Source: Trypanosoma brucei (taxonomy: Eukaryota). Taken from it: a stretch of 64,000 bases of DNA. Location: assembly GCA_000002445.1 (NCBI GenBank), contig CM000208.1, positions 2,080,001 through 2,144,000 on the forward strand. Direction: 5' to 3'. The translations under genes were made by a program, and so were the position numbers. The notes below the pieces were generated by a model. The model was not told the origin of the DNA, did no database searches, and worked only from the letters and a program-made list of their open reading frames with translations. Positions 1 through 64,000 of this stretch are shown here, one piece after another (position 1 is the first letter of the stretch; each line of letters begins with the position of its first letter).

Positions 1-795
1 GGTCTTAAGGGCGGGGTGCCCGATGGCAGTAGTGGCGGCCCTGGAGGTGCTGGATTCCATGGCTTTTCCTCTGGTGGTGGGACGTATAACTTTTCGAATA
101 GGGACGCATTTAAAGTGTTTGAGTCTTTTTTCGGGAGCAATGATCCATTTGCTGGAGGTGACATGTTTGGTGGAGGTCCCGGACTACATCGTGTGTTTCG
201 CGGATTTGGCGGACCGCACGGCTTTATGTCGGGTTTTGGCTCTCCGGAGATGTCGCCCGCGCACGAGGTTCCGCCGCTTGAGTACACTTTTTCGTGCACG
301 CTGGAGGAGATTTACTCGGGCTGCACGAAGAAGTTCAACGTTTTGCGACCGCTGCCCACAGGGGAGGAGAAGAAGTTGTTTGAGGTGGCTGTACTTCCAG
401 GATATAAGAAGGGTACAAAGGTGCGTTTCGTTGGCGAGGGTGGCATTGTTCAGGGCTATCCGCCGAATGTCATGGCAGACTTGGTGTTTGTGCTCGATGA
501 AAAGCCGCATCCGCGGTTCAAGCGGGATGGCGCGGACGTTCTCACAACTGTCCAGATTAACTTGAAGCAAGCTTTACTGGGAACGACAATCAGTGTGCTC
601 TGCCTTGATGGGACTACTCAATCGCTTCCGTTGACTGGGGTGAGCAAAAACGGTCGAAAGCTCCGTGTAAGTGGGAAGGGACTCCCCAATCGCAAGACGA
701 AGCAAAATGGTGACATGTATGTTACCATTGAGGTGGTCATGCCTACGTCACTGAATGAGGCTACGAAGCGATTGGTTGAAAAATGTGAATTTTAG
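1..795 (+). CDS. DnaJ/Hsp40 subfamily B (Sis1/DNAJB1-like), 3' portion. The J domain and true start lie upstream of the window.
   Basis: The reading frame is open from base 1. A Gly/Phe-rich linker (GGPGGAGFHGFSSGGG...FGGGPG) is followed by the two C-terminal substrate-binding beta-domains, with blocks almost identical to DNAJB1/Sis1 (LEEIYSGCTKK, KPHPRFKRDGADV, LDGTT, GKGLPNRKT...GDMYVTIEVVMP). Stop TAG at 793-795. Confidence 0.85.
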   Translation, partial: GLKGGVPDGSSGGPGGAGFHGFSSGGGTYNFSNRDAFKVFESFFGSNDPFAGGDMFGGGPGLHRVFRGFGGPHGFMSGFGSPEMSPAHEVPPLEYTFSCTLEEIYSGCTKKFNVLRPLPTGEEKKLFEVAVLPGYKKGTKVRFVGEGGIVQGYPPNVMADLVFVLDEKPHPRFKRDGADVLTTVQINLKQALLGTTISVLCLDGTTQSLPLTGVSKNGRKLRVSGKGLPNRKTKQNGDMYVTIEVVMPTSLNEATKRLVEKCEF

Positions 796-1420
796 GATTA
801 GTACCATCTAGAGTTTCGTGTGATGAGAGAACCCACGTCAGTTTTAACTTTCCACTTATTTCTGCTCGATACATTTTGATTACCTTCGTGTATCTTGTCG
901 AGATTCGTGTACAGCTGCTGATACGAATTCCGCTAGGTAAAGGAGGAATGTAGGGGCCTTTCCACCCCACCCCTCCCTTCATCTTATCTCACACCTTCCG
1001 ATCCGTCGTTACGTGGTGCGGTTGCTTTGTTGCTACCCCCATTGTTTTGATAAACGTTATTATTATTATTATTGTTAGCAATTATTATTATTATTTGTAC
1101 TTCCTTTGCTCTCCGCCTGTGCGCGTCGATGATTGGTTGCATTCCTTTATTGCCTGGTGCTCAAAACCGCATTGTGCATGCCGCTTGTGGGGCACCACTG
1201 GAGGGCAAAAGTGGTAACGATGTATCAAATATTGGTAGTCTTCTTTCCCCTCTTCTCTTGTACTCTTGTGCTAGTGCTTATAGGGAAACTTATCTCCACT
1301 CATTTTTTTGTGGGTTGATTGTCGCATTTCCTTTTCACTCCTCTTGGCCATCTGCTTCGTGTGCGGTTTTGAGTCCACACATGCACGTTGGCCTCGCGTA
1401 CAACGGTGTGTTTGACCCTA

Positions 1421-1436
1421 TTTTTTTTTTTTTTTT
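1421..1436 (+). promoter_or_regulatory. Poly(T)16 tract, candidate polypyrimidine signal for trans-splicing and polyadenylation between the DnaJ and Rab23-like genes.
   Basis: A T16 homopolymer in the intergenic region about 160-200 nt upstream of the next + strand ATG, which is the typical kinetoplastid arrangement. Confidence 0.4.
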
Positions 1437-1593
1437 GCTTTTGAACTCTATTTTCCCTTTTTGTGTGATGTGTGATCGGCTATTTTGCAAAGTGACTGTA
1501 GGTAGCCGGACGTGTCTTCTGTTGTGAAGGGTTTCATAGTAGCTAAACACTGCTCTCGTTGCCGCTTAGCTCATATCCCTGGTACAAACTGTT

Positions 1594-2325
1594 GTGTGTG
1601 TGGCTCTGCGGAAGAGGAGAGTGTGGCTTGAGGAGTTATTAGCGATGTTGAAGAGAGGTGGGTTAAACGGAGTGAAAGTAATTGTGATTGGTGATGGGAA
1701 TGTTGGGAAATCGTCTTTGCTGCGGCGCTTCGTCACGGGCACATTTAGTAATCAGTACAATAGGACTGTCGGTGTGGAGTATATGGAGAAGAGCGTTTGC
1801 CTCCGTCAACGTAGCACGACAGTGAACCTCTTTCTTTGGGATACGGCTGGGCAAGAAACAGTTAGTTCTGTAAAGGATATCTATTACCTTGATGCCGCGG
1901 TGGCTATCCTGGTTTTCAGCACCGACAGTAGCGAGAGTTTTGCGAGAATAGAGATGTGGAAGAGGTGCGTTGAGCGTGTGTGTGGAAGCATACCAATGGT
2001 TCTGTGCCAGACAAAGTTTGATCTTGCACGGCAGGCCGCTGTAGTGGCTGAAGAGGTGGAGAAACTCGCTGTTAAGTTGCAGTTGCCTTTGTTTCGCGTC
2101 TCTACGAAGGATGGATTTAATGTCACCCAGTTGTTCGAGTACGTGGCAGCAATGTGCGTTAGCGAGGCACCGGGGGGCGAATGTGGACCGAGCGGCAAAT
2201 TAAAGAGTGAGGCGGATGGAAACGGCTCCACAGGTGCGGGGAACGCAGGGAAGTCATCGAAATCTGGTGGAGCGGGGAAGAAGTCGTCCAAAAAGTCAAA
2301 GAAGAAAAAGTGCAGTGTTATGTAG
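1594..2325 (+). CDS. RAB23: Rab23-like small GTPase. The true start is possibly the internal ATG at 1645.
   Basis: G1 GDGNVGKSS, G3 WDTAGQE, G4 TKFD, and the block ILVFSTDSSESF, which closely matches Rab23 VLVFSTTDRESF. RVSTKDGFNVTQLFEYVA resembles Rab23 YRTSVKEDLNVNEVFKYLA. The C-terminus is polybasic and ends in a single-Cys CAAX-type box (KKSKKKKCSVM), as in Rab23 (CSVP) and unlike the CC/CXC of most Rabs. Confidence 0.8.
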   Translation: MCVALRKRRVWLEELLAMLKRGGLNGVKVIVIGDGNVGKSSLLRRFVTGTFSNQYNRTVGVEYMEKSVCLRQRSTTVNLFLWDTAGQETVSSVKDIYYLDAAVAILVFSTDSSESFARIEMWKRCVERVCGSIPMVLCQTKFDLARQAAVVAEEVEKLAVKLQLPLFRVSTKDGFNVTQLFEYVAAMCVSEAPGGECGPSGKLKSEADGNGSTGAGNAGKSSKSGGAGKKSSKKSKKKKCSVM

Positions 2326-2409
2326 CCGCTGGGTAAAGGAGCTGCCCGTTATTTTCGGCTGTGCTTTTAAATTTTATCTCACATTACTCGGCGCGTGTTT
2401 GTGGAAGTA

Positions 2410-2427
2410 TACACACACACACACACA
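2410..2427. repeat. (CA)9 microsatellite
   Basis: cacacacacacacacaca in the 3' flank of the Rab23-like gene. Confidence 0.9.
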
Positions 2428-2890
2428 CGCATAGTGCATTGTTTTCCAGTGCTCGACACGCGTGCCCGTTGGTACGGTAGACATGAATCGAACGCCGGCC
2501 AGTGGGGGAGGGTGTAGTGGGGGAAAGGTTCCCGTGACCTTTTGTGTGGTGATCATATTCCCTCCCTCTTTTCATTGTACGTTATCTACAAATGTTTTTT
2601 TTTCCACGCGCTTCTCGTTTTACTATCCTCTGTGCGCGGAGACTCTTTTGTGGTTGCATGTGTGTCCCTGTCTGTGCATCTGTGGGTGCAACTCCGCTTT
2701 GCCTCTTGATGAAAATGTGTTCCAGTTTCACTTTCTTTTTTTTCTTCTTTCCCTCATGGGTCGTGAAACAACATCACCACCAAAACGAGATTAGTGCTGA
2801 GGAAGGTCAGCTTGACCAGTAGCAACGACGAAATAACTGGGAAGAAGACAGCATCATTATAAATATTAGCATTACTCGTATAGGCATTGC

Positions 2891-4756
2891 ATGCCACTTT
2901 TTAAACCATCGGAAATACCTGATAATTCGGCGACGGTCCCGCCCGTCACTGGTTGTCGAGACGGTTGTGTGGCGAGCGGCTTTGACAGCTACCCACGCGG
3001 GTTGATCGACCGATGTTCTGTTGGTGGTAGGACGAACATTTGGCCCATACATCCGGATGTACAGCAGGCAATACAGCTGGGCAAACATTTAAACATGAAG
3101 GCTGTCGTCCGTGGTATGAGAGGCACTGGAAAGTCCACAGTTGTCTCGAGGCTCTGCGGTTACGTGCCCGCTACTCGCTATACTCCATCAACAGGGATCA
3201 GCGCTGGGACGTTTTTTTATAGAAGCCGCACTTCAACCAATACTATGGTAGAGTGTGGGGGAGCAAAGGTTGAGTTATGGGATGTTGTCGACGATGCAAC
3301 ACCCTCTGGCACATCCGGCACGGTAGCGGATATGCACACCGTGGATGTTTACCGCGGCTGCCATGTCGCTCTATTTGTCATTGATAGGAGACGGAAAGAG
3401 TCGCTCGAGTACGTTGTGCGTGAAGCGCCCCACGTCCCACCAACCACATGTATCGTAATTGTAATTAACTTCCGCGATGCCCCCAGGGAGTCGCTTGTTG
3501 TGTCGGAGCGTGACGTTAGTGCCGTGTGCAAATCCCTTCGCCGGACGACAACTCCGATGGTTTTGGCGGTGTCTGGCGGTCGACCGCCTCTGGAATGTTA
3601 TTCGACGTCGGCAATATTTGTGAGCATCAGTGCGGTGACAGGTGATGGCATGGAATCCCTATGGGATGCTTTTGAGACGCCATTCCTCCTTGTTAAGGTG
3701 CTGTCGCTTGAAGGGGAGATAAATTCTTGTTTCCAGCACATTGAGCGTCATAGCACCCGGACATTAGACGAGTCAGCAAGGCGCCAGTTGCATGAGAAGG
3801 AGGAACTGCGGAGGTTGCGCAAGGAGAGAGAAATGGGTGAGGCACGCAGTGGACATAATCCCCGCAGAGGCGATTGCGCCCCGCCGACACCGCGAAGAGA
3901 AGTCCTTTCCCTCACGCACGCGACGACGCGCGGTTGCGGAGGCGTGGTGTGTGAGGAAGAGGATGTGGAGGAAAATGGGATAGCGAAGGGCTTCTTTGAT
4001 GACCTTGAAGGTGATGAGACATGTGAAGAATGCTTTGGGGACGTTGGCGGCCATATTGGTGTCCAGAGCAGCGAGGCTGCAGCGGACGACGAGGCGGAGA
4101 CGCTCAGCAGCAGCCATAATGCTAGTTGTGTCCGTCGTTTGCCATCCCCAGTTGTGGCAGCGGCCGCATCACTGTTACGGGGGGACAAAGCAGTAGCAGG
4201 GGATTCATTAACTTCTATTGGCGGTTATACTGATAGTTTCCATGCGAACATGCCCCGAACAAGCAATTTGGAGGGGAGCACGTTTGACGGTCGTGGTGGC
4301 GGTTTTAGTTTAGGGGAGGCGGCGACGTTGGACGATGGTTTCTTTAGTGTCGGGGGAGATGAAGAGGAAGAGGAGTTACGCCTGACAGATGAAGAGTCCC
4401 TTGCAGGAAACGGCAGCGATGCTGATGAGAGTCTACCACCAAGGACTCGGATACAGTTGAAGGAACCCGTGTCGGTGAATTCCCTACCGGGAGCTGAACA
4501 GTCGGCGGTGATGACATCCAGCATGAAGGCAAATATCGATGTTCTTTTACGAGAAATGCAGAGCGTATTGCTAACGTCAACCGGATCTAAACCCAAGTCA
4601 CGGCCAGAGCGCAGTAGCAGGCAAAGAAGCAACCGCGACCGCAAAAATAGGGAGTTAAGACGCCGGAGGGCGCATGGCGCCGCTGAGTGTGGGGAGAAAA
4701 AGGAGATACACTGTGACAAATACGATGATGGAACGTTTGAGGTTATACGAGATTGA
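2891..4756 (+). CDS. Divergent Rab-like GTPase-domain protein (candidate pseudo-GTPase) with a ~380-aa acidic, low-complexity C-terminal extension.
   Basis: A 621-aa ORF. The P-loop is intact (GMRGTGKST) and the effector-region pattern is Rab-like (YTPSTGISAGTFFY). G3 is degenerate (ELWDVVDD instead of WDTAGQ, so the catalytic Gln is absent), G4 is NFRD instead of NKxD, and G5 is ISAVTG. The tail is rich in D/E/S/G. Confidence 0.65.
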   Translation: MPLFKPSEIPDNSATVPPVTGCRDGCVASGFDSYPRGLIDRCSVGGRTNIWPIHPDVQQAIQLGKHLNMKAVVRGMRGTGKSTVVSRLCGYVPATRYTPSTGISAGTFFYRSRTSTNTMVECGGAKVELWDVVDDATPSGTSGTVADMHTVDVYRGCHVALFVIDRRRKESLEYVVREAPHVPPTTCIVIVINFRDAPRESLVVSERDVSAVCKSLRRTTTPMVLAVSGGRPPLECYSTSAIFVSISAVTGDGMESLWDAFETPFLLVKVLSLEGEINSCFQHIERHSTRTLDESARRQLHEKEELRRLRKEREMGEARSGHNPRRGDCAPPTPRREVLSLTHATTRGCGGVVCEEEDVEENGIAKGFFDDLEGDETCEECFGDVGGHIGVQSSEAAADDEAETLSSSHNASCVRRLPSPVVAAAASLLRGDKAVAGDSLTSIGGYTDSFHANMPRTSNLEGSTFDGRGGGFSLGEAATLDDGFFSVGGDEEEEELRLTDEESLAGNGSDADESLPPRTRIQLKEPVSVNSLPGAEQSAVMTSSMKANIDVLLREMQSVLLTSTGSKPKSRPERSSRQRSNRDRKNRELRRRRAHGAAECGEKKEIHCDKYDDGTFEVIRD

Positions 4757-5389
4757 CAGACCGTATGGCATTTAACGTTGCTGAATCCGTTACTCTGGCG
4801 ACGACTTTCTCCTTCCTTCTGCTCCCCCCGTTTCCCCCTCCTCTGAATGTTTGCTTTGTAATTATCATCAGCTAATTTTTACACTAGTTTCTTGCTGTTT
4901 CCACGAGTTTATTTATTTTTTACTCTTTTGTGTTGAATTCCGCTCCGGAGGTTGCTTCTCTGCATTTTTTTTTCCAAGGGCGAAGCAAGCAGGGGGAAAA
5001 GGCACGTGGAAAACCTAATTTTTGGTGATGTATTTCTTCATATTCCTCTCTTTTTTTTTAATTCTGCAGAATCTGTCGAAATCAAGTGCTTTCCAACGCT
5101 TATCTTTTGTTGTTGTTTTTTCGCACCGGGTGATATGTTCTTTCAACGCTGGCGCCGCTGTTGCTTCCTGAGTTCCTGCTGGTCCTCGTACCGTAAAAAA
5201 CTTTTCTTTTCACGTTGTTCAATTTTTTTGCATACCTTCCAACCGCTGCGTGAATCGAAACCAAACCAAGACAACGACTGTGAATCAGCACAAATTGATT
5301 GTCAAAAGAACGGTGCTGTTATCGTCATTCTTACTTCGTCTGGCTCTGGGGCCGCAGGTGAAGACGTGCTCCCCCCCAATCCGCCACGC

Positions 5390-5962
5390 ATGGGCCTGTT
5401 GGAGTTCCTTCTCAAGATCCGACCCTTTTCGCGCCGAACGCGTCGGATCCTGATGCTCGGCCTTGACAACGCCGGTAAGACGCGTCTTTTGAGGAGGATA
5501 TGTGAAGAGGAAGTATCCGACACTTTCCCAACGCAGGGGTTTAACATTCAAAACATCACCGCAGATGAGTTGAAATTTGTTGTGTGGGACGTTGGAGGTC
5601 AGAAGTCTCTCCGATCTTACTGGCGGCACTACTTTGACCATACTGATGCGCTCGTGTTCGTTATTGATTCTGCTGATATGGAGAGGATAGAGGAAGCAAG
5701 GACGGAGCTTCACTATATTTTAGAGGAGGAAAAGTTAGTAGGTGTGCCGCTTCTGCTGTTTGCGAACAAGCAAGACATCCCAGAAGCGGCGTCGCAGGAG
5801 GAGGTTATGTCATCACTCAACCTGCGTGACACAATTAATCGCCCATGGCACATCGAGCTCTGCTCGGCTGAGACAGGGGAGGGGTTGAGCTCCGGCTTGT
5901 CGTGGGTGGTAGACACCCTGAAAAAGAGACGCCCATCGTTAAGGCCAGACGGCCAAGTATAA
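5390..5962 (+). CDS. ARL2: ADP-ribosylation factor-like GTPase 2 (ARL2-like). The ORF nominally opens at 4952, but the upstream part is a pyrimidine-rich non-coding leader.
   Basis: Compared with human ARL2 (MGLLTILKK...LLMLGLDNAGKTT...WDVGGQKSLRSYWRNYF...NKQD...CSA), this ORF has MGLLEFLLK...ILMLGLDNAGKTR...WDVGGQKSLRSYWRHYF...FANKQD...CSAETGEGL. The N-terminal Gly2 is suitable for the Arf-family N-terminus. The in-frame ATG sits at 5390-5392. Confidence 0.88.
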   Translation: MGLLEFLLKIRPFSRRTRRILMLGLDNAGKTRLLRRICEEEVSDTFPTQGFNIQNITADELKFVVWDVGGQKSLRSYWRHYFDHTDALVFVIDSADMERIEEARTELHYILEEEKLVGVPLLLFANKQDIPEAASQEEVMSSLNLRDTINRPWHIELCSAETGEGLSSGLSWVVDTLKKRRPSLRPDGQV

Positions 5963-7044
5963 TTGGAAGCTCCACCTCTTCAGGGCTTGCTATTTTTTTA
6001 TTTTATTTTATTTTGCGTGCCTCCCTCACAACTGGCCATGGGGCGGTCTGGAGCGTGTGGATCATAGGGGAACCCCCACGAGCAATTGTCGCAACAGTAA
6101 GGCAAATCTGTGTAAAATGTTCTATTTGTTTATTCTATTTCCCCCCTATCAGCTGTTTCAAAAGGCTTCAGATTTCCTAAAGGAAACACGTTTGCCTAAT
6201 TCGCGTGTGTCGTACTTTCAACCCAGCTCTTTTCTTCCGCTGTGCGCGAGACACACGTTAGGCCCGCTCCATTTCCTACATTTTTTCCGCGTTCTCTTAC
6301 TTTGTTTCATTTAAGGCCCCAAAATGGAATATAGGATTAAAGTGCGGAACGAAATTCTGGTGAGTACGCACAACGGGCCCACGTTTGTTGGCTGTGGTTC
6401 TTTCCAGCCACTTTCTGTGCTCACATCACGTGCCGATGTGGTCTGCGGAAGCAACTCTCGCCTCAGCGCACCACAGTACAGCAATTCGGTTGGTAATTGA
6501 AGGAATTCAACTTGTGGCTGAGAAGGTGATGACAAAATGTTTTCTGCACTGTCCTCGCCGGTTTTGTTTCTGACGGGTTTGACGGCGTGTGCCGTGCTCC
6601 TCCTCCCTTTTGTGCCGATTTCGCTTGCAGGTGGTGAAGTGATTCGATGGGCGAACGCGTGGGGAGTGAATGCGGGGACACCTTGTAGATTTTTTTTTAC
6701 TTCTCTAGCTTCTTTCTACTAATGGAAGTCCGCCTAATTGGGGTTGGATACACGCCTTATGGTGTTGTTTTGATTATTATTCATAGTTGCTACTGGAGGC
6801 CGGTGGTTGCTTTAAAAAAATTTTCCTGCGGTCGGCGCAGCCAACAGTTATTCCGGTCTTAACGACTTGTTCTACACCATCACATGAGTGGAAGCTTTTC
6901 TCATGGTGTTCACGCCTCCTTTGTAGCGTTGTGAGGGAAGTTGACAAACCGGATAACCGAGTGAGGGAATACAATTGCTTACAAAGAGTATTCAATTTAT
7001 TTATGCTGTTTTTTTTTTGTATCTTTGCCTGTTGCTAATCCCAA

Positions 7045-10000
7045 GTGCCCCCTCTTTCGTCTTTGCTATGGGGCCATGCGCACCCATATATAAAGGTGGC
7101 AATCCAAATCCAGAAGTGGGCACTTCCAAGGATGCAAAGTGGTGTGGGTAACATTACAACTCCCACGTCGCCGCAACAACTTGTTGTAGAAGCTCCTGCT
7201 GAACTCCTGGAAACCTGTGGAGTGCAGTATCCTGCGGCGGCTGATGTGAATGAGGGCGAGGTTGTGGATTCCAAAGCCCTTTCTGCAGCCCCCGGGGAAC
7301 GTGACGTCTTGGGATGTGGACCCACACTGCTGTCACTTTTATACAGCACCCAAAAGAAGGACGAAGTAGGGCATCGCGCAGTAACGCCAATGTTGTGGGA
7401 GTGCAACGGAGCTCAAGAAAGATGCCACTCATCGAAACGGGACTTTACAACATGTGTGAAGGCGCGGAAGTCCCCTCCTCCGGGCTCTGCAACGGGGTCT
7501 GGAACTGGGGCCATTAGGGATGTTCTCAGACCGTATAGAGAGTCACACAGTAAACGGTTTCGTGCGAAGGTAGTGGATTGCCGCGCGGCTCTTTCAGTAG
7601 ACGACCAAATCATCACCCTCAAAAACGAGAACGCTAAATATAAGGCTCAGTTACTCACCAAAGATGTGCAGCTGAAGGAGCTTGAGGCAGCACTTCGTGC
7701 GTTTCGAGCGCCGAGGGTTCCGGTTCCCTCGGGCGTGACAGAACCTGCTGAAGTAGGGGGGTGTTATAATGGCACGGACACTGAGGTGGCGCGTCTTACC
7801 AGAGAAAATGGTGAGGTGTGGAGGCGGCTGCAGCAATCACATGCCCAGTTGGCAGTCTGGAAAAGGGATGCACGGGTTTCGAAGTTGCAGGAGTTGAAGA
7901 TGGAGTTGGCTGTTTATCAGGCCGAAGTGGCTCGCCTCGCGGCTGAGGTTCCATCTAGTGGCGGCGCTGGAGGTGCACAAAATCACCCAGCTAGGTCGAA
8001 GTTACAGAGAGAAGCGGAGACTTCACGGGCAAAGGATCTCTTTATCGCTGAGCTAAAGGAAAGAGCGTCTGAGAACGCTACAGCACTGCGAAAATGCATG
8101 GACGACGCTATGCGCACAAAAAGTACCCTTGAGCAGGTCCGGGAGGAGAATGAGTTGATATCTAAGGAGTTGTGCTTGTTCAGAAAAACGGCCTTAGCTC
8201 TGACACGGGTGCAGGAGGAACTGAGGGCCACCCAGTGTGAGCTGGCTGAGGCTCGAGAGCGGCTTCAAGCCTTCGAACAGATGATGCACACGGTGGGAGG
8301 TCCTGAGGAGGTAAAGGCTGTGGTTAAGGAACGTGATGCCCTTTTGACCCTGTTAAAGCAGCATAATGCACGCGAAGCGGCATATCACCAGGAGTTTTTC
8401 ACCCGCCAGCGCGAAATGAAGGAGTCTATGGAGCGGTGCCTTCAGGAAGCTGTTCAACAAGAACGAGCACTGGCTCAGGATAGAGAGATGCAGCTTCGAC
8501 GCTCTTGCTTGATGTGGAAAGAAAGGTGCGAGCGACTGCTTCCAGACAAGTTGTTCGAACAGGGACGTCTTATAGAGGGTGGTGGAACCGTTGTAGAAGA
8601 TGAGGAACAGCAGACCGAGTTACACCAACTACCCAAGAAAATAGTAACCCCTTTCATGGATAATTCACAGAGGCAGCGGTTGCTTACAAAGCATATTGAC
8701 GATGTTCTAATCGTCCGGCAAGTCTCGTCGACGAGCACGCCGGCCAGTTCGTCAACCACTCTCTCCCCCGTGTCGGGTCTCTCGAAATTGTCCATAACCG
8801 ACACTACCCAGAGCCAAAGTAGCTCTCATGGCATGCAAATCAGCCACCCAGGGAACGAAGACGCATCTTCGCCTGTGAAGGGAAATGTAATGTCTTCACA
8901 GAAAGGGAGCTCTGGCGACGCTCCCGTTCCACCCACAGAGAGAACCGATCCCGACGGTGGCGCCGTTAGCTATCCAGCAAGCTCCGCCGTAATATCTGCA
9001 GAGCGGACTTCACTGGTTGAGAACAGCAAGGGCGATATCGTCACGTCGATTTCAACAGAGGAGGGTGCGGTTCAACTGCCTAGAGGACTGATGACCGCTG
9101 GTGTTGATTCTAGTGATGATTCAGGCAGCGAGTTGAGCGACCTTGCTGTGGGAATAGAGGAGGGCAAAACCCCATCATTTCGACTGCATGGCAATAGCGA
9201 TGGGCAATTAATCCCTGAAGTTGTCTCCAGGATGCCCTTAACTCTGCGCACGGTGAGCAGCGATGGCGTAGCTGCAGTTCTTACAGTTGCTTCACCACCT
9301 CCAAGAGTTTCTGTGCCACCGGCACCTGTCCCACGAGAATCTGCAGGATCTATTGCTTCATCTGAGAATAAACTCTCTGATGTGAATGTTGCCGTGCCAC
9401 CTCCAAGAGTTTCTGTGCCACCGGCACCTGTCCCACGAGAATCTGCAGGATCTATTGCTTCATCTGAGAATGAGCTCTCTGATGTGAATGTTGCCGTGCC
9501 ACCTCCGAGAGTTTCTGTGCCACCGGCACCTGTCCCACGAGAATCTGCAGGATCTATTGCTTCATCTGAGAATGAGCTCTCTGATGTGAATGTTGCCGTG
9601 CCACCTCCAAGAGTTTCTGTGCCACCGGCACCTGTCCCACGAGAATCTGCAGGATCTATTGCTTCATCTGAGAATGAGCTCTCTGATGTGAATGTTGCCG
9701 TGCCACCTCCGAGAGTTTCTGTGCCACCGGCACCTGTCCCACGAGAATCTGCAGGATCTATTGCTTCATCTGAGAATAAACTCTCTGATGTGAATGTTGC
9801 CGTGCCACCTCCAAGAGTTTCTGTGCCACCGGCACCTGTCCCACGAGAATCTGCAGGATCTATTGCTTCATCTGAGAATGAGCTCTCTGATGTGAATGTT
9901 GCCGTGCCACCTCCAAGAGTTTCTGTGCCACCGGCACCTGTCCCACGAGAATCTGCAGGATCTATTGCTTCATCTGAGAATAAACTCTCTGATGTGAATG

Positions 10001-10968
10001 TTGCCGTGCCACCTCCAAGAGTTTCTGTGCCACCGGCACCTGTCCCACGAGAATCTGCAGGATCTATTGCTTCATCTGAGAATAAACTCTCTGATGTGAA
10101 TGTTGCCGTGCCACCTCCAAGAGTTTCTGTGCCACCGGCACCTGTCCCACGAGAATCTGCAGGATCTATTGCTTCATCTGAGAATGAGCTCTCTGATGTG
10201 AATGTTGCCGTGCCACCTCCAAGAGTTTCTGTGCCACCGGCACCTGTCCCACGAGAATCTGCAGGATCTATTGCTTCATCTGAGAATGAGCTCTCTGATG
10301 TGAATGTTGCCGTGCCACCTCCGAGAGTTTCTGTGCCACCGGCACCTGTCCCACGAGAATCTGCAGGATCTATTGCTTCATCTGAGAATAAACTCTCTGA
10401 TGTGAATGTTGCCGTGCCACCTCCGAGAGTTTCTGTGCCACCGGCACCTGTCCCACGAGAATCTGCAGGATCTATTGCTTCATCTGAGAATAAACTCTCT
10501 GATGTGAATGTTGCCGTGCCACCTCCGAGAGTTTCTGTGCCACCGGCACCTGTCCCACGAGAATCTGCAGGATCTATTGCTTCATCTGAGAATAAACTCT
10601 CTGATGTGAATGTTGCCGTGCCACCTCCAAGAGTTTCTGTGCCACCGGCACCTGTCCCACGAGAATCTGCAGGATCTATTGCTTCATCTGAGAATGAGCT
10701 CTCTGATGTGAATGTTGCCGTGCCACCTCCAAGAGTTTCTGTGCCACCGGCACCTGTCCCACGAGAATCTGCAGGATCTATTGCTTCATCTGAGAATGAG
10801 CTCTCTGATGTGAATGTTGCCGTGCCACCTCCAAGAGTTTCTGTGCCACCGGCACCTGTCCCACGAGAATCTGCAGGATCTATTGCTTCATCTGAGAATA
10901 AACTCTCTGATGTGAATGTTGCCGTGCCACCTCCGAGAGTTTCTGTGCCACCGGCACCAGTTCCGTGA
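7045..10968 (+). CDS. Coiled-coil protein with a C-terminal tandem array of 34-aa repeats (repetitive cytoskeletal or antigen-like protein). The true start may be a downstream ATG, for example near 7132.
   Basis: A 1307-aa ORF. Codons ~185-520 have a heptad-rich, coiled-coil-type composition (KNENAKYKAQLLTKDVQLKELEAALRAF...), followed by a Ser/Thr-rich linker and then ~16.5 copies of NVAVPPPRVSVPPAPVPRESAGSIASSEN(K/E)LSDV. A polypyrimidine tract lies immediately 5' (6990-7040). Confidence 0.8.
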   Translation: MPPLSSLLWGHAHPYIKVAIQIQKWALPRMQSGVGNITTPTSPQQLVVEAPAELLETCGVQYPAAADVNEGEVVDSKALSAAPGERDVLGCGPTLLSLLYSTQKKDEVGHRAVTPMLWECNGAQERCHSSKRDFTTCVKARKSPPPGSATGSGTGAIRDVLRPYRESHSKRFRAKVVDCRAALSVDDQIITLKNENAKYKAQLLTKDVQLKELEAALRAFRAPRVPVPSGVTEPAEVGGCYNGTDTEVARLTRENGEVWRRLQQSHAQLAVWKRDARVSKLQELKMELAVYQAEVARLAAEVPSSGGAGGAQNHPARSKLQREAETSRAKDLFIAELKERASENATALRKCMDDAMRTKSTLEQVREENELISKELCLFRKTALALTRVQEELRATQCELAEARERLQAFEQMMHTVGGPEEVKAVVKERDALLTLLKQHNAREAAYHQEFFTRQREMKESMERCLQEAVQQERALAQDREMQLRRSCLMWKERCERLLPDKLFEQGRLIEGGGTVVEDEEQQTELHQLPKKIVTPFMDNSQRQRLLTKHIDDVLIVRQVSSTSTPASSSTTLSPVSGLSKLSITDTTQSQSSSHGMQISHPGNEDASSPVKGNVMSSQKGSSGDAPVPPTERTDPDGGAVSYPASSAVISAERTSLVENSKGDIVTSISTEEGAVQLPRGLMTAGVDSSDDSGSELSDLAVGIEEGKTPSFRLHGNSDGQLIPEVVSRMPLTLRTVSSDGVAAVLTVASPPPRVSVPPAPVPRESAGSIASSENKLSDVNVAVPPPRVSVPPAPVPRESAGSIASSENELSDVNVAVPPPRVSVPPAPVPRESAGSIASSENELSDVNVAVPPPRVSVPPAPVPRESAGSIASSENELSDVNVAVPPPRVSVPPAPVPRESAGSIASSENKLSDVNVAVPPPRVSVPPAPVPRESAGSIASSENELSDVNVAVPPPRVSVPPAPVPRESAGSIASSENKLSDVNVAVPPPRVSVPPAPVPRESAGSIASSENKLSDVNVAVPPPRVSVPPAPVPRESAGSIASSENELSDVNVAVPPPRVSVPPAPVPRESAGSIASSENELSDVNVAVPPPRVSVPPAPVPRESAGSIASSENKLSDVNVAVPPPRVSVPPAPVPRESAGSIASSENKLSDVNVAVPPPRVSVPPAPVPRESAGSIASSENKLSDVNVAVPPPRVSVPPAPVPRESAGSIASSENELSDVNVAVPPPRVSVPPAPVPRESAGSIASSENELSDVNVAVPPPRVSVPPAPVPRESAGSIASSENKLSDVNVAVPPPRVSVPPAPVP
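9283..10968 (+). repeat. Coding tandem repeat of a 102-bp unit, ~16.5 copies, >97% identical.
   Basis: Period measured directly: the ccaagagtttctgtgcca motif occurs at 9301 and 9403, giving 102 bp. Units differ only at aaa/gag (K/E) and cca/ccg (silent). The array terminates at a TGA created within a decayed last unit (cca cga gaa -> ccg tga gaa). Confidence 0.95.
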
Positions 10969-12488
10969 GAAGTACACCAGGTGACGATTTTGTTGTGTGT
11001 GTGTGTGGTTGCGTAGCGGTTGTGCATGGGCATTTCGCTATCGTTAAGGTTACTACGGCTTCTATTGAGTGAGTGCACACTTTTTTCATGCTTTTGGTAC
11101 GGCAAACATTTAGACTGTGAGGAAGGTTGCCATTAGTACTTGGTTCTTTGACGGTGCTGTGTTTCTACTCGTGGTGTATGGTGGAAGGTACCTGCTGCTT
11201 ACTTTTTCTTTGATGGGAAACAATCGCCACTGTAGGCGTCTTCCACTTTCAGTTTCCACATTGAATCGAACGGAATTAGTTTACTTCGCGATTCTTTTCG
11301 TTTGTAGAGTTATTTGTTTGACTTCTACTGTTATCCGTCCCCTGTGACTATCTCTAAATTTATGCACCTCCTTTTTGTCTTTTTTTTTTGCGGTCGCACA
11401 TGCGCTTTTCTTTGACACGTACGCGTATTGCCACCGCAGATGGGCACGTCAAGATGAGGTATGTGGTGTTCATATTCATAGAGTTCTTTGTGGTTGAGCG
11501 CCGCTATCGGTTGCAGTGTAAAGGATGCACAGTGGTGTCTGCTTTTATGCTTTGGATTTGTCCTGTCACTCGGCAATGAGTTTGTGCTTGTTTTTTTTCC
11601 TTCCGTCCATCTGGTACGTCGTTTATTTCTGCGCCATTCGTCATTATTATTCTTTAAAGTGCTGTGTGTGCACTTCGATATAATGGAGTACGGTATGCGA
11701 CGAAAGGGGGGGGTGGCGAGAGGAATCAATCCGGGGATACAGTTTTTAAAGTCATTTTTACCTATCGATTATTGATCATGTGTTACTCTGAAACACGTTG
11801 ACGCTCTGTTGCCTCATTTCCCGTTTGATTTTTTTCCCGCCATATTTATCGCAGCCGATAGTGGACACAATGTCGGCATGATTCACGTGTTTCTGCCGCA
11901 CTCTGATAAGCTAGTCGTGAACGTCGGTGTATGAGGCGTTTAAGTGTATGAGCAGGGGTCGGGAGGCGGTTCCGCTCCCGTTTTTCCAGTGTGTAGTTGC
12001 CTATATTGCTCTCCTCTACGGTATGGTGAAGCGCTTCCTTTGCTTGGAGGTCGGAGTGTGCGGTGTTTTGCCCCCCGTCTTGTTTGCGGTGCTGGCAGAG
12101 AAGCCGTTGATCTCCGCAAGGTGCCGTCGCACTCTGATGGTGGCAGTGGTGTAACCCAACCGAAGAAAAATTACCTGAAGTGCTGCATCTGCCGTTTTGA
12201 GCTGCAGCTTCGCCTTAGTTTACGGCATTCAGGAGTTACGGTGAGCTGATCGGGAAAGACAATGATGTGCTGGTACAGATTTTGCCACATTTGTGCATAC
12301 TTCCCCCTTGTGATGATATGCTTCTTGCTTGTACCCCTGCTTTTCCTTTTTTCATGTGGGACCACATCGCCTGGGAGATGATGCGTTAACCAACTTTCAC
12401 TTTCTTGTCTTAAAATTGAACCGCTACGTGACTTACTGTAAAGAGGATCAAGAGGTTGTGAAGGAGGATACAGTCACGAATAGCAGTT

Positions 12489-13781
12489 ATGTCAACAGGT
12501 CACCCCGTGGACTGTGTACCACTCCACCAGGCAGCCGAATCCTGCGACCCGGTTGCTAAGCTTTGCGCCTTCCTGATGGCAAAACGCGGATGGAGTCACC
12601 ACCGACTGGCGCAGGCGCTTGGGGTCCCCCCGCTTGTCCTGGAGGAATGCATTCGTAACGGCGTATCCTCAGGGGCGTTGCACGGGCGTTTAGCGCGATG
12701 GATCGCGGAGGGCGGCGGCGCCTCTTTGCCGCAAAGCCTGGTGCAGGCTGTTGTTCAGGCTCCGGCGGGAATTCTGTCGGGTAGCGACACACCGGAGAGC
12801 CAGTTGGATGGTGACCCACTTGCTGACCTGGACCCTGTCACCCGGGCGTATTTTGTGGAACTTGGGTCTAGCATTGGACAAAGCTTCATTTCTATTTTAA
12901 ACGATCCACGTCAAGCAAGGGACAATTTTAGGTGGGGCTCTTGGTTCGTTGGGATTGTGTCCAATGCTTTGGATCACAAGACCTACATGAAGCGGGCAGG
13001 GACTGTTACTAACGAGCAACCGTCGTCAGATACGTTGATGGCCAGGTATAATCAAAACTGGGACTACATGCCATATCTGCAACTTGTGTCAGGGACATTA
13101 AGTGAAAACAACAAAGGGGTGGAACCCTTGGCGAATGTTCCCGCGGCTACGCCACAACTCGGTTCCGTTCTGTCGTGCGCACTAAATGAAAACCTACCGT
13201 GGCCCCAGGGTGTGCCAGAGGAATTCTTTGACACATCGTACGATGCGGCCAACGAGCTCCGCCTTCTGGAGCGGGTAATTGAAGAACGAGGAGGAAGTAA
13301 GATAGATGAAGATGGAGTTCCGATCACCGCTACAACGTTCTCAGATGATTTTGAGGAGATTGAAAAGCGCATGAAGAAATTACGCGAGTGGGAAGGCGCG
13401 GTGGAGAGCTGCTTATTGCGTCATGTGCAGAGCCGTGCGGACCAGTTTTTCATCGTGTCGCAGGATTTCACGGATCGTGCTGGGGAGGCGCGCAGGGCTC
13501 TTGACGACCTTCAGCAAACAAGGGCGGATGTCGATGCCTATGGGACGGGTTTTGTCAGGGAGATGATGACGATCGCACAGAACTACCGCATTCGACATGG
13601 TTTGACTGCTTCCCGGGACTTGGCCGTGGGGATGATGGAGACACTCTCAGCGCTGTCAGTCAATGAAAACTGGATATCGCTTCCGGAGAGAGACATGACT
13701 GAGCTCCCAGCCGTGGTTGAAAACTATTGTGCCTTGTACAAAGCTTTATGGTGCGGGGCCGCCGCAGGGGCAGGTGAGGCC

Positions 13782-13819
<38 letters not shown>

Positions 13820-15758
13820 CTTCTCTGAGACTGGAAACTTCACGCGGGTGAGGGTGTTAAGGGATGTTCCCGAGCGGATGTTGCTGGCGAAAGAGAGTCT
13901 TCATAAAATGATCATGAGAGAAATTGAGCTCACTTTCAACCCGTTGCCAGGATCAGATGTGGAGGAAGGCCGCTTGTTGAGAGCGGTGAGAGCAGCGGGA
14001 GAAATGAATCTATTGCCAACCATCATTCACCAAAACCGGGAGCGACTGCCTGATATTATGTGGACGAACGCTCGAAGCGTGTTTGTGACGGGCATGATGG
14101 ACAGTGGTGCTGTGGGTGAGAAAGGAGCAAATTCTCTTCTGGAAGTCGCCGTGGCTGGTGACAGCTCACGTGAAGAGAAGTTATCACTCATTGGCCTGTC
14201 CGACTCGTGCCGCTTCCCCGCTTTTATGCGGATTTTTAGTGCGATCGCCGTTCAAATATCCCAGGCAGTGAGGCAGGCCTCTCGTTGTTGGGCTCTTCTC
14301 GTCGTTGGGGCTAGTGTGCGTTCCAGTTTCCGCGACGTTGGTGCTCATGATGGTGAGGAAAGTTTGTGGGATATGAGCAGGAGGAACTTAGTTGCGTTGT
14401 TCGCCGCGGCAGAGGGGACGGTTGCGCTGTTTTTGGAAGCGCGGTCACGGCCTTCGTGCGTCCCTACCAATGTGCACGATCTCGAGACACTTGTGAAGTC
14501 CGGGTACGATTTCATGCAGGGCATGGTCGCAGTATTTCACGACGTTGCGGCGATGGTTGGTGATTTAGGTGACCCCTGGAGCTGCCTTTCGGGTAAGCAG
14601 CTTAAAGCCGCTGTGGTGCGGCTCGGAAAGGAACACGTTCGGTCACGTCACGCGGCAAATATCGAAAGGATACGCCTGACGCTAGAGGGAGAGAAGTGGG
14701 TTCCGTGTGACTCAGATGCGGATTTTCAGTCCCGTGTTTCCGTAATATTTAATGGTGGTGACGAAGCCGTCAGCGCGCTGCGGGCGCTCATTGTTTTCAC
14801 CGATTTTAAGGACTCGCGCGAAACTCACCCCAGTTCGCCGAAGACGTGTCAGGAGATGGCAGTGGCTCCATCGAAGAAGCCAGATGCGGTACCGGATCTC
14901 AATTTTACGGCAGTCGGTGAGGGTAAGGTAAATAAGCCGTTTATATTACCTTCGTTGGGTGGACAATTCGATGGACGAGTGGTGAGTGTATCCCTGCAAA
15001 TACTTCTCGAGATGTTGCATGATTATGATGGCTACCTGGGTCGGTTCCCATTTCTTGCTTTTGACATCATGGGAAAGGTGTACGATCTCTTGAGGCTATA
15101 CAATTCACAGTGCGCTGCTCTCCTGCTAGGTGCGATGGCTGTGGAGACCGGTACCCTTGAATCTATCACCGTTCCACACATGGCTGTAGCTTCCCAGAAT
15201 CTTGCGCTGCTCTACGACGGTATTCCGCTCATGCAAAGGCGCTGGGAGAGGGTGGTTGATGGTGATAATTTGCCTTCCTCCATCTCAGAGGACCTAGAGC
15301 GTGTTCGCCAGGGTTGCCAGATGTGTCGTTTGGAACTACTGGGAAAAATAGCAGCACTTGTAAAGGAGAAGGTAGGGGTGCTTGCTGACACTGCTAGAAG
15401 AGAGTGGCAAGACGCCGGAAGCCCGTGGGTCATGACAACGCTACGAGAAACAGCCCGAGTCATGCACCTCCTAAACCCTCTTGTGCCCGTTAGCGACTGC
15501 CGTGGTGTTGTTGTGCCAATGTTAGGTACTTTTGCCCGTATGATGCGGACTGTGATGATGTCGCCTGATATTGACGAGGTGGAGCTTGGAGTCATGAGGT
15601 CGGATGTGCTTGTGTTTAAGGCCAATGTGGAGAGGTTCGGCTTTGATGTTATGCGTTGTATGGAGTTATGCGCGTCACCAACTGACGCCATGAAAGAATC
15701 AAAGGAGCCCTGCGCAACGGATGAAGCTGTCTTGGCATGGTTCTTTGGTCAGGCGTAG
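12489..15758 (+). CDS. Large conserved hypothetical protein (1089 aa). There is a weak, unverified resemblance to the N-terminal region of Vps54/syndetin-type (CATCHR) tethering subunits.
   Basis: A long uninterrupted ORF in the transcribed direction. A helical segment (LREWEGAVESCLLRHVQSRADQFFIVSQDFTDRAGEARRALDDLQ) is patterned like the Vps54 N-terminal motif. There is an internal poly-Asn run (N14) encoded by (AAC)n. No catalytic motifs were recognised. Confidence 0.6.
13781..13820 (+). repeat. (CAA/AAC)13 trinucleotide microsatellite inside the CDS, encoding poly-Asn.
   Basis: caacaacaac... for 40 bp, translated as NNNNNNNNNNNNNN. Confidence 0.95.
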
Positions 15759-16176
15759 ACGTCGCAGCGGTGCCAAATATCATTATCGTCTCCTCTACCT
15801 CCATTCACTTGCTTCTACACATCTATATATAATTCCCCTTTTGCTACTTACTGTTGTTATTTCCCCTTACCCCCGTTGGTTCTCCCCATTGACAACCACA
15901 AATTATCACCTGAATTCCCTTTGGTTGCTTGGGGAGGGGGGGGGGGAGAGGTTTGGCATTGTCGTCTAAAGCAGGCTCACCTGGTGGAAGGGGGTGCGTA
16001 TGTTGCTTTGAACAGACGGTTGCCTTATTGTCATCCCTACACACTCACCCTTTTCCTTTTCCTTTCGTCTCTGTGTTTCGTGGTACGCGTGTTTAGTTCT
16101 ATCGTTGTTTACATCCCAAAAAGGCGTGCCCTTTTTTTTTGTGGGGTGAGAGAGGACAACGGGGGGCAGAACAAAA

Positions 16177-18843
16177 GTGGCGACGATGCGCCGTTGCCTC
16201 TTCGTTGTACGGCATCCGAAAGCCTATGCTGCCATTCATATCGCACAGCACCAACTAGTTTCCGCTTCAACGACTTCTTGCTCCCTTGAGAGAACTCCCT
16301 TGCTCTGCGTTGAAAGTGGAAACGTTTCTGTTGAGCCCGCGAGGGTTCAGTTTGATGGGCTGATCAAAGAAATAAATGAATTTCAGGTGAGGCGGAAGCG
16401 TTCTGAGCGCCGTCTTAACGTTCCCGCTTCAAATATACCTACAACAAAAACAAAACCGGCACAAGTGGAGCGAAATGTAGCACGGGTTCCACAACCATCG
16501 GGTCCAACCAGCTCGGTGGTAACAGACCCTTTATTATCATCAGTGCCATTTGTGTTGCGTGATCCGCCGGTGTTAACTGATGTCGCCTGCACTCTGCACG
16601 AGTTGGAGAGTGCACTTTTCCAAATCTCAGAGGATGAGGGGGCGTTACTCGACGAGAAGGTGAACGTCGTACCGGACGCGACCGCCGCAAATAACGACGA
16701 CGGCTACGTTGGTGCATCCAGTGAATTGGAAGGGAGTTGTGTTGATGGGGGCCAAAGTGCTGCCACTGAGGACCGTCAAGCGGCAGCGGATGCTGGGGAG
16801 CTTTTGAGTGCTCAGCCAGATTCCCAAAACTCTGGACTGCGTTGCTGGCTTGATGATACCGTTGTTCCCACTTCGAGAATTTGCAGCGACACCAGTCTCA
16901 ATACAACTTCACTGCATGTGGAATGGCTGTCGGAGCGCACCGTCGCATTGGAGTTACGTGAAAACCCAGCCTCCGTTGTGGATCTTGTCGCGGGACTCAA
17001 CAGCGCACTTTCCACTCTGGAGGCGGTGAAGGAATGGTCGCATGGTCTCGTTGTAGTGCTCCGCACGGCTCGCGATATTCCCTTTTATACCCCGAAACAC
17101 TCAGAGTTGGAGTTGACCCCTATAAATCGCCTCGAGGTCATGCGCGCGAAGTCTCGACTGTTTCGCCGAATGGGAGAGGCGTCAAGGTGTGGAGTGGTAT
17201 TTGTAGGGGAGATTGGTGTGTCCGCCCTAGACTTCGGCGCTGAGTTGCTCTTCACGTGTGCCAGGGTTGAATTTCCAATCTCCTGTGCAGATGAAGTGCG
17301 CGTTGGATTCCCCTCCCTTCAATTCGGCGTGTGGCCCTCGCCAGATGTGCTCAAGAGATTAAGTGGGGTTGTTGGGTACGGTGAAGGGGTGACTGACGTC
17401 GTCCCAGCATTTCATACTTTGCCCTGGGGAGAGTGGAGAAAACTATACCCGCAGCTTTCGTTGCTCTCTGACATGGAATGTCAGTCATGGAGTAGAGTGT
17501 GGTTGCCAGAGATCATGCGCGGATGGTGGCAATGGCGTTTGTGGTTTTACCAGAAAATGTGTGGCGCATTCAGGCAAGATTTAACTCCTTTTTGTGACGC
17601 CGTGCCTCACAACACTCCGGGGGGTCTGTGGAACTCTTATTGTGCCCTAGTGACCGGCACCGAAACCGACGGTGGTGCCGATGTTCTTGACAAGAGCATC
17701 AACATGTATGCGGAGCTCATGGCAAACCGCGACATATACAATTCCGCGTGTGTGGTGGCGAAACTGGACCGTGTGCATAATCGCGTTTTAAATCCTCTTC
17801 CCTGCGATGATCGGTTTGTGGTGTCACCGGGCTGCTCTGCAGGTTCCTTGACGTCGTCTGCACCCTTTTTGATATTCGCTGAGGACGCGCTTGGTGGTGC
17901 CGCTAAATTGATTGCTCAGCACCGCAGTTCCTTTGATTTGAATTCCCCACGTTACGCATTATTGATCGGAGAGTCTGACGCGGTGAAGGATGTGGCAGCA
18001 TTGTTAGACTGCGCTGTGGTTGCCACGCCCGTTTGTGCACCAAAGGTGGCTCCATTGGGCGGAAAACCTATGGTGGAGGTCCAAGTCCTCCCTGCTGTAC
18101 ACGTGGCCGACAACGAGTCCAAGGTGGCTCTCTCCAGTGCGTTGGCGTATTTTCAGTCAACCGAGGTCCCGTACATTGTTACAAGGGGAGGTGACGTGTC
18201 TAAACGGCTTCTGGCAGCTCTTTCCCTCGAGTTATGCCAGCTGGCCTCAGAGACAGAGTGCTGGCGTGTAGAGGGCGTTGCCCGACGTCGGCTTGGATTC
18301 TCCACTTGCCCATTTGAACTCATGGATCGGTACGGTGCGGCTTTTATATCTGCCGTTATAGACCGGTACGAGCATATGAAAAATTTCGTAAGACAAGTGC
18401 CACCCGCATCCAGGCTGTTGTTGGCGGCCGCGGGTACCGGAGGCTTTTACGACAAAACGGGGCGGATAGCCGGTTCGGTTGCGCAACGTTTGAGGTCTGA
18501 GGAACCTACTGATGGTGAAATTTTTGTGAGGCTCTTAGGTACCGTGCTTAACGAGAGTTGCTCTTTACTGTTAGATGGCACGGTAGAATCAACAGATGAT
18601 ATCAATCTTGCCTCTGTGTTTTGTTTCGGTCTCAAGCCGTCGGTCGGAGGTATTCTGTCGTGTATGGACGACAACATGTCGCTTTCCACCCTCGTCAGAG
18701 AAATGTTGTACATGTCCAGGGGTTGCAGTGGGGTCTCCACTGTTCCCTCCCCGCTGTTACGTGCCATGGACGACGCGAGTGAATCATTCCGTACACTTTC
18801 TGCAGATACCATCCGCCGGGCGAGGGGGAACATGTTGAAATGA
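16177..18843 (+). CDS. Enoyl-CoA hydratase / 3-hydroxyacyl-CoA dehydrogenase-like protein (trifunctional-enzyme alpha-subunit-like) with degenerate catalytic motifs. A possible mitochondrial presequence is present.
   Basis: An 888-aa ORF with a basic, amphipathic N-terminus (MATMRRCLFVVRHPKAYAAI). The crotonase-fold signature region GAELLFTCARVEFPISCADEVRVGFPSLQFGVWPS matches the G-ELAL-CD-R-A...G-PE...G-iPg pattern. The C-terminal GTGGFYDKTGR resembles the HADH C-domain GKGFY motif. The NAD Rossmann GxGxxG is not intact. Confidence 0.5.
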   Translation: MATMRRCLFVVRHPKAYAAIHIAQHQLVSASTTSCSLERTPLLCVESGNVSVEPARVQFDGLIKEINEFQVRRKRSERRLNVPASNIPTTKTKPAQVERNVARVPQPSGPTSSVVTDPLLSSVPFVLRDPPVLTDVACTLHELESALFQISEDEGALLDEKVNVVPDATAANNDDGYVGASSELEGSCVDGGQSAATEDRQAAADAGELLSAQPDSQNSGLRCWLDDTVVPTSRICSDTSLNTTSLHVEWLSERTVALELRENPASVVDLVAGLNSALSTLEAVKEWSHGLVVVLRTARDIPFYTPKHSELELTPINRLEVMRAKSRLFRRMGEASRCGVVFVGEIGVSALDFGAELLFTCARVEFPISCADEVRVGFPSLQFGVWPSPDVLKRLSGVVGYGEGVTDVVPAFHTLPWGEWRKLYPQLSLLSDMECQSWSRVWLPEIMRGWWQWRLWFYQKMCGAFRQDLTPFCDAVPHNTPGGLWNSYCALVTGTETDGGADVLDKSINMYAELMANRDIYNSACVVAKLDRVHNRVLNPLPCDDRFVVSPGCSAGSLTSSAPFLIFAEDALGGAAKLIAQHRSSFDLNSPRYALLIGESDAVKDVAALLDCAVVATPVCAPKVAPLGGKPMVEVQVLPAVHVADNESKVALSSALAYFQSTEVPYIVTRGGDVSKRLLAALSLELCQLASETECWRVEGVARRRLGFSTCPFELMDRYGAAFISAVIDRYEHMKNFVRQVPPASRLLLAAAGTGGFYDKTGRIAGSVAQRLRSEEPTDGEIFVRLLGTVLNESCSLLLDGTVESTDDINLASVFCFGLKPSVGGILSCMDDNMSLSTLVREMLYMSRGCSGVSTVPSPLLRAMDDASESFRTLSADTIRRARGNMLK

Positions 18844-19083
18844 TACAGAGAGGCTTCATTGTGAATCAGTTCGGTGGGATTGTGGTGTGGTAGCGTTTCC
18901 GATGTTTCGCCGCCGCCACCCAGCGCGGTGGTTGTCTCAGGGACTGTGGTACACAAGAATGGGGTTGTGCATGTGCTACAAATGGGTCACAGATCTGGTG
19001 GCATCGCCGCTGCAGTTGCTGAGCACACTTTCTGAAGGACGTGTAAAAAAAAAAGAGAGAAGTACGAGCCCAACAGCATCAAT

Positions 19084-19773
19084 TTGTGTTGTGAAATATC
19101 CCTATGCAGCAAACACCCCTCTTTTTGGCATCATTTGATATTCTCTGTTTGTACCCCTATTGCTTATCTCTTGCTTGTAGTATCGGGTGAAAGGACCCTT
19201 TGGCATAATTATTCTGAGGGGATGGTATTGCACAAGTGGGCTGTGGTGAGTAGGAGCGCCCCACCACCACGGGGACTTCGGCCCATCGCCCGCACAATAC
19301 CCACCCATCCGCGTCTGCGTCCGGTAGACTACAAAATACCTTATGTGCTACGCACTTTTATCAAAGATCGACACACAAGTGAAGTGCAACATTTAGAGAA
19401 CCGGGGAATGTTTGCAGAGGAGCTTAGTATCGAGCGCTCGAGGTTCCCGCGTTTTCATTCCACTTTCACTATCCAAACTGACGGTTCACTCAACGAGAGG
19501 GAGTTCGAGTTTGCTGTTCCTCCGATAGTAACATTGTTCCACGACCGGCTTTCGGCCCATCGGGAGCGTCAACTGGAGCTGGCCAAGATTGGGAAGCTGA
19601 GGAAGGAAAGGAATTGGGAGACGGAGCAGAAGGGCGAAGAATCCGTTAGCATGGCATGCAACGCCTTGGCTTTTCCATACTGTATACCGAAGAACATGTT
19701 GAAGAGGTCGAGAGTAGTTGATCCACTAAATAGCAAATCATCTACTCAGGGAGTAACCTCGGGGGGAGGGTAG
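19084..19773 (+). CDS. Hypothetical protein, weak call. The start is probably the internal Met (MVLHKW...).
   Basis: A 229-aa ORF in the transcribed direction with an Arg/Pro-rich N-region. No recognisable domain. Confidence 0.3.
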   Translation: MCCEISLCSKHPSFWHHLIFSVCTPIAYLLLVVSGERTLWHNYSEGMVLHKWAVVSRSAPPPRGLRPIARTIPTHPRLRPVDYKIPYVLRTFIKDRHTSEVQHLENRGMFAEELSIERSRFPRFHSTFTIQTDGSLNEREFEFAVPPIVTLFHDRLSAHRERQLELAKIGKLRKERNWETEQKGEESVSMACNALAFPYCIPKNMLKRSRVVDPLNSKSSTQGVTSGGG

Positions 19774-20022
19774 TTGATACGGTGTGAGATTGTTATTATT
19801 GTTGATAGCGCTTGAGCATCGTCTTGTTTTGTGTTCATTTGTGCTTATCGTTGAACGAGAGTTTGACTAATTTTTCTGCCTCGTCGTTTGTATCAGTGGC
19901 TGCATGTTGCCCTTCCTTGCGTATAGATGAAGGGGTTAGCTTGTCGTTGTCTTTCGCACAATATAAAGTATTCTCACCTGTGCACTCACTTGTTTTTACA
20001 GCTGCGAAGAGAATCGGTCTCC

Positions 20023-20790
20023 ATGATGAATTCACATAACGCGATCGTCCAGCGTCTCTCAAGGGAGGCTCTGGCTGATATTGAGGGACTTGATGCATTG
20101 AAACACGGCTTTGAAAGGGAGGAATGCTGTGGTCCAGTTCCGGCAAAACTGCCTGGGAGCATGACGCTCACTGAGCACCTTTTTCTTTCATCGGATGTTG
20201 GTGCAAAGGACTGGGAATCGAATTTGAGGAATGTCGCGGGTTATGATGCCCTTAACTCGAAGGTCAAAGAATTGGAGAATGTTCAGCTGACGGTGTTTCA
20301 TCGACCAGGTCCAGACGAGTGCCTCTTGCGATTTTTGTACGACGAGAAACTGCAATCAGTAATTATAACGCAGTACAGTTGCATAACATCGGGTGAGTTC
20401 CCGTGGGAAAGCAAAGGGTCGGTCCCCTGTGACCGCTCAAATGACGCATTTGTCTTCGTCTGCTCACATCATCAGCGTGATGGTCGCTGTGGTTATTGTG
20501 GTACTGTTTTGCTGGAGCTCCTGAGGAATGCCATAAAGGAAAAGAAGGGCGGTGACGCATGTATTTACGTGTATCCGTGCTCCCATGTTGGTGGTCACAT
20601 GTATGCTGGAAATGTTTTAGTATACACGAAAAGGGGTGGAATCTGCTTCGGTTGCATCAAGCCATCTGATGTCGACAGCCTTGCAGACCTTCTAGTGAGA
20701 GGGGATGGAGCTATACCGGACTCACTTGAGTCGCGGATAAGGGGGAAGATTGGGTTTACCCAGGGGGGCCTCAATTGCAGTGTGATGTAG
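20023..20790 (+). CDS. Thioredoxin-like [2Fe-2S] ferredoxin of the sucrase/ferredoxin-like (Apd1/Aim32) family.
   Basis: The motifs FVCSHHQRDGRCGYCG (C-x-H-x2-RD-x-RCG-x-CG) and YPCSHVGGHMYAGNVLVY (HxGGH...AGN) are the two ligand-bearing signatures of this family. The ORF track opens at 19927, and the first in-frame ATG after the upstream stop context is at 20023. Confidence 0.75.
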   Translation: MMNSHNAIVQRLSREALADIEGLDALKHGFEREECCGPVPAKLPGSMTLTEHLFLSSDVGAKDWESNLRNVAGYDALNSKVKELENVQLTVFHRPGPDECLLRFLYDEKLQSVIITQYSCITSGEFPWESKGSVPCDRSNDAFVFVCSHHQRDGRCGYCGTVLLELLRNAIKEKKGGDACIYVYPCSHVGGHMYAGNVLVYTKRGGICFGCIKPSDVDSLADLLVRGDGAIPDSLESRIRGKIGFTQGGLNCSVM

Positions 20791-21173
20791 AGGGGGTTCA
20801 GGGGAGACTAAACGAATGACGAAAGAATGTCTAATAAGTATTTTCTAGTTTAAAGGTCAAGTTCTGCTGGACTGAGTGAAGTGAATGGAGTAAAATAAAT
20901 GTTTCATTCTTTTTTGGGTACTAGGAGGTCCTCTTTAGTTGTTTTATTGCCGATTTCGGTGCTTCTGCCCTTTGCACAGTTGTTGAACATGGTATCATGG
21001 TCTCTGACGCGTACTGTTTTCGGTTATGCTTAGGAACACTTTTCAACGCGGACGACGGGTGTGCAACCTGCGAACCGGCTTTGTTATTACTACCACCGTC
21101 TTGTGGTCCCATGCCTCTTTCCCTTTATTCTTTTTACCCGTAAATCCTATAGAGCTGCTCTGCGAGGCAAGCG

Positions 21174-22274
21174 ATGTCGACCGAGGTTGTTCACAGGAAG
21201 CTTAATAAGTACGAGTGGGTGGAAGCCGCTCCGGGGAAGGGCGCAAGTCCCAGACAAAACGGCATGATCAAGGAACTTTTGGGTTCCGCTGCTGCGTGCA
21301 CTGAGAAAAAATTCTACCTTTGTGGGGGTTTTGACCTTAAGGCCAGACGAAGTGTTTCGCAGGTTGTTGAGATGGATGTCGCTACAAAGCAGTGGTCTTG
21401 TGGCGTTCCTTTACCCGAAAGGGTGCGTGACGCAGCGGCCGTTGCGTTTGGGGACTGTTGTCTTGTTTTTGGTGGATGGAATGACGAAACATATACTGAC
21501 AACCTGTGGTTTTTTGCACCCAAACCTTCAGATCCTGCGGTAACCCCTCCTCCGGGGAGCAAGGAGCCGGTTAGTTGTGCTTGGTCGTTAATACCTCCTG
21601 TCGGTGCAGCTCCTTCGGCACGCACTTCACATAACATGGTGTTGGGTATGCTTAGTGGAAGTGACGATGCTGCACCCACCTCCGTTGTTTATTTGTTTGG
21701 GGGTTTTGATGGCGCAAAGCGACTAAATGATGTTTGGCGGCTGCGGATTGGCCCACTGATGGAAAAGAATGAGGCGGAATGGGAAATAGTGGAGACCAAG
21801 GTTGGAGTGCCACCGGTACCACGTGATGCTGCCGCGGTCGCTTTCGATGCAGCCGGTGAGCGTTTGATTGTGTTTGGTGGATTCGCTTCATTCCTGCAGA
21901 ACGATTTGTATATTTTTACTCTGCGGGGAGGTGTAAATACATGGACCTCCCAAGCGTGCCTATCTGTCCCAACGCGGCGCCAGGGCTGTGTGGCTGCGGT
22001 GTCAGGTGGATATTTCGTCGTGTGCCTTGGGGGAGATGAGCGTGGCCCGCTTCCACAGGTTCTTCAGTTGTCGCTGGCCGATTTCAGGTGGGCGCAACTG
22101 TCGCTAGAGCGTGAGGATCTCTCTGGCCGTGGTGGCGCAGTGGGGTGTGTAAGTGAGAAGGGGCGGCGCATTATGCTCTTTGGTGGCGGCATTCCACCGA
22201 AGTTGAACACATCGCTTCTGGAGCTGGAGCTTGAAAAGCCGGATGCGGGGGGTTCCCGAAAGAAAGGTGGATAG
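21174..22274 (+). CDS. Kelch-repeat (galactose-oxidase-type beta-propeller) protein.
   Basis: Six blades, each with a hydrophobic strand plus a GG doublet: FYLCGGFD, CLVFGGWN, VYLFGGFDG, RLIVFGGF, YFVVCLGG, RIMLFGGG. W residues are spaced appropriately. Confidence 0.8.
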   Translation: MSTEVVHRKLNKYEWVEAAPGKGASPRQNGMIKELLGSAAACTEKKFYLCGGFDLKARRSVSQVVEMDVATKQWSCGVPLPERVRDAAAVAFGDCCLVFGGWNDETYTDNLWFFAPKPSDPAVTPPPGSKEPVSCAWSLIPPVGAAPSARTSHNMVLGMLSGSDDAAPTSVVYLFGGFDGAKRLNDVWRLRIGPLMEKNEAEWEIVETKVGVPPVPRDAAAVAFDAAGERLIVFGGFASFLQNDLYIFTLRGGVNTWTSQACLSVPTRRQGCVAAVSGGYFVVCLGGDERGPLPQVLQLSLADFRWAQLSLEREDLSGRGGAVGCVSEKGRRIMLFGGGIPPKLNTSLLELELEKPDAGGSRKKGG

Positions 22275-22568
22275 CGCAGATGAACAGGTTTCGTGGAGCG
22301 CTGCTCTTGTTGTAGAGTTGTGCTGATGACAATAAAGTTTTTGTTTTTTTTTTCGAATGTAGCTGTGCGCACCCTCACGCTTCCCCTCAGGGAATTCCTC
22401 AGTGCTTTCCGCCACTGCTGTGGCCCTATGTACCATTCATGGCGAATAATGATAGTAAAAGTTATTGTGTAGTGATGAGCAGCGGCGTTTGCTTGAGCTT
22501 TTCCCTAAGGTGGAGCATGCTGGTCCTGTTCTGCACCGAGGATGCGCCGTTTGACCGATGGGTGCTCC

Positions 22569-22583
22569 TTTTTTTTTTTTTTT
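22569..22583 (+). promoter_or_regulatory. Poly(T)15 polypyrimidine tract upstream of the RanBD gene.
   Basis: A T15 run ~135 nt upstream of ATG 22717, with AG dinucleotides in between. Confidence 0.4.
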
Positions 22584-22716
22584 GGGAGCCACCACCTTTT
22601 AACGCTAATTACAACACCTCTTTTTCTCTACTCCCCCTTTCTTTTTTCTTATGTTGTAATGTGTTTGAGCAGCCGCAATCATCGTCCTGTGGTTTAAGAG
22701 CGACACCTGTTAGCGA

Positions 22717-23730
22717 ATGTCGGACCGCCTTAGAGGTGACAGAAAGAGGGGTGTTGCCTCCGATGATGAGGATGTCGGTGACAAACCCGCCTTTGCTGAC
22801 GCTGAGACAATGGCCCAACGTCGAATCGTGCGTGTTGTTCGGACCACACCTGCGGGACCCCCGCCGTCACTGGGTGGGATATTCAAATCACTTCCCAGCG
22901 CACTACCGACAGGTACCCCACCGTTGGTGACGAAGTTTGGGTCTGTAGCGAGTGGTAGCGCCAGCAGCAGCGGGATATCACCACCGCCACTCAACGGTGC
23001 GTTTCCGTTCATTCCAAAGCCCACGGAGGGGGCAGCACCGGCGTTTGCAATGCCGAAGGTGAACGCAATGACTGCAACTGACTTTTCTTCTACCGCAGCC
23101 GGTACGATAACAAATACCGGCGACGGGAATAAGACTGATACAAAGCCCGAAGTTGGTGGTGGGTTAGCGGGGACTGGGTCACTCTTTGGAGGAGCACACA
23201 GCTTTGGCAACGCAGTCAATTCATTTGTTGCTGCAAAGGAAAGGTTAGCCAAGGCTGCGGAGGAGACTGACGATAAGGGAGCCACCGTTGATTCCCCTGT
23301 TTCCCCAACTCCGGGGGATGCACTCGCCAACGCTGACCCCGTTTCAGTCGCGACGGGTGAAGTTGTCGCCACTATCCCTTCGAAGCTCTACTTGTTCAAA
23401 TCGGATACAAAAAGTTGGTCGGATTGCGGCGTCGGGGAGGCGAAGATTAAGAAGCATGAGTCTAACGGTGGTGAGGACAAATCGGGTGGCTCACCAAAGT
23501 ATTTCTATCGACTTATTGTTCGCGATGGATATGCTTTGAATACACCGCTCTCAAAAAATTTCATTCTCACGAAATCAGAAGACACACACGCCACGTTTTC
23601 GTTCCCTGTAGGTACCAAGGTGGTAACCTATTTATTAAAATACACGGGAGCGAATGCTGCCGAATGTGGCCCAGCATTTTCTAAAGCCCTTAAAGAAACA
23701 CTGAAACTCGCACAGGAGCAGTCTAAGTGA
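22717..23730 (+). CDS. FG-repeat protein with a C-terminal Ran-binding domain (Nup50/Nup2-like nucleoporin or RanBP).
   Basis: The N-terminal half is low-complexity with degenerate FG-type repeats (GGIFKS, FGSVASGSAS, SLFGGAHSFGNAVNSF). The C-terminus (SKLYLFKSDTKSWSDCGVGEAKIKKHESNG...YRLIVRDGYALNTPLSKNFIL...THATFSF) follows the RanBD1 (PH-like) pattern of RanBP1 (KLFRF...W.ERG.G..K.L.H...RL.MRRD..L....NH.I). Confidence 0.75.
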   Translation: MSDRLRGDRKRGVASDDEDVGDKPAFADAETMAQRRIVRVVRTTPAGPPPSLGGIFKSLPSALPTGTPPLVTKFGSVASGSASSSGISPPPLNGAFPFIPKPTEGAAPAFAMPKVNAMTATDFSSTAAGTITNTGDGNKTDTKPEVGGGLAGTGSLFGGAHSFGNAVNSFVAAKERLAKAAEETDDKGATVDSPVSPTPGDALANADPVSVATGEVVATIPSKLYLFKSDTKSWSDCGVGEAKIKKHESNGGEDKSGGSPKYFYRLIVRDGYALNTPLSKNFILTKSEDTHATFSFPVGTKVVTYLLKYTGANAAECGPAFSKALKETLKLAQEQSK

Positions 23731-24393
23731 TTAGTGTGTAAGCAATTGGGGTTGTTCCAACGCGGATGCAAACAAGAGCGTGCACAACAGAATGAATCAG
23801 GAGGCATATGTGGCTTTTTGGTTGAAGGGGAATCGTGAATGTACGTTTTTTGTGATCGTGTATTGAATGCTAATGCGAACCTCGTCCAGTTTCGGTAATG
23901 TGCATTGAATTATACAGCTGAGAGTGGCACCAACCGCACCTTTTCCTCCCTTTTGTGTCTTCTGCCACCACCGCTACTACTGTTGGTGCTCTCTGCAACG
24001 GCTGGAAATTGGTTATGTGGTGCTACGTCACCTGCAACCCCAGTAGCATTTTATTGTTCTTGTTTTTAAAGCTCATTCACCTTTAAAAAAAAAAATTACC
24101 ATCTTTTTCTTTCATATCTTCTTGCGATAGGACTTGTAGACCTACTGTCCTCCGAAGGTAAAACCGTTGCAGCACGACAGTGGAAGAGCTGCGCGTGGGC
24201 GTGCGAAAGGAAAGGAGGTCACCGCTGTTCATTTTAATTTTTGCGCTTATTTTTGTGGCAAGTTGAGAGACAAGGTGGAAATAGTATTTGAAGAAAGACA
24301 TTCGTATAGAGTGTTCAGGTCAGGCCCCGCCTTCCACAAGTTTTTCGCAAGGTAGCAGGCAAAAGCTGTAAGGTGATTTGATAAGGACCCCCA

Positions 24394-25125
24394 GTGGAGA
24401 TGGATAGGGCCTCGGAACTTATGGATGAGTTCTTCAAAAAGGACCCTGATATACGGCGGATGCTTTCACCTTGTTTGGACGAGCTACACGGACTCGATGA
24501 TGCTATTCGACGGGTCGGCCATAAGCACAGTCTCGACCCAAACAACCAAGATGTCACCTTTGAATATGCAACCGTTCTGATATCCCATACACGGAACTCT
24601 TACGTGGAATCGGGTGTCCGGCTCATGGAGTCGCTTGCTTTTGCTCTATGGCAGAGGCGATGGGGAGGGCCAACCCACGCGCAACTCCAGCAAGCATGCA
24701 AAATTGAAGAACCATTACCAGCTGACGGCAGTGCTGCCCCTGCTTCTCCGAATTTGCAACAGCTTGTTTCTTCGGAGGAGGGGAGGGAAGGGCAGCAAAT
24801 GAACGGAGATGTGGTTTCACGGAACGGTAAATACGGTCAGAGAGGGTGCGAGAACCCCACCCGATGCTCGAAGGATACCTTAGAAAGCGATCTTGTGATT
24901 TTTCACTACTATTTAGCAGTGGGGTGGATCAAACTGAAGAAATATGATAATGCTTTGTCGTCTTTGAATCGGATGTTAGAGCTGAAGCCAGGCCACCCTC
25001 AAGGAATCGCGCTCAAGCAATACGTTGAAGCAGTCTCACGGCAGACGATAACAGTTGCCGGGCTAGCAGGTATTGCTGCCATTTCTGTTGCAGCAACGGT
25101 CCTCATGGCTTTCCGACGGTCGTAA
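24394..25125 (+). CDS. FIS1: Mitochondrial fission 1 protein (Fis1), tail-anchored.
   Basis: VTFEYATVLISH resembles Fis1 TQFEYAWCLVRS. DLVIFHYYLAVGWIKLKKYDNALSSLNRMLELKPGHPQ resembles DYVFYLAVGNYRLKEYEKALKYVRGLLQTEPQNNQ. The C-terminal single TM segment is followed by a short basic tail (VAGLAGIAAISVAATVLMAFRRS). There is a ~80-aa insertion between the two TPR-like halves. Confidence 0.8.
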   Translation: MEMDRASELMDEFFKKDPDIRRMLSPCLDELHGLDDAIRRVGHKHSLDPNNQDVTFEYATVLISHTRNSYVESGVRLMESLAFALWQRRWGGPTHAQLQQACKIEEPLPADGSAAPASPNLQQLVSSEEGREGQQMNGDVVSRNGKYGQRGCENPTRCSKDTLESDLVIFHYYLAVGWIKLKKYDNALSSLNRMLELKPGHPQGIALKQYVEAVSRQTITVAGLAGIAAISVAATVLMAFRRS

Positions 25126-26928
25126 TAGTTCAGTTCGTTAACAATTCTTTCGAGAGTTAAAGTGCCTAGGTTGGCCGTATTTCGTAGTTAAATTTTCGGA
25201 AGTTACAATAGCGGTAATGCAAATGCATGGGGAATAGTTTTATGCTGAAGTCTTTCCTGATTGTATATATATGTATTTATGTGCGCGCATACGTGTCGAG
25301 TACTTAGTTTCGTTTCTGCTATACACACGGGATCGTGGTACAGTGTTTTCCTTTGTTGTTTGTAAGAGTGATTCTTCCCATTCATCAGACTCCAAGAACT
25401 CGAGAAGGCTGCGGAAAATGACGTTTTTAGAAGGCTACTGATAGGTTTTTTTTGTTCATATGGTAAATTACAGTGGCAGGCCCCGACTTTGTGGGCGGGG
25501 GTGGGTGGGGAGGGGGTTTGATGCATTTTGTTCCACTGTGTGTCTCCCTTCATTTGCGTTTGCTATAACCTTCAAGAACCAGGCTGTGGGCAACCGTGCA
25601 CTCACCAGTGGTGGGTAGCGGGGTGACGTGTTCAGGCAGTAGAGACTTACCGAAAGACGGTAACGCTGCCTCGCTCTGTTTTATTTTCTCTCTTGAACAC
25701 GTGCCCGTGGCACCCCCAGACTCTATAGTGAGAAATATTTTGATATTTGCGCTCCATGCTGCGCCTCATTGCATCGGTGCGGGCTTCCTGGTTCTTGCCT
25801 CAGATGGCTCTTCTTGGTGCTGTGCGGTGGGGAGGAGGGAAGGCCCTTAGGCCGCCGGTCCGGAGGGCCAGGGAGGGTGCGCCAACGGCAACCCGCAAGG
25901 CAGCGCTTCCTTCGGGATTAAAAGGCGTTTCAACTGCTATGTCCGTCCATCGGGCGACTAGAAGTAGACCCAGGACTCCAGTCGTTGTAAATGAGGAAAA
26001 CAAGAGGAAGAAAGGGGGGCGGCCCACCGCCCATGTGCGTAGCAGTTCGAAGGATAGTGAAAAGCGTGTAGTGACACGAAAAGGGCCAACACACACTCAT
26101 GCAATGCAAAAGATTAAATACAACAAACGTGTAGCGGCGATAGCGAAGCTTTGGCGTTTGCAGAAAAGGTGACTTCCTGGGTCTTTCGCGAGGAAGTTCG
26201 TTACACAGCCTGGTGGGTAGGGACTCGACGTAAGTGCGAAGGGAAATACCTCCCTCATCCAAATAAATGACTGCGAAGGTGATGAAGCGGTGGGAACCTA
26301 GTGCGTAACGGCGGGTGCTGTCGTTTTTACCCTCGTATTGTTTGGTGCTCTTCACATGCTTTCAACAAATTGGCAGCCGTTAATGGCTGATGTGTCACAA
26401 CAGCATTCACCGTAGCCCCGTTCTGTGAGGCTGTCGCTACCGGCCTGAGTTTAGGAGGCTCAACATTCGTGATGTAAATGTCATTCATTTTCTTAATTAA
26501 ACCATACTTTGCCATTTTCATATCATGGAGCTGAAGGTCTGCTTGATCCCGGACGAGGGATTTATGTGGTTTCATATTGTTGTACGTGTGGCTCTTCTAT
26601 GGTTTTATTACAGTGTCAGTGTCATCGTTTTGTTGTATGTCTTCGATGTTTCACGCTTGTTTTTTTTTGAATTGTTGTGGTGTTCTTCTTCATCCGACCG
26701 AGGAACGGTTAGTTACCCCACCTGCAGGTATTTTTTGTTTTCCCCTTCTCTGGTATGATTCATCTTCTTTGTCTTACTGTTCTCATTCTTCTCGCTTTTT
26801 CGTGTATGACAATACACATTTGTACATTCGAGGTGACTACCCCTGGGACCCGCGAAAAGTATTTGAACGGACAAAGGCACGCTTAATTTCAGGTTGATAG
26901 GTGCAGAAAAATATTTGCTGGTTAATGT

Positions 26929-28269
26929 ATGACTTTTGAGCAATGCTCTGGATCGCGGTGCGGGTCTTCGGATTTTTTTTACGTTTGCAAAAGTGAGGCA
27001 GAGAACCGCCTCCGGGACTTTCTTAGCCAACTAGTGGAGGGCGTTCGCAGTGAGGAAGCCCTTTTTCGGGCGACGTGCGGCCCTCGTGTGGCGTGGAACC
27101 CGTACAGACCCGCGCGTGGTGAACATATTCGCCAAGGTGTACTGAACAGTGAGATTTATGAATGGCGCTCAAGGGTGCCAGAAGATTCTCTCGCCTTGGT
27201 GGGAAACCCGCTAGTGATGAAGGAATCATTTAATCATAGTTTAGCCACCGGGTGCCAGCGGACGGGCGGTTTGGAACGAGTTACAGAGATTTGTGAAAGT
27301 TTGGTATGCGAACCCTCTGAAACTAATGTAGAGGCTAGGACTAAGGCGCACACTAGTCTTACTTCGTTTGAAGATGACGGTGTCACGAGAGAGTTTACAA
27401 TTAGTGATAGTTGTCCGGTGATTTATAATGAGGACGTGCTCAGACGAGTTGTGGCTGGAGTTTTCGATGTGCTATGGCGGACGGTTGCGGTACCGTGGAT
27501 TAATGAGCAGTACGATGGACAATCATCCCCTTTTCATGAGAAGGCGCCGGTGGCTCAACACACGGCGCCATTTACCCCGGTGCGGGCTCGTAATGAAGAA
27601 CATAGCAAACATATACTTCAGGGTGGACAAGAGCTGCAACCGCAGCATCCCCGTAGATGGCAGCATCGCCAGATCACTTCTGACACCACCCGCAAACCCC
27701 CACCACCACAACAGGGATTGACAATAGTTCCTGGTGTTACTCCCTTGCGTGGGTTGCCAGCGCTTTCGGTGCAGCGTGATGTGCATTCTGTCAGTCCAGG
27801 CGATTATCGTCGCGCCGTCACGCATCTTGAGGTTCACACGGGGGAGAGGCACGACCAGTTGGGGTTGGCTGGTAAATCGGATGCTTACTTAGCCAAAGAT
27901 CCTGGTGGTACAAAGCAACATCGAGGGTCTTCCTGCGTGTTGAAGTTGCGCCGGGAGGATTCAAAAGGTAAGATAGAGATGGTCCATCCTGCCTCTGGGA
28001 ATCCTGTTTGTCCAAAGCAGTCACCTTCGTCTAGGCAGCTGTCTCCCCAGGATATTCGGTATTCTTTCGACGATATTACCTCTGCCCAGAGACTAACCTC
28101 GAGGTTAACGCAAACACTGTGTGGTGATAGAGTCGGCACTGGTGTTCGTGGTGACATCTCGTCCCGTCTGGGGCGTTGTCATCGGCTTGCTCCGGTACTC
28201 ATCGGTGTGAAGCAACCACCGCAACCCAATCATTTTCCTTCCCCAAGGCGGTTGCAGCGGCAACCGTAA
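26929..28269 (+). CDS. Hypothetical protein (446 aa) with no recognisable domain.
   Basis: A long ORF in the transcribed orientation. The N-terminal part has ordinary composition and the C-terminal part is Pro/Gln/Arg-rich. Confidence 0.45.
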   Translation: MTFEQCSGSRCGSSDFFYVCKSEAENRLRDFLSQLVEGVRSEEALFRATCGPRVAWNPYRPARGEHIRQGVLNSEIYEWRSRVPEDSLALVGNPLVMKESFNHSLATGCQRTGGLERVTEICESLVCEPSETNVEARTKAHTSLTSFEDDGVTREFTISDSCPVIYNEDVLRRVVAGVFDVLWRTVAVPWINEQYDGQSSPFHEKAPVAQHTAPFTPVRARNEEHSKHILQGGQELQPQHPRRWQHRQITSDTTRKPPPPQQGLTIVPGVTPLRGLPALSVQRDVHSVSPGDYRRAVTHLEVHTGERHDQLGLAGKSDAYLAKDPGGTKQHRGSSCVLKLRREDSKGKIEMVHPASGNPVCPKQSPSSRQLSPQDIRYSFDDITSAQRLTSRLTQTLCGDRVGTGVRGDISSRLGRCHRLAPVLIGVKQPPQPNHFPSPRRLQRQP

Positions 28270-29896
28270 AAATTCTCTGGATGTGTGTGTGTGTTTGGTA
28301 ATAGGGGGGGTTGAAGTTGGTCGCCTTAACTCAAGTTTTCGGTTTTCTTATATTTACGTCCCCCGCAGTGTGACGTTTCGCCTTACCACATGATAGGTTT
28401 TTCTGAGAGGGACATTTGTATAATGTTGCGGTGACGGGAATGCTTTTTTTTTTTTACTATCATTGCAGTACTCGTGTTTTTGCGTAGGTGGTGTAGAGCT
28501 CTACTACTTCTGAGTGGCGGCCCTTTTTTTTTTGTGGAGCGGAGGTGCCATGGAGTGCTGCGATCGCTCCGTCTCGAATCATAGAAAGCTTTATGCAGAC
28601 GCGGCTCTGATTACTTTGTTTAATATATGATGGGAGTCCTTCCGTGCCATTGCCGTTGGAGTTATGAACAAGTTTTCGCTTTTTCGTGCTTGTAGTAACG
28701 GCGGAGCGTATTGACAGCTATTGGGTGAGTCAGACGAACTCTCGGACTTCACTGGGGTCTTCATAGGCCGCCATTCTCATTTAGGTGCCCGTTTGTTGAA
28801 ATTAACGGTACATGGGATACGGGCTGTAACCACACTTTATAAAGCTACATTGGGTTGCTTGTGTGTTACGGTTGAAGGTTCAGGGTTTATTCACCGTTTG
28901 ACCACGACTCTCTGTCGGTTCTTTTTGATCGTTTTTTTTATATTTATTTATTTCCCTCCTCTGATATGGGGTTGTGAGGGCTACATGTTTCATATTCGTC
29001 TGCCTGTTTCAACTTCACAGCACACTGGTGTCATCCAGTTGTATACGATGCTTGTAGTCTCGAAGGGGTGCGTGTGTGCGTGTTTATGTATGTGTGCGGG
29101 GCATGCTATTTTACTGTTTGTGATAGACTGAAGTGTGTAGTTGTGGAGTGGCAGCCAATTTGGTCAGCTGTTTGCGGCCCGTTGAGAAGTGATGTCCAAC
29201 GTAACGAACTCTCGGCGCTGTTGGTAAAGACAAAAGAGGCGCAAGTGACACAATTCGTTGTTATTGTTTCCCCCCTTCTTCACTGCTGACCAGCATGTGG
29301 AGTGGTCTCACGCCAAGCGGTCTTTAATCTCCTTTTGGTTGTTATCGTAGAAAGAAAACCGCAGTTTGATGTTACTGTCTTTGGCCGTGGTGTTAAACAT
29401 ATGACCATTCGGACCTCCTTTAACGATGAGATTCATTCAATTGTTTATGGGAAATGGGTGTATGTACATAAACCCTGCGTGTCGTACCCTCAGCAGCTCG
29501 TTTTGCCGTGAAGTAGAATGTGCCGAAGGGTCGTGCCTGTTGCACAACGGATTCCTCTTTTTTCTTCTTCATTTTCCGCGTTTGCTACGTGGATTGTGCT
29601 TCATTCCCGTGGATTTTTATCCTGCGGCCTTTTACTGTTTGTGGCTGCAACAATACTGACCGGACTGTGTCATTCGTTATTTGCATCACCCTTGTGTAAC
29701 GAACCAATCTTATGGCAGGGTATTTTTGCCCCCTTACGTGCAATTAATCACTCTTTTCTAATGTATATTTTGCCATTGGGACAATTCCACATGTGCGCAC
29801 ATGTTCCTCTGCCTCTTTTACTTATGGAGCAGAAACAAGGGAAGGGCGTGGCGGGCGTTAGGTGTCGAGTGGACTTGAAAAAAAAAACAACTCTTT

Positions 29897-30907
29897 ATGC
29901 CGCCACAGAGGCAATGCAGCCACTGTGAAAAGGAGAAGGCCGTATTGAAAAGGCCTAGAAATGGGAAGCTGTTGTGCCAGCGCTGTTTTTTCAACTTATT
30001 TGAGGCTGAGGTACACGAAACAATAATGAAGGAGAAATTGTTTAAGCCCGGGGACATTGTTGCGTGTGGTGCGAGTGGTGGGAAGGACAGCACCGTGCTT
30101 ATTCACCTAATGAAACTCCTGAATGAGCAGCACGAGTATGGGATTCAGCTGTTATTACTGAGCATCGACGAGGGAATTGCCGGCTACCGTGACGATAGCC
30201 TCAAAACTGTTCATCGCAATGCAGAGGTGTACAATCTCCCACTACGTGTGTTATCGTACAAGGAGCTGTACGGCTGGACGATGGATGAGGTGGTGAAGGT
30301 TACGGGTTTACGTAGCAGTTGTACGTATTGTGGTGTGTTTCGCCGTCAAGCACTTGACCGGGGCGCAGCAATGCTGGGGGCGACAAAGGTGGTGACTGGC
30401 CACAACGCTGACGACTTGGCTGAGACGATTTTGATGAACATTTTACGTGGGGATCTTCCACGTTTGTCGCGGTGCACGAGTGCTATCACCTCGGGGGAAA
30501 GTCTTCTCCCACGCGTGAAACCGCTTAAGTACGCTTATGAAAAGGAGATTGTACTGTACGCACACTTCAAGAAGTTGGACTACTTCACCACTGAGTGCAC
30601 GTACAGTAAGGAGGCCTTCCGCAGTGAGGCGCGTACGCTTCTGAAGAATATCGAAATTCTACAACCGCGTTGCATTTTGGACACCATTCGCACCGGAGAA
30701 CAACTTCGTGTGAAGGAGCAAGAGTGTGCCACAGAGAATCCACCGAGTGCCTGTACAAGATGCGGGTATGTCACGAGCCAGTCGCTGTGTCGTGCTTGCG
30801 TGTTACTGCAAGGACTAAATATGAATGGGCCAGCGGTGTGCGTACGCGAGCAACCGCAACCGCAGCAACAACAACAACAGCAAAATGTGGAGGTAGAGGG
30901 ACAATAA
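29897..30907 (+). CDS. CTU1: Cytoplasmic tRNA 2-thiolation protein 1 (CTU1/Ncs6/ATPBD3).
   Basis: N-terminal CxxC...C..CF zinc knuckle. PP-loop [20 protein letters not shown] is identical in pattern to human CTU1 [29 protein letters not shown] resembles LYAHFRRLDYFSEEC. The C-terminal CTRCG...CRAC fits, and a poly-Q tail is encoded by (CAA/CAG)n. Confidence 0.9.
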
Positions 30908-31822
30908 CGGGCCAAGCGGAGATGAAGTCTTTAGGTCCGGAGGGATCATACGAATCGAGCCGCTTTCCCACGCTAACGGAACCGTGTGATGTTAGCATAA
31001 CCCGTTGTTTTCTTTATTTTCTGTTTATACAGCGTGCTGACTGGAAGTTGAACTACTGTTGGTAATGAAGGAAGGGAGGGTGAAGGAGATATGTGGCTCA
31101 GTGACCTTCGTTTGTCCACCTTGGCGGAATGTTTTCAACTGCAATGATGGGCGAATTGTTGCGTGCGTGTGGAGTGGTCTGCGAGAGGTTGTGAAGGGGT
31201 TTCCACGCCATTTCTATTTTGCGCCCTTTTCTTCTACGCCGTGCCCTACCCTAAGACATCGGAAGGAGTAGATGACATGTCAGTTCTACATCTCGCTTTA
31301 ACCGGGTTTAACACTTAGTTGCATTTGCTGCGTCAGGCTCCGTATCAAGGTGATTCTTATGTGTGTTGTGTCTCGAGTGGAAAGAGACTAACCCTTCCGG
31401 GCAAGTGCGCAGTTGAGTAGGGGGTGACATGAGAGGTGGCCCGTTGGAAACCTGCGTTGGGGGTTAAGTTGCTTCCACTTATTTGTTTCACTTTGTTTAA
31501 TAGCTTCTTAACCTATTCAACCCTTTTCCACCGGATGATAAGTTGCCACGGTGATGAGGCGGTTTCCCATCACTGTTTGATTTGTGGTGGTGTGTCGTTT
31601 ATCGATCATGGATTTCATCCTTTTTTTTTGCGTTTCTTTTCGGTTATATTGTCTGCTGCTGTAGTTACCCTCAATCTTCTTTTTCATTTTTCTTTCTCTC
31701 TCCTTGCCGTTGGCATTGCCTCTGCGAAGGAGACTAGGGAAAACAAGGGAGGGGCAATTTTTTTGGTCTGGGGAGGGCCAACTTTCCCTACCTTACCGTT
31801 ACCAGTCACCAAAGCGTGCTCC

Positions 31823-31867
31823 TGTGTGTGTGTGTGTTTGTGTTTGTGTTTGTGTTTGTGTTTGTTT
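31823..31867. repeat. Compound microsatellite (TG)8(TTTGTG)5.
   Basis: tgtgtgtgtgtgtgtttgtgtttgtgtttgtgtttgtgtttg in the long intergenic region. Confidence 0.9.
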
Positions 31868-32868
31868 AAAAAACATAGCCGCCGCTGCAGCCTTAGTTGG
31901 AGCGGGAAACCGCGTGGAGAAACGGCTGCATTTGGTGTAAACGATGGTGTACATTGAGAACGGCAGAATTGTGGAGCAACGGGGCTTCAGCCTTGTTGAT
32001 ACCTTTTTTTCCATCGTTGATGGTGTGTGTCTGTTCTTCCAAACAATGTTTTCCTCGGAACCACCACAACAGGTAGTTGAGCGCCCTGTTCTTAGAGGGC
32101 GACGAGGGTACATTTTTGGTGGAAGACGTCCTGCTGACGATCATCCCCGCTCCAACGTGCACACGCTACCGAAAGAGTCGCTGACAGGCGGTTGCGCGAG
32201 TGGATGAGGATAAGCGCCTACGCGTGGAACAATAAAAAATAAGGGGGTGAGAGTCATCATTATTCATGAAAGTCGCTTGGACTTACTTGAAGGTTGAAGG
32301 TAAGGTGGAGCTTGCCTTTCCGCCAATATCCCCTTTGATGTTATTCAGGCGCCTATGAGTGAATAATGACTCGCCCACTACCACGCGTTTTCTTTTTGTA
32401 GCGCATGTTACCCACCGAGCTGTTATTATTTTTATATGACTCTGTGGGCGGCAAACCGTTTGAGGACCCCCACAGATGAATTTAGGCAGCTCTTGTCTCG
32501 GTATTTTTTTTCTTTTTTACCTGCAACACTGTCGCTTGGTGGTGCGTTTGCGCTGTGAGTTGGGTTATTAGGCAACATTTCCAGGAAATCGAATGAACAA
32601 CAAAAACTGCGGTGGAAAAAAGGGGAAGGCATATAGTTTGAAAAAAAAAAAGACTAGCAGGAGCTGATGGATTTGAGAGGTGCAGAAGGGAAAGGAGAAG
32701 CGAGCGTTTAGGGCCTTTACCCAGCTTTGAAGTGTACCCAGTCGTGTCGATTTGGCTTCTTTTCCCCAGCACCTTGTAAAAACAAAAAAATGTGCATTTT
32801 GCGTGTACATGTTTATATTCATACTCATCTATTCATATCTCTATATCTCTATACCTCTCTATCTATCA

Positions 32869-32912
32869 ATATATATATATATATATATATATATTGATAT
32901 ATATATATATAA
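32869..32912. repeat. (AT)n microsatellite (two blocks) preceded by a (CTCTAT)-like repeat.
   Basis: atatatatatatatatatatatattgatatatatatatata; the upstream sequence is ctctatatctctatacctctctatctatc. Confidence 0.9.
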
Positions 32913-33268
32913 ATGGAAACAGTTTGTCTCCTCCAGCTTACTCCGTGGGTGTGAAGGATGCGCCTCCCCCATCTTTTTTTTTCTCTTGAAGAACCCATGC
33001 GAAGGCACACATGAGCGGTTCCCCATTCCCCCTAATGGCGTGTGTACTTGTGAGTGTTTCACGTTTATGCACTGACTGGTGCGGGTGTAAAGAAATAGTA
33101 ATAATAAAAAAAGGCATACTGGACAAAAAAATAATAATGACACCTACAAACACAATCCACTTTCTTTTGCTGTTTATTACTCATTTTTTTGTCGGTTGCT
33201 TAGAACAGATTTCTGCTGCATCGGCTGGGGGATTTGGCGCGTGCAGTTGCGATTGAGAAAGCAAGGGA

Positions 33269-33285
33269 TAAAAGCAACTTTTTTT
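33269..33285 (+). promoter_or_regulatory. Poly(T)15 followed by AG, a candidate spliced-leader acceptor region for the centrin-like gene.
   Basis: A T15 run ending in ...tttAG at 33284-33285, 27 nt upstream of ATG 33312. Confidence 0.45.
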
Positions 33286-33311
33286 TTTTTTTTAGATAAT
33301 CCAATTAGATT

Positions 33312-33809
33312 ATGGACGGAGATGATGGTTCGCGGATGGGGATGCCGCGACTCCCGCCGGAGTTGACGGACGCTCAGCGCGCCGACATTAAAGAGGTTTT
33401 TTCTATACTTGACGTCGACGGTACGGAAACCATCACGCCGAACGACCTCAAAGTCGCTCTTCGAGCACTTGGTTACGAACCACATAAAGACACAATCAAG
33501 CGGTTAGTTGCGGAGATGGACAGGAGTGGGGTGTCAAGTAATCTTATTCTTCCCGAATTTGAGGCGATTCTCCGGGCTAAGCTTTTTACCGATGACAAGG
33601 AGGAGGTAATGCTCACCTTTCCACACTTTACTCAAGGGAAGTCGGATTACATTACCCTCGAAGATTTAAAGCGTGTGACACAGGAACTTGGGGAGGATAT
33701 CCCGGAGGATGTTCTCAAGCGGATGATTGAAGAGGCGGACGTTTTGGACCACGACAATCGTGTGTCAAAAGAGGAGTTTGTTCGTATGCTTCTCACCCCT
33801 AAGAAGTAA
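33312..33809 (+). CDS. Centrin/caltractin-like EF-hand protein.
   Basis: LTDAQRADIKEVFSILDVDGTETITPNDLKVALRALGYEPHKDTIKRLVAEMD resembles centrin [53 protein letters not shown]. The fourth EF loop is canonical (DVLDHDNRVSKEEF), loops 2-3 are degenerate, and the ending (EEFVRMLLT) is centrin-like. Confidence 0.85.
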   Translation: MDGDDGSRMGMPRLPPELTDAQRADIKEVFSILDVDGTETITPNDLKVALRALGYEPHKDTIKRLVAEMDRSGVSSNLILPEFEAILRAKLFTDDKEEVMLTFPHFTQGKSDYITLEDLKRVTQELGEDIPEDVLKRMIEEADVLDHDNRVSKEEFVRMLLTPKK

Positions 33810-33960
33810 CAGTCCTATGTGTTATATATATATATATATGTGAAAAATGCAAAGTGTTTGCGTGTGCAATTTTGTTAGAGTGACACGCTGTCTGTCATTA
33901 GCACCGTAGCCGTGGGTAAAACAAACCAACAAAGGCTTTGTATATTTAGGTGCACCGGTA

Positions 33961-34010
33961 GCACACAAACACACAAACACACATACACACATACACACAC
34001 ATACATATAT
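33961..34010. repeat. CA-rich compound microsatellite (ACACAA/ACACAT)n.
   Basis: gcacacaaacacacaaacacacatacacacatacacacacatacatatat. Confidence 0.85.
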
Positions 34011-34610
34011 TTATATATTTATATGCATCTGCAAATATATGTGTTTAGGTATAGTGCCCGCTTGATTCTCTCCGTCGGTGTGTTGTGCCTTGCAGGGAGT
34101 GTATTATTTGTGGCGCCATTCCTGCTTTCTTCCTTTTCCCTCCCCCCTTTTTTCTGCTTCCAGAAATGAAATGAGTAAAAAAGCTTCTTCCCCCCTCTTT
34201 CCACCGTATTCATCTTCTGCCCACTTAATCCTTTGGTGTGTGCTGTACTTTTTTCTTTTTTTTTAAATTTTCTTCACCGTCACTTCTCTTTTCGTTTATG
34301 CCTCCGTGCACTGTTCTGTGTCCGTTGCGTGCGCGCGAGGTGATATAAGGAAGAAGGGGAAGAGAATTCAGGAGAATAACTGGGAACCTGTGCAACGAAC
34401 GCGAAGTTGCGAACCGGGGAGGGACTAAAAGGAGCAATTAAAAAAAAAAAAAGTAAAGAAGTAAAAGAAAAAAAAGAAAAAAGAGGAAAATCAAAATAAC
34501 AGTAAGATCACGCCAAAAAGGCAAAAGGTACATATAATTTGAATTCATTCAGACGAACGAAGATAAAAAAGGAGGGGACAAGCGCAACGTGAGACAGAAG
34601 GGACGTAGAA

Positions 34611-36278
34611 ATGACGGATGATGTCTTGAGACAACAGTTAGAAAAGGTTCGCAAAGCTTTTGAAGCTCAAGACTACCAAACGTGCGAGACCCTCCTTCAA
34701 AAGATGCCAAAGGACGATCTTCAGGTTCAGCACAACTTAGCCATCGTCCGGCTACTGTTGAACCATGCGGATGTGGAGCAAACCATCGCTGCACTAGGCG
34801 ACACATCGAGCGATGCCTTTTCCTCAACAAATGATAAAGATACGAAACCCAATGTAACGCTACTCTATGAGGGACACGAAACTGCCCACTTTAATCGCGC
34901 GCTGCTGCTGGCACGCTCCGGGCTGGTTCACGAGGCTGCCGTTATCCTTCGTGCATTGCTTGCTATGCACACCAGTATTTCCGTAGCCGTGCTTGCGAGG
35001 GTTTTGTCGCTCCTGCAGGCGATCACGCGAATGCCCCCCGGCTCCAGACATCGCCAGCGGTCCGATGACGAGTTGATTCAGCAGGTTCTTTCCGAGAAGC
35101 TCAATGCCTTTAATGAAGACCCCGCATTGTCGCTCATGGTGAAGGCCGCATTCAGTGATATGGGTAATATTCATGAGCTACCACATGCCACTGATGGAGA
35201 GGGGGCCGCCCATTTCAACAACCTTGGTGTGCTTGCAATGGGTGATTCCAAACTAAATGTGGCGTCTCTTTGCTTCGCAAAGGCTGAGAAAGCAGCTCAG
35301 CAGTGTAATTCCCTGTTGGTGCGGCAGCCCATCGTGTACAATGCTGGCCTCTGTGCACTTTTTCGAGGGGAGTATGACAGTGCCATTACGTGCTTTCTGT
35401 CAGTGCAGGAGCTCATGAAAAGTTCTCCACTCTTTTGGGTTCGCTTTGCGGAGGCTTCAATCGGTAAGTTGCACGCACAGAAGCGTGTGAGATCGCGGGA
35501 GGAGTATGAGCGCATGCAAGATTGCTTTTCGGAGCAGTTGCATAACGGGAAGTTATTGCCCAACTACGAGTTCCTTACTCTTCCGTGGGCGGTGATTACG
35601 CAGAGTCCACTTGTTGATCTGAAGGACAATTCTGTTGGAACTGCATTAGAGGCGCTGGCATCTTGCGCGATACAGAACGCGTTGGCACTTCTTCTACCAC
35701 AAAACCACACCACTATTAGTGCAACTGATGCTTTCCCTCACAATGCACAGCTCATCCACTTTGCGCTCTTCTACTGGTGCGCTTTGGAGATTGTCCGGAA
35801 GAACTATACTGTAGTTGTGAATGTGGGATCAGACCTTCTTCTTCTGCACGACCGCCGCCCTCTCTCACCGAATCTTCACACAGCTCTTCTTTCGTACATG
35901 GTGGAGGCGTTAGTGCACCTCAACGAGCCGGACCGGGCCCTAAAGGTCCTCCGCCGTTCTTCGCTATCCAGCCTCGTGGCAGGTTCCCCACCAGAGCAAT
36001 TGGATGCCTACCAGCAGGGTCGCGTAGAGGTGCTGTTCATTAACCTCGCCATAACTCACATTGTGAACGGCTCATGGAGTCAGGCAACTTCTGTTGTAGA
36101 TTCGTTACTGTCGAAATTATACGAAACGCGTGCGGCGAAGGAAAAGGATGAGAGCTCCAGCGGTAATAATCAGGATGCGGTTTTGGCGTACCATTTGTTA
36201 GTCATATTCCTTGAATTGGCGCAAGGTAACCAGGAGAAGGCTCAAGAGGCGCTTCAGCGGCTTTCATGGTGCGCATGA
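34611..36278 (+). CDS. TPR-like helical-repeat protein (555 aa). Its identity is uncertain; a CNOT10-like scaffold is one possibility I cannot verify.
   Basis: Repeated antiparallel-helix patterns with small/large residue spacing (HFNNLGVLAMGDSKLNVASLCFAKAEKAAQQ; YNAGLCALFRGEYDSAITCFLSVQEL; LLSYMVEALVHLNEPDRALKVLRR). No enzymatic motifs. Confidence 0.55.
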   Translation: MTDDVLRQQLEKVRKAFEAQDYQTCETLLQKMPKDDLQVQHNLAIVRLLLNHADVEQTIAALGDTSSDAFSSTNDKDTKPNVTLLYEGHETAHFNRALLLARSGLVHEAAVILRALLAMHTSISVAVLARVLSLLQAITRMPPGSRHRQRSDDELIQQVLSEKLNAFNEDPALSLMVKAAFSDMGNIHELPHATDGEGAAHFNNLGVLAMGDSKLNVASLCFAKAEKAAQQCNSLLVRQPIVYNAGLCALFRGEYDSAITCFLSVQELMKSSPLFWVRFAEASIGKLHAQKRVRSREEYERMQDCFSEQLHNGKLLPNYEFLTLPWAVITQSPLVDLKDNSVGTALEALASCAIQNALALLLPQNHTTISATDAFPHNAQLIHFALFYWCALEIVRKNYTVVVNVGSDLLLLHDRRPLSPNLHTALLSYMVEALVHLNEPDRALKVLRRSSLSSLVAGSPPEQLDAYQQGRVEVLFINLAITHIVNGSWSQATSVVDSLLSKLYETRAAKEKDESSSGNNQDAVLAYHLLVIFLELAQGNQEKAQEALQRLSWCA

Positions 36279-37692
36279 AGTTGTTTATGTGGGGTCCTTC
36301 CGGCCACATGGAGTGCATTTTGTTTTCACGTGAGTGGGTGTGCAAGTCCCGCAAAGGGAGGCGCAATTAGTTCCTATCGGCTAACATCTTCCTTTAAGGT
36401 AGATTATGCCGGTGTGTGTATGTGTGTGTATGTGTGTGTGTATTGACTGGGGAAGGGGTATTGAAAAAGTAAATCAAAGGGATTCAGACAGATATGCTCC
36501 AAGTAAGTAAGACGAGGGAAGGGCCAAAGAATAACAAAACAAAGGGAGAGGTAACCCATGCAACTGTTATTATTGTTGTTAATTTTTTCTTTGCGAATGA
36601 AACGAAATCACACAAGTAATGCAAAAAGGGCCTCAACAAGTTCTTTAGCATTCAAAGGAGCAACGGAGGAATGATCAAGGAGGAGAGAAAGGAAGAATTA
36701 AGAGTGAGTGTGGTTGAGGGAAAAGAATTGTTCACGAAGGAAAAGCACACACGTTTAAGCCAACGGCGCAATGCGAAACACTTCTTTTTTTTTTTCTCTT
36801 CTATACATGTGTGCGCTTGTGCTTCGTGTTGTAGCTGATTCGGAGCGCACAAAGAGGGATATCGCAATGATATATGGCGGACGTGCGTGTCGCTACAATT
36901 GCGCTTTGCAACTCCCTATTATTTCCCACTGCAGAAGAGAAGTAAAAAGAAAATAACATCTCGTCACCTTGTGTTTACCTGAAAAGGAGGGCACCTTGCT
37001 TGCCCCTTTCAACCGCCTCTGTGGATGTTGGACAAATTTGGGTGGTGCATAACAGTAGCAAAGTGATTACTAAGCGGGTGACGACATGTGATGAGGTTGA
37101 CCCGGCAGGCTCTTGGGTGTTACTGTGGAAACGGATAATGTCTTGGGGTTCATTTCTCTTCATTTCTTTCTGTGACAGGTGGTGCGTGCGCGTGTATGTT
37201 TGAAGCTGGTGTGAGTGTGAGTGTGAGTGTTTGTGTATATGTGTGTTTATGTGTGTGCGTATATCGTAGTTACATCTCATGGACTGGGGCATCTTTTGTG
37301 GCAAACGCTTCGCAGCCCCCAGCCAAATTCGTCGTTCTTCTTGTTTCTCATGTGCCTTCTTTGTCTTCCTTGTCAATTGCCTTGGTTGGTTTGCACGGTT
37401 GATCCAAGTAAGTAATGTAACCTGTTTCTGTTTCTGTTTCTGTTTCTGTGTCTCCCTTCCCCCCATCGGTTTTCCATTTTTCATTCTTTATCTATTTGTG
37501 CTGCTAGTGTTTTATTTCATTGCTTTCCCATCACCCACTCTGCATCTATTAGTATCGTCACTGGATAGGTGGGGCGCTGTTGTTTCTCTGGAAAACGAGA
37601 GTATCTTACTAGGCACAGTGCTGGGCGTATTGGAGATTAGCATTTAGTCTTCATTCCTGACTTCTCTTTTCCCTCCTGTTGCAGGCAAAATA

Positions 37693-39282
37693 ATGCTTCG
37701 CCGCATTTGGAGTCACAAAGTTCTCACTACCTTCGTTACATTGCCCGTTGCCTCGGTAGGAGGAATCGCCATTTACGTGGAATACCGCCAGAGAACTCGG
37801 CCAGTTCTTCCAGTTTTTGCACCGGTGGTGGATGGCAATGGCTCGCTATTGTTGGATGGCAAAGCCGTCCCCAAACCTAGCCGGTGGGTGGTGGCGCGAC
37901 GCGTCGTCGAACTTTTCCTAATTTTCTTTCCCGTTGCCGTCTTGTATGTGGTGATGAGGCTTCGCCGTGACTGGTATCTTCTCTGGTTGCAGCTGCTTTT
38001 ACGGGCTGTAGAGCGCGCTGGACCCGCCTTCGTGAAAGCTGGCCAGTGGAGTTGCACCCGGCAGGATGTCTTTTCACCAGAGTTTCGTTCTGTGTTCAAG
38101 AAGTTATACGACGAGGTGGACACACACCCATATGAGGTATCACTTCAGATTCTTAGGGAAGAGTTGCAACAGGACCCAGCCGAAATATTTAGCACGATTG
38201 AGGAGAAGACTGTTGGTTCCGGTTCCATTGGGCAAGTCCATAGTGCGACGCTGCGCCACACAGGAGAGCATGTCGTTGTAAAGGTGATGCACCCAAATGT
38301 GGTTGAGACTATCGTGAAGGACTTCTGCATAATCAATACCTTAGCCTCTTTCCTTCACCATCGTGTCCCAGCACTTGAAAAATATGATCTGCCGGCGCTG
38401 GCAATCGCATGGACTACCCACCTTGCGGCTCAGTTAGACTTCCGACTGGAGGCAAGGAATTTAACTTTATTCCGGAAGAACTTTAGGAATGAACCATATG
38501 TTCGGTTTCCCAAACCACTGTTGTCGACGCAGCGTGTACTTGTGGAAACGTTTTGCAAGGGTGAACCGGCCTCCGTTGAGTTTCTGGCCGCTCAGGAGGA
38601 ACATGCGCGCGACAAGATCGCAAATATGGGTTTAAACACGTGGTGCAAGATGTTACTGCACGACAAATTCCTTCATGGTGACATGCACCCCGGTAATGTT
38701 ATTATTGACGCCTCCGACCCCCATGAACCGTGTGTATGGCTCATAGATGCGGGTTTGTGCCAACAGATCAGTGAAGATGAGGGTGTGATCACTCACAACC
38801 TCATGGAAGCTTTTGTTCACTGGAAAGCAGACCTTTGTTGCGATGCCCTGTTAAGCATGGGCAAGCGCCAAAAGTATGCCGACGAGAATAAATTTAGGAG
38901 CGATATGAACTGGCTCTTTAATCACTGGCGCCCTCTCCACTCTAAGGATGCTGTTGTGACGAACATCCTTCAGGCCATATTTGAGTGTGTTCGGGTAAAT
39001 CAAGTTCACATGGATCCGCCGTATGTGTCTTTGTTATTTGCAGTTCTTGTGCTGGAGTCCTTCATTATGAACCTCAACCCGGAGTTTAATATGGTACGGC
39101 ACGCGGCGCCGTGGTTGGTTGCTGACGGACACTTGACCCGCGGTCTGATGAAAAACATTGTAATGACACGTCTGGATTTAATTAAACGTGAGATGGGAGT
39201 TTTGCGTGGCCGCCTTAGGGACGGTGCGCATAATGACTTGGCGAAAAATGAAAACGTTCACTTAAATGCGAATGCATGGTAG
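37693..39282 (+). CDS. ABC1/ADCK (UbiB-family) atypical protein kinase, possibly mitochondrial with an N-terminal TM segment.
   Basis: Family signatures AGPAFVKAGQW (FxKxGQ), GSGSIGQVHSA (AAASIAQVH-type), VVVKVMHPN (VAVKVQ-HP-type), the catalytic-loop region HGDMHPGNVII (HxDxHPGN), and DAG (LIDAG). Confidence 0.9.
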   Translation: MLRRIWSHKVLTTFVTLPVASVGGIAIYVEYRQRTRPVLPVFAPVVDGNGSLLLDGKAVPKPSRWVVARRVVELFLIFFPVAVLYVVMRLRRDWYLLWLQLLLRAVERAGPAFVKAGQWSCTRQDVFSPEFRSVFKKLYDEVDTHPYEVSLQILREELQQDPAEIFSTIEEKTVGSGSIGQVHSATLRHTGEHVVVKVMHPNVVETIVKDFCIINTLASFLHHRVPALEKYDLPALAIAWTTHLAAQLDFRLEARNLTLFRKNFRNEPYVRFPKPLLSTQRVLVETFCKGEPASVEFLAAQEEHARDKIANMGLNTWCKMLLHDKFLHGDMHPGNVIIDASDPHEPCVWLIDAGLCQQISEDEGVITHNLMEAFVHWKADLCCDALLSMGKRQKYADENKFRSDMNWLFNHWRPLHSKDAVVTNILQAIFECVRVNQVHMDPPYVSLLFAVLVLESFIMNLNPEFNMVRHAAPWLVADGHLTRGLMKNIVMTRLDLIKREMGVLRGRLRDGAHNDLAKNENVHLNANAW

Positions 39283-39514
39283 TGGGTTTAACTGCTGCTG
39301 AGGTCCCCCCCTTTTTTTATTATTTCGTTTCAAACACATTAAACGCACGCATACCCGTGCCGTCTCACTACCGTTTTGTTTTCCCCTCCCCCTACTAGCG
39401 GTCTTTTTTATTTCATCCACACACGTGCTCTGATTGTAAACATTTCTGAGAAGCGTAAAAAGGTTGGGAACGTATTAAATGTTGTACGGTCTCTTTGTGT
39501 GTTTGTGTTTATGT

Positions 39515-39526
<12 letters not shown>

Positions 39527-39561
<35 letters not shown>
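39527..39561. repeat. (GT)17 microsatellite.
   Basis: An uninterrupted gtgt... run of 35 bp downstream of the ABC1 kinase gene. Confidence 0.95.
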
Positions 39562-39562
<1 letters not shown>

Positions 39563-41377
39563 ACAAATGAAATAAACGAGATGTTTTTTGTTTTTGTTTT
39601 TTAGGCTGCAGCACCGTAGTCCCTGCTGGTGGTTGCATTTGGTTCTGCGACAGGAAGCTTAAGGGGGGCGGTGCCGACGTGCTTTTCTTCTTTTTTTTGT
39701 TGTTGTTACCTCATCTTTCAATGTGTTGCCGTATTTGTGTAGTGCGTAGATTTTACACCGTGCAGAGGTCTTTATGTGTGCATTTCAGCGCCGCATGTCT
39801 GCCCCATGCGCGTGGAGAACATCCGCTAGGGATAATAAATCATACATTACATCACGTCGATGCCGCGTTCCCTTCTGCATACGGTCATGTCTCGCCATTT
39901 CTTTGTATTAGTTGTCCTACCCATATCTTCATATCTGCGGTCTCGTGCTTTTTGCAGCATATTTACTTGCGTCCATGTGTATGGCTGCGTGAGCTTCGAC
40001 TCGTGTCATGTTCCATGCTTGCTGTGATTTGGTACGCTCCATTTTGTCATTCCTATCTTTCTATTTTTCTATTTTTCTATTTTTACTTTTAACTTTTTAA
40101 CTTGTGCAGTTTTTTTTTGTTTCTGTTCTTCCTTCTTCTTTCTTTTTTTTTTCTTAATCTTCCATGTCCGTTCGCATCAGTTTTGGAGGTGAGAAAGCAG
40201 GGCCGTTGGTGGGACAAATATTTTCACCACTAGCTGGGCGTGGGGAATGGGCAACACGGGTGCTTGTTACTCTTGTGTGTAATTGTACGTATATATTATG
40301 TGGTATATATATATATATATACGTGCATATGACCTTCGTCAGTTTATCGCTTCCGGCTTCCCCCACCGGCACGTTTTGTATGTTATATTTTCACCCATGC
40401 TTGTTTTTATTTAATTTTTTTTTTTAAAAGAGAAGAAAAACAATGTTTTTGTCGGTTCTTGTTGGCGAATGTTGTTTGTTTCCGGACGCAATGGTTTGCG
40501 GGATGTGGGATGTGGATATGGAGGAGAAGTGTCGATGTTTCTTTTCTTTTTTTTATTTGTTTGTTCAAGGTTTCTGGAAGAATTTTAATGCGCATATGCA
40601 CAGGAGGTTTCAGCAGCTGGGAACTGTGATAACATAAAGAAAGGAGAAGCACTTGAAGTTATCGGAGAATCGGCACGTGTTGTGAGAGTTTTTCTTTTTT
40701 TTTTTTTTTGTATTGACGTGTAAGGGACTTTGGGGCGTTGATCGCTGTGAGGGGAGGAAAATGTGGGGAAAGATGAGAGGAAGTTTTAAAGGAAAATTTG
40801 GGATCATATTCTTACAAGACTTCTTTGGTGGCGAAGTTACGTTTAGTTTTTCGTGTCGGTATCGCCGTTTCGGGAGGTGGTCGCACCACTTCAACGTTTC
40901 ACAATTAAATTCCATTACAACATTCGTATATTTCAACCTTTACACTGTTTCGTGCCGATAATGTTTTAATGTTTAAAAAAAAAATTAAGGTATCTGATCT
41001 TTTGTATGCAGTTAGGCCCATCAAATTGCGCCACTGAGCATTATATCGCGACTTCGTGTGCACTTTTGGCACTTCTCTCCTTTCCCTTTTTTAAAAATAT
41101 CTCTTTGCTTTCATGTACAATTGCTTCCCCGCCCTCGATTACTATTAACCCACCTCCTGCTTCTTATAATGTTTTCTTTTTTTTTTTTTTGCTTCTTTTC
41201 ACCGTTTGCTCACCTTACAATTTATCTTCATCAGCTGCGTGGCGTTGATTCCGCCCACCTCCTTTAATGGTGGGGTCGAGGACCATCCCGACATCCACGT
41301 TGGGGCGAAACCTGCGGGAAACGGAGGGGGCTGAAACCGACCGATTCGGTTTTTTTATAAGCTCAGAAGAAAAGGCC

Positions 41378-42289
41378 ATGGAGGAGGAATTCCTTCGTGT
41401 CCACCCCGAGAAGTTGAGTGTACGAGAGCGGTGGTCGAAAGCGTTGCTGCGGTGGGATGGTTGCGCTCATATGAAAAAGAAAAAGTTATGTCGAGTCGGT
41501 GTTCCGCAGTCACAAAGAAAAACAGTGTGGCCACTGCTTCTGATGACATATGGTTGGCAACTTGAGAAATACGGGGATTATCATCTTCTTATGAGCCAGC
41601 AGCCGCGCGATGCAGCAATGTTTGAAATAATCGAGCGTGACCTTGGAAGGACATTTCCAACCCATAGATTGTTTAATAAACCGGGTAGCACAGGGCAAAT
41701 GGGGTTGCGTAGTATTCTTCGCGCCTATGCTAATCTCAACCCGGAGACGGGGTATGTTCAAGGAATGGGCTTTCTCGTAGGAACACTTCTTATCCAAATT
41801 GGGGATGAAGAGAGCACATTCAGTGCATTTGTTTCGATTATGGAGAACCCAAGATACTCCATGGCCAAGTTATATGCTCCTGGATTCCCCCTTCTCTTTG
41901 TTCGCTTACATCAACTGCAGAAACTGTTGGGGCGCCATTGCAAGAAATTGCTCAAACGGCTCATGGAGTATGGCATTGAGTTGTCTACCTTTGCAGCCAA
42001 CTGGTACCTGACATTGTTTGCATACCACTTCAACTTTGGTTTACTCTCCCGTATTTGGGATATGTTCCTTTGTGAGGGGTGGAAGATCATTCATCGTGTG
42101 GCGATTGCTCTTCTATTGCTGCACAAAAGCGCTCTCGATCGCGCGAGGGATGGTGCAGAGTTACTGATTGCACTGAACACCGCTCATGAAGGAAAGGATG
42201 AGGTGGAGGTCATCCGTAAGGCCCTAAGTGTGAAGTTTAAGACGGCTGATTTAGTCCGGTGGGAGAGGAAGTTTTGTCAACAGCTCTAA
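41378..42289 (+). CDS. TBC-domain Rab GTPase-activating protein (TBC1D10/EPI64/Msb3-like), the short paralog.
   Basis: Arg-finger motif IERDLGRTFP (IxxDxxR) and Gln-finger motif GYVQGMGF (YxQ). The downstream helices (WYLTLFAYHF, RIWDMFLCEGWKIIHRVAIALL) are collinear with the second TBC gene in the window. The ORF track opens at 41267, and the first ATG (MEEEFLRV) is at 41378. Confidence 0.85.
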   Translation: MEEEFLRVHPEKLSVRERWSKALLRWDGCAHMKKKKLCRVGVPQSQRKTVWPLLLMTYGWQLEKYGDYHLLMSQQPRDAAMFEIIERDLGRTFPTHRLFNKPGSTGQMGLRSILRAYANLNPETGYVQGMGFLVGTLLIQIGDEESTFSAFVSIMENPRYSMAKLYAPGFPLLFVRLHQLQKLLGRHCKKLLKRLMEYGIELSTFAANWYLTLFAYHFNFGLLSRIWDMFLCEGWKIIHRVAIALLLLHKSALDRARDGAELLIALNTAHEGKDEVEVIRKALSVKFKTADLVRWERKFCQQL

Positions 42290-42821
42290 AATGAAGGATA
42301 GCGTGGTGGTGAAACAAATTTTGTATCTGATCAGCACACTCGGAAGGACAACGTCTATTTTATCACCGCATCTTGCCAAGCATGATTACAACGTTTTTCA
42401 AGTTTTCCCTACTAGCCGTTATGCAATGTGTGCTGGTGTATTTCATGTTTGCAGGGAGTCATGCTTGTGTTGGAAAGTTCTCATTTTTGTAGGGCTACGA
42501 GGCGTCCATACGGTGCAAGGCTGCCAAGTATTCGGCATGTCAAAACATATCAACTCCCAAGTAAGTTGCAGCAGTAAAGAGGTGTGTGAAATAGAGGGGT
42601 AAACACACTCCAGTTAATGAAGGCTCGTCACTTGTTGGTGCCGGTGCAGGTACTCGCCGCTGGCCATGACGGGTTGTGGATGTATTTACTTTGTTTGTTT
42701 CTCTTTTCCTCTACACTTGTTCGTGGCTTATTTGCATGGGGGCTCGTGGTGCACTGTAAACGGAAGTGTGGGTAGTGTTTCTATTATTACTGTTCTTGCC
42801 ATTTCCTCTCTAAAAATCACT

Positions 42822-43835
42822 ATGTTCACTGTTCGTTCTGGCGTTGTGAGATGCGCCAGGTTGTGGGTATTATTCTTTTCCATACACACACCAGCAATCG
42901 CTCACTCCGCTTCGTGGAATGGTAAGCGAGCGAATAAGCAAATTGGGCAACTGGGAGGGTTTTGGAGGAGGGGCGCGATGCACATTCATGAAACGATCCC
43001 TGTTGCGATTGTTGACCCTGCGGAGCCCAACGCTGCACCAATACGGAGACACATTGAGGATCGCACGCTTTTTGCGTACCGAAATATGGGGTTCGCTCTC
43101 ACACACTACCATTCGTCTTTCACAGGCGCAAACCGCCATCCAATTGTCATTGAAAACATGAACCAACTCCGCGTTTACCACAGGCGGGAGTACACGTACA
43201 ACTTGCTTCTCCGTCGCACGTACAATGTGAAAACGTTTCAAACGGTTTTGGGAATTATTGCAGATTCTAGAGAGCCATTTAACAACGTGAATCAGCTACA
43301 AAATACCAAACTCTACGCATACCGCAATACATCTGCCGATCAGGAAGTTGTCCATCGTTTTAGCAAAGAGGCGGTAGGTGGCTCATACACGCCACCTCAA
43401 TACATGAGGTTTGATGCACTGATCACAGGTCCTCATGCATCTGCCTTTATTACTTCCTGCGACAGCATAACCGAGGAGTTTGTTATAAATTTTGTGCGGG
43501 CTGGGCATTACACATATTACTTGCACCAACATCTCAGTAATCCACGGTACCTTCCTGCTTGGGAAAAGATTTATGGTCCCCGGGGGTCGCGCCCCGCGAA
43601 GCCGGTTCTCTTTTACATTGGCGTTGGGCCGCAGGAGTTCCCGGAGAGTTCAATGAGTGCAGGCATGCAGCGGTCGCTGCACGCCATGGTTGAACGTTGT
43701 GTTGATTGTGTGGAGACACCGCCACCGGGGATTGCGGCAGATTTAATTCCCTTTTCTGTACGTGAAACCGCTCGAAAGTACGGCGTTCGATTGCTGCAGC
43801 GATGGCGAATGCGCTACTTCGCACTCCGATGTTAA
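42822..43835 (+). CDS. Hypothetical protein with a predicted N-terminal signal peptide (the ORF opens at 42666).
   Basis: A 389-aa ORF. From Met 42822 it reads MFTVRSGVVRCARLWVLFFSIHTPAIAHSA|SW, an n/h/c-region pattern with an AHS-A (AxA) cleavage site. The rest is Tyr/Arg-rich with no known domain. Confidence 0.45.
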   Translation: MFTVRSGVVRCARLWVLFFSIHTPAIAHSASWNGKRANKQIGQLGGFWRRGAMHIHETIPVAIVDPAEPNAAPIRRHIEDRTLFAYRNMGFALTHYHSSFTGANRHPIVIENMNQLRVYHRREYTYNLLLRRTYNVKTFQTVLGIIADSREPFNNVNQLQNTKLYAYRNTSADQEVVHRFSKEAVGGSYTPPQYMRFDALITGPHASAFITSCDSITEEFVINFVRAGHYTYYLHQHLSNPRYLPAWEKIYGPRGSRPAKPVLFYIGVGPQEFPESSMSAGMQRSLHAMVERCVDCVETPPPGIAADLIPFSVRETARKYGVRLLQRWRMRYFALRC

Positions 43836-44625
43836 TGCATTCCCGGGGGAGGGGAGAATGTTTGCTACCCTCAGAGTGCGTTATTTTCCCAACCTTATGC
43901 ACTCGTTTTTGTATATTTGTATCATTAGCTGCTGTGTCGATAATAACTGGTGTGCGCCGTTCTCTGGTTGTCGGTGCTGTCCGGTTGTTCGTGCAATTGG
44001 CATTTATATATAAAAAGATGTGTATGTGTTCGTTGAGACGGCACATCAGCAAGTTTACCGTCGCAATTTAAACGTCATCGAACTTTGTGATTGGTGTTGT
44101 TTCGTCTTGTTCCCCACCTTACTTGACTTTCGTTGCCAGACAATCGCTTGTTCAGGTTTTCTTTTGCTTTCTACTCTCCCTGACGCCGTGGCGTGTAGGT
44201 ACCATGCGGAGTGGCGGTATCACTTCAAGCCATGCCGGTGTAGTGAGGCAATAGGTACTGTTTGTTGGATATGTGGGGACTTTTGTTGTGTATCTTTGGA
44301 GGAATGAGAGAGACACGTATTTTTTTTCTTTTTTCTTTTTTGGAAGGTGGACATGTTGCATGTTGCATGTACTTATTCACTTCCCAACTACCTTCTCACG
44401 AGTCGGTCTTTTGCCTTTTGAAAGTCTCCTTCTTTTTCCCTTTTTATACAAAGGTTGCTTTATTACACCTTCCAGCCTAGCGATAGACTCGAGCGTGTGC
44501 GCAGGTCCCCCCTCCCCTTCCCGTCGTTTCCGCTGATTCATTTCTCGGATTGTCGGGCTGTTGTCCCCCCCCTTTGTTTTACCGTTTCCGTCATATTTAC
44601 TCGGTGACGCCATCACCCATTTGCC

Positions 44626-45882
44626 ATGTCGGATGGGGGGAATGTTCTTGGTCGACCAGGGGATTGCAACAACTGCATAGAAACTGCCAAAAGCAACTTT
44701 CATTGCTCCGCGTCCACTGATGCCTCTGCTGCCCAAAATGTTCCGGTACCAGTTCCAGACCCTGGTCTTAATGCTACCGTAGGTGCTGACTCAGTTCTTG
44801 CCCCTCCTGTTGGTACGGATGAACAAGACGATGACAGCTCTGTGGAGTCCGCCTCGGTGAGCGCTTCTGGCAACCCAGAAAATGAAGAAAATCTACTTGT
44901 CGATGAGTTTGGCTTCATTATCGATGAAGAAGAACATGATCGGGTGCAGCGGTACATCAGAGGCATTGACGGTAAACGTGTTGCTCGGCGCGAGGTGAAG
45001 TGGCAGAAGATGCAGGCGAACTGGGAGTCAATGAGCAAGAAACGTCGTAGTAAAGTGAAGTCGCGCTGCCGCAAGGGTATTCCATCTTCTTTTCGGGGTG
45101 CAGCGTGGCAGCTATTGATAGGCTCGTACTTGGAAATGCTGAACCCCGGCAACGAGGGCACATATGATTGCCTTCGCCTCAAAGATATCTCGGATGAAGG
45201 GTTGAAAGGAACAATTTCGCGGGACCTTCCGAGGACCTTCCCGAAGCACGTTTTGTTTAGAGAAGAGGGCGGTATTGGACAGACATTTTTGCGCAATGTA
45301 CTTCACGCCTACGCTAACATCGACCCGGAGGTGGGGTATGTGCAGGGCATGGCATTTGTTGTTGGTGCGCTCTACACGCAGATGACCGAGGAGGAGACAT
45401 TTTGGGCTTTGCACACTCTCATGAACGGCGAAAAGTATCGGTTGCGGGAGATGTACAAACCGGGGTTTCCTATGCTTCATAAACTTTTCTACCAGTTACA
45501 GCGGTTGATGGCCAAACTGCTTCCAAACCTATACGAGCACTTTGAGGAGCTTGGTGTTCACCCAACATACTATGCCTCACGGTGGTTTATGACACTGTTT
45601 GTGTATGACTTTAACTTTCGTGCTGTGTTGAGGATTTGGGACATTTTTTTGAGTGAGGGGTGGAAGATTATATTTCGTATCGCTATTGTTTTGCTGAAGT
45701 TGGAGGAGCGGCGATTGCTTGCCATGTCTTTTGAGGAGATCATCTTTGCAACGAAAACTCTTGAACAGGGCAAAGATCCTGATGAACTTATTCGGCGAGC
45801 ACATGGGGTCCGGTTTAAGACAGCTGAGCTGGAGGCCTTCGCGAGGGAGTATGAATTAAACAAACGTGAAGGGCAGGTGTGA
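44626..45882 (+). CDS. TBC-domain Rab-GAP, TBC1D10 (EPI64)/Msb3-Msb4-like, the long paralog.
   Basis: KGIPSSFRGAAWQLLIGS resembles TBC1D10A KGIPHHFRAIVWQLLCSA. ISRDLPRTFP carries the Arg finger and DPEVGYVQGMAFVVGALYTQMTEEETFWAL carries the Gln finger. WFMTLFVYDFNFRAVLRIWDIFLSEGWKIIFRIAIVLL resembles WFLTIF...RIFDIFMSEGLEIVFRVGLALL. Confidence 0.9.
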   Translation: MSDGGNVLGRPGDCNNCIETAKSNFHCSASTDASAAQNVPVPVPDPGLNATVGADSVLAPPVGTDEQDDDSSVESASVSASGNPENEENLLVDEFGFIIDEEEHDRVQRYIRGIDGKRVARREVKWQKMQANWESMSKKRRSKVKSRCRKGIPSSFRGAAWQLLIGSYLEMLNPGNEGTYDCLRLKDISDEGLKGTISRDLPRTFPKHVLFREEGGIGQTFLRNVLHAYANIDPEVGYVQGMAFVVGALYTQMTEEETFWALHTLMNGEKYRLREMYKPGFPMLHKLFYQLQRLMAKLLPNLYEHFEELGVHPTYYASRWFMTLFVYDFNFRAVLRIWDIFLSEGWKIIFRIAIVLLKLEERRLLAMSFEEIIFATKTLEQGKDPDELIRRAHGVRFKTAELEAFAREYELNKREGQV

Positions 45883-46549
45883 GCTGTGTGTTCACTGCAT
45901 TTTGTGGCTAATTATCTCGTCATCGTACATAAATGATCTTTGTGCCGGCGCTTCTTCATCTTTTAGTTTAGACCCTCTCTTTTTGTCTTCCAGGAACAGG
46001 TGGTTTGCCCGGGTACATTTTATTGGTGGTTCCCCGCATCTTTATTGTGCCAGCAGAAAGTTTTGGATATGGTTCTGTTTCGGGGCTGTTGTGACATTTT
46101 TTTCTGACAACAGGGCTCTTTCGTTTGTTCCACTTTCCGTTTGCTTTCCGTTTAGGTACCGTTCCCCCCTTTTTTTTCGGCTGCGGTCGCGACTGTTTCG
46201 CATATACTTTTTTTTTTTCGTTACCATACAGGATAAAAAAACTACCTCATTGTTGTCGTTACTGTAGCAGTGACACACACACAAGTGCCCATTTTTACTT
46301 GTATTCATGCCAGCTGCGGTATCCGTTTTCCATATGTTGGTGGTGTTTTTTTTTTCTCATTTATCTTTGTGAGTCACCTTATTTTCCACCCTTCCTTTCA
46401 AGTTTCTAAGTCTTTCCTTGGTGTTTACATTAGGTGCTGTAACACACAAGCGTTGAGGCTCACTTGCGCTCATTTTTCCGTTTTCATGGTTATTCTCGTC
46501 TTAAACCAATTAGCTAACTAAACATTCGAAAGGCGCAACCTCTGCTACC

Positions 46550-46566
46550 GCCCCCCCTTTTTTTTG
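46550..46566 (+). promoter_or_regulatory. C7T10 polypyrimidine tract upstream of the giant gene.
   Basis: ccccccctttttttttt ~190 nt 5' of ATG 46760. Confidence 0.4.
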
Positions 46567-46759
46567 TGATCATATATTTGGTACTTTAGCAACGTGTTGT
46601 CTTTTCTTTCTTTCGCACTTACTCACTGGCGTACTCCTTTCCTTGTTTACTTGTGCGGATGTATAAGGAGGAAAAGAAACAAGAACGGAACAGATAATAA
46701 AGGTCAACAAGGTGAGCCACCATTAAACTGATAGGTAGGAAGGAGGAGTCCTTGTTCAA

Positions 46760-49700
46760 ATGAAGGCAGCGCAACCCGTTGTTGTGGATGTGGAAGAGAC
46801 ATTTGACAGCGTGGCTGAGAAGTTGTGGTGTGCGTTACCCTCCGTGGCCAAATTCCACGCCACATTTGAGAAGACACCAATTCTTGGTGCTGAAAGCGGC
46901 AATGTGGGTGTAGTGCCACAGCAATCCTCCGTGGAGGACACTTCTGAGGCTGCGGCAGCAAAACTGGACCCACCCGTGACAATACGGGATGCAGTGGTTC
47001 CTGTTGATGAGATGCAACACCTCGCTGGTTGTGTCTACACGGCGTGCCACACGAATCCTGTGGACGCCGATGTGGAAGCTGCTGTCGCCGCGATTTTAGA
47101 CAAAGGGGATGAGGAAAATTCTGTCGAATACAGCTGGGGTGATTTCCGTGAGTTTCTGGAGCGTGTCGAGTCGCAGTGGATGGAGTGGGCCGACATGGAC
47201 CAGAAGTGGCTGGCAGTCACGGAAAGACAGCACATTCAGGTACTGAAGGACTTGTTAGAGTCGATAACTTATGATGTAGAACCTTTTGGACTGCTGCCAC
47301 GTGACAAAGTTCTTACGATGCGTTCCACTATTGTTCACACGAAGCAGCTGCGGACTCTATTTAAGACTTTCGTTGATTTTGTGTCTCCTCCTGAGTACCC
47401 GGCGGTTTATGACAAGCTGTGGGGGCTGCTTATCGCATCTCAAAACGGCTGTGAAGTTGCGGAAGTGAGCCCAGAAACCCCTCTTGAGCTGAACTCTTTC
47501 ACTAAATTCGTTCTGTGGTTTTGCCTTTCGATATTCGTAAACGCCACGGAAGCAGGATTAGTTGTGGCTGCCAAGACGTTGTGGCTCAGGCACCTCAACG
47601 AGCGAGGTGTTATGTTAAAAAAACAGTTTGTGGATGTGTGTCGCTACATGTGTAAGTTTTACAGTGTTGGTGGAAGTGATGTAGAATATTTTGAAAAATG
47701 TTGTGCCCGCAGTGAAGAAGCTCTACAGGGCTCAGACGAACTTCCCCCATTCGCACTTTTCCAACAGTACATGCAGCCCACAGAAGGCCGCATGCTGGTC
47801 GACCCGAACGATCTCTACATTCCAGAAGAGCTCGAGCGGAGTAAATGGATGGAGGAACTTTACCGCATGAATTGCAGTTCCAACCGCATTATTGTTCATG
47901 GCCGGCGGGGTGTTGGAAAGTCACATCTGGCGGCTTCCTTGGCGAAACGGTTGGGTTGCGTTCACTTGGATGCTGGAGAGCTCGCCCTCGAAGCAGAAGC
48001 TGCAGCTCCGGCCGATCCACTCGGGGCACAGTTACGTGAATGCACGGATGCAGATGCCCCCATTTCGCTCGCAACCCTCGCAGCACTTGTACGCAAGAAG
48101 ATATGTAGCAGCGAAACACGGTATAGGGGTTATGTGTTCAGCGATATTCCATTTTTTTCTAGCGAGAATGACGCGGAGAAAATCAGTTTTTTTACCGATT
48201 GTGGTCTTTTGGATGAACTTGTGCCCACCACATTTGTGCTGGTGGATTGTGAAAACGAGTTTCACCCCGAACGACTTGAGGCTACACTGGCGGCACGGGA
48301 GTCAGACCACCAGGAAGAACTGAGTCTTTTGAAAGAGGAGAAAGAAGAGGAAGCTTCTTACGAGGCACTGGCGCAAAAAATTGAGGAGTTGAAGGCGACA
48401 TTGTCGCAAATTACTACAAAACAGGAGGTGGAGGGTGGTGCGGAGGCACCGGAAGGCGAGGAAGCGAACGCTCCGGAGCTGGATCCCGAGGAGGTTGAGA
48501 AGGACTTGAAACAGTTACTTGAGGATCAAACTGTACAAGAAGAGAGGAAGATTGAGCAGGCTGATTCCCGCATCGCCCGTACCAAGAAGTATAGGGAATT
48601 GAGATTAAGGAGGCTCGTTGCGCAAACTCTCTCCGAGGGATACGAAAGCGGTAATGAAATGTCTCTGACAGCATTGCCATGTTTCGAGACCGCTCTCTGT
48701 CGTGCCCGCTTGATGGGTCGGTGTTTGACGGTTGACTGTGCTTCCGTTGCGGAGGAGGCTGTTACCTACATTGTGGACACGCTGTCATTACAACCCTGCG
48801 TCAGACCCTGGGCCCTTGTTGACAAGGTGGAACGGGACCCCGAAAGGGAAGGAAGCGTATTTGATGACCCGGATATCGAGCGTCTCACGGAGGAGTTTGC
48901 CACCAACTTCGGTGTAATGACCTCAAGTCGGTGGAAGCGTTTCTGCCCTGTGACATTTGCTGAACATGGCGTCTTGGTAGAGGGCTCCATAGCTTTCGGA
49001 TGTGTGTTTCGGCAGCAGCTCTTTTACCTCGCATCCGAGGAAAAGCTTTCAATGTTTAGGGCAAACCCATGCCTCTATCTTGGTACACTTCCGCTGAGTA
49101 GGGAACCAATACTTCTTCTTTCCCTTGTTGAACCTCAGAATGATGCGCAACTTTCACCCACTGATATGCAAATATTGGTACGGAAACTGCACGAGCAACT
49201 GGATCTAACTCCCATGGCCTTTAGTGAGTTCACTACCCTTTGGGACAGTCACCGGTTGTTGAAGGGGAAGCGTGCAGAAGTGTTGTCAAATAGAACAAAG
49301 TATGAAGTTGTTGAGCGAAAGCAGCGTGCTGATCGGCTGAAGAAGCGTTTGGCGCAAGAGAAGCGAAAGAAGAAGTCTCAGAAGAGTCCTGGAAAAGGTA
49401 AGGGCAAGAAAGCTAAGTCTGTTGTGGAAGAAGTCACCGTAGAGGAATACAAGGGGTGGGAGAAGAAGGCGGAGGCACCGGAGACTATTGCCACACGCAT
49501 CGCGAAAAATTTGGAAGAGAGGCTTGAACGCCAGAATACACTTGTCCCCGTTTTGGTGCACGCGTTGGACGACAACCCCCTTAGTGGGTTCGATCAATTG
49601 TTTTCAGAGAAGGTCGTACCTCGCACAGTGGTCGTACTGCAGTATGAGAAACCGACGAAGGCGGAGGATAGTGCGGTGCTGGAACCGTCAGCAGCTGAAG

Positions 49701-52700
49701 GGGTGGAGGAAAATAGCGGCGAAGTTCCAAAGGTTCTTCTCCCGCAAGAGGTCGTGCTGGATAAGTTGTCAGACCTTCCGGACGGTGGTGTCGATATCGT
49801 GGCTGAGGTGTCACCTCATGACGTCGCCATTCACCGTATTGTCGTTAATGACAAGGATGTGCACGCGTTAGTCACGGAAATCATGCAAGCTGTATGCCCT
49901 GGTATGGACCCTGTTGGGGTGGGCGTTGTTGATGATGCGGTGGGTGAGGATGATGAGGAAGATGCACAGGAGTTTGATGATGATGAAAACGAGGAGGATG
50001 ATGTACCAACCGCAGTCAACCCCGCCATCAAACCAGGAAAAACGTTCCTAAACCAGTTTGGTACCACGTTGGAGTTTTGTCCGGTGACTCTTTGCGAAAG
50101 GAGACTCTTAGTACGAGGCCAGAGTGATCACTGTCTGCAGTATCGAGGTTACGTGTACACATTTGCTTCACTGGAGGCGAAAACAAAGTTTGAGTTCAAC
50201 CCCCTTCGCTACATGCGTTCCTCGTATTCGCTTCCCCCATGTCGCATGTGGATCGTTGGTCAGTCGAAAAGTGGTAAGAAGACCCTTGCACAATCACTCC
50301 ACGAAGCCTACGACGTGCCGTATTTCCAATACAATAGGAAGTTGTTTGACCAGTGCGTTGAAGTCGCTATGACTCCCACAGGTGGCGTGATTAGCAATAT
50401 TTTTATCCCACCGCAGACTTTTGACAATCCTTATCTTGCATTAGCCGCGGGGATCTTAAAAGAGGTGCAGGAGTTTGACCCAGAACAGGAGCGGCGCATG
50501 AAGTTGCGTGAGGAAGCTGAGCGAGAGCTGGAGCGACGCGAGGAGGCGGCAAACAATGGGGATGAAGAGGAGGATGAACTCGACGAAGAGGCCGAAGCGC
50601 GGTTGCAGGAACATTTGGCATTCGAGCCTGAAACTGAGCATGACCGTCAGTTGCGGCTAAGTGAGGCATACCTGAAGGTTGCGGGTTGTGTAACGCACAT
50701 AGAGCCTTTCGCTTCGAAGGGTTACATCATGGTGTGCCCTCCCTTTTCTGACGGTGATATAGAGGTTCTATCATCCGTGGACGCTATTCCTGAGGTTACA
50801 GTGAATATGGAGGTTTCGGATGAAATCTATATTAAACGTAACAAGGAGGCGATGAGCAGCGTAAGTTATTCTGAAATGTCATCAGGTGGTATACCAGAAG
50901 TCCGTGAGGAGCCCGTGGTTAATGAAGAAGCCAAACTTTTGAGGAGGTTAGAGTATGAAGATAGGCGGAAGGAGCGTGAAGTGGCCAGGTGGCGCCGTCG
51001 CCACATTGGCGCAGATGACCCGGAGTCAGACATAGACGAGGAGCTCGGGGACGAAGGAGCTGCTGGAGGTGGGAACGATGAAAGCCAAGAGGATGAAGCT
51101 AATGAGCGTCCATTTGATCAAGATTTGATCGTGGAAAAAGAAGCCGTTGGAGAATTTGCGGAAGCTGTTGAGGAGCGTTCAATCCCGATGATCGTACTCA
51201 ATGGCGATCTCTCCCGGAATGCCGTTTTTCGCAGGGCGGTCCGTCGGTTGAGTAGGTTTTTAGAAAATCGTCGCTCCCTTTTGCACGCCCCGCAAATTGT
51301 GCGGTATGAGGATGCCACTCGGATGCTCGAGTCAGGCGAGGCAACCCTGTCATGCTTCGGCAGCACCGATCCCGTGACGCTGTATGACCTCAGACACGGA
51401 AGTAGGCGTGTATGCAAATGGAGGCCGGATGGTGCATATCTGGAGGAGGAACCTTTGATAGAACCTGACTCGTCTTCTTCCGACGCCCAGGGGACAGCAG
51501 TTCCTGAAGGAAGTGAGGGTAAAGATGAATCAGAAGACACTCTCGACTCCGGCGATAGAAAGCCAGAGCCCCCTCAGTTAGACACGTCTTCCACGGAGGG
51601 AGACACTGAAAGTGGTGACGATGAGGAGATGAGTGAGCTGGATTCAGAGTTACTGGATGAAATCACCGAAAAATTCGCTAATCGACGTCGACGTGAATGG
51701 CTTCGTACATGCCAGCGTGTGGCCCTCCTCCATGGCCGTTTATTCTTCTTCGAGAGTGATGAAACGCTCTTACGCTACATGCAGAATCCTCTTCTTTTCA
51801 TTCAACAGCCTCCGCCACAGCCTCCACTACGGAGCATGCCCGTGATTACATTTTATGACGATGACGGTGCGTATCCCCCTGAGAATAGCGGGCCGTCGAG
51901 GAAGCGATGTACCGCTGAGCACGTAGCCTTCAATCTAAACTGGATTTATCTTTCTCTTCCGAAGCTCCTCTCCTGGAGCGCAGTAAATGCTTCCTTGCTT
52001 TCTTTGTCGAGAAAAGCTATTGATGCTGTTCTTAGCGGTTCTGTGGATGATGCTTTGGTGGCCCGGTTGCTAGGTCATCGACTCAATGCGGCTGATGCTA
52101 AGCAGAACGGCGTTGTGCTCCACAACTTGCCGAGGACCCCCGACCAATACCGTCTGCTTTTGGCGTGGGGACTTAAGGTGGACAAAATATTTCAGTTTGA
52201 TGACAATTACAGGGACGTTGCGACCCTAATGAAGTCAACGGCCACCATTGAGAAGCAACTGACGACAGCTCGAGTATCTGTCGCCGGTCTCTCTGAAATT
52301 TGCGACTGTATTGATGGTTTCGTCGTCAACGAGGGTCGTGCAATTTTATCTCACCTAACGGGGTTCCCTATAGATATAGACAATTCATACCACACGGTAG
52401 CCGATATTGAAACGCATCTCTCACCATATCGCTGGTTCTGCCCTTACAGTTGGTGTTTGGGTGAAAACCTTGTGGACCAGGAGAAGGCTGACTGCCGTTT
52501 CGCGGCTTTGTACGATGGCCAGTACTACTTTTTTTCTTCTGAGGAGTACCTCGAGAGGTTTCTTCTGTGTCCCTCGCAGGTGACGCTTCCACCCGGATTC
52601 AAAGCCCTCCCGACCCCTCTTCCCGTGCGGGTACAACCCAGCACAGAATATGCGTTCGAGTTGGAGGGATGCTGTCCTGTTCTCTTATACGATACACGGG

Positions 52701-53269
52701 AAAACCGAGGCCTTCGTGGTGTATTGGAACCTGTGGCAAGGAAAGGTAACCCGTCTTGCATTGTTGAGTATGGCGGTTGCTACTACGCCTTACTTGATGA
52801 GGAAGCAGTCCGAAGGTTCCTCATGCGTCCATGGCAATATGTGGACGGAGCGAAGTTGCCGCCCTCGCGGAAGGTGCCACTACCGGAAGGTAAGACGATG
52901 TCTACCATTGATGAAGAGGAGTTCATCCGCCGTATACTTTACGACCCTGTTGCGCACGCTCTGATAGCCGTGGCGGAGGTGCGCCCAAAGTACTACGGGC
53001 TTTCGCTGGAAGAGTCTGCGCTAAAGTATATTGCCCTTCACATGAAATGCTTTAATCCCAAGAATAGTGAGATACAAGCCAAGCAGTACAAGAAGAAGTT
53101 TGAAATTTTCAGCAAGCAATCTACATTGTACAAAACTATAACGATGCATTCCAACAGTATTACGCAGAATGAAAAGTTTGCAGAGCTTTGCGATGAGTGG
53201 GAGAATTCCAAGTATGGCCGCGAAAAGGAGCTTTCAATACACTGCGGTTGTGAGACCGAGCCTGTTTGA
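46760..53269 (+). CDS. Giant multidomain protein (2169 aa) with degenerate adenylate-kinase-like P-loop modules, acidic/coiled-coil stretches and four cysteine-depleted YHS/TRASH-like modules. It is a candidate flagellar/axonemal adenylate-kinase-domain protein.
   Basis: An uninterrupted 6.5-kb ORF. AK-like cores are IIVHGRRGVGKSHLA...YRGYVFSDIPF (GxxGxGK + GFLIDGFPR-like), MWIVGQSKSGKKTLAQ..., and NGVVLHNLPRTPDQYRLL...VDKIFQFD. There are long Glu/Asp-rich segments. Four modules match CP(V/Y)...(Y/F)xGxYYxFxSxExxxxFxxxPxxY, seen as FCPVTFAEHG...FYLASEEKLSMFRANPCLY; FCPVTLCERR...YRGYVYTFASLEAKTKFEFNPLRY; FCPYSWCLGE...YDGQYYFFSSEEYLERFLLCP; CCPVLLYDTR...YGGCYYALLDEEAVRRFLMRPWQY. Confidence 0.85.
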   Translation: MKAAQPVVVDVEETFDSVAEKLWCALPSVAKFHATFEKTPILGAESGNVGVVPQQSSVEDTSEAAAAKLDPPVTIRDAVVPVDEMQHLAGCVYTACHTNPVDADVEAAVAAILDKGDEENSVEYSWGDFREFLERVESQWMEWADMDQKWLAVTERQHIQVLKDLLESITYDVEPFGLLPRDKVLTMRSTIVHTKQLRTLFKTFVDFVSPPEYPAVYDKLWGLLIASQNGCEVAEVSPETPLELNSFTKFVLWFCLSIFVNATEAGLVVAAKTLWLRHLNERGVMLKKQFVDVCRYMCKFYSVGGSDVEYFEKCCARSEEALQGSDELPPFALFQQYMQPTEGRMLVDPNDLYIPEELERSKWMEELYRMNCSSNRIIVHGRRGVGKSHLAASLAKRLGCVHLDAGELALEAEAAAPADPLGAQLRECTDADAPISLATLAALVRKKICSSETRYRGYVFSDIPFFSSENDAEKISFFTDCGLLDELVPTTFVLVDCENEFHPERLEATLAARESDHQEELSLLKEEKEEEASYEALAQKIEELKATLSQITTKQEVEGGAEAPEGEEANAPELDPEEVEKDLKQLLEDQTVQEERKIEQADSRIARTKKYRELRLRRLVAQTLSEGYESGNEMSLTALPCFETALCRARLMGRCLTVDCASVAEEAVTYIVDTLSLQPCVRPWALVDKVERDPEREGSVFDDPDIERLTEEFATNFGVMTSSRWKRFCPVTFAEHGVLVEGSIAFGCVFRQQLFYLASEEKLSMFRANPCLYLGTLPLSREPILLLSLVEPQNDAQLSPTDMQILVRKLHEQLDLTPMAFSEFTTLWDSHRLLKGKRAEVLSNRTKYEVVERKQRADRLKKRLAQEKRKKKSQKSPGKGKGKKAKSVVEEVTVEEYKGWEKKAEAPETIATRIAKNLEERLERQNTLVPVLVHALDDNPLSGFDQLFSEKVVPRTVVVLQYEKPTKAEDSAVLEPSAAEGVEENSGEVPKVLLPQEVVLDKLSDLPDGGVDIVAEVSPHDVAIHRIVVNDKDVHALVTEIMQAVCPGMDPVGVGVVDDAVGEDDEEDAQEFDDDENEEDDVPTAVNPAIKPGKTFLNQFGTTLEFCPVTLCERRLLVRGQSDHCLQYRGYVYTFASLEAKTKFEFNPLRYMRSSYSLPPCRMWIVGQSKSGKKTLAQSLHEAYDVPYFQYNRKLFDQCVEVAMTPTGGVISNIFIPPQTFDNPYLALAAGILKEVQEFDPEQERRMKLREEAERELERREEAANNGDEEEDELDEEAEARLQEHLAFEPETEHDRQLRLSEAYLKVAGCVTHIEPFASKGYIMVCPPFSDGDIEVLSSVDAIPEVTVNMEVSDEIYIKRNKEAMSSVSYSEMSSGGIPEVREEPVVNEEAKLLRRLEYEDRRKEREVARWRRRHIGADDPESDIDEELGDEGAAGGGNDESQEDEANERPFDQDLIVEKEAVGEFAEAVEERSIPMIVLNGDLSRNAVFRRAVRRLSRFLENRRSLLHAPQIVRYEDATRMLESGEATLSCFGSTDPVTLYDLRHGSRRVCKWRPDGAYLEEEPLIEPDSSSSDAQGTAVPEGSEGKDESEDTLDSGDRKPEPPQLDTSSTEGDTESGDDEEMSELDSELLDEITEKFANRRRREWLRTCQRVALLHGRLFFFESDETLLRYMQNPLLFIQQPPPQPPLRSMPVITFYDDDGAYPPENSGPSRKRCTAEHVAFNLNWIYLSLPKLLSWSAVNASLLSLSRKAIDAVLSGSVDDALVARLLGHRLNAADAKQNGVVLHNLPRTPDQYRLLLAWGLKVDKIFQFDDNYRDVATLMKSTATIEKQLTTARVSVAGLSEICDCIDGFVVNEGRAILSHLTGFPIDIDNSYHTVADIETHLSPYRWFCPYSWCLGENLVDQEKADCRFAALYDGQYYFFSSEEYLERFLLCPSQVTLPPGFKALPTPLPVRVQPSTEYAFELEGCCPVLLYDTRENRGLRGVLEPVARKGNPSCIVEYGGCYYALLDEEAVRRFLMRPWQYVDGAKLPPSRKVPLPEGKTMSTIDEEEFIRRILYDPVAHALIAVAEVRPKYYGLSLEESALKYIALHMKCFNPKNSEIQAKQYKKKFEIFSKQSTLYKTITMHSNSITQNEKFAELCDEWENSKYGREKELSIHCGCETEPV

Positions 53270-53660
53270 GATATTATCTTCGTTGAAGTGTACGTTACTG
53301 TCCTTCCCACGATTGTCAGAAACGGTGAAGATGGTTATGTAAATAGATGGAAAGAAAAGAGAGGTATCCTGCATAGTATTTTGTTGCCCCCTTCTTTCAT
53401 GTGCTACAGGTGCCCTCTGTTTAGATGTTGCGAACCCGCGCGTACATTTCAGGTAGAGCAAAAATATATAGAGCACTGTGGCTTCATCATCTTTGGATTT
53501 TTTTTTTTTTGCAGGCTGTTGGTGTGTCCCCTTCCCATCTCTATACCTCCTTCTTTTCTTTCCCCTTCCTTTTTGTTTTTTCTTCACTTCATACACTCTT
53601 TGAGTCGCCATTTCATTTCGAATTACTGACCCAGCGGGGGACACGTTATTTAGTGAGTGC

Positions 53661-54470
53661 GTGGGGACAAAAATGCTGCGCTTCCGGGTTCGCCTCCCGA
53701 AAGGCAAGGAGCCTGTTTCCATGGATCTTGATGGCACTACGACTTGGGGTTCGTTCGTGCAATCTATCAGTTCCCTAACCGACGTGCCGTGCTCGCAATT
53801 GCGGATTCTTAGTGGGTTCCCACCACGTCCCGTTGAGGTTGGTGATGGCGCTGCTTCCATTGCCAGTGTGCTTCCGGGGGGAGGAAACGTAATTGTGCAA
53901 GTGGGCGAGGCGGATGTGGTTAAGGGGAAGACAGAAGGTCGTTACGTGCCCCCAGTTGACGGCAAGTGGCATTTTGTTCGGCGCGTTTGCCCTTCAGATA
54001 ATTCTTGTTTGTTCCATGCTGCAGCTTATGTCCTCCGTAACAAGAGCCGAGTGGATGGACCGTCCCTGCGCAAAGAGTGCGCCGATATTGTGCAAGCATA
54101 TCCGAATGTCTTTAATGAGAAAACGATTCTTGACCGGCCAAACCGCGAGTACGTCGATTTCATACGGAACCCAAACGCTTGGGGCGGGGCGATCGAACTT
54201 ATGGTCCTCAGTTTCCTCACGCAAACTGAGATTGTTGCACTTGATTTGACGTCGTCTAATGTTTTGCACTTCGGTGAAGACAACAATTATACCGTTCGTG
54301 CCTATGTTGTGTTTAATGGGCAGCACTACGATGCTATCGCTATGAACCCCATGTTTAATTCACCTCAAGAGAGCGAGGATCAGGTCCTGTTTAGTTCTAC
54401 GGATGCCGAAGTCCTTAATCGTGCTAGACGCTTCGTTGCTGACGAGGCTAAAAAGTTGCGTTTGCGGTAA
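53661..54470 (+). CDS. OTU-domain deubiquitinase with an N-terminal ubiquitin-like/UBX-like domain (Otu1/YOD1-like).
   Basis: The N-terminal beta-grasp-like segment (MLRFRVRLPKGKEPVSMDLDGTTTWGSFVQSI...LRILSGFPPRPVEV) is followed by the OTU catalytic Cys motif (DNSCLFHAAAYVL) and His motif (NGQHYDAIAMN). Confidence 0.85.
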   Translation: MGTKMLRFRVRLPKGKEPVSMDLDGTTTWGSFVQSISSLTDVPCSQLRILSGFPPRPVEVGDGAASIASVLPGGGNVIVQVGEADVVKGKTEGRYVPPVDGKWHFVRRVCPSDNSCLFHAAAYVLRNKSRVDGPSLRKECADIVQAYPNVFNEKTILDRPNREYVDFIRNPNAWGGAIELMVLSFLTQTEIVALDLTSSNVLHFGEDNNYTVRAYVVFNGQHYDAIAMNPMFNSPQESEDQVLFSSTDAEVLNRARRFVADEAKKLRLR

Positions 54471-55219
54471 TCTGGTATCCGTTTAGTGCTTTCACACTGA
54501 CATTATATTTTTGTATTACCTAACTCTATATGCGGTCTGTGAAGTTATGTGAACTCATTTGCAGCATGGCCGGTTAGATGTGCGTGGTTTGATCGTGTTG
54601 AGGAGGGCACCACTTCCAAACAACACTGCGAAAGGCCTATCGTTTTGTCACACCTGTACCTTAACATGTTGTTTGTGTGTAGTGGTGCGGCGTGGGATTG
54701 TTTCGTTGGCACGTTTTTTCCCCCATATTCCAGTAGGGAATGATGCAGTGGAGTGGGCGGTTTGGTCTAACATGTAAGTGGGGTTTGGATGAGTGCCGTG
54801 ATGCTGATGCATGATCTGCCAATAACCCTCCAGCAGATGTAGGGGACTACCGCGTGGAATTGGTGTTGCCATTTCACGTGTGAACTCGTCTCATATTTTG
54901 CCTTGGTTGTCGTACGGTTGTGCCCTCTCCATCCCCTCTTGTTTGTTTGTCTTACACTCACTTTCTGTGTCAGCAGTGTGAGAGTGTACCCGCGACGGTA
55001 CTGACGCCAATGCAGCGTCCGAGAGAAAGAATGCGCTCCCGCAGGCTCATGAGTGGATTTCCCCCGATTTTTGTTGCTTTTGTTCTGTGTCTAAGTGTTA
55101 GGAGTGTAAGAATTTATCCACTACTGATTTGTGTGGAGAGTGTCCACCACTTGTGCCTGAGGGGTGTACACACCACACGCGGGTAGCAGCTGTGATACAT
55201 CGTGGAGGTGTCTTTCTGA

Positions 55220-55238
55220 GGTGTGTGTGTGTGTGTGT
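55220..55238. repeat. (GT)9 microsatellite.
   Basis: gtgtgtgtgtgtgtgtgtg just upstream of the coiled-coil gene. Confidence 0.9.
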
Positions 55239-55258
55239 CTGCGCGCTAATTTTGCAGT

Positions 55259-57025
55259 GTGATTATGGCTTCGTTATCACCCCTGGAGTCAAGAAGAAAC
55301 ATGCAATTGTCCCCTTATGCTTCCCCGCGGCGCAACCCAATGGCAACACTCCACACGCGTGAAGCCCCTTTGGAGGGCCGTGAGGCAGAGGCTGCGTTGA
55401 TATCTGCCACGCTCGCAAATGCTCAGCTGCGCGCATCACAGGCCGCCGTAGAGCAGCGCTCGGAAGAGGTGGATGATCTCCGAGAGGCCCGAGATGCCCT
55501 GGAGAGGGAAATGGCGGAAAAGGACGAGGAGAGCCAGGCAGCAGCAACATACTTTGAAAAGCAAATGACTTTGGTGAAGGAGGTGAACCGCAAACTCAAG
55601 GAAGAATTGGTTAACGAGCGTGCGACGGCTGAACTGCGTATGGAAGAGGTTGTGGGCAAAATGCAGGAGGAACTTCAAGAGCGTGATAGCCTTATAGCAA
55701 CTTTGAAACAGCGCCTTGAGGATGTTGAGAGTGACCTCAGAAGCGTTATCGAGTTCAGGGACGCGCGCGATGCGCACGAAAAGGAAATTAAAGAACTTCG
55801 TGTAGTTTACGCAGAAGAGTGTGAAAACCATCAGCGCAATGAGCGAGAGATGCGGCTTCAGTGCATGGAAGAGCGTGTGAGGCTTCGGGAAAAGGAGGAA
55901 AAGTATGAGCGAGAGCGGGAAGAAGAGGTTGCACGTTTAGCGCGTAGTTACCTTAGCAAAAAGACGCGTGCTATAGAAGAACAGAACAAAAGCCTCGAGA
56001 CACACATCTCCTTTCTTTCCAGTGACGCAGATGCTGCGCGAAATGAAGCAGAGACTTTGCAAAAGACTAACAACGGGCTAAGGCGAGATGCCGAACTAGC
56101 ATCTTCGGTGGAGACAATGCACGCAGTTCATCACGCGAAGCAGAGGAACGAGATTGCCCTCCTCAGAGATCAAGTGAGAACCACCGAAGACAACTTAAAT
56201 AGTTCATTGGAAGAGTATGAGAAGCGATTGCAGAAACAGGAGAAGATCCATGCGGCTGAGATGATGAAACTCTCAAGTGAGCGTGACAAGTGGCGGTCAA
56301 CCGCAGAGAATCTGCGTGCTGACTTGCTAAAGATGCGTTCAATTTCAGAAAAGTTAATCGAACAACGTTCCGACATGGAAACGTTCTTTCACCAGGCCCT
56401 GGAACAGGTTCGCCAGGAGGTGTCAGAGGAACGACGGAACGCTCCGCACAAAATTTGTTTCCGCAAGCCTCCCAAAGGGATCCCGTCTGATTTGCTGCAG
56501 CTTACGCGGGGCAGGGAGCCGCTCATGATCGGTGACCGCAGCCATGTGATGCCGACATCGCATTCCACACTTACGAAAAAGGTGGTCGATGCCAACGTGT
56601 CGTGCACAAACAGCAGCGTAGTTTCTCGTAGTGCCGACACGGGGGGCGGGTCACTTCCATTAATCACAATGTCGGGATCTCCGTTCTTTTCTCCAGCAAA
56701 TGTGCTTGTGCCACCAATAGAATGGCGCAGCACCAGTCGTGAAATGCAGGCGACGAACGGCGGTAGACTCGTTGAGGAGCGTCCATTGGGAATCAGCGAC
56801 CTCCTGAGTGTTCCAACTGCGCCGAAGATAAAGGACCTCCATACAGTTGATATATCGCAACTAAGTTGGTCCGATAAGGAGCGCGTATTGCAATTGTTGT
56901 TCAAGCACATGAAGAGGGGGGCCACTGCAAAAAAAACGGAAAAGCGGGTCCCCACGCATGACACGAATTTTTTGTCGATCACTCCATCTGCGACCCCTGA
57001 AGTAAACACATTTCTCACGGATTAA
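55259..57025 (+). CDS. Coiled-coil protein (588 aa), hypothetical.
   Basis: A strongly heptad-patterned, Glu/Arg/Lys/Leu-rich sequence over ~350 residues (EEVDDLREARDALEREMAEKDEESQ...), followed by a Ser/Thr/Pro-rich tail. Confidence 0.65.
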   Translation: MIMASLSPLESRRNMQLSPYASPRRNPMATLHTREAPLEGREAEAALISATLANAQLRASQAAVEQRSEEVDDLREARDALEREMAEKDEESQAAATYFEKQMTLVKEVNRKLKEELVNERATAELRMEEVVGKMQEELQERDSLIATLKQRLEDVESDLRSVIEFRDARDAHEKEIKELRVVYAEECENHQRNEREMRLQCMEERVRLREKEEKYEREREEEVARLARSYLSKKTRAIEEQNKSLETHISFLSSDADAARNEAETLQKTNNGLRRDAELASSVETMHAVHHAKQRNEIALLRDQVRTTEDNLNSSLEEYEKRLQKQEKIHAAEMMKLSSERDKWRSTAENLRADLLKMRSISEKLIEQRSDMETFFHQALEQVRQEVSEERRNAPHKICFRKPPKGIPSDLLQLTRGREPLMIGDRSHVMPTSHSTLTKKVVDANVSCTNSSVVSRSADTGGGSLPLITMSGSPFFSPANVLVPPIEWRSTSREMQATNGGRLVEERPLGISDLLSVPTAPKIKDLHTVDISQLSWSDKERVLQLLFKHMKRGATAKKTEKRVPTHDTNFLSITPSATPEVNTFLTD

Positions 57026-57758
57026 ACAATTTAATCAACTCGTCTTTACCTCCTTTTGCATTTGGGCGCAATTTGTCTGTATCCTAGGGCGTTCTCCCCC
57101 TCTATGTTTGTTTTTGTTTTTCTGGTACGGAAACCCACGCTGTCCATGCCGATTTCCCCCCTTCCTTTTCCCCTCTGCACTGTTTGATTGGTTGTTCCCG
57201 TGTCCCTTACGGGAAGGCCTTCAATGAGAGGGAGTGTGACATGTTCCATTACTTCAAATTCTTTAATAATATACCCTTTTTTCCATTGTTTGTGTTGTGA
57301 GGTTCCTGAACATGCCTCCTTCACTCGAGGTGAGCGGAGCTATCAATGTTTCCTTCTTCCCCTTCATATACTTATTGGTACTCCACCGCATTGTACCTTT
57401 CCTGGACCTCTTTTCGCGGCAACGCGAATGTGTGTATCCGTACGTGGTGTTTTGCTGTGAGATTCGAGTGTGTAATGTTTTCGGACGGTATCATGGGGGG
57501 GGGGGGGACCATGTACCAAATTCACTGTTTGCAAGAAAGTGGTGTCTGTCTACCTTCATTATTTTTGTTGTGCGCCTGTACCCACCTGTTTTTTAAAAAC
57601 CTTTCTTCTGCTTCTCACATTACTGGATAATTTATTAATGCCCTCTGATGTTTTAGGTTGCACCTAATTGGGTTTTTGCTTCGTCGTCTTGCTATGCTAC
57701 CTCTTTCTCACCCTGTTTGTTTTCAATTTCCTGTTAGTAGAGCGTAATAGGGCACTGG

Positions 57759-60488
57759 ATGATCCCCGTGGCAGGCCGCCGCAAAGGCCTGAGTCAGGCA
57801 CCTAATTTGGGGTCTGCGGGGAACAATGAGACAAACTCATCGCTTGGTGGAGGCTTCACCACCTCAACCGGAGCAGCACCTTCACCTGCTACCGCCGGGG
57901 ACGCCCTTTCGTTTCTTGACTTCGATAACGACACCGGACCCACACAAGCTTCCGCACCCGTCGCATCACGAAGGGGAGCCCCCACAGCTGCACCCCCTCA
58001 GCGGGACACACTTTCGTTTCTCGATTTCGATGACGATGAAGGACCTTCCAAGCCTTCAGCACCTGCTGCGTCAAGGAGGACGGCACCCCCAGTCGCCCCC
58101 GCCCCTGCGCAGAGCGCCCCGTCATTTCTTGATTTTGACGATGATGACGGACCCACAAAACCACCCCCGCGATCGCAACCTCCGGCATCTGCCGCCTCCA
58201 GAGGGGCACCCGCTCAGGCAGTGCCCTCCTTTCTCGATTTCGATGACGATGCTCCTGCAAATGTTCCTTCAACACCTCAACCCTCTGCTGCGGTGTCTTT
58301 AGAAATCACTAATCGGTGGCACGAACTGCAGAAGGAGCTCCAACGCGTGCAAGTTGAGACCCTCAGTTGCGAGGAGGTGATTCGGAAGTTCGAAAGCGGC
58401 GAACACGAATTGTGCCTGGAAGTGGGGACTCTAGACGAACAAGTGCAGCAGAAGCAGGCGGCGGGGGAGAAGGCAGCTGCAGCGCGAGAAGAGTTGGAGA
58501 GGGCGCTGGAACTAAGACGCCAACAGCTCACAGAAGAGAACGAGGCAAAGCACAAACAACTATTAGTGGAGGGTGTCAATACCATGCGAGAGCGGTACGA
58601 GGACGAGCTGAGTACTCTAACTGCATCTGTAGAAGACCAGAAAGTGAACCTGTTGGCTGTTGAAGAGAAGCACAGCACTATGGATGGGTCGATCAGCAGT
58701 GTTGAATTATATGAACGAGCGGTTTGTCAACTGCAAGAGAGGTTGAAGGCAACGCTGCGCGACATAAGCGCTGCGGTTTGCTTGCGAATCAAACCGTCGC
58801 TCACTAATTGCATCAGAGACACCGTAGCACAGTTTGCCCAGGAGAGGTCGGATATGCAGTGCAATGATCGGCGTAGAAGACGCGAGCAGTTGGACACTTT
58901 CCAGAAGAATGTGGATAAAGGATTCTCATCATTTTGTGAAGAACGGCGAACTAAACATCAGTCGCGAGTGGACTCCATCTTTGGTGGAGAGAGATTTCGT
59001 TTCCAAGCAGAGGTTGAGCGACGGTTTACCACGTCTAGGATGGAGTTTATGGAACGACAGAAGGAGCTTACAGCTGAGGCAAAGAAAGGAGCGCTGATTA
59101 CTTTTGAGGAGATGACGCGTCGAGCAGCCGCAGATATGGAGGTGTTTCAGAGAAAGATGAAGGAAGAACTGAGGTTGATGGAGGAGCGATATGCTGCTGA
59201 GTTGGCTCATCTTGCGCGGCTTCAGGCTTCGGAGAAGGCGGCGGCACTTCGACCCCGCTGTGAAAATGATGAGCTGGGCTCCAGCGTTACTGCCGCCACG
59301 CCTTCAGTTTGTAAGGCAGTTGAAAAGGATGTGAGGTACTTGCGGGAGCGCGTGGAACAGATTAAGCAGTCTGTCTCACTCGATATCCAGGATCTTTCTA
59401 TTGCTTCACAGCACCCTAGATGTGAATCTCTCTCTGCGTTGGGGAAGGAGCGCATGCTGGCGGAACTGGAGGAAAAAGTGCGTCTGCTTAGTCGCCAGTT
59501 CGGTGCTCAGTGGCAGCGTTTTAAATCTGCAGTGGGACCGCTGCATCAATCCGTGCAGCTGATGGTACGTGGGTTGCAGGACGGGCGAGTGAGAGCCGCT
59601 GCTCAACAACAGGAAACTGAATGTATTTATCGTGAGTGGACCCAAAGTGTTAGGAAGGAATTGTCAATGTGTTTGACAAGTGGTGGGGCGTCGTCAGAGT
59701 CTGCGGAATTACAAAGCGGGCTTGTGTCTATGACTCGGGTAGTGGAGATGGCACGGGCGCAGGTTCAGGCTGTACTGGAGGCTCAGAGGCATCGCTCCGA
59801 GGTGCTAAGGGGCTTTAATTCCGAGGTACAGGAGAGCCTATCTGCACTTGTTAAGCAGCGCGTAGCCTCAAACGGCACCCTCCATTCTGTATTTGATGAG
59901 TATGAGCGTCTGTCCCATGCGGCGGCGGAGGTGGAGGCGAAGCGTAGGGCCCTTGAGGTGGCAGCAGAAAATTACGATCACGCGAAACAAGTATTGGAAA
60001 AGGAACGTGAAACATTCGATGGTAGGTTGAAGGTGGCGCAAGAGCTTGGCGTCAAACTCCGGATCGATTCAGAGAAACTGGAGAGGAAGGCAGCGCGGTA
60101 TGCGCGCGCTCGGCTTTCTGGTGGCTCACAGTTTGTACGGGCTGTTACAATGGAAAAACCACTTCGTGATCGTCTGCAGTGCGGAAAACGTATGGAGTGG
60201 AGGAGTCAATCTCACGGACATTCTCCCAGAAAGCGGGCGGCGGATTGTGTGTCTGGCCACCCATCGCCTAGTTCCGCGGAGTACAGGCGCTCTGCAACTG
60301 CGTCGAACGGTGGAGATGTGCTCGACTTTGTTACTCTTCTGAGTTTTGATGATGCCGTGGGGCAAGGTGACTCTGGAGACTTGCAACACAAGCGGCAACC
60401 GTGCCAGTATAGAAGCACTACGTCGTTTGATCCGTCAAGTTGTGGCAGTGACGGAACGTACTTTACAACACCTTCAACTCTCAACTAA
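57759..60488 (+). CDS. Coiled-coil protein (909 aa) with an N-terminal disordered region carrying four SFLDFDDD-type linear motifs.
   Basis: N-terminal ~170 aa: four copies of (A/T)(L/P)SFLDFD(N/D)D(E/D)GP spaced 35-37 aa apart inside an Ala/Pro/Ser-rich sequence, which is a degenerate ~108-bp DNA repeat. The rest is long coiled-coil sequence. Confidence 0.7.
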   Translation: MIPVAGRRKGLSQAPNLGSAGNNETNSSLGGGFTTSTGAAPSPATAGDALSFLDFDNDTGPTQASAPVASRRGAPTAAPPQRDTLSFLDFDDDEGPSKPSAPAASRRTAPPVAPAPAQSAPSFLDFDDDDGPTKPPPRSQPPASAASRGAPAQAVPSFLDFDDDAPANVPSTPQPSAAVSLEITNRWHELQKELQRVQVETLSCEEVIRKFESGEHELCLEVGTLDEQVQQKQAAGEKAAAAREELERALELRRQQLTEENEAKHKQLLVEGVNTMRERYEDELSTLTASVEDQKVNLLAVEEKHSTMDGSISSVELYERAVCQLQERLKATLRDISAAVCLRIKPSLTNCIRDTVAQFAQERSDMQCNDRRRRREQLDTFQKNVDKGFSSFCEERRTKHQSRVDSIFGGERFRFQAEVERRFTTSRMEFMERQKELTAEAKKGALITFEEMTRRAAADMEVFQRKMKEELRLMEERYAAELAHLARLQASEKAAALRPRCENDELGSSVTAATPSVCKAVEKDVRYLRERVEQIKQSVSLDIQDLSIASQHPRCESLSALGKERMLAELEEKVRLLSRQFGAQWQRFKSAVGPLHQSVQLMVRGLQDGRVRAAAQQQETECIYREWTQSVRKELSMCLTSGGASSESAELQSGLVSMTRVVEMARAQVQAVLEAQRHRSEVLRGFNSEVQESLSALVKQRVASNGTLHSVFDEYERLSHAAAEVEAKRRALEVAAENYDHAKQVLEKERETFDGRLKVAQELGVKLRIDSEKLERKAARYARARLSGGSQFVRAVTMEKPLRDRLQCGKRMEWRSQSHGHSPRKRAADCVSGHPSPSSAEYRRSATASNGGDVLDFVTLLSFDDAVGQGDSGDLQHKRQPCQYRSTTSFDPSSCGSDGTYFTTPSTLN

Positions 60489-61157
60489 TTCCGCTACGGC
60501 AGAATGGGATCCAAGCAGGGGTCGAGCATATGAACATTCTAGAATCTATAAATATGTGCACATAGATACCGAATTAGATACAATAAACGCACAGTGATGG
60601 AAGTCTACTCTCCTTTTTGGCTTTGGCACAAGTTTCACATCAGTTTGGAATATCACGCTGACACAGACATACACACAGAAACACGTGGGGTGCTTTCCCT
60701 CCTACCGAATTTATTATTATTATGACTGTCACTGCACCATGGCTTCTGCCCACACTGCCGGGATCTTCACTGGCAAGGAGGTTTCATTTGCTTTTTTAAT
60801 GTTCAACAGCGAGGGTAATAAGCGTTTGATGTTACTGACATCTTTTTCCCTGTTATTTCGCTCTGTAGCTCTCTTTGGCAATCTGGATTTCTTTTTTTTT
60901 TTTTACACTCTCTTCTTTTTACTCACACTGGGCTAGGAAAAGGAAAATTTAGTGGAATTTCTTTCATTTTCCCCCCTCTCATTCGTGTACAGCCGCGTCG
61001 CAGCGAATTCGTCTGTTGCTACCACGCAGCTATCGCACACGTTGTGGTTGAGGAAACGTCATCGAAGCTTCAAAGGGGAAATAAAAGAAAGCAGAGAGCG
61101 AAAGAAATCCAACGGATTAAGGGACGAAGAACGAAGTTACTAGTACTGGGAAATAAC

Positions 61158-61174
61158 GCTCTTTTTTTTTTTTT
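61158..61174 (+). promoter_or_regulatory. Polypyrimidine tract (CTC T13) upstream of the last gene.
   Basis: gctcttttttttttttt ~180 nt 5' of ATG 61356. Confidence 0.4.
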
Positions 61175-61355
61175 GAGGAGGAAAGTGAGATCACCGCGAA
61201 AAAAAAAAAATAGGAGCATCCAAAAGGGTATCAAAGGTAAGCAATAAGAATACGATAGAAAACAGGGAACCTTACATACATCTATACATATATAGATATA
61301 GGAAAATAAGGAAGGAAGGAAAAAAAGAAACAAGGACAATAGAGGGAGGGGGGAA

Positions 61356-63656
61356 ATGAACATGATATCCCTCAATTTCACCCTCTATCGCTTTGTGTGT
61401 GATAAGGTAACGTTTAGCAACATCTTTGCAGTTGATGCTGAGAGCCGGCGCTTCCCCGAGAACTCGCCCTTTTACTGCTGTTGGGCTATTGTTCCACGGC
61501 AACGTGCTGTGTCAACGGTGAAGGCAGCTGAGTGGAGTGGTTGTACACCTGCGTCGTATTTCAAGTCCCATGGTAATGAAATTGTTCTGCCCTTTAATAA
61601 TGCAGTGGGGACTGTTGACATTGAGGGGGACACAAATGTTATTACCTTTAATGTGAGACCATACAGCAACTCGAACGAACCCATATCGGTGGTGGCAAAG
61701 GGGACTCTCGACCCACGGCCGTATGTGGGGAGGTCAAACAGGAACTATGCCATTAAGCTTCGTGACGTTAGCGGCCAGACGATTGGTAAACTTCTCTTTG
61801 CGCTGGAGGCAAGGGAGGAGTCGGGATGTGTCATCAGTACACCGCTGGGAATAGATGGTCAGCCTGGTGTGCATACAGGATTGTCCAATAATCTGTTAAA
61901 CGCAGTGGGTGTCGGGGCGTCTGCAGGCAACCTTGCCCTAAGGAACCGTAACGAAAATGGGAGGAATGGTTATGGCACTGTTGATGGAGGGAAGGTCCAA
62001 TATGACAAGAGGGAGCCGTACGCGCAGCGGGATAACTCTTCATTTTCGAATTCTGTTACACCGCAGGCCGGGTCGTTGGAAGGGATGCCTATGCAAGCGT
62101 TCAATTGTCTGAGAGCCCCAACCTCCACGTCGGCAACTACCGAATGCGATCCCCACTCTTACGTAAAGCTAGATTTGTGCATTGAACGGATTGTTGTCAA
62201 GGATGATTCCAGCGGGCAAGAAAATCCTGTACCATTGCTTCTCGGTGCGAATTACTACTTGAAGGTACGATTCGGTGGGGGCGTGTCCACCACCCAGTCT
62301 GTTGAGTGCCAGGACCCGAGGAAGATCACGTACAAAGACCACATGACGTTCATAGAGGACGTGTGCAGTAACGACAGGCTGCGTTTTTCACTATGGGAGA
62401 ATGGAAAGCAGGTGGCTGGTTTTTCGTTGAACCCCACGAAGTTTCGTGTTGATATTGGTATGCAGAAGGAGTACGCAATCCCTTTCAGATATTATCCCAC
62501 TCGTCAGTCAGCCTTTCTTGAGTTAACTGTGCAGCGCATGGGAGAGCCAAGCCTTGAGGATGTTGAGAAGACAATTGATTCCTTTCGGGTGGTGCGGGGA
62601 ATTCCATTTGGTGGTATGAGGTTCATGGACGAGCAGCTTCAGTTAAGGAGATCCGAGGGGGAAAGTAGCGAGCATCTCAACACAAAGACGATAGGAACTA
62701 CCAGCGGGCACTCGACAACTAACCTCTCATCACACACACCGGAAAAGGCAGTCGAGAAGGGTCAGAGGCCCGAGAAACTATGCAGAGAGGAGTGCGGAAA
62801 ACAACACACGCCACTTCGCGCTGAGCACTCTTCCCCTCCGGTTGCTGCAGAGAAAAAGGACTTTGGTCAACCTGGGCACCACCAAACCAAAGCCAAAAAC
62901 GGGGATAGACATGATACCCACACCAATCCTGCTGTAACCCAACTGGCACCTTCAGAAAGGGTTGGTGAGAACATTACTAACAGTGTTAATTCATCGTTTA
63001 TTGTAAAGCAAGTGTCGCCAGTAAGAAAAGGCAGTTCTGCGAAGCGACATGCTCTGCTGCGTAGGATGACCGAGGAGGAGGTGGTTCCTGCCTCTGCGAT
63101 GCGGCAATACCCAGGCAATGATGCCCCAACGTCTATGAAAACAGTGGTGAGGAGTATGGAAACCACACGCTCCGCTTCACCATTGCGTGTGACAGGGGCC
63201 CCTAGGGGAGACCAGCGGCCTCGAAAACTTGAAGATGAGTATCAAAGCCTTACGGGAGGAAGTAAATTGCTGAGCATGGAGGATGCTTCGCAACCCCGCC
63301 GTAATTCACCAAGCACCTCACCCGACCAGCGGGTACCCGACAACGCCATTGACCGTGAGCGGCTGGTGGATTCACTGCTGCATCGCATGAACGGTCGACC
63401 AGGAATGAACACCACTCTGATGGAGGAATGGATGGAGTGGCGACACACATGTCTTTCCTCTCGCAGTTCTCGATCAGGGTCGGAAGGGAGTGCGTTCTGC
63501 CGTGAAGATTCCGTTGCGTCTCTGGAAATTCGCAGTCATGCCGTAAGCCCCCGCCCAACGAAGTCCCTGTCCCATGCTGCAGACATGCGACCATACACAC
63601 CTGTTATCACAAGGCGGGCTGCATCCGACGGCAGGCCACCAATCCCGGGCCGATAG
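61356..63656 (+). CDS. Hypothetical protein (766 aa) with probable C2-like beta-sandwich domain(s) and a Ser/Arg/Pro-rich C-terminal half.
   Basis: The segment LDLCIERIVVKDDSSGQENPVPLLLGANYYLKVRFGGGVSTTQSVECQDPRKITYKDHMTFIEDVCSNDRLRFSLWENGKQVAGFSL follows the C2-domain strand pattern (LxVxVxxAxxL...D...YVKV...T.V...NP.WNE.F.F.....L.F.V.D.D.....IG). A second, similar segment lies upstream (ISVVAKGTLDPRPYVGRSNRNYAIKLRDV). Confidence 0.45.
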   Translation: MNMISLNFTLYRFVCDKVTFSNIFAVDAESRRFPENSPFYCCWAIVPRQRAVSTVKAAEWSGCTPASYFKSHGNEIVLPFNNAVGTVDIEGDTNVITFNVRPYSNSNEPISVVAKGTLDPRPYVGRSNRNYAIKLRDVSGQTIGKLLFALEAREESGCVISTPLGIDGQPGVHTGLSNNLLNAVGVGASAGNLALRNRNENGRNGYGTVDGGKVQYDKREPYAQRDNSSFSNSVTPQAGSLEGMPMQAFNCLRAPTSTSATTECDPHSYVKLDLCIERIVVKDDSSGQENPVPLLLGANYYLKVRFGGGVSTTQSVECQDPRKITYKDHMTFIEDVCSNDRLRFSLWENGKQVAGFSLNPTKFRVDIGMQKEYAIPFRYYPTRQSAFLELTVQRMGEPSLEDVEKTIDSFRVVRGIPFGGMRFMDEQLQLRRSEGESSEHLNTKTIGTTSGHSTTNLSSHTPEKAVEKGQRPEKLCREECGKQHTPLRAEHSSPPVAAEKKDFGQPGHHQTKAKNGDRHDTHTNPAVTQLAPSERVGENITNSVNSSFIVKQVSPVRKGSSAKRHALLRRMTEEEVVPASAMRQYPGNDAPTSMKTVVRSMETTRSASPLRVTGAPRGDQRPRKLEDEYQSLTGGSKLLSMEDASQPRRNSPSTSPDQRVPDNAIDRERLVDSLLHRMNGRPGMNTTLMEEWMEWRHTCLSSRSSRSGSEGSAFCREDSVASLEIRSHAVSPRPTKSLSHAADMRPYTPVITRRAASDGRPPIPGR

Positions 63657-64000
63657 AGAAGGAATCATGTGTAGACGTTGTGTTTTAGTGGAGACGGATG
63701 AAGCACACTGTCCTGAACACACATAGAGATACTATAAAAAATACAAATATATAAAGAAAGTGGGGGAGCAGTGAGAAACAGTAGGGTGAAAAGTCCTCCT
63801 GAAGCGCGAAAGTTTCCGGAGAAGGGAACGCTGGTGAGGGAGTTGTTGATACTTGTTGTTAGAGAGAAATAATAAATATGAAATAGAAGAAAAAATAATA
63901 TGGATGAGCATCGTGAAAAGTATATGAATACATCCTTGAAGGCGTTGCCAAACCCGTGTGCAGGTATCATTGACCGCCTTGTTACTATAAATGGGAAAGG

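What the first reader, a model, noticed from the sequence alone, without database searches (positions are those of the whole stretch)
2891..4756. Rab-like GTPase domain lacking the catalytic glutamine and the NKxD motif, fused to a long acidic tail: candidate pseudo-GTPase.
The P-loop (GTGKST) and a Rab-like switch I pattern are retained. The DxxGQ motif is WDVVDD, so neither the Gly nor the Gln is present, and G4 is NFRD. Such proteins typically bind nucleotide constitutively or not at all and act as scaffolds. The ~380-residue C-terminal extension is Asp/Glu/Ser/Gly-rich (EEEDVEENG..., GGDEEEEELRLTDEES), which is unusual for a small GTPase. This architecture is not one I can assign to a named family.
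Basis: partly seen in the sequence, partly recalled or inferred. Interest (0 to 1): 0.55.

Follow-up and report, generated by a model that had tools for sequence, protein, structure and literature searches.

The report
Trypanosome RABL6 (Rab-like 6) orthologue
This gene is the Trypanosoma brucei copy of RABL6, an ancient and poorly understood Rab-like GTPase found across eukaryotes, and its "missing" GTPase motifs and long charged tail are the normal hallmarks of that family, not a new kind of protein.

Summary
The ORF at 2891..4756 (+) is real. It encodes a 621-aa protein 100% identical to T. brucei TREU927 XP_823083.1/Q38AB5, annotated "hypothetical protein, conserved" and probably Tb927.10.8570. 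They are not a degenerate oddity. An exhaustive profile search found 588 relatives, and nearly all of the best 150 carry WDVVD[K/E]G and N[F/H/Y]RD. The named ones are "Rab-like protein 6" (RABL6/Parf/RBEL1/C9orf86). A trypanosome-versus-animal RABL6 profile comparison gives 99.8% probability (E 1.5e-29). A deep-alignment AlphaFold model (pLDDT 90.6) is a Rab-type G domain followed by a long helix. Every nucleotide-contacting position is conserved (Lys/Ser of G1, switch-I Ser/Thr, Asp of G3, Asn and Asp of G4, Ser of G5). Only Gly60, Gln61 and Lys117 (Ras numbering) are replaced, and the Gly60 position holds an acidic residue in all 88 aligned sequences. Human RABL6 is reported to bind GTP and GDP. 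"Binds no nucleotide" is therefore unlikely, while "mostly GTP-bound, atypical or slow hydrolysis" remains plausible. This is a new, uncharacterised member of a known family, of modest interest.

The parts
2891..4756 (+). Complete ORF (621 aa plus stop) of the T. brucei RABL6-family protein (XP_823083.1 / Q38AB5; probably Tb927.10.8570)
   Evidence: ORF listing. 100% identity over 621 aa to P0151, T. b. brucei TREU927 'hypothetical protein, conserved'.
3059..3676 (+). Rab-like G domain (aa ~57-262), including the conserved N-terminal helix that precedes strand beta-1
3113..3136 (+). G1 / P-loop GMRGTGKS (aa 75-82); K81 = Ras K16, S82 = Ras S17
   Evidence: G75, G80 and K81 are invariant in the 88-sequence family alignment. 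Mapping to H-Ras.
3179..3199 (+). Switch I / G2 YTPSTGI (aa 97-103); S100 sits at the position of the Mg-binding Thr35 of Ras
   Evidence: Y97 in 78/88 and T/S100 in 86/88. The family Thr aligns with the switch-I Thr of Rab1a in the PDB profile alignment and with Ras T35.
3278..3298 (+). G3 WDVVDDA (aa 130-136): family signature that replaces DTAGQE; D134 replaces Gly60 and D135 replaces Gln61
   Evidence: W130 in 88/88, D/E131 in 88/88, D/E134 in 88/88, position 135 variable (K27, E24, R9...), G136 in 66/88. Motif present in nearly all of the top 150 hits. Mapping.
3467..3478 (+). G4 NFRD (aa 193-196): Asn and Asp of NKxD kept, Lys replaced by Phe
   Evidence: N193 in 83/88, F194 in 64/88 plus H in 11/88, D196 in 87/88. 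Mapping N116/K117/D119.
3629..3637 (+). G5 SAV (aa 247-249), equivalent of Ras S145-A146-K147
   Evidence: S247 in 82/88. Mapping.
3674..3802 (+). Long helix immediately after the G domain (aa ~262-304, 'ETPFLLVKVLSLEGEINSCFQ...'), conserved family-wide; corresponds to human RBEL1A region 236-302
   Evidence: Model helix H231-272 with pLDDT 96-98. P264 in 79/88, L268 in 61/88, L273 in 57/88, L277 in 50/88. Aligned to animal 'FNxPFLQLQRETLLxQLE'. The human region is reported as required for the GTP-bound state (PMC10622986).
3845..4753 (+). Low-complexity, probably disordered C-terminal tail (aa 319-621): acidic core, then basic patch; no C-terminal Cys prenylation motif (ends ...FEVIRD)
   Evidence: Composition and charge profile. 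Poorly conserved even among Trypanosoma species apart from one short motif. Family members are mostly 400-850 aa. Disorder itself is inferred and was not modelled.
3971..4018 (+). Tail motif copy 1, ENGIAKGFFDDLEGDE (aa 361-376): aromatic pair followed by an acidic run
   Evidence: It is the only conserved block in the tail among T. brucei, T. congolense and T. vivax. A Phe column is near-invariant in the family tails (80/83). The pattern is found in 79 of 131 tails against 4.6 expected from shuffles.
4331..4378 (+). Tail motif copy 2, DDGFFSVGGDEEEEEL (aa 481-496)
   Evidence: Read directly from the sequence. Same GFF-plus-acidic pattern as copy 1. Its conservation was not tested separately.
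4589..4669 (+). Basic patch KPKSRPERSSRQRSNRDRKNRELRRRR (aa 567-593), resembling a nuclear localisation signal
   Evidence: aa 560-600 are 34% K+R with pI 11.9. Lys-rich columns occur near the C-terminus in the family alignments. Human RBEL1A has a C-terminal NLS at aa 652-701 (PMC10622986). NLS function here is inferred.

Best explanation
The ORF encodes the Trypanosoma brucei member, and most likely orthologue, of RABL6 (Rab-like protein 6, also called Parf, RBEL1 or C9orf86), an ancient pan-eukaryotic branch of the Ras superfamily.

Its parts are:
- a Rab-type G domain with an intact nucleotide-binding pocket: P-loop Lys/Ser, switch-I Ser, G3 Asp, G4 Asn and Asp, G5 Ser;
- a family-specific, remodelled switch II in which Gly60/Gln61 (Ras numbering) are replaced by an always-acidic residue (D134) followed by a variable residue;
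- a conserved long helix directly after the G domain;
- a disordered tail carrying short aromatic-acidic motifs and a basic, NLS-like patch.

The most likely working model is inferred largely from the human protein. The G domain binds guanine nucleotide and sits mostly in the GTP form, because canonical Gln-dependent hydrolysis is impossible. The adjoining helix stabilises that state. The tail recruits partners and influences the distribution between nucleus and cytoplasm. The protein would then act as a nucleotide-dependent adaptor, not as a membrane-anchored Rab, since it has no prenylation motif.

Shown here: family membership, fold, motif conservation, conserved synteny. Inferred: nucleotide binding, slow or atypical hydrolysis, the roles of the helix and the tail, and the cellular function, which is unknown even in model organisms.
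For: Identity: 100% identical to T. brucei XP_823083.1.

Family membership:
- The exhaustive HMMER search found 588 relatives at E<=1e-3 and 299 at E<=1e-10.
- Nearly all of the top 150 carry WDVVD and N[FHY]xD.
- The named members are 'Rab-like protein 6' from Haliotis, Holothuria, Propithecus and Sphaerodactylus.
- BLASTP to lemur RABL6 gives E 1e-21 over the G domain plus helix.
- hhalign of trypanosome versus animal-only RABL6 gives 99.8%, E 1.5e-29, 202 columns.
- The animal-only RABL6 HMM scores this protein 58.9 bits, against 10.9 for TbRab23 and 1.4 for TbArl3B.

Fold: AF2 pLDDT 90.6. Best structural matches are Rabs. The profile against PDB sequences hits Rab1a, Rab22a, Sec4 and Ran at about 1e-11 to 1e-13, and no RABL6 entry was found by sequence in the PDB.

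Pocket conservation across 88 sequences: with mapping.

Conservation within the lineage: orthologues in T. congolense, T. vivax, T. grayi, T. melophagium, Bodo saltans, Trypanoplasma borreli, Leptomonas, diplonemids and Euglena. The gene order DnaJ - Rab - this gene - Arf/Arl is conserved in Bodo.

Biochemistry of the human homologue: GTP/GDP binding, more than 95% GTP-bound, T57N abolishes binding, region 236-302 needed for the GTP state, C-terminal NLS (PMC10622986).

RABL6 is treated as an ancestral Ras-superfamily member of unknown role in PMC13393502.
Against: - No experiment exists on the trypanosome protein. No paper in the library mentions Tb927.10.8570 or links RABL6 to trypanosomes in substance.
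- Identity to animal RABL6 is only about 24-27%, and no phylogeny against all Ras-superfamily branches was made. Strict 1:1 orthology is therefore inferred from profile scores, signature motifs and the single T. brucei cluster among the hits.
- T. brucei departs from the family consensus at G136 (Ala instead of Gly) and at position 135 (Asp instead of Lys/Glu), so its nucleotide handling could differ from the human protein.
- The known human partners (ARF, p53, Rb pathway) have, to my knowledge, no kinetoplastid counterparts, so the human functional model cannot simply be transferred.
- Model coordinates could not be inspected, so the pocket geometry and the packing of the helix were not checked.
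Confidence: 0.9

Rival explanations
1. It is a true pseudo-GTPase. The RABL6-type G domain, at least in trypanosomes, binds nucleotide constitutively without ever hydrolysing it, or binds none, and serves purely as a structural scaffold.
For: Gly60 and Gln61 equivalents are absent. Switch II is replaced by a variable, low-complexity loop. Human RBEL1A is reported as constitutively (>95%) GTP-bound, and no GAP or GEF is known (PMC10622986). T. brucei also lacks the family's G136.
Against: Every nucleotide- and Mg-contacting position is strongly conserved over a very wide evolutionary range, which argues against a pocket that binds nothing. The residue replacing Gly60 is acidic in 88/88 sequences, which looks like selection for a function at the gamma-phosphate site and not like decay. 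Short human isoforms are predominantly GDP-bound, and one group states that all isoforms have GTPase activity (PMC3839920).
Confidence: 0.25
2. It is an active GTPase with a non-canonical catalytic mechanism. The invariant acidic residue at the Gly60 position (D134), or a residue supplied in trans by a partner or by dimerisation through the post-G helix, substitutes for the missing Gln. This would resemble GTPases in which the catalytic Gln is replaced by another residue and catalysis is supplied from elsewhere.
For: D/E at position 134 in 88/88 and D/E at position 131 in 88/88. PMC3839920 states that the isoforms have GTPase activity. GDP-bound short isoforms in human cells imply that GTP is turned over or that GDP is loaded. 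The helix next to the G domain is conserved and alters the nucleotide state in the human protein.
Against: No kinetic data were accessible, because the primary JBC papers are not held. An acidic side chain next to the gamma-phosphate could equally disfavour GTP or coordinate a cation without catalysis. The model coordinates could not be inspected.
Confidence: 0.3
3. It is a lineage-specific, fast-evolving kinetoplastid Rab paralogue (like RabX1-3) that only converges on RABL6-like motifs.
For: T. brucei has divergent Rab-related genes (PMC2748683). Identity to animal RABL6 is low (24-27%). The gene lies next to Rab23, which could suggest a tandem duplicate.
Against: The profile comparison to animal-only RABL6 gives 99.8% / E 1.5e-29, and the adjacent Rab23 scores only 10.9 bits against the RABL6 HMM. 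The similarity extends beyond the G boxes into the N-terminal helix and the post-G helix. Pfam Ras does not hit at E<=1. The hits form a continuous series running from kinetoplastids through diplonemids, Euglena, a chlorarachniophyte and an ichthyosporean to animals.
Confidence: 0.03
4. The motif loss is an artefact of a frameshift, an assembly error or a pseudogene.
For: None found.
Against: The ORF is uninterrupted over 621 aa. The identical protein is present in independent T. brucei, T. b. gambiense and T. equiperdum assemblies. The same motifs occur in all orthologues.
Confidence: 0.01

Closest known systems
RABL6 / Rab-like protein 6 (Parf, RBEL1A-D, C9orf86) of animals
   Same: - N-terminal Rab-like G domain with G1 GxxxxGK[ST], G3 WDVVD, G4 N[F/H/Y]RD and G5 S[M/A].
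- A conserved helix before strand beta-1 ('...G..xNMK').
- A conserved long helix right after the G domain (human 236-302).
- A tail of several hundred residues with acidic stretches, aromatic-acidic short motifs and a basic C-terminal cluster.
- No prenylation motif in the long form.
   Evidence: PMC10622986.
   Different: - Only about 24-27% identity.
- The T. brucei switch II loop is about 14 residues shorter than in animals.
- There is an extra ~14-17 residues between G4 and G5 ('TTPMVLAVSGGRPPLECYS'), shared with other kinetoplastids and with some unnamed environmental family members in the alignment.
- A136 replaces the family Gly.
- The tail is not proline-rich as in human.
- The animal 'NPMVAGFQxDLDSDD' tail motif is not detectably present.
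- The known human partners (ARF, p53/MDM2, Rb pathway) are, to my knowledge, absent from kinetoplastids.
Canonical Rab GTPases (e.g. Rab11, Rab1, Rab3, Rab28; the neighbouring TbRab23)
   Different: No DTAGQE. No Lys in G4. No C-terminal Cys prenylation motif. About 360 extra C-terminal residues. Pfam Ras does not match at E<=1. TbRab23 scores only 10.9 bits against the RABL6 HMM.
Other 'Rab-like' atypical GTPases (RABL2, RABL3, IFT27/RABL4, IFT22/RABL5)
   Different: Those are small proteins (185-266 aa) with cilium-related roles, whereas RABL6 is the large outlier with no established ciliary role (bioRxiv 10.1101/2022.03.14.484356). They are not specifically related to one another (PMC4736243).
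Nucleotide-binding pseudoGTPases without catalytic residues (e.g. Rnd proteins, RhoH), cited from my own knowledge
   Same: Replacement of the catalytic Gln, and a reported predominantly GTP-bound state for the human RABL6 long isoforms.
   Different: A different subfamily. Lack of hydrolysis has not been shown for RABL6. The Gly60 position is occupied by a conserved acid, not by a random substitution.

Membership tests
RABL6 (Rab-like protein 6) family | Significant sequence/profile similarity to proteins named RABL6, stronger than to other Ras-superfamily members | tested here: met
   hhalign 99.8%, E 1.5e-29 against the animal-only alignment. Animal-only HMM: 58.9 bits, against 10.9 for TbRab23 and 1.4 for TbArl3B. 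BLASTP 1e-21 to lemur RABL6. Named RABL6 proteins are among the hits of the trypanosome profile.
RABL6 (Rab-like protein 6) family | G3 signature W-D-V-V-D (acidic residue in place of Gly60, no Gln61) | tested here: met
   WDVVDD at aa 130-135. W in 88/88 and D/E at both acidic positions in 88/88 family sequences.
RABL6 (Rab-like protein 6) family | G4 signature N-[F/H/Y]-x-D in place of NKxD | tested here: met
   NFRD at aa 193-196. N in 83/88, F in 64/88 plus H in 11/88, D in 87/88.
RABL6 (Rab-like protein 6) family | Conserved helix immediately C-terminal to the G domain ('PFLxLxxxxLExQL', human 236-302) | tested here: met
   aa 262-304 modelled as one helix with pLDDT 96-98. Aligned with the animal segment. 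Column conservation.
RABL6 (Rab-like protein 6) family | Long low-complexity C-terminal extension with acidic stretches and a basic C-terminal cluster; no prenylation motif in the long form | tested here: met
   Tail aa 319-621, acidic core pI 4.05, basic patch pI 11.9, C-terminus ...FEVIRD. Family lengths are mostly 400-850 aa. Human architecture from PMC10622986.
RABL6 (Rab-like protein 6) family | Strict 1:1 orthology (monophyly with RABL6 in a Ras-superfamily phylogeny; single copy) | tested here: inconclusive
   Only one T. brucei cluster appears among the top 150 hits, and synteny is conserved to Bodo. No phylogeny with outgroup families and no whole-proteome reciprocal search could be run.
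RABL6 (Rab-like protein 6) family | Binds GTP/GDP; long isoforms mostly GTP-bound | not testable with these tools
   Known only for the human protein (PMC10622986). Here only conservation of the binding residues was shown.
Canonical Rab family | Match to Pfam Ras (PF00071) above threshold | tested here: not met
   No Ras hit at E<=1. Only Roc at 23.7 bits, below its cut-off of 27. The neighbouring TbRab23 scores 145.6 bits in the same call.
Canonical Rab family | DTAGQE switch II with catalytic Gln, and NKxD | tested here: not met
   WDVVDDA and NFRD.
Canonical Rab family | C-terminal Cys prenylation motif (CC, CXC, CAAX) | tested here: not met
   The C-terminus is ...GTFEVIRD.
PseudoGTPase (functional class) | Loss of catalytic residues (Gln61 equivalent) | tested here: met
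   D135 at the Gln61 position. That position is variable across the family (K, E, R, V, Q...).
PseudoGTPase (functional class) | Loss of nucleotide-binding residues (for the non-binding class) | tested here: not met
   K81, S82, S100, D131, N193, D196 and S247 are all present and conserved family-wide.
PseudoGTPase (functional class) | Experimentally shown absence of GTP hydrolysis | not testable with these tools
   No kinetic data were accessible. Statements in the literature conflict.

The most novel reading that the evidence does not exclude
RABL6 may be an ancestral eukaryotic GTPase with a switch mechanism of its own. An invariant acidic residue replaces the gamma-phosphate-sensing glycine, an adjoining helix sets the nucleotide state, and a disordered tail carries an ancient aromatic-acidic docking motif, found in 79 of 131 tails from kinetoplastids to animals. 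Trypanosomes lack, to my knowledge, the ARF/p53/Rb partners, so the T. brucei protein would expose the family's unknown ancestral role. That role could be tied to basal-body/centriole or nuclear functions, given the centrosome phenotype in mouse cells and the flagellum-related neighbouring genes. None of this was tested here.
Probability: 0.2. Interest if true: 0.55.

Novelty: new member of a known kind. Interest (0 to 1): 0.3.

Why it matters
The finding gives a family name, RABL6, to a T. brucei gene that has sat in the databases as 'unknown' or 'hypothetical protein'. An early partial entry (O76226, AAC32773.1, 559 aa) already listed it as 'unknown protein'. The odd motifs turn out to be a conserved family signature and not decay.

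RABL6 is studied almost only as a human oncoprotein. Its basic biochemistry (GAP, GEF, hydrolysis mechanism, structure) and its ancestral cellular role are unknown (PMC10622986; PMC13393502).

A genetically tractable organism that has the protein but, to my knowledge, lacks its known mammalian partners could help define the conserved core function. The family-wide features documented here give concrete targets for mutagenesis: the invariant acidic residue at the Gly60 position, the post-G helix, and the aromatic-acidic tail motif.

As a genome-scan finding it is nevertheless ordinary: a divergent orthologue of a known family.

Tried and rejected
1. The first AlphaFold run used only three trypanosome sequences and gave an unusable model (pLDDT 36.7). 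It was replaced by the 88-sequence run.
2. Pfam, and single-sequence PDB searches, gave nothing above threshold, which probably explains the 'hypothetical' annotation.
3. The word-index homology search found only two close relatives with the single sequence and four with a diverse profile. It could not supply a named taxon census, so the idea that the family's distribution follows cilia or centrioles stayed untested.
4. The afdb50 fold library was not available.
5. The primary biochemical paper (PMC2709392) is not held, so nucleotide-binding data come second-hand from a review.
6. I considered that the animal tail motif 'NPMVAGFQxDLDSDD' is homologous to the T. brucei 'ENGIAKGFFDDLEGDE'. An HMM of the animal motif finds 15 other family members at E<=0.01 (none in shuffled controls) but no kinetoplastid. 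Only the simpler aromatic-acidic pattern is claimed.
8. I considered an FFAT-like (VAP-binding) reading of 'GFFDD' with its acidic flank. The family consensus has Asp/Gly where FFAT needs a small residue. The idea was not pursued and is not claimed.
9. Searches for the gene ID or its neighbours' old IDs found no functional data.
10. Frameshift/artefact and tandem-duplicate-of-Rab23 explanations were rejected.
Full report
**1. Observation**

The window is trypanosomatid-like: long same-strand gene arrays at about 50% GC. An ATG-to-stop ORF of 621 codons occupies exactly 2891..4756 on the + strand. Its product is 100% identical over all 621 residues to T. brucei brucei TREU927 XP_823083.1 / UniProt Q38AB5, annotated "hypothetical protein, conserved". 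Near-identical copies exist in T. b. gambiense, T. b. equiperdum and T. equiperdum, and an old 559-aa GenBank entry (O76226) is labelled "unknown protein".

- P-loop GMRGTGKS (aa 75-82)
- WDVVDD (aa 130-135)
- NFRD (aa 193-196)
- a long charged tail

**2. Artefact ruled out**

Orthologues in T. congolense (59% identity) and T. vivax (53%) keep the same unusual motifs, WDVVD/WDVAD and NFQD/NFHD.

**3. What it is**

Pfam gives only a sub-threshold Roc hit (23.7 bits against a cut-off of 27) and no Ras hit at E<=1. The neighbouring Rab scores 145.6 bits in the same scan. A single-sequence PDB search finds nothing.

An exhaustive HMMER search with a three-species profile of the conserved N-terminal 274 positions found 588 proteins at E<=1e-3, 299 at E<=1e-10 and 42 at E<=1e-30. 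Most are 400-850 aa long. Nearly all of the best 150 share G1 GxxxxGK[ST], G3 [VIL]WDVVD[K/E]G and G4 N[F/H/Y]xD.

Cluster look-ups name the animal hits "Rab-like protein 6" (Haliotis, Holothuria, Propithecus, Sphaerodactylus). They also show the family in:
- T. grayi ("putative small G-protein") and T. melophagium
- Bodo saltans ("ras-related GTP-binding protein, putative")
- Trypanoplasma borreli
- Leptomonas
- the diplonemids Diplonema and Flectonema
- Euglena
- the chlorarachniophyte Amorphochlora
- the ichthyosporean Chromosphaera

Direct tests of the link:

| Test | Result |
|---|---|
| BLASTP to lemur RABL6 | E 1e-21, 26% identity over 290 residues (G domain plus following helix) |
| hhalign, trypanosome alignment vs animal-only RABL6 alignment | 99.8% probability, E 1.5e-29, 202 columns |
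| Animal-only RABL6 HMM, this protein | 58.9 bits |
| Same HMM, adjacent TbRab23 | 10.9 bits |
| Same HMM, adjacent TbArl3B | 1.4 bits |

In Bodo saltans the gene lies in the same order, DnaJ - Rab - this gene - Arf-like - large protein. That supports positional orthology across Kinetoplastea.

A 2026 survey of Ras-superfamily genes treats RABL6 as an ancestral member that was lost in Microsporidia, and says understanding of its cellular role is limited or absent even in model taxa (PMC13393502).

I therefore file the protein as the T. brucei member of the RABL6 (Parf/RBEL1/C9orf86) family. Strict 1:1 orthology still needs a phylogeny.

**4. Anatomy**

With an 88-sequence alignment, AlphaFold2 gives a confident model (mean pLDDT 90.6, pTM 0.85). 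It consists of a short helix, a Rab-type six-stranded G domain (aa ~57-262), and a single long helix (aa ~262-304, pLDDT 96-98).

Residue mapping to H-Ras and to the canonical TbRab23 next door, with conservation across the 88 family sequences.

| Ras position | T. brucei residue | Conservation in the family |
|---|---|---|
| K16 | K81 | invariant |
| S17 | S82 | Ser or Thr in all 88 rows |
| T35 | S100 | T/S in 86/88 |
| (precedes D57) | W130 | 88/88 |
| D57 | D131 | D/E in 88/88 |
| G60 | D134 | D/E in 88/88 |
| Q61 | D135 | variable (K, E, R, V, Q...) |
| E62 | A136 | G in 66/88 |
| N116 | N193 | 83/88 |
| K117 | F194 | F in 64/88, H in 11/88 |
| D119 | D196 | 87/88 |
| S145 | S247 | 82/88 |

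The nucleotide- and Mg-binding positions are intact and under strong constraint. Three things differ from the canonical pattern: the gamma-phosphate-sensing Gly, the catalytic Gln and the G4 Lys. The Gly is replaced by an always-acidic residue, which looks like a selected feature and not like decay. The claim that NKxD is lacking is an overstatement.

The tail (aa 319-621) has three parts:
- an acidic core (aa 350-525, 22.7% D+E, pI 4.05);
- two "GFF + acidic run" motifs, ENGIAKGFFDDLEGDE at aa 361-376 and DDGFFSVGGDEEEEEL at aa 481-496;
- a basic patch at about aa 567-593 (the measured stretch, aa 560-600, is 34% K+R with pI 11.9).

The protein ends ...FEVIRD, without a prenylation cysteine.

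The first GFF motif is the only conserved block in the tail among Trypanosoma species. Across the family, 79 of 131 tails contain a strict xxF[FLYW][DEGNS][DEGNS] pattern, against 4.6 expected from shuffled tails. An HMM of the animal-specific "NPMVAGFQxDLDSDD" motif does not reach kinetoplastids, so I claim only the simple aromatic-acidic motif as shared.

This layout parallels human RBEL1A: G domain at 39-235, a regulatory region at 236-302, a long low-complexity region, and a C-terminal NLS at 652-701 (PMC10622986).

**5. How it most likely works**

Shown here: family membership, fold, conserved binding residues, conserved post-G helix, tail motifs.

Inferred from the human protein (PMC10622986):
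- guanine-nucleotide binding, which is abolished by P-loop T57N in the human protein;
- a steady state that is mostly GTP-bound (>95% for the long isoforms);
- dependence of that state on the segment equivalent to aa 262-304;
- distribution between nucleus and cytoplasm.

My best model is a nucleotide-dependent, non-membrane-anchored adaptor. Its G domain cannot use Gln-dependent hydrolysis, and its tail recruits partners.

Three readings of its catalytic status remain open. It may be catalytically dead (a pseudo-GTPase of the nucleotide-binding kind), it may use a non-canonical catalytic residue such as D134, or it may need a partner. One group states that the isoforms have GTPase activity (PMC3839920), and the short human isoforms are mainly GDP-bound. 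The cellular function in trypanosomes is unknown. No paper in the library mentions the gene.

**6. Comparison and novelty**

The closest known family is RABL6, and every sequence-level defining feature I could test is met. Canonical Rab membership fails on Pfam Ras, DTAGQE/NKxD and prenylation.

This is a new, uncharacterised member of a known family. The "pseudo-GTPase" idea is only partly supported.

Interest is modest. A specialist would not be surprised that trypanosomes have RABL6. The family's mechanism and ancestral role are nonetheless open questions, and a tractable organism that, to my knowledge, lacks the mammalian partners could be useful for addressing them.

**7. Surroundings**

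The upstream gene (1645..2325) is TbRab23, Tb927.10.8560, a flagellar Rab (PMC3138460). The downstream gene (5390..5962) is TbArl3B, Tb927.10.8580. The gene in between is therefore presumably Tb927.10.8570, an ID inferred from the numbering. The antisense ORFs inside the gene (3748..4188, 3773..4117 and 4225..4719, all on the - strand) were not investigated; they lie entirely within the conserved coding region and I take them to be chance ORFs.

Noticed in passing
window 3971-4018 and 4331-4378 (aa 361-376 and 481-496 of the ORF): There are two copies of a 'GFF + acidic run' short motif in the disordered tail. A related aromatic-acidic pattern occurs in 79 of 131 RABL6-family tails, against 4.6 expected from shuffles. 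In many non-kinetoplastid members it is bipartite ('[DE][DE]F[VI]P...LDxxF[FL][DN]D'). I found no description of it in the papers read. It may be a conserved partner-docking motif.
   Followed up: partly
window 1645-2325 (+), 2891-4756 (+), 5390-5962 (+); L001 4719-9181: Three Ras-superfamily genes lie side by side: TbRab23 (flagellar), the RABL6 homologue and TbArl3B. The same Rab - RABL6 - Arf-like order, preceded by a DnaJ gene, is kept in Bodo saltans. Gene order in kinetoplastid transcription units usually carries no functional meaning, but this arrangement is old.
   Followed up: partly
window 9295-10958 (within ORF 7045..10968, +): A 102-bp tandem repeat with 16.3 copies at 98% identity encodes a 34-aa Pro/Ser/Val-rich unit (PPPRVSVPPAPVPRESAGSIASSEN[K/E]LSDVNVAV) at the C-terminal end of a 1307-aa ORF. 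Copies differ mainly by a K/E alternation. An ORF of 677 aa on the opposite strand (9072..11105) overlaps the repeats, most likely because the repeat itself keeps that frame free of stop codons.
   Followed up: no
window 1645-2325 (+), TbRab23: The canonical Rab next door has its own G4 deviation, TKFD instead of NKxD, while keeping WDTAGQE.
   Followed up: no
family members P0023, P0025-P0028, P0033, P0035 (only P0025 was identified, as Leptomonas seymouri; the rest are grouped with it by sequence similarity): In this subgroup, which includes Leptomonas seymouri, both acidic residues of G3 are Glu instead of Asp (WE[AV]VEEG), and the loop after G3 is about 20 residues longer ('...IPAAQLQEALRVAADAR...'). 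The post-G segment has also lost the family's conserved Pro ('ALHVASTLLRI'). This is a coordinated drift of switch II and the adjoining helix in one lineage.
   Followed up: no
window 4952-5389 (+), upstream of the TbArl3B start: The mechanical ORF containing TbArl3B extends 146 codons upstream of the MGLLEF start. Some database entries (T. b. gambiense 276 aa, T. equiperdum 275 aa) use a longer N-terminus than the 190-aa TREU927 model. The start-codon annotation of this neighbour is inconsistent between strains.
   Followed up: no

What the first reader, a model, noticed from the sequence alone, without database searches (positions are those of the whole stretch)
9283..10968. Near-perfect 102-bp (34-aa) tandem repeat array forming the C-terminal half of a coiled-coil protein.
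There are about 16.5 units at >97% nucleotide identity. Only two variable sites recur: aaa/gag gives K/E at one residue, and cca/ccg is silent. Such homogeneity implies ongoing concerted evolution (unequal crossover or gene conversion). Assemblies usually collapse arrays like this, so the true copy number is probably larger. The unit (NVAVPPPRVSVPPAPVPRESAGSIASSEN[K/E]LSDV) is Pro-rich and Ser-rich. It does not match the 38-aa MARP-type repeats I can recall, so it may be a different repetitive cytoskeletal or immunodominant antigen family. The K/E alternation does not follow a simple periodic pattern (K,E,E,E,K,E,K,K,E,E,K,K,K,E,E,K).
Basis: seen in the sequence. Interest (0 to 1): 0.6.

Follow-up and report, generated by a model that had tools for sequence, protein, structure and literature searches.

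The report
Known trypanosome FTZC repeat array
The 102-bp repeat array is real, but it is the already published and annotated C-terminal repeat domain of FTZC, the classic marker protein of the flagellum transition zone in Trypanosoma brucei, so the finding is ordinary.

Summary
There are 16 full 102-bp (34-aa) units plus a 51-bp partial unit at 9283-10965. Interior units average 98.5% pairwise identity.

The ORF (ATG 7132 to TGA 10968, 1278 aa) is residue-for-residue identical to XP_823085.1, "flagellum transition zone component" of T. brucei brucei TREU927. That gene is Tb927.10.8590 (FTZC), described by Bringaud et al. 2000 as a "repetitive flagellum protein". Antisera against it have been a routine transition-zone marker ever since.

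The same 34-aa units occur in two other deposits: the authors' own AAF60169.1 (3.5 units) and T. b. gambiense DAL972 (7.5 units, with an extra R/Q variant).

AlphaFold predicts long helices for residues 133-483, with disorder elsewhere including the repeats. Orthologues exist only in Trypanosoma, and none has the array. T. grayi has 2.5 copies of a related 41-aa Pro-rich module. The unit therefore probably arose by amplification of an ancestral C-terminal module in the T. brucei lineage.

Concerted evolution is well supported. The true copy number remains untested.

Small new points: T. brucei FTZC lacks the conserved C-terminal ...EEDESFTVHHV tail, and its stop codon aligns with the unit's Arg codon.

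The parts
7132..10968 (+). FTZC coding sequence (Tb927.10.8590), 1278 aa plus TGA stop
   Evidence: The translation is an exact match to XP_823085.1/EAN78257.1, 'flagellum transition zone component [T. brucei brucei TREU927]'. It is 98% identical over the non-repeat part to the DAL972 orthologue. The gene ID comes from PMC4162612.
7132..7527 (+). N-terminal region, residues 1-132, predicted disordered
   Evidence: AlphaFold2 pLDDT is below 50 and there is almost no secondary structure. The region is weakly conserved among orthologues apart from the EGEV motif.
7528..8580 (+). Conserved helical, probably coiled-coil core, residues 133-483
   Evidence: AlphaFold2 predicts helices 133-151, 156-192, 217-271, 287-386 and 391-483, with pLDDT about 75-92. 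Hydrophobic residues fill 0.62-0.73 of a/d positions in three of the four long helices tested (0.42 in 391-483), against 0.34-0.43 overall. Most invariant alignment columns fall here.
8581..9282 (+). Ser/Thr-rich linker, residues 484-717, mostly disordered
   Evidence: pLDDT is below 50 apart from short low-confidence helices between residues 490 and 527. Conservation among orthologues is poor.
9283..9384 (+). Repeat unit 1, the divergent 5' edge unit (TVAS... instead of NVAV...)
   Evidence: It has 6 differences from the consensus, all within the first 12 nt. The same edge unit is present in DAL972.
9385..10914 (+). Fifteen homogenised interior 102-bp units (NVAVPPPRVSVPPAPVPRESAGSIASSEN[K/E]LSDV)
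   Evidence: Published FTZC qPCR primers AE400 and AE401 each match 16 times inside the array.
10915..10968 (+). Partial 17th unit (51 nt, with 3 further substitutions near its end) plus the TGA stop, which aligns with the unit's CGA Arg codon
   Evidence: Alignment of the tail to the consensus shows homology ending about unit position 57. The end is the same in DAL972 and AAF60169.1.
10969..10983 (+). In-frame 'EVHQV' just after the stop; a possible relic of the ancestral C-terminal ...TVHHV motif (weak, post hoc)
   Evidence: Five orthologues carry ...ESFTVHHV at or within two residues of the C-terminus. VH[HQ]V occurs only once in all six frames of the window, at this position.
9072..11105 (-). 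Spurious 677-aa antisense ORF, a by-product of the repeat
   Evidence: The unit has no stop codon in one minus-strand frame. Every other ORF of at least 250 aa in the window is on the + strand.

Best explanation
**Identity.** The window is Trypanosoma brucei brucei TREU927 chromosome 10. The array is the C-terminal repeat domain of FTZC (flagellum transition zone component, Tb927.10.8590). FTZC is a known, expressed cytoskeletal protein and the first transition-zone marker described in trypanosomes.

**Architecture (shown or predicted here).**
- A disordered N-terminus.
- A helical, probably coiled-coil core of about 350 residues. This is the only part well conserved across Trypanosoma.
- A Ser/Thr-rich linker.
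- 16.5 nearly identical 34-residue units. They are rich in Pro, Val and Ser, acidic (pI 4.8), and predicted to have no secondary structure.

**How it most likely works (inferred).** The coiled-coil core dimerises and anchors the protein to the salt-resistant transition-zone cytoskeleton around the microtubule doublets. The repeat domain is a long, flexible, multivalent extension projecting from that anchor. Its length, rather than its exact sequence, is what varies.

**Evolution of the array (inferred from sequence).** The array arose in the T. brucei lineage by amplification of an ancestral Pro-rich C-terminal module (V.V.VPPP...VP...G..AS). That module is present in one to 2.5 copies in other trypanosomes. 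Unequal recombination and gene conversion keep the array homogeneous. This leaves the edge units divergent and changes copy number between strains.
For: **Identity**
- Exact sequence match to XP_823085.1. Its 90% cluster also holds AAF60169.1 and the DAL972 protein, both with the same 34-aa units.
- Gene order Arf-like / FTZC / Vps54-like is the same in DAL972.
- Published FTZC primers map into the array.

**Expression and location (papers)**
- PMC7132888, PMC3280300 and PMC4162612.
- Puncta surround the transition-zone microtubules in expansion microscopy, PMC8437234.
- It is described as a distal transition-zone marker.
- It is retained on flagella extracted with 1 M NaCl.

**Architecture**
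- AlphaFold2 runs, heptad analysis, composition and pI.

**Lineage-specific amplification**
- A profile search of 1.84 billion representative proteins finds the family only in Trypanosoma, and no orthologue has the array.
- T. grayi has a 2.5 x 41-aa module (score 153 against a null maximum of 48).
- The brucei unit aligns to the equivalent tail segment of T. grayi (score 83), T. conorhini (71) and T. vivax (59). These scores are reached by 0-1, 0-1 and 7-8 of 1000 shuffles respectively.

**Concerted evolution**
-. For comparison, the flanks are 99.2-99.3% identical between the subspecies.
Against: - The function of the repeat domain has not been tested here. From my memory of Bringaud et al. 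2000, which is not held in the library, RNAi knock-down gave no obvious phenotype. If so, the domain may be dispensable in culture.
- BLASTP with composition adjustment finds no significant similarity between the unit and the T. rangeli or T. conorhini orthologues. The ancestry argument therefore rests on position, motif and shuffle statistics for a low-complexity sequence.
- The disorder prediction for the repeats used a single sequence.
- Copy-number differences between deposits may partly reflect cloning or assembly rather than biology.
Confidence: 0.95

Rival explanations
1. The array length in this assembly is wrong, either collapsed or mis-expanded. The true FTZC has a different, probably larger, number of units.
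For: Three deposits of the same gene carry 3.5, 7.5 and 16.5 units. Near-identical 102-bp units are hard to assemble.
Against: The variable sites break the array into exact self-matches of at most 305 nt in TREU927 and 203 nt in DAL972. That is shorter than a Sanger read, so the represented order is in principle uniquely resolvable. The differences between deposits come from different strains and subspecies and may be real length polymorphism.
Confidence: 0.3
2. The repeat domain is mainly an immunodominant B-cell antigen or decoy, and the K/E variation reflects immune selection.
For: From general knowledge, tandem-repeat proteins of trypanosomatids are often strong B-cell antigens. The only non-synonymous variation is a charge swap.
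Against: FTZC is an internal cytoskeletal protein of the transition zone. No paper in the held library links the gene ID or the peptide to serology. The K/E order is indistinguishable from random. The same two variants are shared by both subspecies, as expected for old neutral variants shuffled by conversion.
Confidence: 0.1
3. The repeats fold into a regular structure, such as a polyproline-II or beta-rich fibre, that forms a defined transition-zone element. They would then not be a disordered extension.
For: The strict 34-residue period and the high Pro/Val content (7 P and 6 V per unit). The antibody signal is punctate around the doublets.
Against: AlphaFold2 gives no secondary structure, pTM 0.12 and mean pLDDT 56 for five units. 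That run used a single sequence, so it is weak evidence.
Confidence: 0.15
4. The real gene is the 677-aa minus-strand ORF (9072-11105).
For: It appears as a long ORF in the mechanical ORF list.
Against: It is open only because the unit lacks stops in that frame. The plus-strand ORF continues into a conserved domain with orthologues in eight Trypanosoma species. The whole window is a plus-strand gene array.
Confidence: 0.01

Closest known systems
FTZC, flagellum transition zone component of T. brucei (Tb927.10.8590; XP_823085.1; AAF60169.1; Bringaud et al. 2000, Mol Biochem Parasitol 111:283)
   Same: It is the same protein. The sequence is identical to the TREU927 record. The 34-aa units match those in the original authors' deposit. 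The gene neighbourhood matches DAL972.
   Different: Nothing differs except the number of units per deposit: 16.5 here, 7.5 in DAL972 and 3.5 in AAF60169.1. There are also a few private unit variants: R to Q in DAL972, and V to A in one unit of AAF60169.1.
FTZC orthologues of other trypanosomes (T. congolense, T. vivax, T. grayi, T. cruzi, T. rangeli, T. conorhini, T. theileri)
   Same: They share the conserved helical core at 29-33% overall identity in the alignment and 37-40% in local BLASTP for the three aligned orthologues. Profile E-values range from 0 to 7e-120. Five of the seven have a Pro-rich module (V.VPPP...VP) at the equivalent C-terminal position; T. congolense and T. theileri have none.
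   Different: None has the 34-aa array. T. grayi has 2.5 copies of a 41-aa module. Five of the seven carry a conserved ...RY.EED.W...EEDESFTVHHV tail at or near the C-terminus, which T. brucei and T. congolense lack; the T. theileri record is partial and also lacks it.
Other repetitive cytoskeletal proteins of T. brucei (MARPs with 38-aa repeats, FAZ1, ClpGM6); comparison from general knowledge
   Same: They are large cytoskeleton-associated proteins. Much of their length is a highly homogenised tandem array that varies in copy number.
   Different: The unit length differs (34 against 38 aa for MARPs), the sequence differs, and the location differs (transition zone, not the subpellicular corset or FAZ). 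No sequence comparison with these proteins was run here.

Membership tests
FTZC (Trypanosoma flagellum transition zone component) | Sequence identity to the annotated and published FTZC protein | tested here: met
   Exact full-length match to XP_823085.1/EAN78257.1. It is in the same 90% cluster as AAF60169.1 and the DAL972 FTZC.
FTZC (Trypanosoma flagellum transition zone component) | Conserved N-terminal/central helical domain shared with orthologues | tested here: met
   phmmer E-values of 0 to 7e-70 against the DAL972 FTZC and the T. rangeli, T. conorhini and T. theileri proteins. Profile hits to T. cruzi, T. grayi, T. congolense and T. vivax with E-values of 1e-236 to 7e-120. Helices predicted for residues 133-483.
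FTZC (Trypanosoma flagellum transition zone component) | C-terminal tandem 34-aa repeats (the 'repetitive flagellum protein' of the original description) | tested here: met
   16.5 units here. The same unit sequence is in AAF60169.1 and DAL972.
FTZC (Trypanosoma flagellum transition zone component) | Conserved chromosomal context | tested here: met
   An Arf-family GTPase lies upstream and a Vps54-like gene downstream, both in the window and in T. b. gambiense chromosome FN554973.1. Flanks are 99.2-99.3% identical.
FTZC (Trypanosoma flagellum transition zone component) | Localisation to the flagellum transition zone, with cytoskeletal association | not testable with these tools
   From the literature only.
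   The period is 102 nt, or 34 aa. No MARP sequence was available for a direct alignment.
Trypanosomatid tandem-repeat B-cell antigens | Recognition by infection sera | not testable with these tools
   No paper in the held library mentions the gene ID or the peptide in a serological context.

The most novel reading that the evidence does not exclude
In the T. brucei lineage, FTZC was remodelled rather than merely decorated. An ancestral single Pro-rich module was amplified to 16 or more copies. The conserved acidic C-terminal tail (...RY.EED.W...EEDESFTVHHV), kept in T. cruzi, T. rangeli, T. conorhini, T. grayi and T. vivax, was lost. The array's last unit now abuts a relic of the old terminus ('EVHQV', in frame just after a TGA that aligns with the unit's CGA codon). 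If the lost tail is a docking motif, T. brucei FTZC would contact the transition zone differently from its orthologues. Array length could then be a strain-variable structural parameter, or a usable typing marker.
Probability: 0.2. Interest if true: 0.3.

Novelty: already known. Interest (0 to 1): 0.08.

Why it matters
It matters little as a discovery. The gene, its repeats, its expression and its location have been in the literature and in GenBank since 2000, and antisera to it are a standard reagent.

Three modest points remain useful:
- Users of anti-FTZC sera and of repeat-targeted primers should know that the target is a strain-variable array, with 3.5 to 16.5 units in the deposits. The primers of PMC4162612 anneal 16 times.
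- The array is specific to the T. brucei lineage, so the repeats are unlikely to be present as an epitope in other trypanosomes.
- Comparison with orthologues gives a clean small example of a coding repeat array born from a pre-existing single module.

Tried and rejected
1. **Unit search in the 5.8-billion-protein index.** Searching three units returned nothing, not even the parent protein. The negative result is therefore uninformative. It was probably caused by candidate saturation or bias filtering on low-complexity sequence.
2. **BLASTP of two units against orthologues.** With composition adjustment, comparison against the T. rangeli and T. conorhini proteins was not significant. I replaced it with Smith-Waterman alignment and two kinds of shuffle control. 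Support is good for T. grayi and T. conorhini, moderate for T. vivax, and absent for T. theileri, T. congolense, T. cruzi and T. rangeli under the stricter control.
3. **Looking for the lost C-terminal tail.** tblastn with the last 40-110 residues of the orthologues found nothing above chance in any frame downstream of the stop. Only the 5-residue 'EVHQV' stands out, and that observation is post hoc.
4. **Pfam on the full protein.** No family matched.
5. **Rfam on the whole window.** No hits.
6. **The original paper and the transition-zone proteome paper.** Bringaud et al. 2000 and Dean et al. 2016 are not held in the library. What I say about the RNAi phenotype is therefore from memory.
7. 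**Literal peptide search in papers.** No hits.
8. **Periodicity or higher-order structure of the K/E and A/G patterns.** Runs tests were not significant.
9. **The antisense 677-aa ORF.** Rejected as a frame left open by the repeat.
Full report
**Observation**

Tandem Repeats Finder reports a single strong array in the window: 9295-10958, period 102, 16.3 copies, 98% matches, no indels. Read in the frame of the long plus-strand ORF, the array begins at 9283. It consists of 16 full units plus a 51-nt partial unit that runs into the stop codon at 10966-10968.

The first unit differs at six positions, all in its first 12 nt (TVAS for NVAV). The 15 interior units differ only at unit position 21 (A/G, silent in Pro) and at positions 88 and 90, which always change together (AAA/GAG, K/E).

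Interior units are on average 98.5% identical, with a minimum of 97.1%. The array is 43.9% of the coding sequence. No other copy of the unit exists in the 64 kb.

**Identity**

The non-repeat part of the ORF hits proteins named 'flagellum transition zone component' from T. b. gambiense (98% identity), T. rangeli, T. conorhini and T. theileri.

An exact-sequence look-up shows that the 1278-aa product of 7132-10965 is identical to XP_823085.1/EAN78257.1, 'flagellum transition zone component [Trypanosoma brucei brucei TREU927]'. Its 90% cluster also holds AAF60169.1, 'flagellum transition zone component [Trypanosoma brucei]'.

PMC4162612 gives the gene ID as Tb927.10.8590. The qPCR primers published there for FTZC each match 16 times inside this array.

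The gene order Arf-like GTPase / FTZC / Vps54-like is the same in the T. b. gambiense chromosome, and the flanks are 99.2-99.3% identical. The window is thus T. b. brucei TREU927 chromosome 10, and the finding is FTZC.

**What is already known (papers read here)**

- FTZC was described by Bringaud et al. [quoted passage not shown] The paper itself is not held in the library.
[quoted passage not shown] In expansion microscopy its signal forms puncta surrounding the transition-zone microtubules (PMC8437234).
- It is used as a distal transition-zone marker.
- It stays on flagella extracted with detergent and 1 M NaCl.
- It is detected in procyclic, bloodstream and tsetse-derived forms.
- Its mRNA and protein were probed by Northern and Western blot (PMC4162612 Fig. 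S4).

From memory only, the original paper reported no obvious phenotype after dsRNA knock-down.

**Architecture**

AlphaFold2 was run on the 721 non-repeat residues with the orthologue alignment. It predicts long helices at 133-151, 156-192, 217-271, 287-386 and 391-483, with pLDDT about 75-92. Everything else has pLDDT below 50.

Three of the four long helices tested show heptad-type enrichment of hydrophobic residues: 0.62-0.73 at a/d positions, against 0.38-0.43 overall. 'Coiled-coil protein' is thus a reasonable description of the core.

Five repeat units folded alone give no secondary structure and a pTM of 0.12 (single sequence, so weak evidence). The repeat domain is acidic (pI 4.79). 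Each unit holds 7 Pro, 6 Val and 6 Ser out of 34 residues. Pfam has no model for any part of the protein.

**Evolution of the array**

Three deposits of the gene carry 16.5 units (TREU927), 7.5 units (DAL972; L001 8152-8912) and 3.5 units (AAF60169.1).

The A/G21 and K/E variants are shared by TREU927 and DAL972. DAL972 also has G53A (R to Q) in three units, and AAF60169.1 has a private V to A change in one unit.

All four combinations of the two TREU927 variable sites occur (AE 7, AK 4, GK 4, GE 1). The order of the variants is indistinguishable from random.

Three features together are the classical signature of homogenisation by unequal exchange and gene conversion: invariant interiors, divergent edge units, and variants restricted to one deposit that have spread to several units. 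This is an inference from sequence.

At the 3' edge, homology to the unit ends near unit position 57, and the TGA stop aligns with the unit's CGA Arg codon. The same end is present in all three deposits.

**Origin of the unit**

A profile search of 1.84 billion representative proteins finds the family only in Trypanosoma: T. cruzi, T. grayi, T. congolense and T. vivax, in addition to the species above. The remaining hits are weak matches (E-values 1e-10 to 5e-4), mostly to long proteins and probably coiled-coil noise. No orthologue has the 34-aa array.

T. grayi has 2.5 copies of a 41-aa module (AAAVPLPP.G.GLASVAK...DTDSE.SLP.RVQVPP.P). Its internal alignment scores 153, against a null maximum of 48. 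T. cruzi, T. rangeli, T. conorhini and T. vivax each have a V.VPP Pro-rich segment at the equivalent position; T. congolense and T. theileri have none.

The brucei unit aligns to that segment with the following Smith-Waterman scores:

| Species | Score | Shuffles reaching it (of 1000, two shuffle schemes) |
|---|---|---|
| T. grayi | 83 | 0-1 |
| T. conorhini | 71 | 0-1 |
| T. vivax | 59 | 7-8 |

Composition-adjusted BLASTP, run against the T. rangeli and T. conorhini proteins only, is not significant. I therefore consider it likely, though not proven, that the array arose by amplification of an ancestral C-terminal module in the T. brucei lineage.

**A small additional difference**

Five orthologues carry a conserved tail...RY.EED.W...EEDESFTVHHV, at or within two residues of the C-terminus. 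T. brucei and T. congolense do not, and the partial T. theileri record also lacks it. tblastn finds no remnant of it downstream of the brucei stop.

The codons immediately after the TGA read E-V-H-Q-V in frame. VH[HQ]V occurs only once in all six frames of the window, at this position.

**Copy number**

I could not test whether the array is collapsed. The variable sites limit exact internal self-matches to 305 nt in TREU927 and 203 nt in DAL972. That is below the length of a Sanger read, so the represented order is resolvable in principle. The array does not look like a consensus of collapsed units. Long reads or a Southern blot are needed.

**Rejected reading**

The 677-aa minus-strand ORF (9072-11105) is an artefact. 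The unit simply has no stop in one minus-strand frame, and every other ORF of at least 250 aa in the window is on the plus strand.

**Verdict**

This is a real, correctly described repeat array that belongs to a protein known, named and used for a quarter of a century. Novelty: already known. Interest is low.

The lineage-specific origin of the array, the missing conserved tail and the stop-codon position are minor additions. They rest on computation only.

Noticed in passing
window 13781-13819 (in the Vps54-like gene, 12489-15758 +); L001 11737-11757: A (CAA)13 run encodes 13 consecutive Asn in the Vps54-like protein. T. b. gambiense DAL972 has (CAA)7. This accounts exactly for the 1089 versus 1083 aa length difference, so it is a second coding length polymorphism next to FTZC.
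   Followed up: partly
window 10966-10983; C-termini of P0002, P0003, P0007, P0008, P0010: FTZC orthologues of T. cruzi, T. rangeli, T. conorhini, T. grayi and T. vivax share a tail...RY.EED.W...EEDESFTVHHV, at or within two residues of the C-terminus. T. brucei and T. congolense lack it. The in-frame codons just after the brucei TGA read EVHQV, the only VH[HQ]V in six frames of the window.
   Followed up: partly
P0008 (T. grayi FTZC), residues ~600-690: There are 2.5 tandem copies of a 41-aa Pro-rich module related to the brucei unit. This is a small-scale version of the same amplification in a distant trypanosome.
   Followed up: yes
window 9322-10948 (primer sites): In PMC4162612, FTZC mRNA is listed first among RBP33-bound transcripts (log2FC 3.7). 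RBP33 otherwise binds mostly non-coding, antisense and repeat-derived RNAs. The validating qPCR primers anneal 16 times each inside the array. Whether binding is to the repeat RNA is not addressed.
   Followed up: partly
tool behaviour: The word-indexed search of 5.8 billion proteins with three repeat units returned no hit at all, not even the parent protein. A negative result for a low-complexity repeat in that tool is therefore not evidence of absence.
   Followed up: no
window 1-64000: All 21 other ORFs of at least 250 aa are on the + strand, and GC skew is positive in all but two of the 2-kb windows. This fits a single trypanosomatid polycistronic unit. There are no Rfam families at gathering score.
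   Followed up: partly
window 41267-42289 and 44626-45882: Two RabGAP-TBC domain genes lie about 2.3 kb apart, with one unannotated ORF between them. Upstream of FTZC there is an Arf-family GTPase (5132-5959) and a 621-aa protein with a weak Roc-like match (2891-4756).
   Followed up: no
window 46760-53269: A 2169-aa ORF has an adenylate-kinase/AAA-like region (residues ~377-521) and a short FAP206/YHS-like match (~1104-1153). It may be another flagellar protein.
   Followed up: no
window 32869-32911, 39496-39561, 33962-34005: Intergenic microsatellites (AT)21, (TG)33 and CA-rich runs, typical of trypanosome intergenic regions.
   Followed up: no

What the first reader, a model, noticed from the sequence alone, without database searches (positions are those of the whole stretch)
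46760..53269. Giant protein combining degenerate adenylate-kinase modules with four cysteine-less YHS/TRASH-like modules.
At least two, possibly three, regions have AK-like cores. The P-loops are IIVHGRRGVGKSH and IVGQSKSGKKT, and the NMP-binding-like strings are YRGYVFSDIPF and VVLHNLPRTPDQY, but the canonical AK catalytic arginines look incomplete. Separately, four ~45-aa modules fit the YHS/TRASH/MYM-type pattern (DPVCGM...Y-G--YYFCS--C---F---P--Y). The aromatic scaffold and the N-terminal CPV are conserved, but the metal-ligating YYFCSxxC cysteines are replaced (YTFASLEA, YFFSSEEY, YYALLDEE, FYLASEEK). This would be a metal-site-less YHS-like fold repeated four times, interleaved with AK-like domains and long acidic segments. 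I do not recognise this architecture as a described family. It could be a structural (axonemal?) nucleotide-handling scaffold.
Basis: partly seen in the sequence, partly recalled or inferred. Interest (0 to 1): 0.65.

Follow-up and report, generated by a model that had tools for sequence, protein, structure and literature searches.

The report
Trypanosome adenylate kinase 9 orthologue
This giant gene is the Trypanosoma brucei version of adenylate kinase 9, a conserved flagellar protein that forms the head of radial spoke 3 in mammals; it is ordinary, and its odd cysteine-less "YHS-like" modules occur in the whole family.

Summary
The 2169-aa ORF at 46760-53269 (+) is real and identical to T. 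brucei TREU927 XP_823102.1.

Two counts need correcting:
- There are five YHS-like modules, not four. The third is split by an acidic insert.
- There are four AK-like lobes, not two or three.

72 of 78 large family members also have exactly five modules. Only the CPV cysteine is conserved, so the missing metal site is ancient and family-wide. The link to YHS is statistically real but modest (Pfam YHS 31.2 bits against a cut-off of 30.3). The module is also shared with CFAP206.

One mildly new point: in kinetoplastids each AK lobe lacks either the Walker A motif or the Arg88-equivalent, in a conserved mosaic. That suggests a mainly structural role.

Verdict: already known, low interest.

The parts
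46760..53269 (+). Complete ORF, 2169 aa: T. brucei AK9 orthologue (XP_823102.1; Tb927.10.8780 by gene-order inference)
   Evidence: ORF listing and translation. Exact sequence match. Colinear phmmer match to AK9 chains 9d2f_A (E 1.4e-50) and 9fqr_Xf (E 4.9e-44).
46760..47875 (+). N-terminal extension, aa 1-372. It is lineage-restricted and of unknown fold; vertebrate AK9 lacks it.
   Evidence: No Pfam hit. jackhmmer finds the full extension only in the 2040-2350-aa members and partial matches in P0045, P0011 and P0041. Mouse AK9 lobe I starts at about residue 33.
47876..48319 (+). AK-like lobe I, aa ~373-520. Walker A GRRGVGKS is intact. The Arg36 and Arg88 equivalents are replaced (ELAL, DIPF).
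   Evidence: Pfam ADK 28.5 bits against a cut-off of 26.8. Alignment to E. coli-type Adk 6hap_A. Motifs conserved in the kinetoplastid-type members.
48938..49081 (+). YHS-like module 1, aa 727-774 (FCPVT...FYLASEEKLSMFRANPCLY)
   Evidence: Family module HMM 57.3 bits. Aligns to AK9 residues ~335-391. Weak Pfam FAP206 hit, E 0.066.
49094..49894 (+). Degenerate AK-like lobe II, aa ~779-1045. The beta1 strand PILLLSL is kept, the P-loop is replaced by VEPQNDAQ, and the GFPR position reads DDNPLS.
   Evidence: Colinear with AK9 lobe II: the match continues from module 1 into the position of the AK9 P-loop. Motif survey. The AF2 model shows alternating strands and helices here but at low confidence, pLDDT 50-70.
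50069..50215 (+). YHS-like module 2, aa 1104-1152 (FCPVT...YTFASLEAKTKFEFNPLRY)
   Evidence: Pfam YHS 24 bits, E 3.9e-5, and FAP206 28.1 bits. Family HMM 57.6 bits. Aligns to AK9 residues 914-969.
50234..51334 (+). AK-like lobe III, aa ~1159-1525, with long acidic inserts. The P-loop GQSKSGKKT is kept. The GFPR position reads VCPPF, so there is no Arg88 equivalent.
   Evidence: Alignment to mouse AK9 lobe III, where GFILDGFPR is intact. Conserved across the kinetoplastid-type members. The AF2 core aa ~1189-1340 has pLDDT about 80.
51356..51805 (+). YHS-like module 3, split. N-half aa ~1533-1556 (TDPVTLYD...), acidic insert aa ~1557-1651, C-half aa 1652-1682 (LFFFESDETLLRYMQNPLLF).
   Evidence: C-half scores 17.9 bits with the family HMM. 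In-silico removal of the insert gives a full-length match of 34.3 bits, against a shuffled control of 26.4 +/- 1.1. Corresponds to AK9 residues ~1330-1389.
51824..52414 (+). AK-like lobe IV, aa ~1689-1885. There is no Walker A (YDDDGAYPPENSG...). The Arg88 equivalent is kept (HNLPRT).
   Evidence: phmmer to AK8 (E 4.3e-6) and to E. coli Adk (about 0.01) over Adk positions 43-110. NLPR is conserved in the group.
52436..52576 (+). YHS-like module 4, aa 1893-1939 (FCPYSW...YYFFSSEEYLERFLLCP)
   Evidence: Pfam YHS 20.1 bits, E 6.6e-4. Family HMM 43.4 bits. AF2 block pLDDT ~84-92, beta-hairpin plus helix.
52670..52846 (+). YHS-like module 5, aa 1971-2029 (CCPVLL...YYALLDEEAVRRFLMRPWQY)
   Evidence: Family HMM 46.1 bits. 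AF2 block pLDDT ~78-94. Aligns to AK9 residues 1706-1766.
52898..53209 (+). C-terminal helical region, aa ~2047-2150. It is homologous to the AK9 C-terminal part that docks on RS3 in mammals.

Best explanation
The ORF encodes the Trypanosoma brucei orthologue of adenylate kinase 9 (AK9), a structural subunit of the head of axonemal radial spoke 3 (RS3).

Shown here:
- The protein has the AK9 family layout: AK lobe I, then three 'YHS-like module + AK lobe' units (II, III, IV), then two further YHS-like modules, then a helical C-terminal region.
- The modules are small beta-hairpin-plus-helix domains. They are related to bacterial YHS domains and to a sub-domain of CFAP206. Across eukaryotes they keep only one conserved cysteine.

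Inferred from the mammalian, Tetrahymena and Leishmania literature:
- The C-terminal helices pair with the DPY30 domain of an AK7 copy and dock on CFAP91. This fixes the protein to RS3.
- The AK lobes, the connector modules and the long acidic loops form the flat, negatively charged spoke head that faces the central pair.

My own inference:
- With only one conserved cysteine, the modules most likely do not bind metal and act as rigid connectors.
- In kinetoplastids every AK lobe has lost either the Walker A motif (II, IV) or the Arg88-equivalent AMP-site arginine (I, II, III). The protein therefore probably works mainly as a scaffold, perhaps still binding nucleotide at lobes I and III, and not as a four-site ATP regenerator.
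For: Identity and homology:
- Exact match to T. brucei XP_823102.1.
- Colinear multi-segment phmmer matches to AK9 chains 9d2f_A (E 1.4e-50) and 9fqr_Xf (E 4.9e-44).
- An exhaustive profile search finds 696 representatives. Named ones are snake AK9, a chytrid adenylate kinase, Papus 'K18533/AK9', a Strigomonas culicis hypothetical protein (named CFAP206 by UniRef) and Gefionella okellyi.
- 72 of 78 large members have exactly five modules. Mouse and bovine AK9 each give five module stretches.

Function, from the literature:
- AK9 plus two AK7 and two LRRC23 form the RS3 head, and AK9 docks through its C-terminus.
- Tetrahymena Ak9 is lost with RS3.
- The Leishmania 96-nm preprint lists RS3 'AK9' = LmxM.36.6030 / Tb927.10.8780, lists Top3 mass-spectrometry intensities for it, and reports that its deletion swims slowly.
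- A 165-aa EF-hand ORF at 33312-33809 fits Tb927.10.8710, which places this ORF at Tb927.10.8780.

Modules:
- Only the CPV cysteine is conserved.
- Pfam YHS and FAP206 hits.
- The module profile hits CFAP206 (E 0.008) and the toluene/o-xylene monooxygenase alpha-subunit segment aa 414-447 (E 0.018).

Catalytic motifs.
Against: - No direct localisation or structure for the T. brucei protein was available here. Neither trypanosomatid 96-nm structure (9E5C, 9Y6S) contains a chain matching it, and the Leishmania table marks AK9 as 'Appears in model: No'.
- The equation with Tb927.10.8780 rests on gene order, not on a sequence look-up. The L. tarentolae entry is given as 1356 aa, much shorter than 2169 aa.
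- Pfam does not call a DPY30 domain in the C-terminus.
- The 'mainly scaffold' inference is weak. Lobes I and IV of animal AK9 also lack the Arg88 equivalent, yet human AK9 has been reported to have kinase activity (Amiri et al. 2013, cited in PMC10056885). Motif loss therefore does not prove inactivity.
- The AF2 model of lobes II and III is poor (pLDDT 50.8).
Confidence: 0.9

Rival explanations
1. It is a previously undescribed protein family that combines AK-like and YHS-like domains.
For: T. brucei records call it 'hypothetical protein, conserved'. No paper in the library holds 'YHS', 'adenylate kinase' and 'cilia' together.
Against: It matches AK9 colinearly in sequence and structure. Family members are already named AK9/K18533 or 'YHS domain-containing protein/adenylate kinase family enzyme'. 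Precomputed Pfam lists already carry PF00406, PF04945 and PF12018 for the orthologues.
Confidence: 0.02
2. [quoted passage not shown]
Against: Only profile positions 198-249 of 272 match, which is the YHS-like sub-module alone. The trypanosomatid CFAP206 is a different gene, Tb927.7.6280 (706 aa in L. tarentolae), and is modelled on RS2. The rest of this protein is AK9-like.
Confidence: 0.03
3. It is AK9, but a fully working enzyme. Lobes I and III (and perhaps others) catalyse adenylate or nucleoside-phosphate transfer and regenerate ATP for the dyneins, as proposed for mammals.
For: Walker A motifs in lobes I and III are conserved through the kinetoplastid-type members. Mammalian AK9 is described as having three or four catalytic domains. 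Axonemes of a Tetrahymena RS3 mutant have reduced AK activity. Human AK9 activity has been reported (reference).
Against: In T. brucei no lobe has both the Walker A motif and the Arg88 equivalent. Lobe III, which is canonical in snake, chytrid and malawimonad AK9 (GFPR or GYPK), reads VCPPF. Lobe II has lost its P-loop.
Confidence: 0.35
4. The YHS-like modules still bind a metal, using the CPV cysteine with other ligands, and act as metal or redox sensors in the spoke head.
For: The CPV cysteine is about 90% conserved in modules 1, 2, 4 and 5. The modules are related to the YHS family, which I recall Pfam describing as putatively metal-binding.
Against: It is the only conserved cysteine. No other column reaches 30% Cys except column 21 of module 5 (0.33). 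Module 3 has the CPV cysteine in only 44% of members, and T. brucei module 3 has TDPV. The closest solved non-ciliary relative found, the monooxygenase alpha-subunit segment, also lacks the FCSxxC motif.
Confidence: 0.07

Closest known systems
Adenylate kinase 9 (AK9; KEGG K18533); solved as chain A of 9D2F (mouse RS3) and chain Xf of 9FQR (bovine sperm 96-nm repeat)
   Different: The T. brucei protein has a 372-aa N-terminal extension. Its module 3 is split by a ~95-aa acidic insert. Lobes II and IV have lost the Walker A motif. Lobe III has lost the GFPR arginine that animal, chytrid and malawimonad AK9 keep. Lobe IV keeps an arginine (NLPRT) where other AK9s have a hydrophobic residue.
CFAP206 / FAP206 (Pfam PF12018), the radial spoke 2 docking protein; T. 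brucei chain 9e5c_4z
   Different: CFAP206 has no AK lobes, and the rest of its profile does not match. It sits at a different place, the RS2 base and inner junction.
YHS domain (Pfam PF04945), found in bacterial copper ATPases and phenol/toluene hydroxylase alpha subunits
   Same: The profile matches over positions 11-44 of 47. The whole protein scores 31.2 bits, and 19 of 45 family modules hit individually. In the reverse direction, the module profile hits toluene/o-xylene monooxygenase alpha aa 414-447 at E 0.018. That chain also gives short local Foldseek matches of 27-44 columns at 25-37% identity, but their positions were not reported and they are not significant (E 2-4).
   Different: The FCSxxC cysteines are absent in all five module positions across eukaryotes. 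The N-terminal DPVCG element is CPV or DPV without the following cysteine. The setting is eukaryotic and axonemal, and the modules are repeated five times.
Canonical adenylate kinases (E. coli Adk, AK1; Pfam PF00406)
   Same: Lobes I and IV align to Adk over the P-loop-to-core segment and over Adk positions 43-110 respectively. Lobe I passes the Pfam ADK threshold.
   Different: No T. brucei lobe has the full catalytic set (Lys13 P-loop, Arg36, Arg88). The lobes carry large acidic inserts. LID-region arginines could not be aligned reliably.

Membership tests
AK9 (adenylate kinase 9 family) | Several AK-type lobes in one chain, colinear with animal AK9 (four lobes) | tested here: met
   phmmer gives ordered segments: query 376-472 to AK9 33-127, 1064-1197 to 880-1012, 1232-1542 to 1015-1340, and 1874-2133 to 1606-1861. 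Module 1 plus the start of lobe II aligns to AK9 337-499. Lobes II and IV are recognisable but degenerate.
AK9 (adenylate kinase 9 family) | Five cysteine-less CPV...NP..Y modules: three directly upstream of lobes II-IV and two near the C-terminus | tested here: met
   There are five modules in T. brucei and in 72 of 78 large family members. Mouse and bovine AK9 each give five stretches.
AK9 (adenylate kinase 9 family) | Conserved C-terminal region (two modules plus a helical docking part) | tested here: met
AK9 (adenylate kinase 9 family) | Best match in both directions (orthology rather than paralogy) | tested here: inconclusive
   In the forward direction AK9 is by far the best PDB match, and named relatives are AK9. 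No T. brucei proteome search with animal AK9 was possible. The literature table equates AK9 with Tb927.10.8780.
AK9 (adenylate kinase 9 family) | Location in the RS3 head with AK7, LRRC23 and CFAP91 | not testable with these tools
   Known for mouse, bovine and Tetrahymena. Trypanosomatid AK9, AK7, CFAP61, CFAP251 and CFAP91 orthologues are listed, but AK9 is not in the models.
AK9 (adenylate kinase 9 family) | Adenylate or nucleoside-phosphate kinase activity | not testable with these tools
   From sequence alone, no lobe has both the Walker A motif and the Arg88 equivalent.
YHS domain (PF04945) | Match to the family profile at or above Pfam's gathering score | tested here: met
   The whole protein scores 31.2 bits against a cut-off of 30.3, summed over two stretches. 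Single modules score 24 and 20 bits, below the cut-off but with E 3.9e-5 and 6.6e-4. Modules 1, 3 and 5 do not hit YHS.
YHS domain (PF04945) | Conserved cysteines thought to bind metal (DPVCG... and FCSxxC) | tested here: not met
   The only conserved cysteine is in CPV. There is none at the FCSxxC positions in any of the five module positions across 72 proteins.
YHS domain (PF04945) | Shared fold (small beta-hairpin plus helix) | tested here: inconclusive
   AF2 gives a hairpin plus helix in modules 4 and 5 at block pLDDT 78-94. Matches to the toluene/o-xylene monooxygenase alpha chain are local and not significant (Foldseek E 2-4; profile E 0.018). No domain-only fold search was run.
CFAP206 (PF12018) | Match over the length of the FAP206 profile | tested here: not met
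   Only profile positions 198-249 of 272 are matched. The protein should not be filed as CFAP206 despite the UniRef name.
Canonical adenylate kinase (PF00406) | P-loop lysine together with the AMP- and ATP-site arginines (E. coli Lys13, Arg36, Arg88, Arg123, Arg156, Arg167) | tested here: not met
   Lobe I: Lys present, Arg36 and Arg88 replaced. Lobe II: P-loop and Arg88 lost. Lobe III: Lys present, Arg88 replaced by Phe. Lobe IV: no P-loop, Arg88 kept. LID arginines could not be aligned reliably.

The most novel reading that the evidence does not exclude
Kinetoplastid AK9 may be a pseudoenzyme. Each of its four AK lobes has lost a different essential element, in a mosaic conserved across the kinetoplastid-type members (I: Walker A only; II: neither; III: Walker A only; IV: Arg88 equivalent only). 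On this reading the trypanosome RS3 head is a nucleotide-binding scaffold or sensor and not an ATP regenerator, and ATP buffering falls to AK7 and the other flagellar adenylate kinases. A second strand is that the five cysteine-less YHS-derived connector modules, shared with CFAP206, are an ancient and so far undiscussed structural domain of radial spokes.
Probability: 0.35. Interest if true: 0.4.

Novelty: already known. Interest (0 to 1): 0.2.

Why it matters
The finding settles an annotation question. A T. brucei 'hypothetical protein', which UniRef mislabels as CFAP206, is the AK9 subunit of the radial spoke 3 head. In mammals AK9 loss is linked to infertility and hydrocephalus. The Leishmania orthologue is needed for normal swimming speed.

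Two small points may interest cilia specialists:
- The five non-catalytic modules of AK9 are cysteine-less relatives of the bacterial YHS domain and are shared with CFAP206. The AK9 structure papers searched here do not mention this.
- Kinetoplastid AK9 looks catalytically eroded. That would make it a natural test of whether the RS3 head needs AK activity or only AK-shaped building blocks.

Neither point changes the picture of what the gene is.

Tried and rejected
- The search for homologous proteins with the full protein and with the C-terminal profile returned only 8 and 11 proteins. The exhaustive search was needed to see the family.
- AF2 of aa 700-1530 with a 7-sequence alignment gave a poor model (pLDDT 50.8, pTM 0.30). 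I used it only for secondary structure and treated its Foldseek hits beyond AK9 as suggestive at most.
- phmmer of lobe III alone (aa 1155-1527) found nothing in the PDB. Its AK9 correspondence rests on the full-length alignment.
- Pairwise local alignment of the degenerate lobes to E. coli Adk was noisy. For lobe II it latched onto the lysine-rich linker. I relied on motif-anchored comparisons instead.
- Pfam finds no DPY30 domain in the C-terminus and nothing in the N-terminal 372 aa.
- The T. brucei 96-nm paper (Xia et al. 2025, PMC12165780) is not held, and 'Tb927.10.8780' occurs in no searchable main text. The gene identifier is therefore inferred from gene order.
- I looked at the neighbours for a functional link (RabGAP-TBC, OTU1, ABC1 and others) and dismissed it. 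This is a trypanosome polycistron with unrelated genes.

Full report
**The observation.** The window carries a single long ORF at 46760..53269 on the + strand, 2169 aa. All large ORFs in the window lie on the + strand with spacers between them, and GC is about 50%. That is the layout of a trypanosomatid polycistron. The sequence is identical to T. brucei brucei TREU927 XP_823102.1 / EAN78274.1, annotated 'hypothetical protein, conserved'. UniRef calls it either 'Cilia- and flagella-associated protein 206' or 'Adenylate kinase'. Orthologues of 47-57% identity exist in T. congolense, T. grayi, T. cruzi, T. rangeli and T. vivax.

**What it is.** A phmmer search against all PDB chain sequences gives two outstanding hits. 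One is 9d2f_A, 'Adenylate kinase 9', 1894 aa, E 1.4e-50. The other is 9fqr_Xf, 1910 aa, E 4.9e-44. Each has several segments in the same order along both proteins. 9D2F is the mouse respiratory-cilia RS3 structure and 9FQR the bovine sperm 96-nm repeat.

An exhaustive profile search with the C-terminal region found 696 cluster representatives at E <= 1e-3, 98 of them at E <= 1e-30. Most are 1400-2400-aa proteins with the match at their C-terminus. Named members are:
- corn-snake 'adenylate kinase 9';
- a chytrid 'adenylate kinase';
- the prokinetoplastid Papus, 'K18533/AK9';
- a Strigomonas culicis hypothetical protein (named CFAP206 by UniRef);
- the malawimonad Gefionella okellyi;
- a JGI protein already called 'YHS domain-containing protein/adenylate kinase family enzyme'.

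So this is the AK9 family, old and widespread among flagellated eukaryotes. It is not an undescribed architecture.

**What is known about AK9.** In mammals one AK9, two AK7 and two LRRC23 form the RS3 head. AK9 is described with four (Leung et al., PMC11779644) or three (mouse RS3 preprint, 10.1101/2025.05.19.654877) catalytic domains. Lobes I and IV are held open by LRRC23. The AK9 C-terminus pairs with the DPY30 domain of one AK7 copy and docks on CFAP91. The head surface is strongly acidic. Tetrahymena Ak9 disappears with RS3.

For trypanosomatids, the Leishmania 96-nm preprint (PMC12637542) lists under RS3 'AK9 = LtaP36.6190 / LmxM.36.6030 / Tb927.10.8780', marked 'Appears in model: No'. 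It lists Top3 mass-spectrometry intensities for LmxM.36.6030. Its deletion mutant grows normally with flagella of normal length but swims slowly: 5.6 um/s with directionality 0.17, against roughly 8-9 um/s and 0.3 for mutants scored 'Normal'.

The same table gives a 165-residue centrin-like protein as Tb927.10.8710. The window has a 165-aa EF-hand ORF at 33312-33809, with five long ORFs between it and this gene. The only AK-like gene nearby is this ORF. Its flanking genes are a RabGAP-TBC and an OTU1 protease. I therefore equate it with Tb927.10.8780. That is an inference, not a look-up.

No chain in either trypanosomatid structure (9E5C, 9Y6S) matches this protein. Its place in the trypanosome spoke has therefore not been seen directly.

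**Anatomy: the modules.** HMMs built from single modules of the Trypanosoma orthologues recognise the other modules. An HMM iterated over 78 large family members finds exactly five modules in 72 of them. In T. brucei they lie at aa 727-774, 1104-1152, 1653-1682, 1893-1939 and 1971-2029. A profile of 45 family modules also gives five stretches in each mammalian AK9 chain.

Module 3 is split. 'TDPVTLYD...' at aa ~1536 is separated from 'LFFFESDETLLRYMQNPLLF' by an acidic insert of ~95 aa that is poorly conserved. Removing aa 1557-1651 in silico raises the HMM score from 22.4 (C-half only) to a full-length 34.3. With 200 shuffled N-halves the score is 26.4 +/- 1.1, maximum 30.1.

Modules 1-3 each sit directly before the first strand and P-loop position of AK lobes II-IV. 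Modules 4 and 5 follow lobe IV and precede the helical C-terminus.

**Are the modules YHS-like, and metal-free?** On the whole protein, Pfam YHS scores 31.2 bits (cut-off 30.3) and FAP206 scores 41.5 bits (cut-off 33), both on aa ~1104-1153. Scanned one at a time:

| Module | Pfam YHS | Pfam FAP206 |
|---|---|---|
| 1 | no hit | E 0.066 |
| 2 | 24 bits, E 3.9e-5 | 28.1 bits |
| 3 | no hit | no hit |
| 4 | 20.1 bits, E 6.6e-4 | E 0.19 |
| 5 | no hit | E 0.012 |

AF2 places a beta-hairpin followed by a helix in modules 4 and 5, with 10-residue block pLDDT of 78-94. It predicts the same elements, at low confidence, in modules 1 and 2.

Across 72 proteins the only conserved cysteine is the one in CPV: about 90% in modules 1, 2, 4 and 5, and 44% in module 3. 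No cysteine is conserved at the FCSxxC positions.

It is an ancient property of the whole family and is shared with CFAP206. In this library no paper combines 'YHS', 'adenylate kinase' and 'cilia', and the Leung paper does not mention YHS or zinc.

**Anatomy: the AK lobes.**

| Lobe | Residues | Walker A | Arg88-equivalent position | Main evidence |
|---|---|---|---|---|
| I | ~373-520 | kept (GRRGVGKS) | lost (DIPF); Arg36 equivalent also lost (ELAL) | Pfam ADK 28.5 vs 26.8; alignment to Adk |
| II | ~779-1045 | lost (PILLLSL strand, then VEPQNDAQ) | lost (DDNPLS) | |
| III | ~1159-1525 | kept (GQSKSGKKT) | lost (GYIMVCPPF, where mouse AK9 has GFILDGFPR) | |
| IV | ~1689-1885 | lost | kept (HNLPRT) | aligns to Adk positions 43-110; AK8 E 4e-6 |

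This mosaic is conserved in the 2040-2350-aa members that share the N-terminal extension. Elsewhere in the family, snake, chytrid and malawimonad AK9 keep Walker A in all four lobes and GFPR (or GYPK) in lobe III. The chytrid and malawimonad also keep it in lobe II; snake lobe II could not be aligned there. They too lack the arginine in lobes I and IV. Only 11 of 72 members have a strict G.{4}GK[ST] motif at all four positions, although that pattern misses GK.T variants such as the T. brucei lobe III loop.

Part of the degeneracy is family-wide (lobes I and IV). The extra erosion of lobes II and III is specific to the lineage.

**Mechanism.**
- Shown: the homology, the domain order and the state of the motifs.
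- Taken from the literature on orthologues: the RS3-head location, docking through the C-terminus, the acidic head surface and the motility phenotype.
- Inferred by me: the modules are rigid, metal-free connectors, and kinetoplastid AK9 is mainly a scaffold that may still bind nucleotide at lobes I and III.

The last inference is the weakest. Lobes I and IV of animal AK9 also lack the Arg88 equivalent, yet kinase activity has been reported for human AK9 (Amiri et al. 2013, cited).

**Comparison and novelty.** The protein meets the testable defining features of AK9: lobe order, five modules and the C-terminal region. It fails full-length membership of CFAP206, so the UniRef name is misleading. 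It meets the YHS profile threshold but lacks the cysteines. No lobe meets the canonical AK catalytic set. The gene, its family, its structure in mammals and its trypanosomatid assignment are all already in the record, so I rate it 'already known' and of low interest. What is left over is minor: the YHS/CFAP206 relationship of the connector modules is not discussed in the AK9 papers I could search, and the kinetoplastid protein may be a pseudoenzyme.

Noticed in passing
window 46760-47875 (aa 1-372 of the ORF): This N-terminal extension has no Pfam match. It is conserved in the 2040-2350-aa members that share it and partly in P0045, P0011 and the prokinetoplastid P0041. Vertebrate AK9 lacks it. 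Its fold and role are unknown.
   Followed up: partly
PDB chain 9fqr_Xf: The tool's PDB table names this 1910-aa chain 'Cilia- and flagella-associated protein 276'. It aligns colinearly with AK9 and has five AK9 modules, so the label looks like a mapping error.
   Followed up: partly
UniRef name of the window protein: UniRef calls the protein 'Cilia- and flagella-associated protein 206'. Only the ~50-aa YHS-like sub-module of PF12018 matches. The preprint's table gives Tb927.7.6280 as the T. brucei CFAP206 orthologue; T. brucei CFAP206 is solved as 9e5c_4z.
   Followed up: yes
P0010 (T. vivax orthologue, 1892 aa): It lacks the stretch from the end of module 3 to most of module 4, which includes lobe IV. 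This is probably an assembly or gene-model gap and not biology.
   Followed up: no
Supplementary table of PMC12637542: L. tarentolae 'AK9' (LtaP36.6190) is listed as 1356 aa, whereas T. brucei and most members sharing its N-terminal extension are 2040-2350 aa. The gene model may be truncated, or the identifier mapping may need checking.
   Followed up: no
window 33312-33809 (+): This 165-aa EF-hand (centrin-like) ORF probably corresponds to Tb927.10.8710. The Leishmania preprint tentatively models the orthologue as a centrin-like subunit of inner dynein arm e. If so, two axonemal genes lie 13 kb apart in this polycistron.
   Followed up: partly
window 41267-42289 and 44626-45882 (+): Two RabGAP-TBC paralogues (Pfam E 2e-55 and 8e-64) flank a 389-aa ORF that has no Pfam match. 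This may be a local duplication.
   Followed up: no
window 9072-11105 (-): A 677-aa ORF lies antisense to the 1307-aa + strand ORF at 7045-10968. Every other ORF of 250 aa or more is on the + strand, so this one is most likely a chance antisense ORF.
   Followed up: no
window 7045-10968, 26929-28269, 55259-57025, 57759-60488, 61356-63656 (+): These large + strand ORFs (446-1307 aa) have no Pfam family at E <= 0.001. The 588-aa and 909-aa ones look coiled-coil-rich.
   Followed up: no

What the first reader, a model, noticed from the sequence alone, without database searches (positions are those of the whole stretch)
57759..58300. Four spaced SFLDFDDD acidic-aromatic motifs in a disordered N-terminal region of a long coiled-coil protein.
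The motif LSFLDFD(N/D)D(E/D)GP recurs four times with 35-37-residue spacing. The underlying ~108-bp DNA units have diverged everywhere except at the motif, which indicates selection on the short linear motif itself. Its composition (hydrophobic-hydrophobic-D-hydrophobic-D with an acidic trail) is loosely clathrin-box-like (L-phi-x-phi-[DE]), though it matches none of the clathrin-box, FFAT or gamma-ear patterns strictly. That combination would fit an endocytic or trafficking adaptor with multivalent binding.
Basis: inference. Interest (0 to 1): 0.5.

Follow-up and report, generated by a model that had tools for sequence, protein, structure and literature searches.

The report
Repeated acidic-aromatic docking motif, trypanosome protein
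An uncharacterised, kinetoplastid-only coiled-coil protein of Trypanosoma brucei (most likely Tb927.10.8810, reported at the basal body) carries four conserved copies of the peptide SFLDFD(D/N)D in its disordered head; this looks like a real multivalent docking array, but nothing found here ties it to clathrin.

Summary
ORF 57759..60488 (+) encodes 909 aa. SFLDFD occurs at residues 51, 86, 122 and 157, spaced 35/36/35 residues, inside a predicted disordered N-terminus (1-180) ahead of a ~600-residue helical rod.

The window is T. brucei TREU927 chromosome 10. The ORF is UniProt Q38A93, directly upstream of TbSmee1 (Tb927.10.8820), so it is most likely Tb927.10.8810. [quoted passage not shown]

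The repeat units are 37-53% identical in DNA outside the motif. The motif codons differ almost only synonymously.

Motif presence is conserved, but copy number is not:
- T. b. gambiense: 3 (one exact 35-aa unit missing)
- T. congolense: 3
- T. vivax: 5 near-identical 23-aa units
- T. cruzi, T. grayi, T. theileri: 1
- Leishmaniinae: three looser [PL]-[SAD]-[FW]-L-acidic motifs

The clathrin/adaptor reading is not supported. The motif fails the strict clathrin-box, W-box, FxDxF, DP[FW], gamma-ear, FFAT and SIM patterns. The positions that resemble a clathrin box are not kept outside Trypanosoma.

The closest sequence look-alike is the alphavirus/USP10 L/ITFGDFD motif that binds G3BP, but the glycine essential there is leucine here.

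Best reading: a new acidic-aromatic docking motif array on a coiled-coil scaffold, partner unknown. Moderate interest.

The parts
57759..60488 (+). Whole ORF, 909 aa plus stop. Exact match to T. brucei TREU927 XP_823105 / EAN78277 / UniProt Q38A93; inferred systematic ID Tb927.10.8810.
   Evidence: exact sequence look-up. The next gene is TbSmee1 = Tb927.10.8820. Gene order fits Tb927.10.8750 being a TBC protein seven genes upstream and Tb927.10.8830 = FAZ5 lying beyond Smee1.
57759..58298 (+). N-terminal disordered region, aa 1-180. Rich in Ala, Pro and Ser; net charge -8.
   Evidence: AlphaFold2 low-confidence segment (pLDDT <50; block means 25-34) with no secondary structure; composition.
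57759..57788 (+). N-terminal peptide MIPVAGRRKG, the most conserved short element of the family (M-x-x-P-[VI]-A-G-R-R-[KR]-G).
   Evidence: Alignments A1 and A2: M1 and R7 invariant; P3, A5, G6 and R8 in at least 90% of 24 kinetoplastid sequences.
57906..57941 (+). Motif copy 1, LSFLDFDNDTGP (aa 50-61), type A (Leu at -2).
58011..58046 (+). Motif copy 2, LSFLDFDDDEGP (aa 85-96), type A.
58119..58154 (+). Motif copy 3, PSFLDFDDDDGP (aa 121-132), type B (PAQxAP upstream, Pro at -2).
   Evidence: The PAQ.APSFLDFDDD form is shared with T. congolense.
58224..58259 (+). Motif copy 4, PSFLDFDDDAPA (aa 156-167), type B.
57903..58007 (+). 35-aa unit (aa 49-83) missing in frame from the 874-aa alleles of T. 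b. gambiense DAL972 and one T. b. equiperdum assembly. This is a copy-number polymorphism (4 vs 3 motifs).
   Evidence: alignment gap of exactly 35 columns; coordinates.
58299..60110 (+). Helical rod, aa 181-784. Six long predicted helices, with heptad-like periodicity in most segments.
   Evidence: No Pfam or PDB domain beyond coiled-coil noise.
60111..60485 (+). C-terminal disordered region, aa 785-909.
   Evidence: pLDDT <50.
60318..60353 (+). C-terminal acidic-hydrophobic motif VLDFVTLLSFDD (aa 854-865). Family form is [DE]-F-[STV]-[ST]-x-L-[IVL]-[PL]-x-[DE]-[DE].
   Evidence: Alignment A1 and the sequences (e.g. DFSTSLVPIGDDEEE, DFSTDLVPLEDDDD, FTDFVSLLTVDD).
60465..60479 (+). Near-terminal TTPST (family form SLTTPS), conserved to the deepest homologues.

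Best explanation
The ORF encodes a kinetoplastid-specific ~100-kDa scaffold, most likely Tb927.10.8810, which one paper reports at the basal body. It has a disordered N-terminal head (aa 1-180), a ~600-residue helical, largely coiled-coil rod, and a disordered tail. The four SFLDFD(D/N)D peptides are the T. brucei form of an old family-wide short linear motif, [PL]-[SAD]-[FW]-L followed by an acidic run. Within Trypanosoma this motif is fixed as [PL]-[SA]-F-L-D-F-[DE]-[DN]-[DE]. I infer that each copy is an independent, low-affinity docking site. On this view the Phe/Leu/Phe side chains enter a hydrophobic groove on a folded partner and the Asp run contacts a basic rim. Several copies on flexible linkers of unconstrained length would then bind the partner, or several partner molecules, by avidity at the N-terminal end of the rod. 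Shown: the motif, its conservation, its disorder context, and the variable copy number and spacing. Inferred: that it binds a partner, how it binds, and the avidity logic. The partner is not identified.
For: The motif is real and far beyond chance. Purifying selection acts at the peptide level: the six SFLDFD codons are identical in protein across four units that differ synonymously at five of those six codons, while the linkers are only 37-53% identical in DNA. The motif is kept in all Trypanosoma orthologues while the linkers diverge. Copy number changed repeatedly: 1 in T. cruzi, T. grayi and T. theileri; 3 in T. congolense; 3 or 4 within T. brucei; 5 near-identical 23-aa units in T. vivax. 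Spacing is 23 to 41 residues, as expected for independent sites on flexible linkers rather than a folded repeat. Leishmaniinae, Phytomonas and deeper homologues have mostly one to three related [FW]-L-acidic motifs at matching positions; two of the deepest homologues gave none under the filter used. The N-terminus is predicted disordered and the rest helical. No enzymatic or known domain was found. The family is confined to kinetoplastid-type sequences among 1.84 billion representatives. Basal-body localisation and kinetoplastid specificity are stated in PMC12816148.
Against: No partner is known, and none could be tested because no complex prediction was available. The motif matches no established motif class strictly. 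The basal-body location is one sentence in one paper, and it is linked to this ORF by gene order, not by a direct sequence-to-ID table. I could not find the gene in the supplementary text held for the TrypTag, transition-fibre or cell-cycle phosphoproteome papers. A 3-copy allele exists within T. brucei, so the fourth copy is dispensable at least in those strains. A search of 5.8 billion proteins with a composite of motif variants returned nothing usable, so I cannot say whether other trypanosome proteins share the motif, as a true docking motif class usually would.
Confidence: 0.6

Rival explanations
1. One reading: the motifs are degenerate clathrin-box or adaptor-ear ligands, and the protein is a multivalent endocytic or trafficking adaptor or tether near the flagellar pocket. 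It would bind the clathrin terminal domain or the AP-1 gamma/beta ears.
For: FLDFD matches four of the five clathrin-box positions, L-[LI]-[DEN]-[LF]-[DE] (consensus from my own knowledge). It also matches the relaxed pattern [LF][IVLMF].[IVLMF][DE]. F-x-D-F resembles the DFxDF / psi-G-[PDE]-[psi LM] gamma-ear ligands (my own knowledge). Multiple weak motifs in a disordered region are typical of clathrin-associated proteins, as stated in PMC5399782. The basal body sits at the base of the flagellar pocket, the only endocytic site in T. brucei (PMC10652038). The motif is most amplified in African trypanosomes, which lack AP-2 (PMC5399782).
Against: The strict clathrin-box, W-box, FxDxF, DP[FW] and GAE patterns all fail. 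Position 1 is Phe, never Leu, in all 17 Trypanosoma instances. Outside Trypanosoma the second hydrophobic position is usually Asp, Glu or Gly, so the box-like shape is not the conserved feature. The gene is not among the clathrin-associated proteins named in the text of PMC5399782. It is described as basal-body localised. AP-2 alpha-ear motifs are moot in T. brucei.
Confidence: 0.13
2. The motifs are ATG8-interacting (LIR-like) sites, [ST]-F-x-x-[hydrophobic] with acidic flanks, possibly enhanced by phosphorylation of the preceding Ser, which lies in a CK2-type S-x-x-D context.
For: SFLDF matches the relaxed LIR pattern [EDST].{0,2}[WFY]..[ILVFY], and S-F-L-D is a CK2-type S..D site in all four copies (patterns quoted from memory of ELM). 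The shape S-F-[VL]-[ED]-[IF] resembles the optineurin LIR SFVEI (my own knowledge).
Against: The canonical LIR needs L/I/V at the last core position; here it is Phe. The acidic residues lie downstream rather than upstream. T. vivax has Ala instead of Ser in all five copies. Non-Trypanosoma orthologues (WLDD, FLDD, FLRD) do not keep the [WFY]xx[LIV] spacing.
Confidence: 0.07
3. The motifs are FGDF-like ligands for an NTF2-like or similarly grooved domain, used to cross-link a dimeric partner, as the two L/ITFGDFD repeats of alphavirus nsP3 do with G3BP.
For: L-S-F-L-D-F-D is identical to L-T-F-G-D-F-D at five of seven positions, and the Ser-for-Thr change is conservative. The matches include both essential Phe residues and the preferred Asp. 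The nsP3 motif also works in tandem copies, each binding one NTF2-like domain (PMC4450067).
Against: In G3BP binding the Gly is essential, and even Gly-to-Ala abolishes binding (PMC4450067). Here that position is an invariant Leu. I identified no kinetoplastid G3BP-like partner. The wider family motif lacks the second Phe.
Confidence: 0.06
4. The motifs are not ligands for a specific partner. They are aromatic-acidic 'stickers' that drive self-association or condensation of the scaffold, for example against its own Arg-rich segments or the basic N-terminal AGRRKG peptide. Alternatively they are leftovers of a repeat expansion with little function.
For: The region is low-complexity and disordered. 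Copy number and spacing vary, even within T. brucei. The protein also carries basic patches (RRKG, RRRRRE).
Against: Generic stickers rarely keep an exact 8-residue sequence, including non-aromatic positions, across species as distant as T. brucei and T. cruzi while the neighbouring residues drift. Synonymous-only change in the SFLDFD codons argues against neutrality.
Confidence: 0.14

Closest known systems
FGDF motif (L/ITFGDFD repeats of Old World alphavirus nsP3; USP10) binding the NTF2-like domain of G3BP
   Same: Nearest in sequence: L-[ST]-F-x-D-F-D. Two Phe residues three apart with Asp after each. It occurs in tandem copies in a disordered region, each copy binding one partner domain (PMC4450067).
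   Different: The position that is an essential Gly there is an invariant Leu here. The context is a cellular basal-body scaffold rather than a viral or stress-granule protein. No kinetoplastid G3BP-type partner is known. The older family form lacks the second Phe.
Clathrin box, L-phi-x-phi-[DE], and other multi-copy clathrin/adaptor ligands in disordered regions (AP180 DLL/DLF, Eps15 DPF, stonin/synaptojanin WxxF-acidic, gamma-ear DFxDF)
   Same: A hydrophobic-hydrophobic-D-hydrophobic-D shape with an acidic trail. Several weak copies on flexible linkers next to a folded or coiled part. Plausible avidity logic.
   Different: Position 1 is Phe, not Leu. There is no upstream acidic cluster or Gly as in gamma-ear ligands, and no Trp. 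The box-like positions are not conserved across the family. The reported location is the basal body, not the clathrin structures.
FAM21 (WASH complex) tail with ~21 LFa motifs, L-F-[DE]3-10-L-F (from my own knowledge)
   Same: An array of short aromatic-Leu-plus-acidic-run motifs in a long disordered region, with copy number giving multivalent binding.
   Different: The order is F-L rather than L-F, and the motif shape, protein family and lineage all differ. The strict LFa pattern is absent.
LC3/ATG8-interacting region (LIR)
   Same: [ST]-F-x-x-hydrophobic core with acidic neighbours; matches the relaxed LIR pattern.
   Different: Phe sits at the position that is normally L/I/V. The acidic run is downstream. 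The spacing is not kept outside Trypanosoma.

Membership tests
Clathrin box (L-[IVLMF]-x-[IVLMF]-[DE]) | Leu at position 1, followed by hydrophobic, any, hydrophobic, acidic | tested here: not met
   The regex finds no match in aa 1-200 of any of five Trypanosoma sequences. Position 1 is Phe in every instance; positions 2-5 fit.
Clathrin box (L-[IVLMF]-x-[IVLMF]-[DE]) | The box positions are what is conserved in orthologues | tested here: not met
   Among 37 instances from non-Trypanosoma kinetoplastids, position +3 is mostly D/E/G (D17, E4, G4, F2). Only [FW]-L plus acidic residues is conserved.
Clathrin box (L-[IVLMF]-x-[IVLMF]-[DE]) | Binds the clathrin heavy-chain terminal domain | not testable with these tools
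   No complex prediction or binding assay was available. The gene is not named among clathrin-associated proteins in the text of PMC5399782.
AP-1 gamma-ear / GAE ligand ([DE][DES][DEGAS]F[SGAD][DEAP][LVIMFD]) | Acidic residues before Phe, a small residue after it, and a second hydrophobic residue three positions on | tested here: not met
   No regex match. The upstream residues are A-L-S or A-P-S, and the residue after Phe is Leu. Only F-x-D-F fits.
AP-2 alpha-ear ligands (FxDxF, DP[FW], WxxF-acidic) | Pattern present and AP-2 present in the organism | tested here: not met
   FxDxF and DP[FW] are absent and the motif has no Trp. [quoted passage not shown]
FFAT motif (E-[FY]-[FYK]-D-[AC]-x-[ESTD] after an acidic tract) | Small residue at position 5 and an upstream acidic tract | tested here: not met
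   No regex match. Position 5 is Phe and the upstream residues are not acidic.
LIR / ATG8-interacting motif | [WFY]-x-x-[LIV] core with acidic or phosphorylatable flank | tested here: inconclusive
   The canonical pattern does not match the motifs, but the relaxed [EDST].{0,2}[WFY]..[ILVFY] pattern matches all copies. The spacing is not kept outside Trypanosoma, and Ser is Ala in T. vivax.
FGDF motif (G3BP NTF2-like domain ligand) | F-G-D-F with both Phe and the Gly essential | tested here: not met
   Both Phe residues and the Asp are present, but Gly is replaced by an invariant Leu. PMC4450067 reports that Gly-to-Ala abolishes binding.
SUMO-interacting motif | [VIL]-rich four-residue core with an acidic flank | tested here: not met
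   No regex match; the core is built on Phe.
Coiled-coil scaffold | Long uninterrupted helices with heptad periodicity | tested here: met
   Helices 181-308, 315-340, 345-492, 517-549, 560-640 and 648-784. Power at period 3.5 is 5.3x the mean, and 22-36% of windows exceed the shuffled 95th percentile in four of five segments. Oligomeric state not tested.
Short linear motif under selection | Lies in disorder, conserved against diverging flanks, recurs independently | tested here: met

The most novel reading that the evidence does not exclude
[PL]-[SA]-F-L-D-F-D-D-[DE] is a previously undescribed, kinetoplastid-specific class of docking motif. It would recruit a lineage-specific partner, possibly membrane-traffic machinery such as AP-1 or clathrin, to the basal body at the base of the flagellar pocket. 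Its independent amplification in all three African trypanosome lineages (3-4, 3 and 5 copies, against 1 in T. cruzi, T. grayi and T. theileri) would be an adaptation linked to their AP-2-free, very fast endocytic system.
Probability: 0.12. Interest if true: 0.65.

Novelty: new variant of a known kind. Interest (0 to 1): 0.36.

Why it matters
About half of trypanosome proteins have no known function, and many basal-body and flagellar-pocket components are lineage-specific coiled-coil proteins with no domains to go on. A short motif that is invariant across Trypanosoma, varies in copy number between and within species, and matches no catalogued class gives a concrete experimental handle. A 14-residue peptide and its Phe-to-Ala mutant could identify the partner directly. 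If the partner were trafficking machinery, this would link the basal body to flagellar-pocket traffic. If not, it still defines a new docking motif and a function for Tb927.10.8810 and its Leishmania 'L6202.3-like' orthologues. As it stands this is a well-supported sequence feature with unknown biology, not a surprise to specialists.

Tried and rejected
1. Domain searches (Pfam on the protein and on 24 family members; a profile against all PDB sequences) gave only coiled-coil noise, including a weak SAS-6 coiled-coil hit at E=5.5e-4 that I do not credit.

2. A composite query of eight motif variants against 5.8 billion proteins, meant to find other proteins with the motif, gave 84 word-sharing candidates and none at E<=10. 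This is uninformative, because short motifs cannot reach significance at that database size.

3. Literature searches for FLDFD, SFLDFD and related strings found nothing relevant. 'L6202.3' found nothing.

4. Supplementary text of the cullin, TrypTag, transition-fibre and cell-cycle phosphoproteome papers has no held occurrence of Tb927.10.8810. No supplements are held for the clathrin cryomilling paper.

5. I considered the BILBO1/BILBO2 N-terminal domain as a partner and rejected it. Its ligand in FPC4 centres on Ser-Pro, and the pocket leads to a negatively charged trench, which suits an acidic motif poorly (PMC8360560).

6. I considered a phospho-Ser requirement at the CK2-type S-x-x-D site and down-weighted it, because T. 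vivax has Ala at that position in all five copies.

7. I did not run fold searches on the AlphaFold model. Mean pLDDT is 52 and the model is all helix, so matches would be meaningless.
Full report
**What and where.** The window is Trypanosoma brucei brucei TREU927 chromosome 10. The 909-aa product of ORF 57759..60488 (+) is an exact match to XP_823105 / EAN78277 / UniProt Q38A93, annotated 'hypothetical protein, conserved'. The next ORF (61356..63656) is an exact match to Q38A92, which is TbSmee1 = Tb927.10.8820.

All ORFs of at least 250 aa in the window except one (9072..11105, which lies within a larger + strand ORF) are on the + strand. Counting genes back from Tb927.10.8820 in steps of 10 puts a RabGAP-TBC gene (41267..42289) at Tb927.10.8750. 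A published table does list that ID as the T. brucei hit for a TBC-domain protein (PMC7002101). Tb927.10.8830 is FAZ5 (PMC4406125). The ORF is therefore most likely Tb927.10.8810; this is an inference from gene order and consecutive accession numbers.

**The observation.** FLDFD occurs at residues 52, 87, 123 and 158, so SFLDFD starts at 51, 86, 122 and 157. The four copies are:
- LSFLDFDNDTGP
- LSFLDFDDDEGP
- PSFLDFDDDDGP
- PSFLDFDDDAPA

Spacing is 35, 36 and 35 residues. One such hexapeptide is expected 2.7e-5 times in this region, and only 1 of 20000 shuffles had any hexapeptide three or more times. There is no other six-frame match in the window.

Motif-anchored DNA units are 37-53% identical outside the motif, against 30% for shuffles, so a weak trace of common origin remains. 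The eight motif codons are 71-96% identical. Their differences are synonymous apart from the Asn/Asp position of unit 1. Tandem Repeats Finder reports no ~105-bp repeat.

AlphaFold2 on a five-sequence alignment gives a low-confidence segment (pLDDT <50; block means 25-34) with no secondary structure for residues 1-180. It gives nearly continuous helix for 181-784 and low confidence again for 785-909. A simple heptad test shows 3.5-residue periodicity at 5.3x mean power.

**Family and conservation.** A word-indexed search found only Trypanosoma relatives. A profile search of 1.84 billion representatives found 25 proteins. The named ones are all kinetoplastids:
- T. congolense, T. cruzi, T. c. 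marinkellei, T. grayi, T. theileri, T. vivax
- Phytomonas EM1
- Leishmania tarentolae, Leptomonas pyrrhocoris, Porcisia hertigi and Novymonas esmeraldas, where the family is called 'L6202.3-like protein'

The rest are unnamed metagenome or read-archive assemblies. There are no Pfam domains and no meaningful PDB relatives.

Motif counts:
- T. brucei TREU927 and T. equiperdum OVI: 4
- T. b. gambiense DAL972 and another T. b. equiperdum assembly: 3, through loss of exactly one 35-aa unit (aa 49-83)
- T. congolense: 3
- T. vivax Y486: 5 near-identical 23-aa units, NTPAFLDFDDPPAASRSRPAPQQ
- T. cruzi, T. c. marinkellei, T. grayi, T. theileri: 1 (ALSFLDF[ED][ND]E). Under the filter used, T. grayi and T. 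theileri also show an upstream EPDWLF motif; T. cruzi has EPDWLFAEN there by eye.

Leishmaniinae and other kinetoplastids have up to three looser motifs at corresponding places: PSWLDDLD, D-x-L-[SADG]-F-L-[DN]... and P-A-F-L-x-D-D. Two of the deepest homologues gave none under the filter used.

Position-specific counts give a family consensus of [PL]-[SAD]-[FW]-L followed by acidic residues, and a Trypanosoma consensus of [PL]-[SA]-F-L-D-F-[DE]-[DN]-[DE].

So the motif is old and is kept while the linkers drift. Its copy number and spacing (23-41 residues) are free to vary. It was amplified independently in the three African trypanosome lineages: by old, diverged duplications in T. brucei and T. 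congolense, and by a recent expansion in T. vivax.

**Which motif class?** I tested patterns written from memory of the ELM resource and the primary literature. These have no match:
- strict clathrin box
- W-box
- FxDxF
- DP[FW]
- gamma-ear/GAE
- FFAT
- SIM
- kinesin-light-chain W-acidic
- LFa
- NPF
- DLL/DLF

Only a relaxed clathrin box allowing Phe at position 1, the relaxed LIR pattern, and a CK2-type S..D site match.

Three points weigh against the specific readings:
- The Ser is Ala in T. vivax.
- The second hydrophobic residue, which makes FLDFD look like a clathrin box, a gamma-ear F-x-D-F or a LIR, is not conserved outside Trypanosoma.
- African trypanosomes lack AP-2 (PMC5399782).

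The closest sequence look-alike I know is the L/ITFGDFD repeat of alphavirus nsP3 and the FGDF motif of USP10. These bind the NTF2-like domain of G3BP, one domain per copy. There, however, the Gly is essential, and even Gly-to-Ala abolishes binding (PMC4450067). Here that position is an invariant Leu.

The BILBO1/2 N-terminal domain was considered as a partner and rejected.

**Interpretation.** The most economical reading is a multivalent docking array on the disordered head of a coiled-coil scaffold. In this reading each copy puts Phe/Leu/Phe into a hydrophobic groove and its Asp run against a basic rim, and several copies on flexible linkers add avidity or gather several partner molecules. 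The conservation pattern, disorder and copy-number behaviour are shown. Binding, its mode and the partner are inferred.

The clathrin/adaptor proposal remains possible (about 0.13), because the motif is box-like in Trypanosoma and the basal body lies under the only endocytic site of the cell. But no test run here supports it, and the reported localisation and family-wide conservation point elsewhere. Other rivals are ATG8 binding, an NTF2-like partner, and non-specific 'sticker' behaviour.

**Other conserved short elements** suggest a multi-motif scaffold:
- the N-terminal peptide M-x-x-P-[VI]-A-G-R-R-[KR]-G, the best conserved part of the whole family
- a C-terminal acidic-hydrophobic motif, VLDFVTLLSFDD in T. 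brucei and DFSTxLVPLxDDD-like elsewhere
- a near-terminal SLTTPS

**Verdict.** The feature is real and its interpretation as a selected, multivalent linear motif is sound. The endocytic label is unsupported. It is a new variant of a familiar design, of moderate interest, and directly testable with peptide pull-downs and motif mutants.

Noticed in passing
window 57759-57788 (aa 1-10): The extreme N-terminal peptide MIPVAGRRKG is the most conserved short element of the family (M-x-x-P-[VI]-A-G-R-R-[KR]-G), from T. brucei to Leishmaniinae and deeper kinetoplastids. It is more conserved than the SFLDFD motifs. It may be a second, basic docking or targeting peptide.
   Followed up: partly
window 60318-60353 and 60465-60479 (aa 854-865, 903-907): There are two conserved C-terminal motifs: an acidic-hydrophobic one (VLDFVTLLSFDD; DFSTxLVPLxDDD-like in other genera) and a near-terminal SLTTPS/TTPST. 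The latter contains a Thr-Pro site that could be a proline-directed kinase or polo-box-type site; that is speculation.
   Followed up: partly
window 57903-58007 (aa 49-83): There is an in-frame 35-aa copy-number polymorphism within T. brucei. TREU927 and T. equiperdum OVI have 4 motifs (909 aa), while T. b. gambiense DAL972 and another T. b. equiperdum assembly have 3 (874 aa). This is consistent with unequal recombination between the motif-coding stretches of units 1 and 2.
   Followed up: partly
P0034 (T. vivax Y486 orthologue), aa ~40-155: There are five near-identical 23-aa tandem units, NTPAFLDFDDPPAASRSRPAPQQ. This is a recent expansion of the same motif with Ala in place of Ser and a different period from T. 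brucei. It could be partly an assembly effect; a second T. vivax gene model (P0014) starts downstream of the repeats.
   Followed up: no
P0018 / P0036 (unnamed trypanosomatid, JGI and Logan assemblies) versus window 55259-57025: A 1328-aa protein joins a full homologue of this family to the C-terminal half of a homologue of the upstream neighbour ORF (55259..57025). The match is 31% identity over 382 aa, E=6e-31. It is either a real gene fusion hinting at a functional link between the two neighbours, or a merged gene model.
   Followed up: partly
window 55259-57025 (+): The upstream neighbour (presumably Tb927.10.8800) is another domain-less protein, apparently coiled-coil from its sequence, of 588 aa read from a GTG. 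This exact sequence is not in the protein collection, so the real start is probably a downstream ATG. It has a conserved C-terminal stretch, VDISQLSWSDKERVLQLLFKHM.
   Followed up: no
window 61356-63656 (+): [quoted passage not shown] Its adjacency to a basal-body protein in one transcription unit is probably coincidental. Synteny (this family followed by a Smee1-like sequence) also appears in the read-through model P0019.
   Followed up: partly
window 41267-42289, 44626-45882, 46760-53269, 53661-54470 (+): The same + strand gene array holds two RabGAP-TBC proteins, a 2169-aa protein with adenylate-kinase/AAA and FAP206-like matches, and an OTU1-type deubiquitinase with a UBX-like domain.
   Followed up: no
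window 57092-57365 and 57495-57507: The intergenic region upstream of the ORF has several polypyrimidine tracts, as expected for trans-splicing signals, and a run of 13 G.
   Followed up: no
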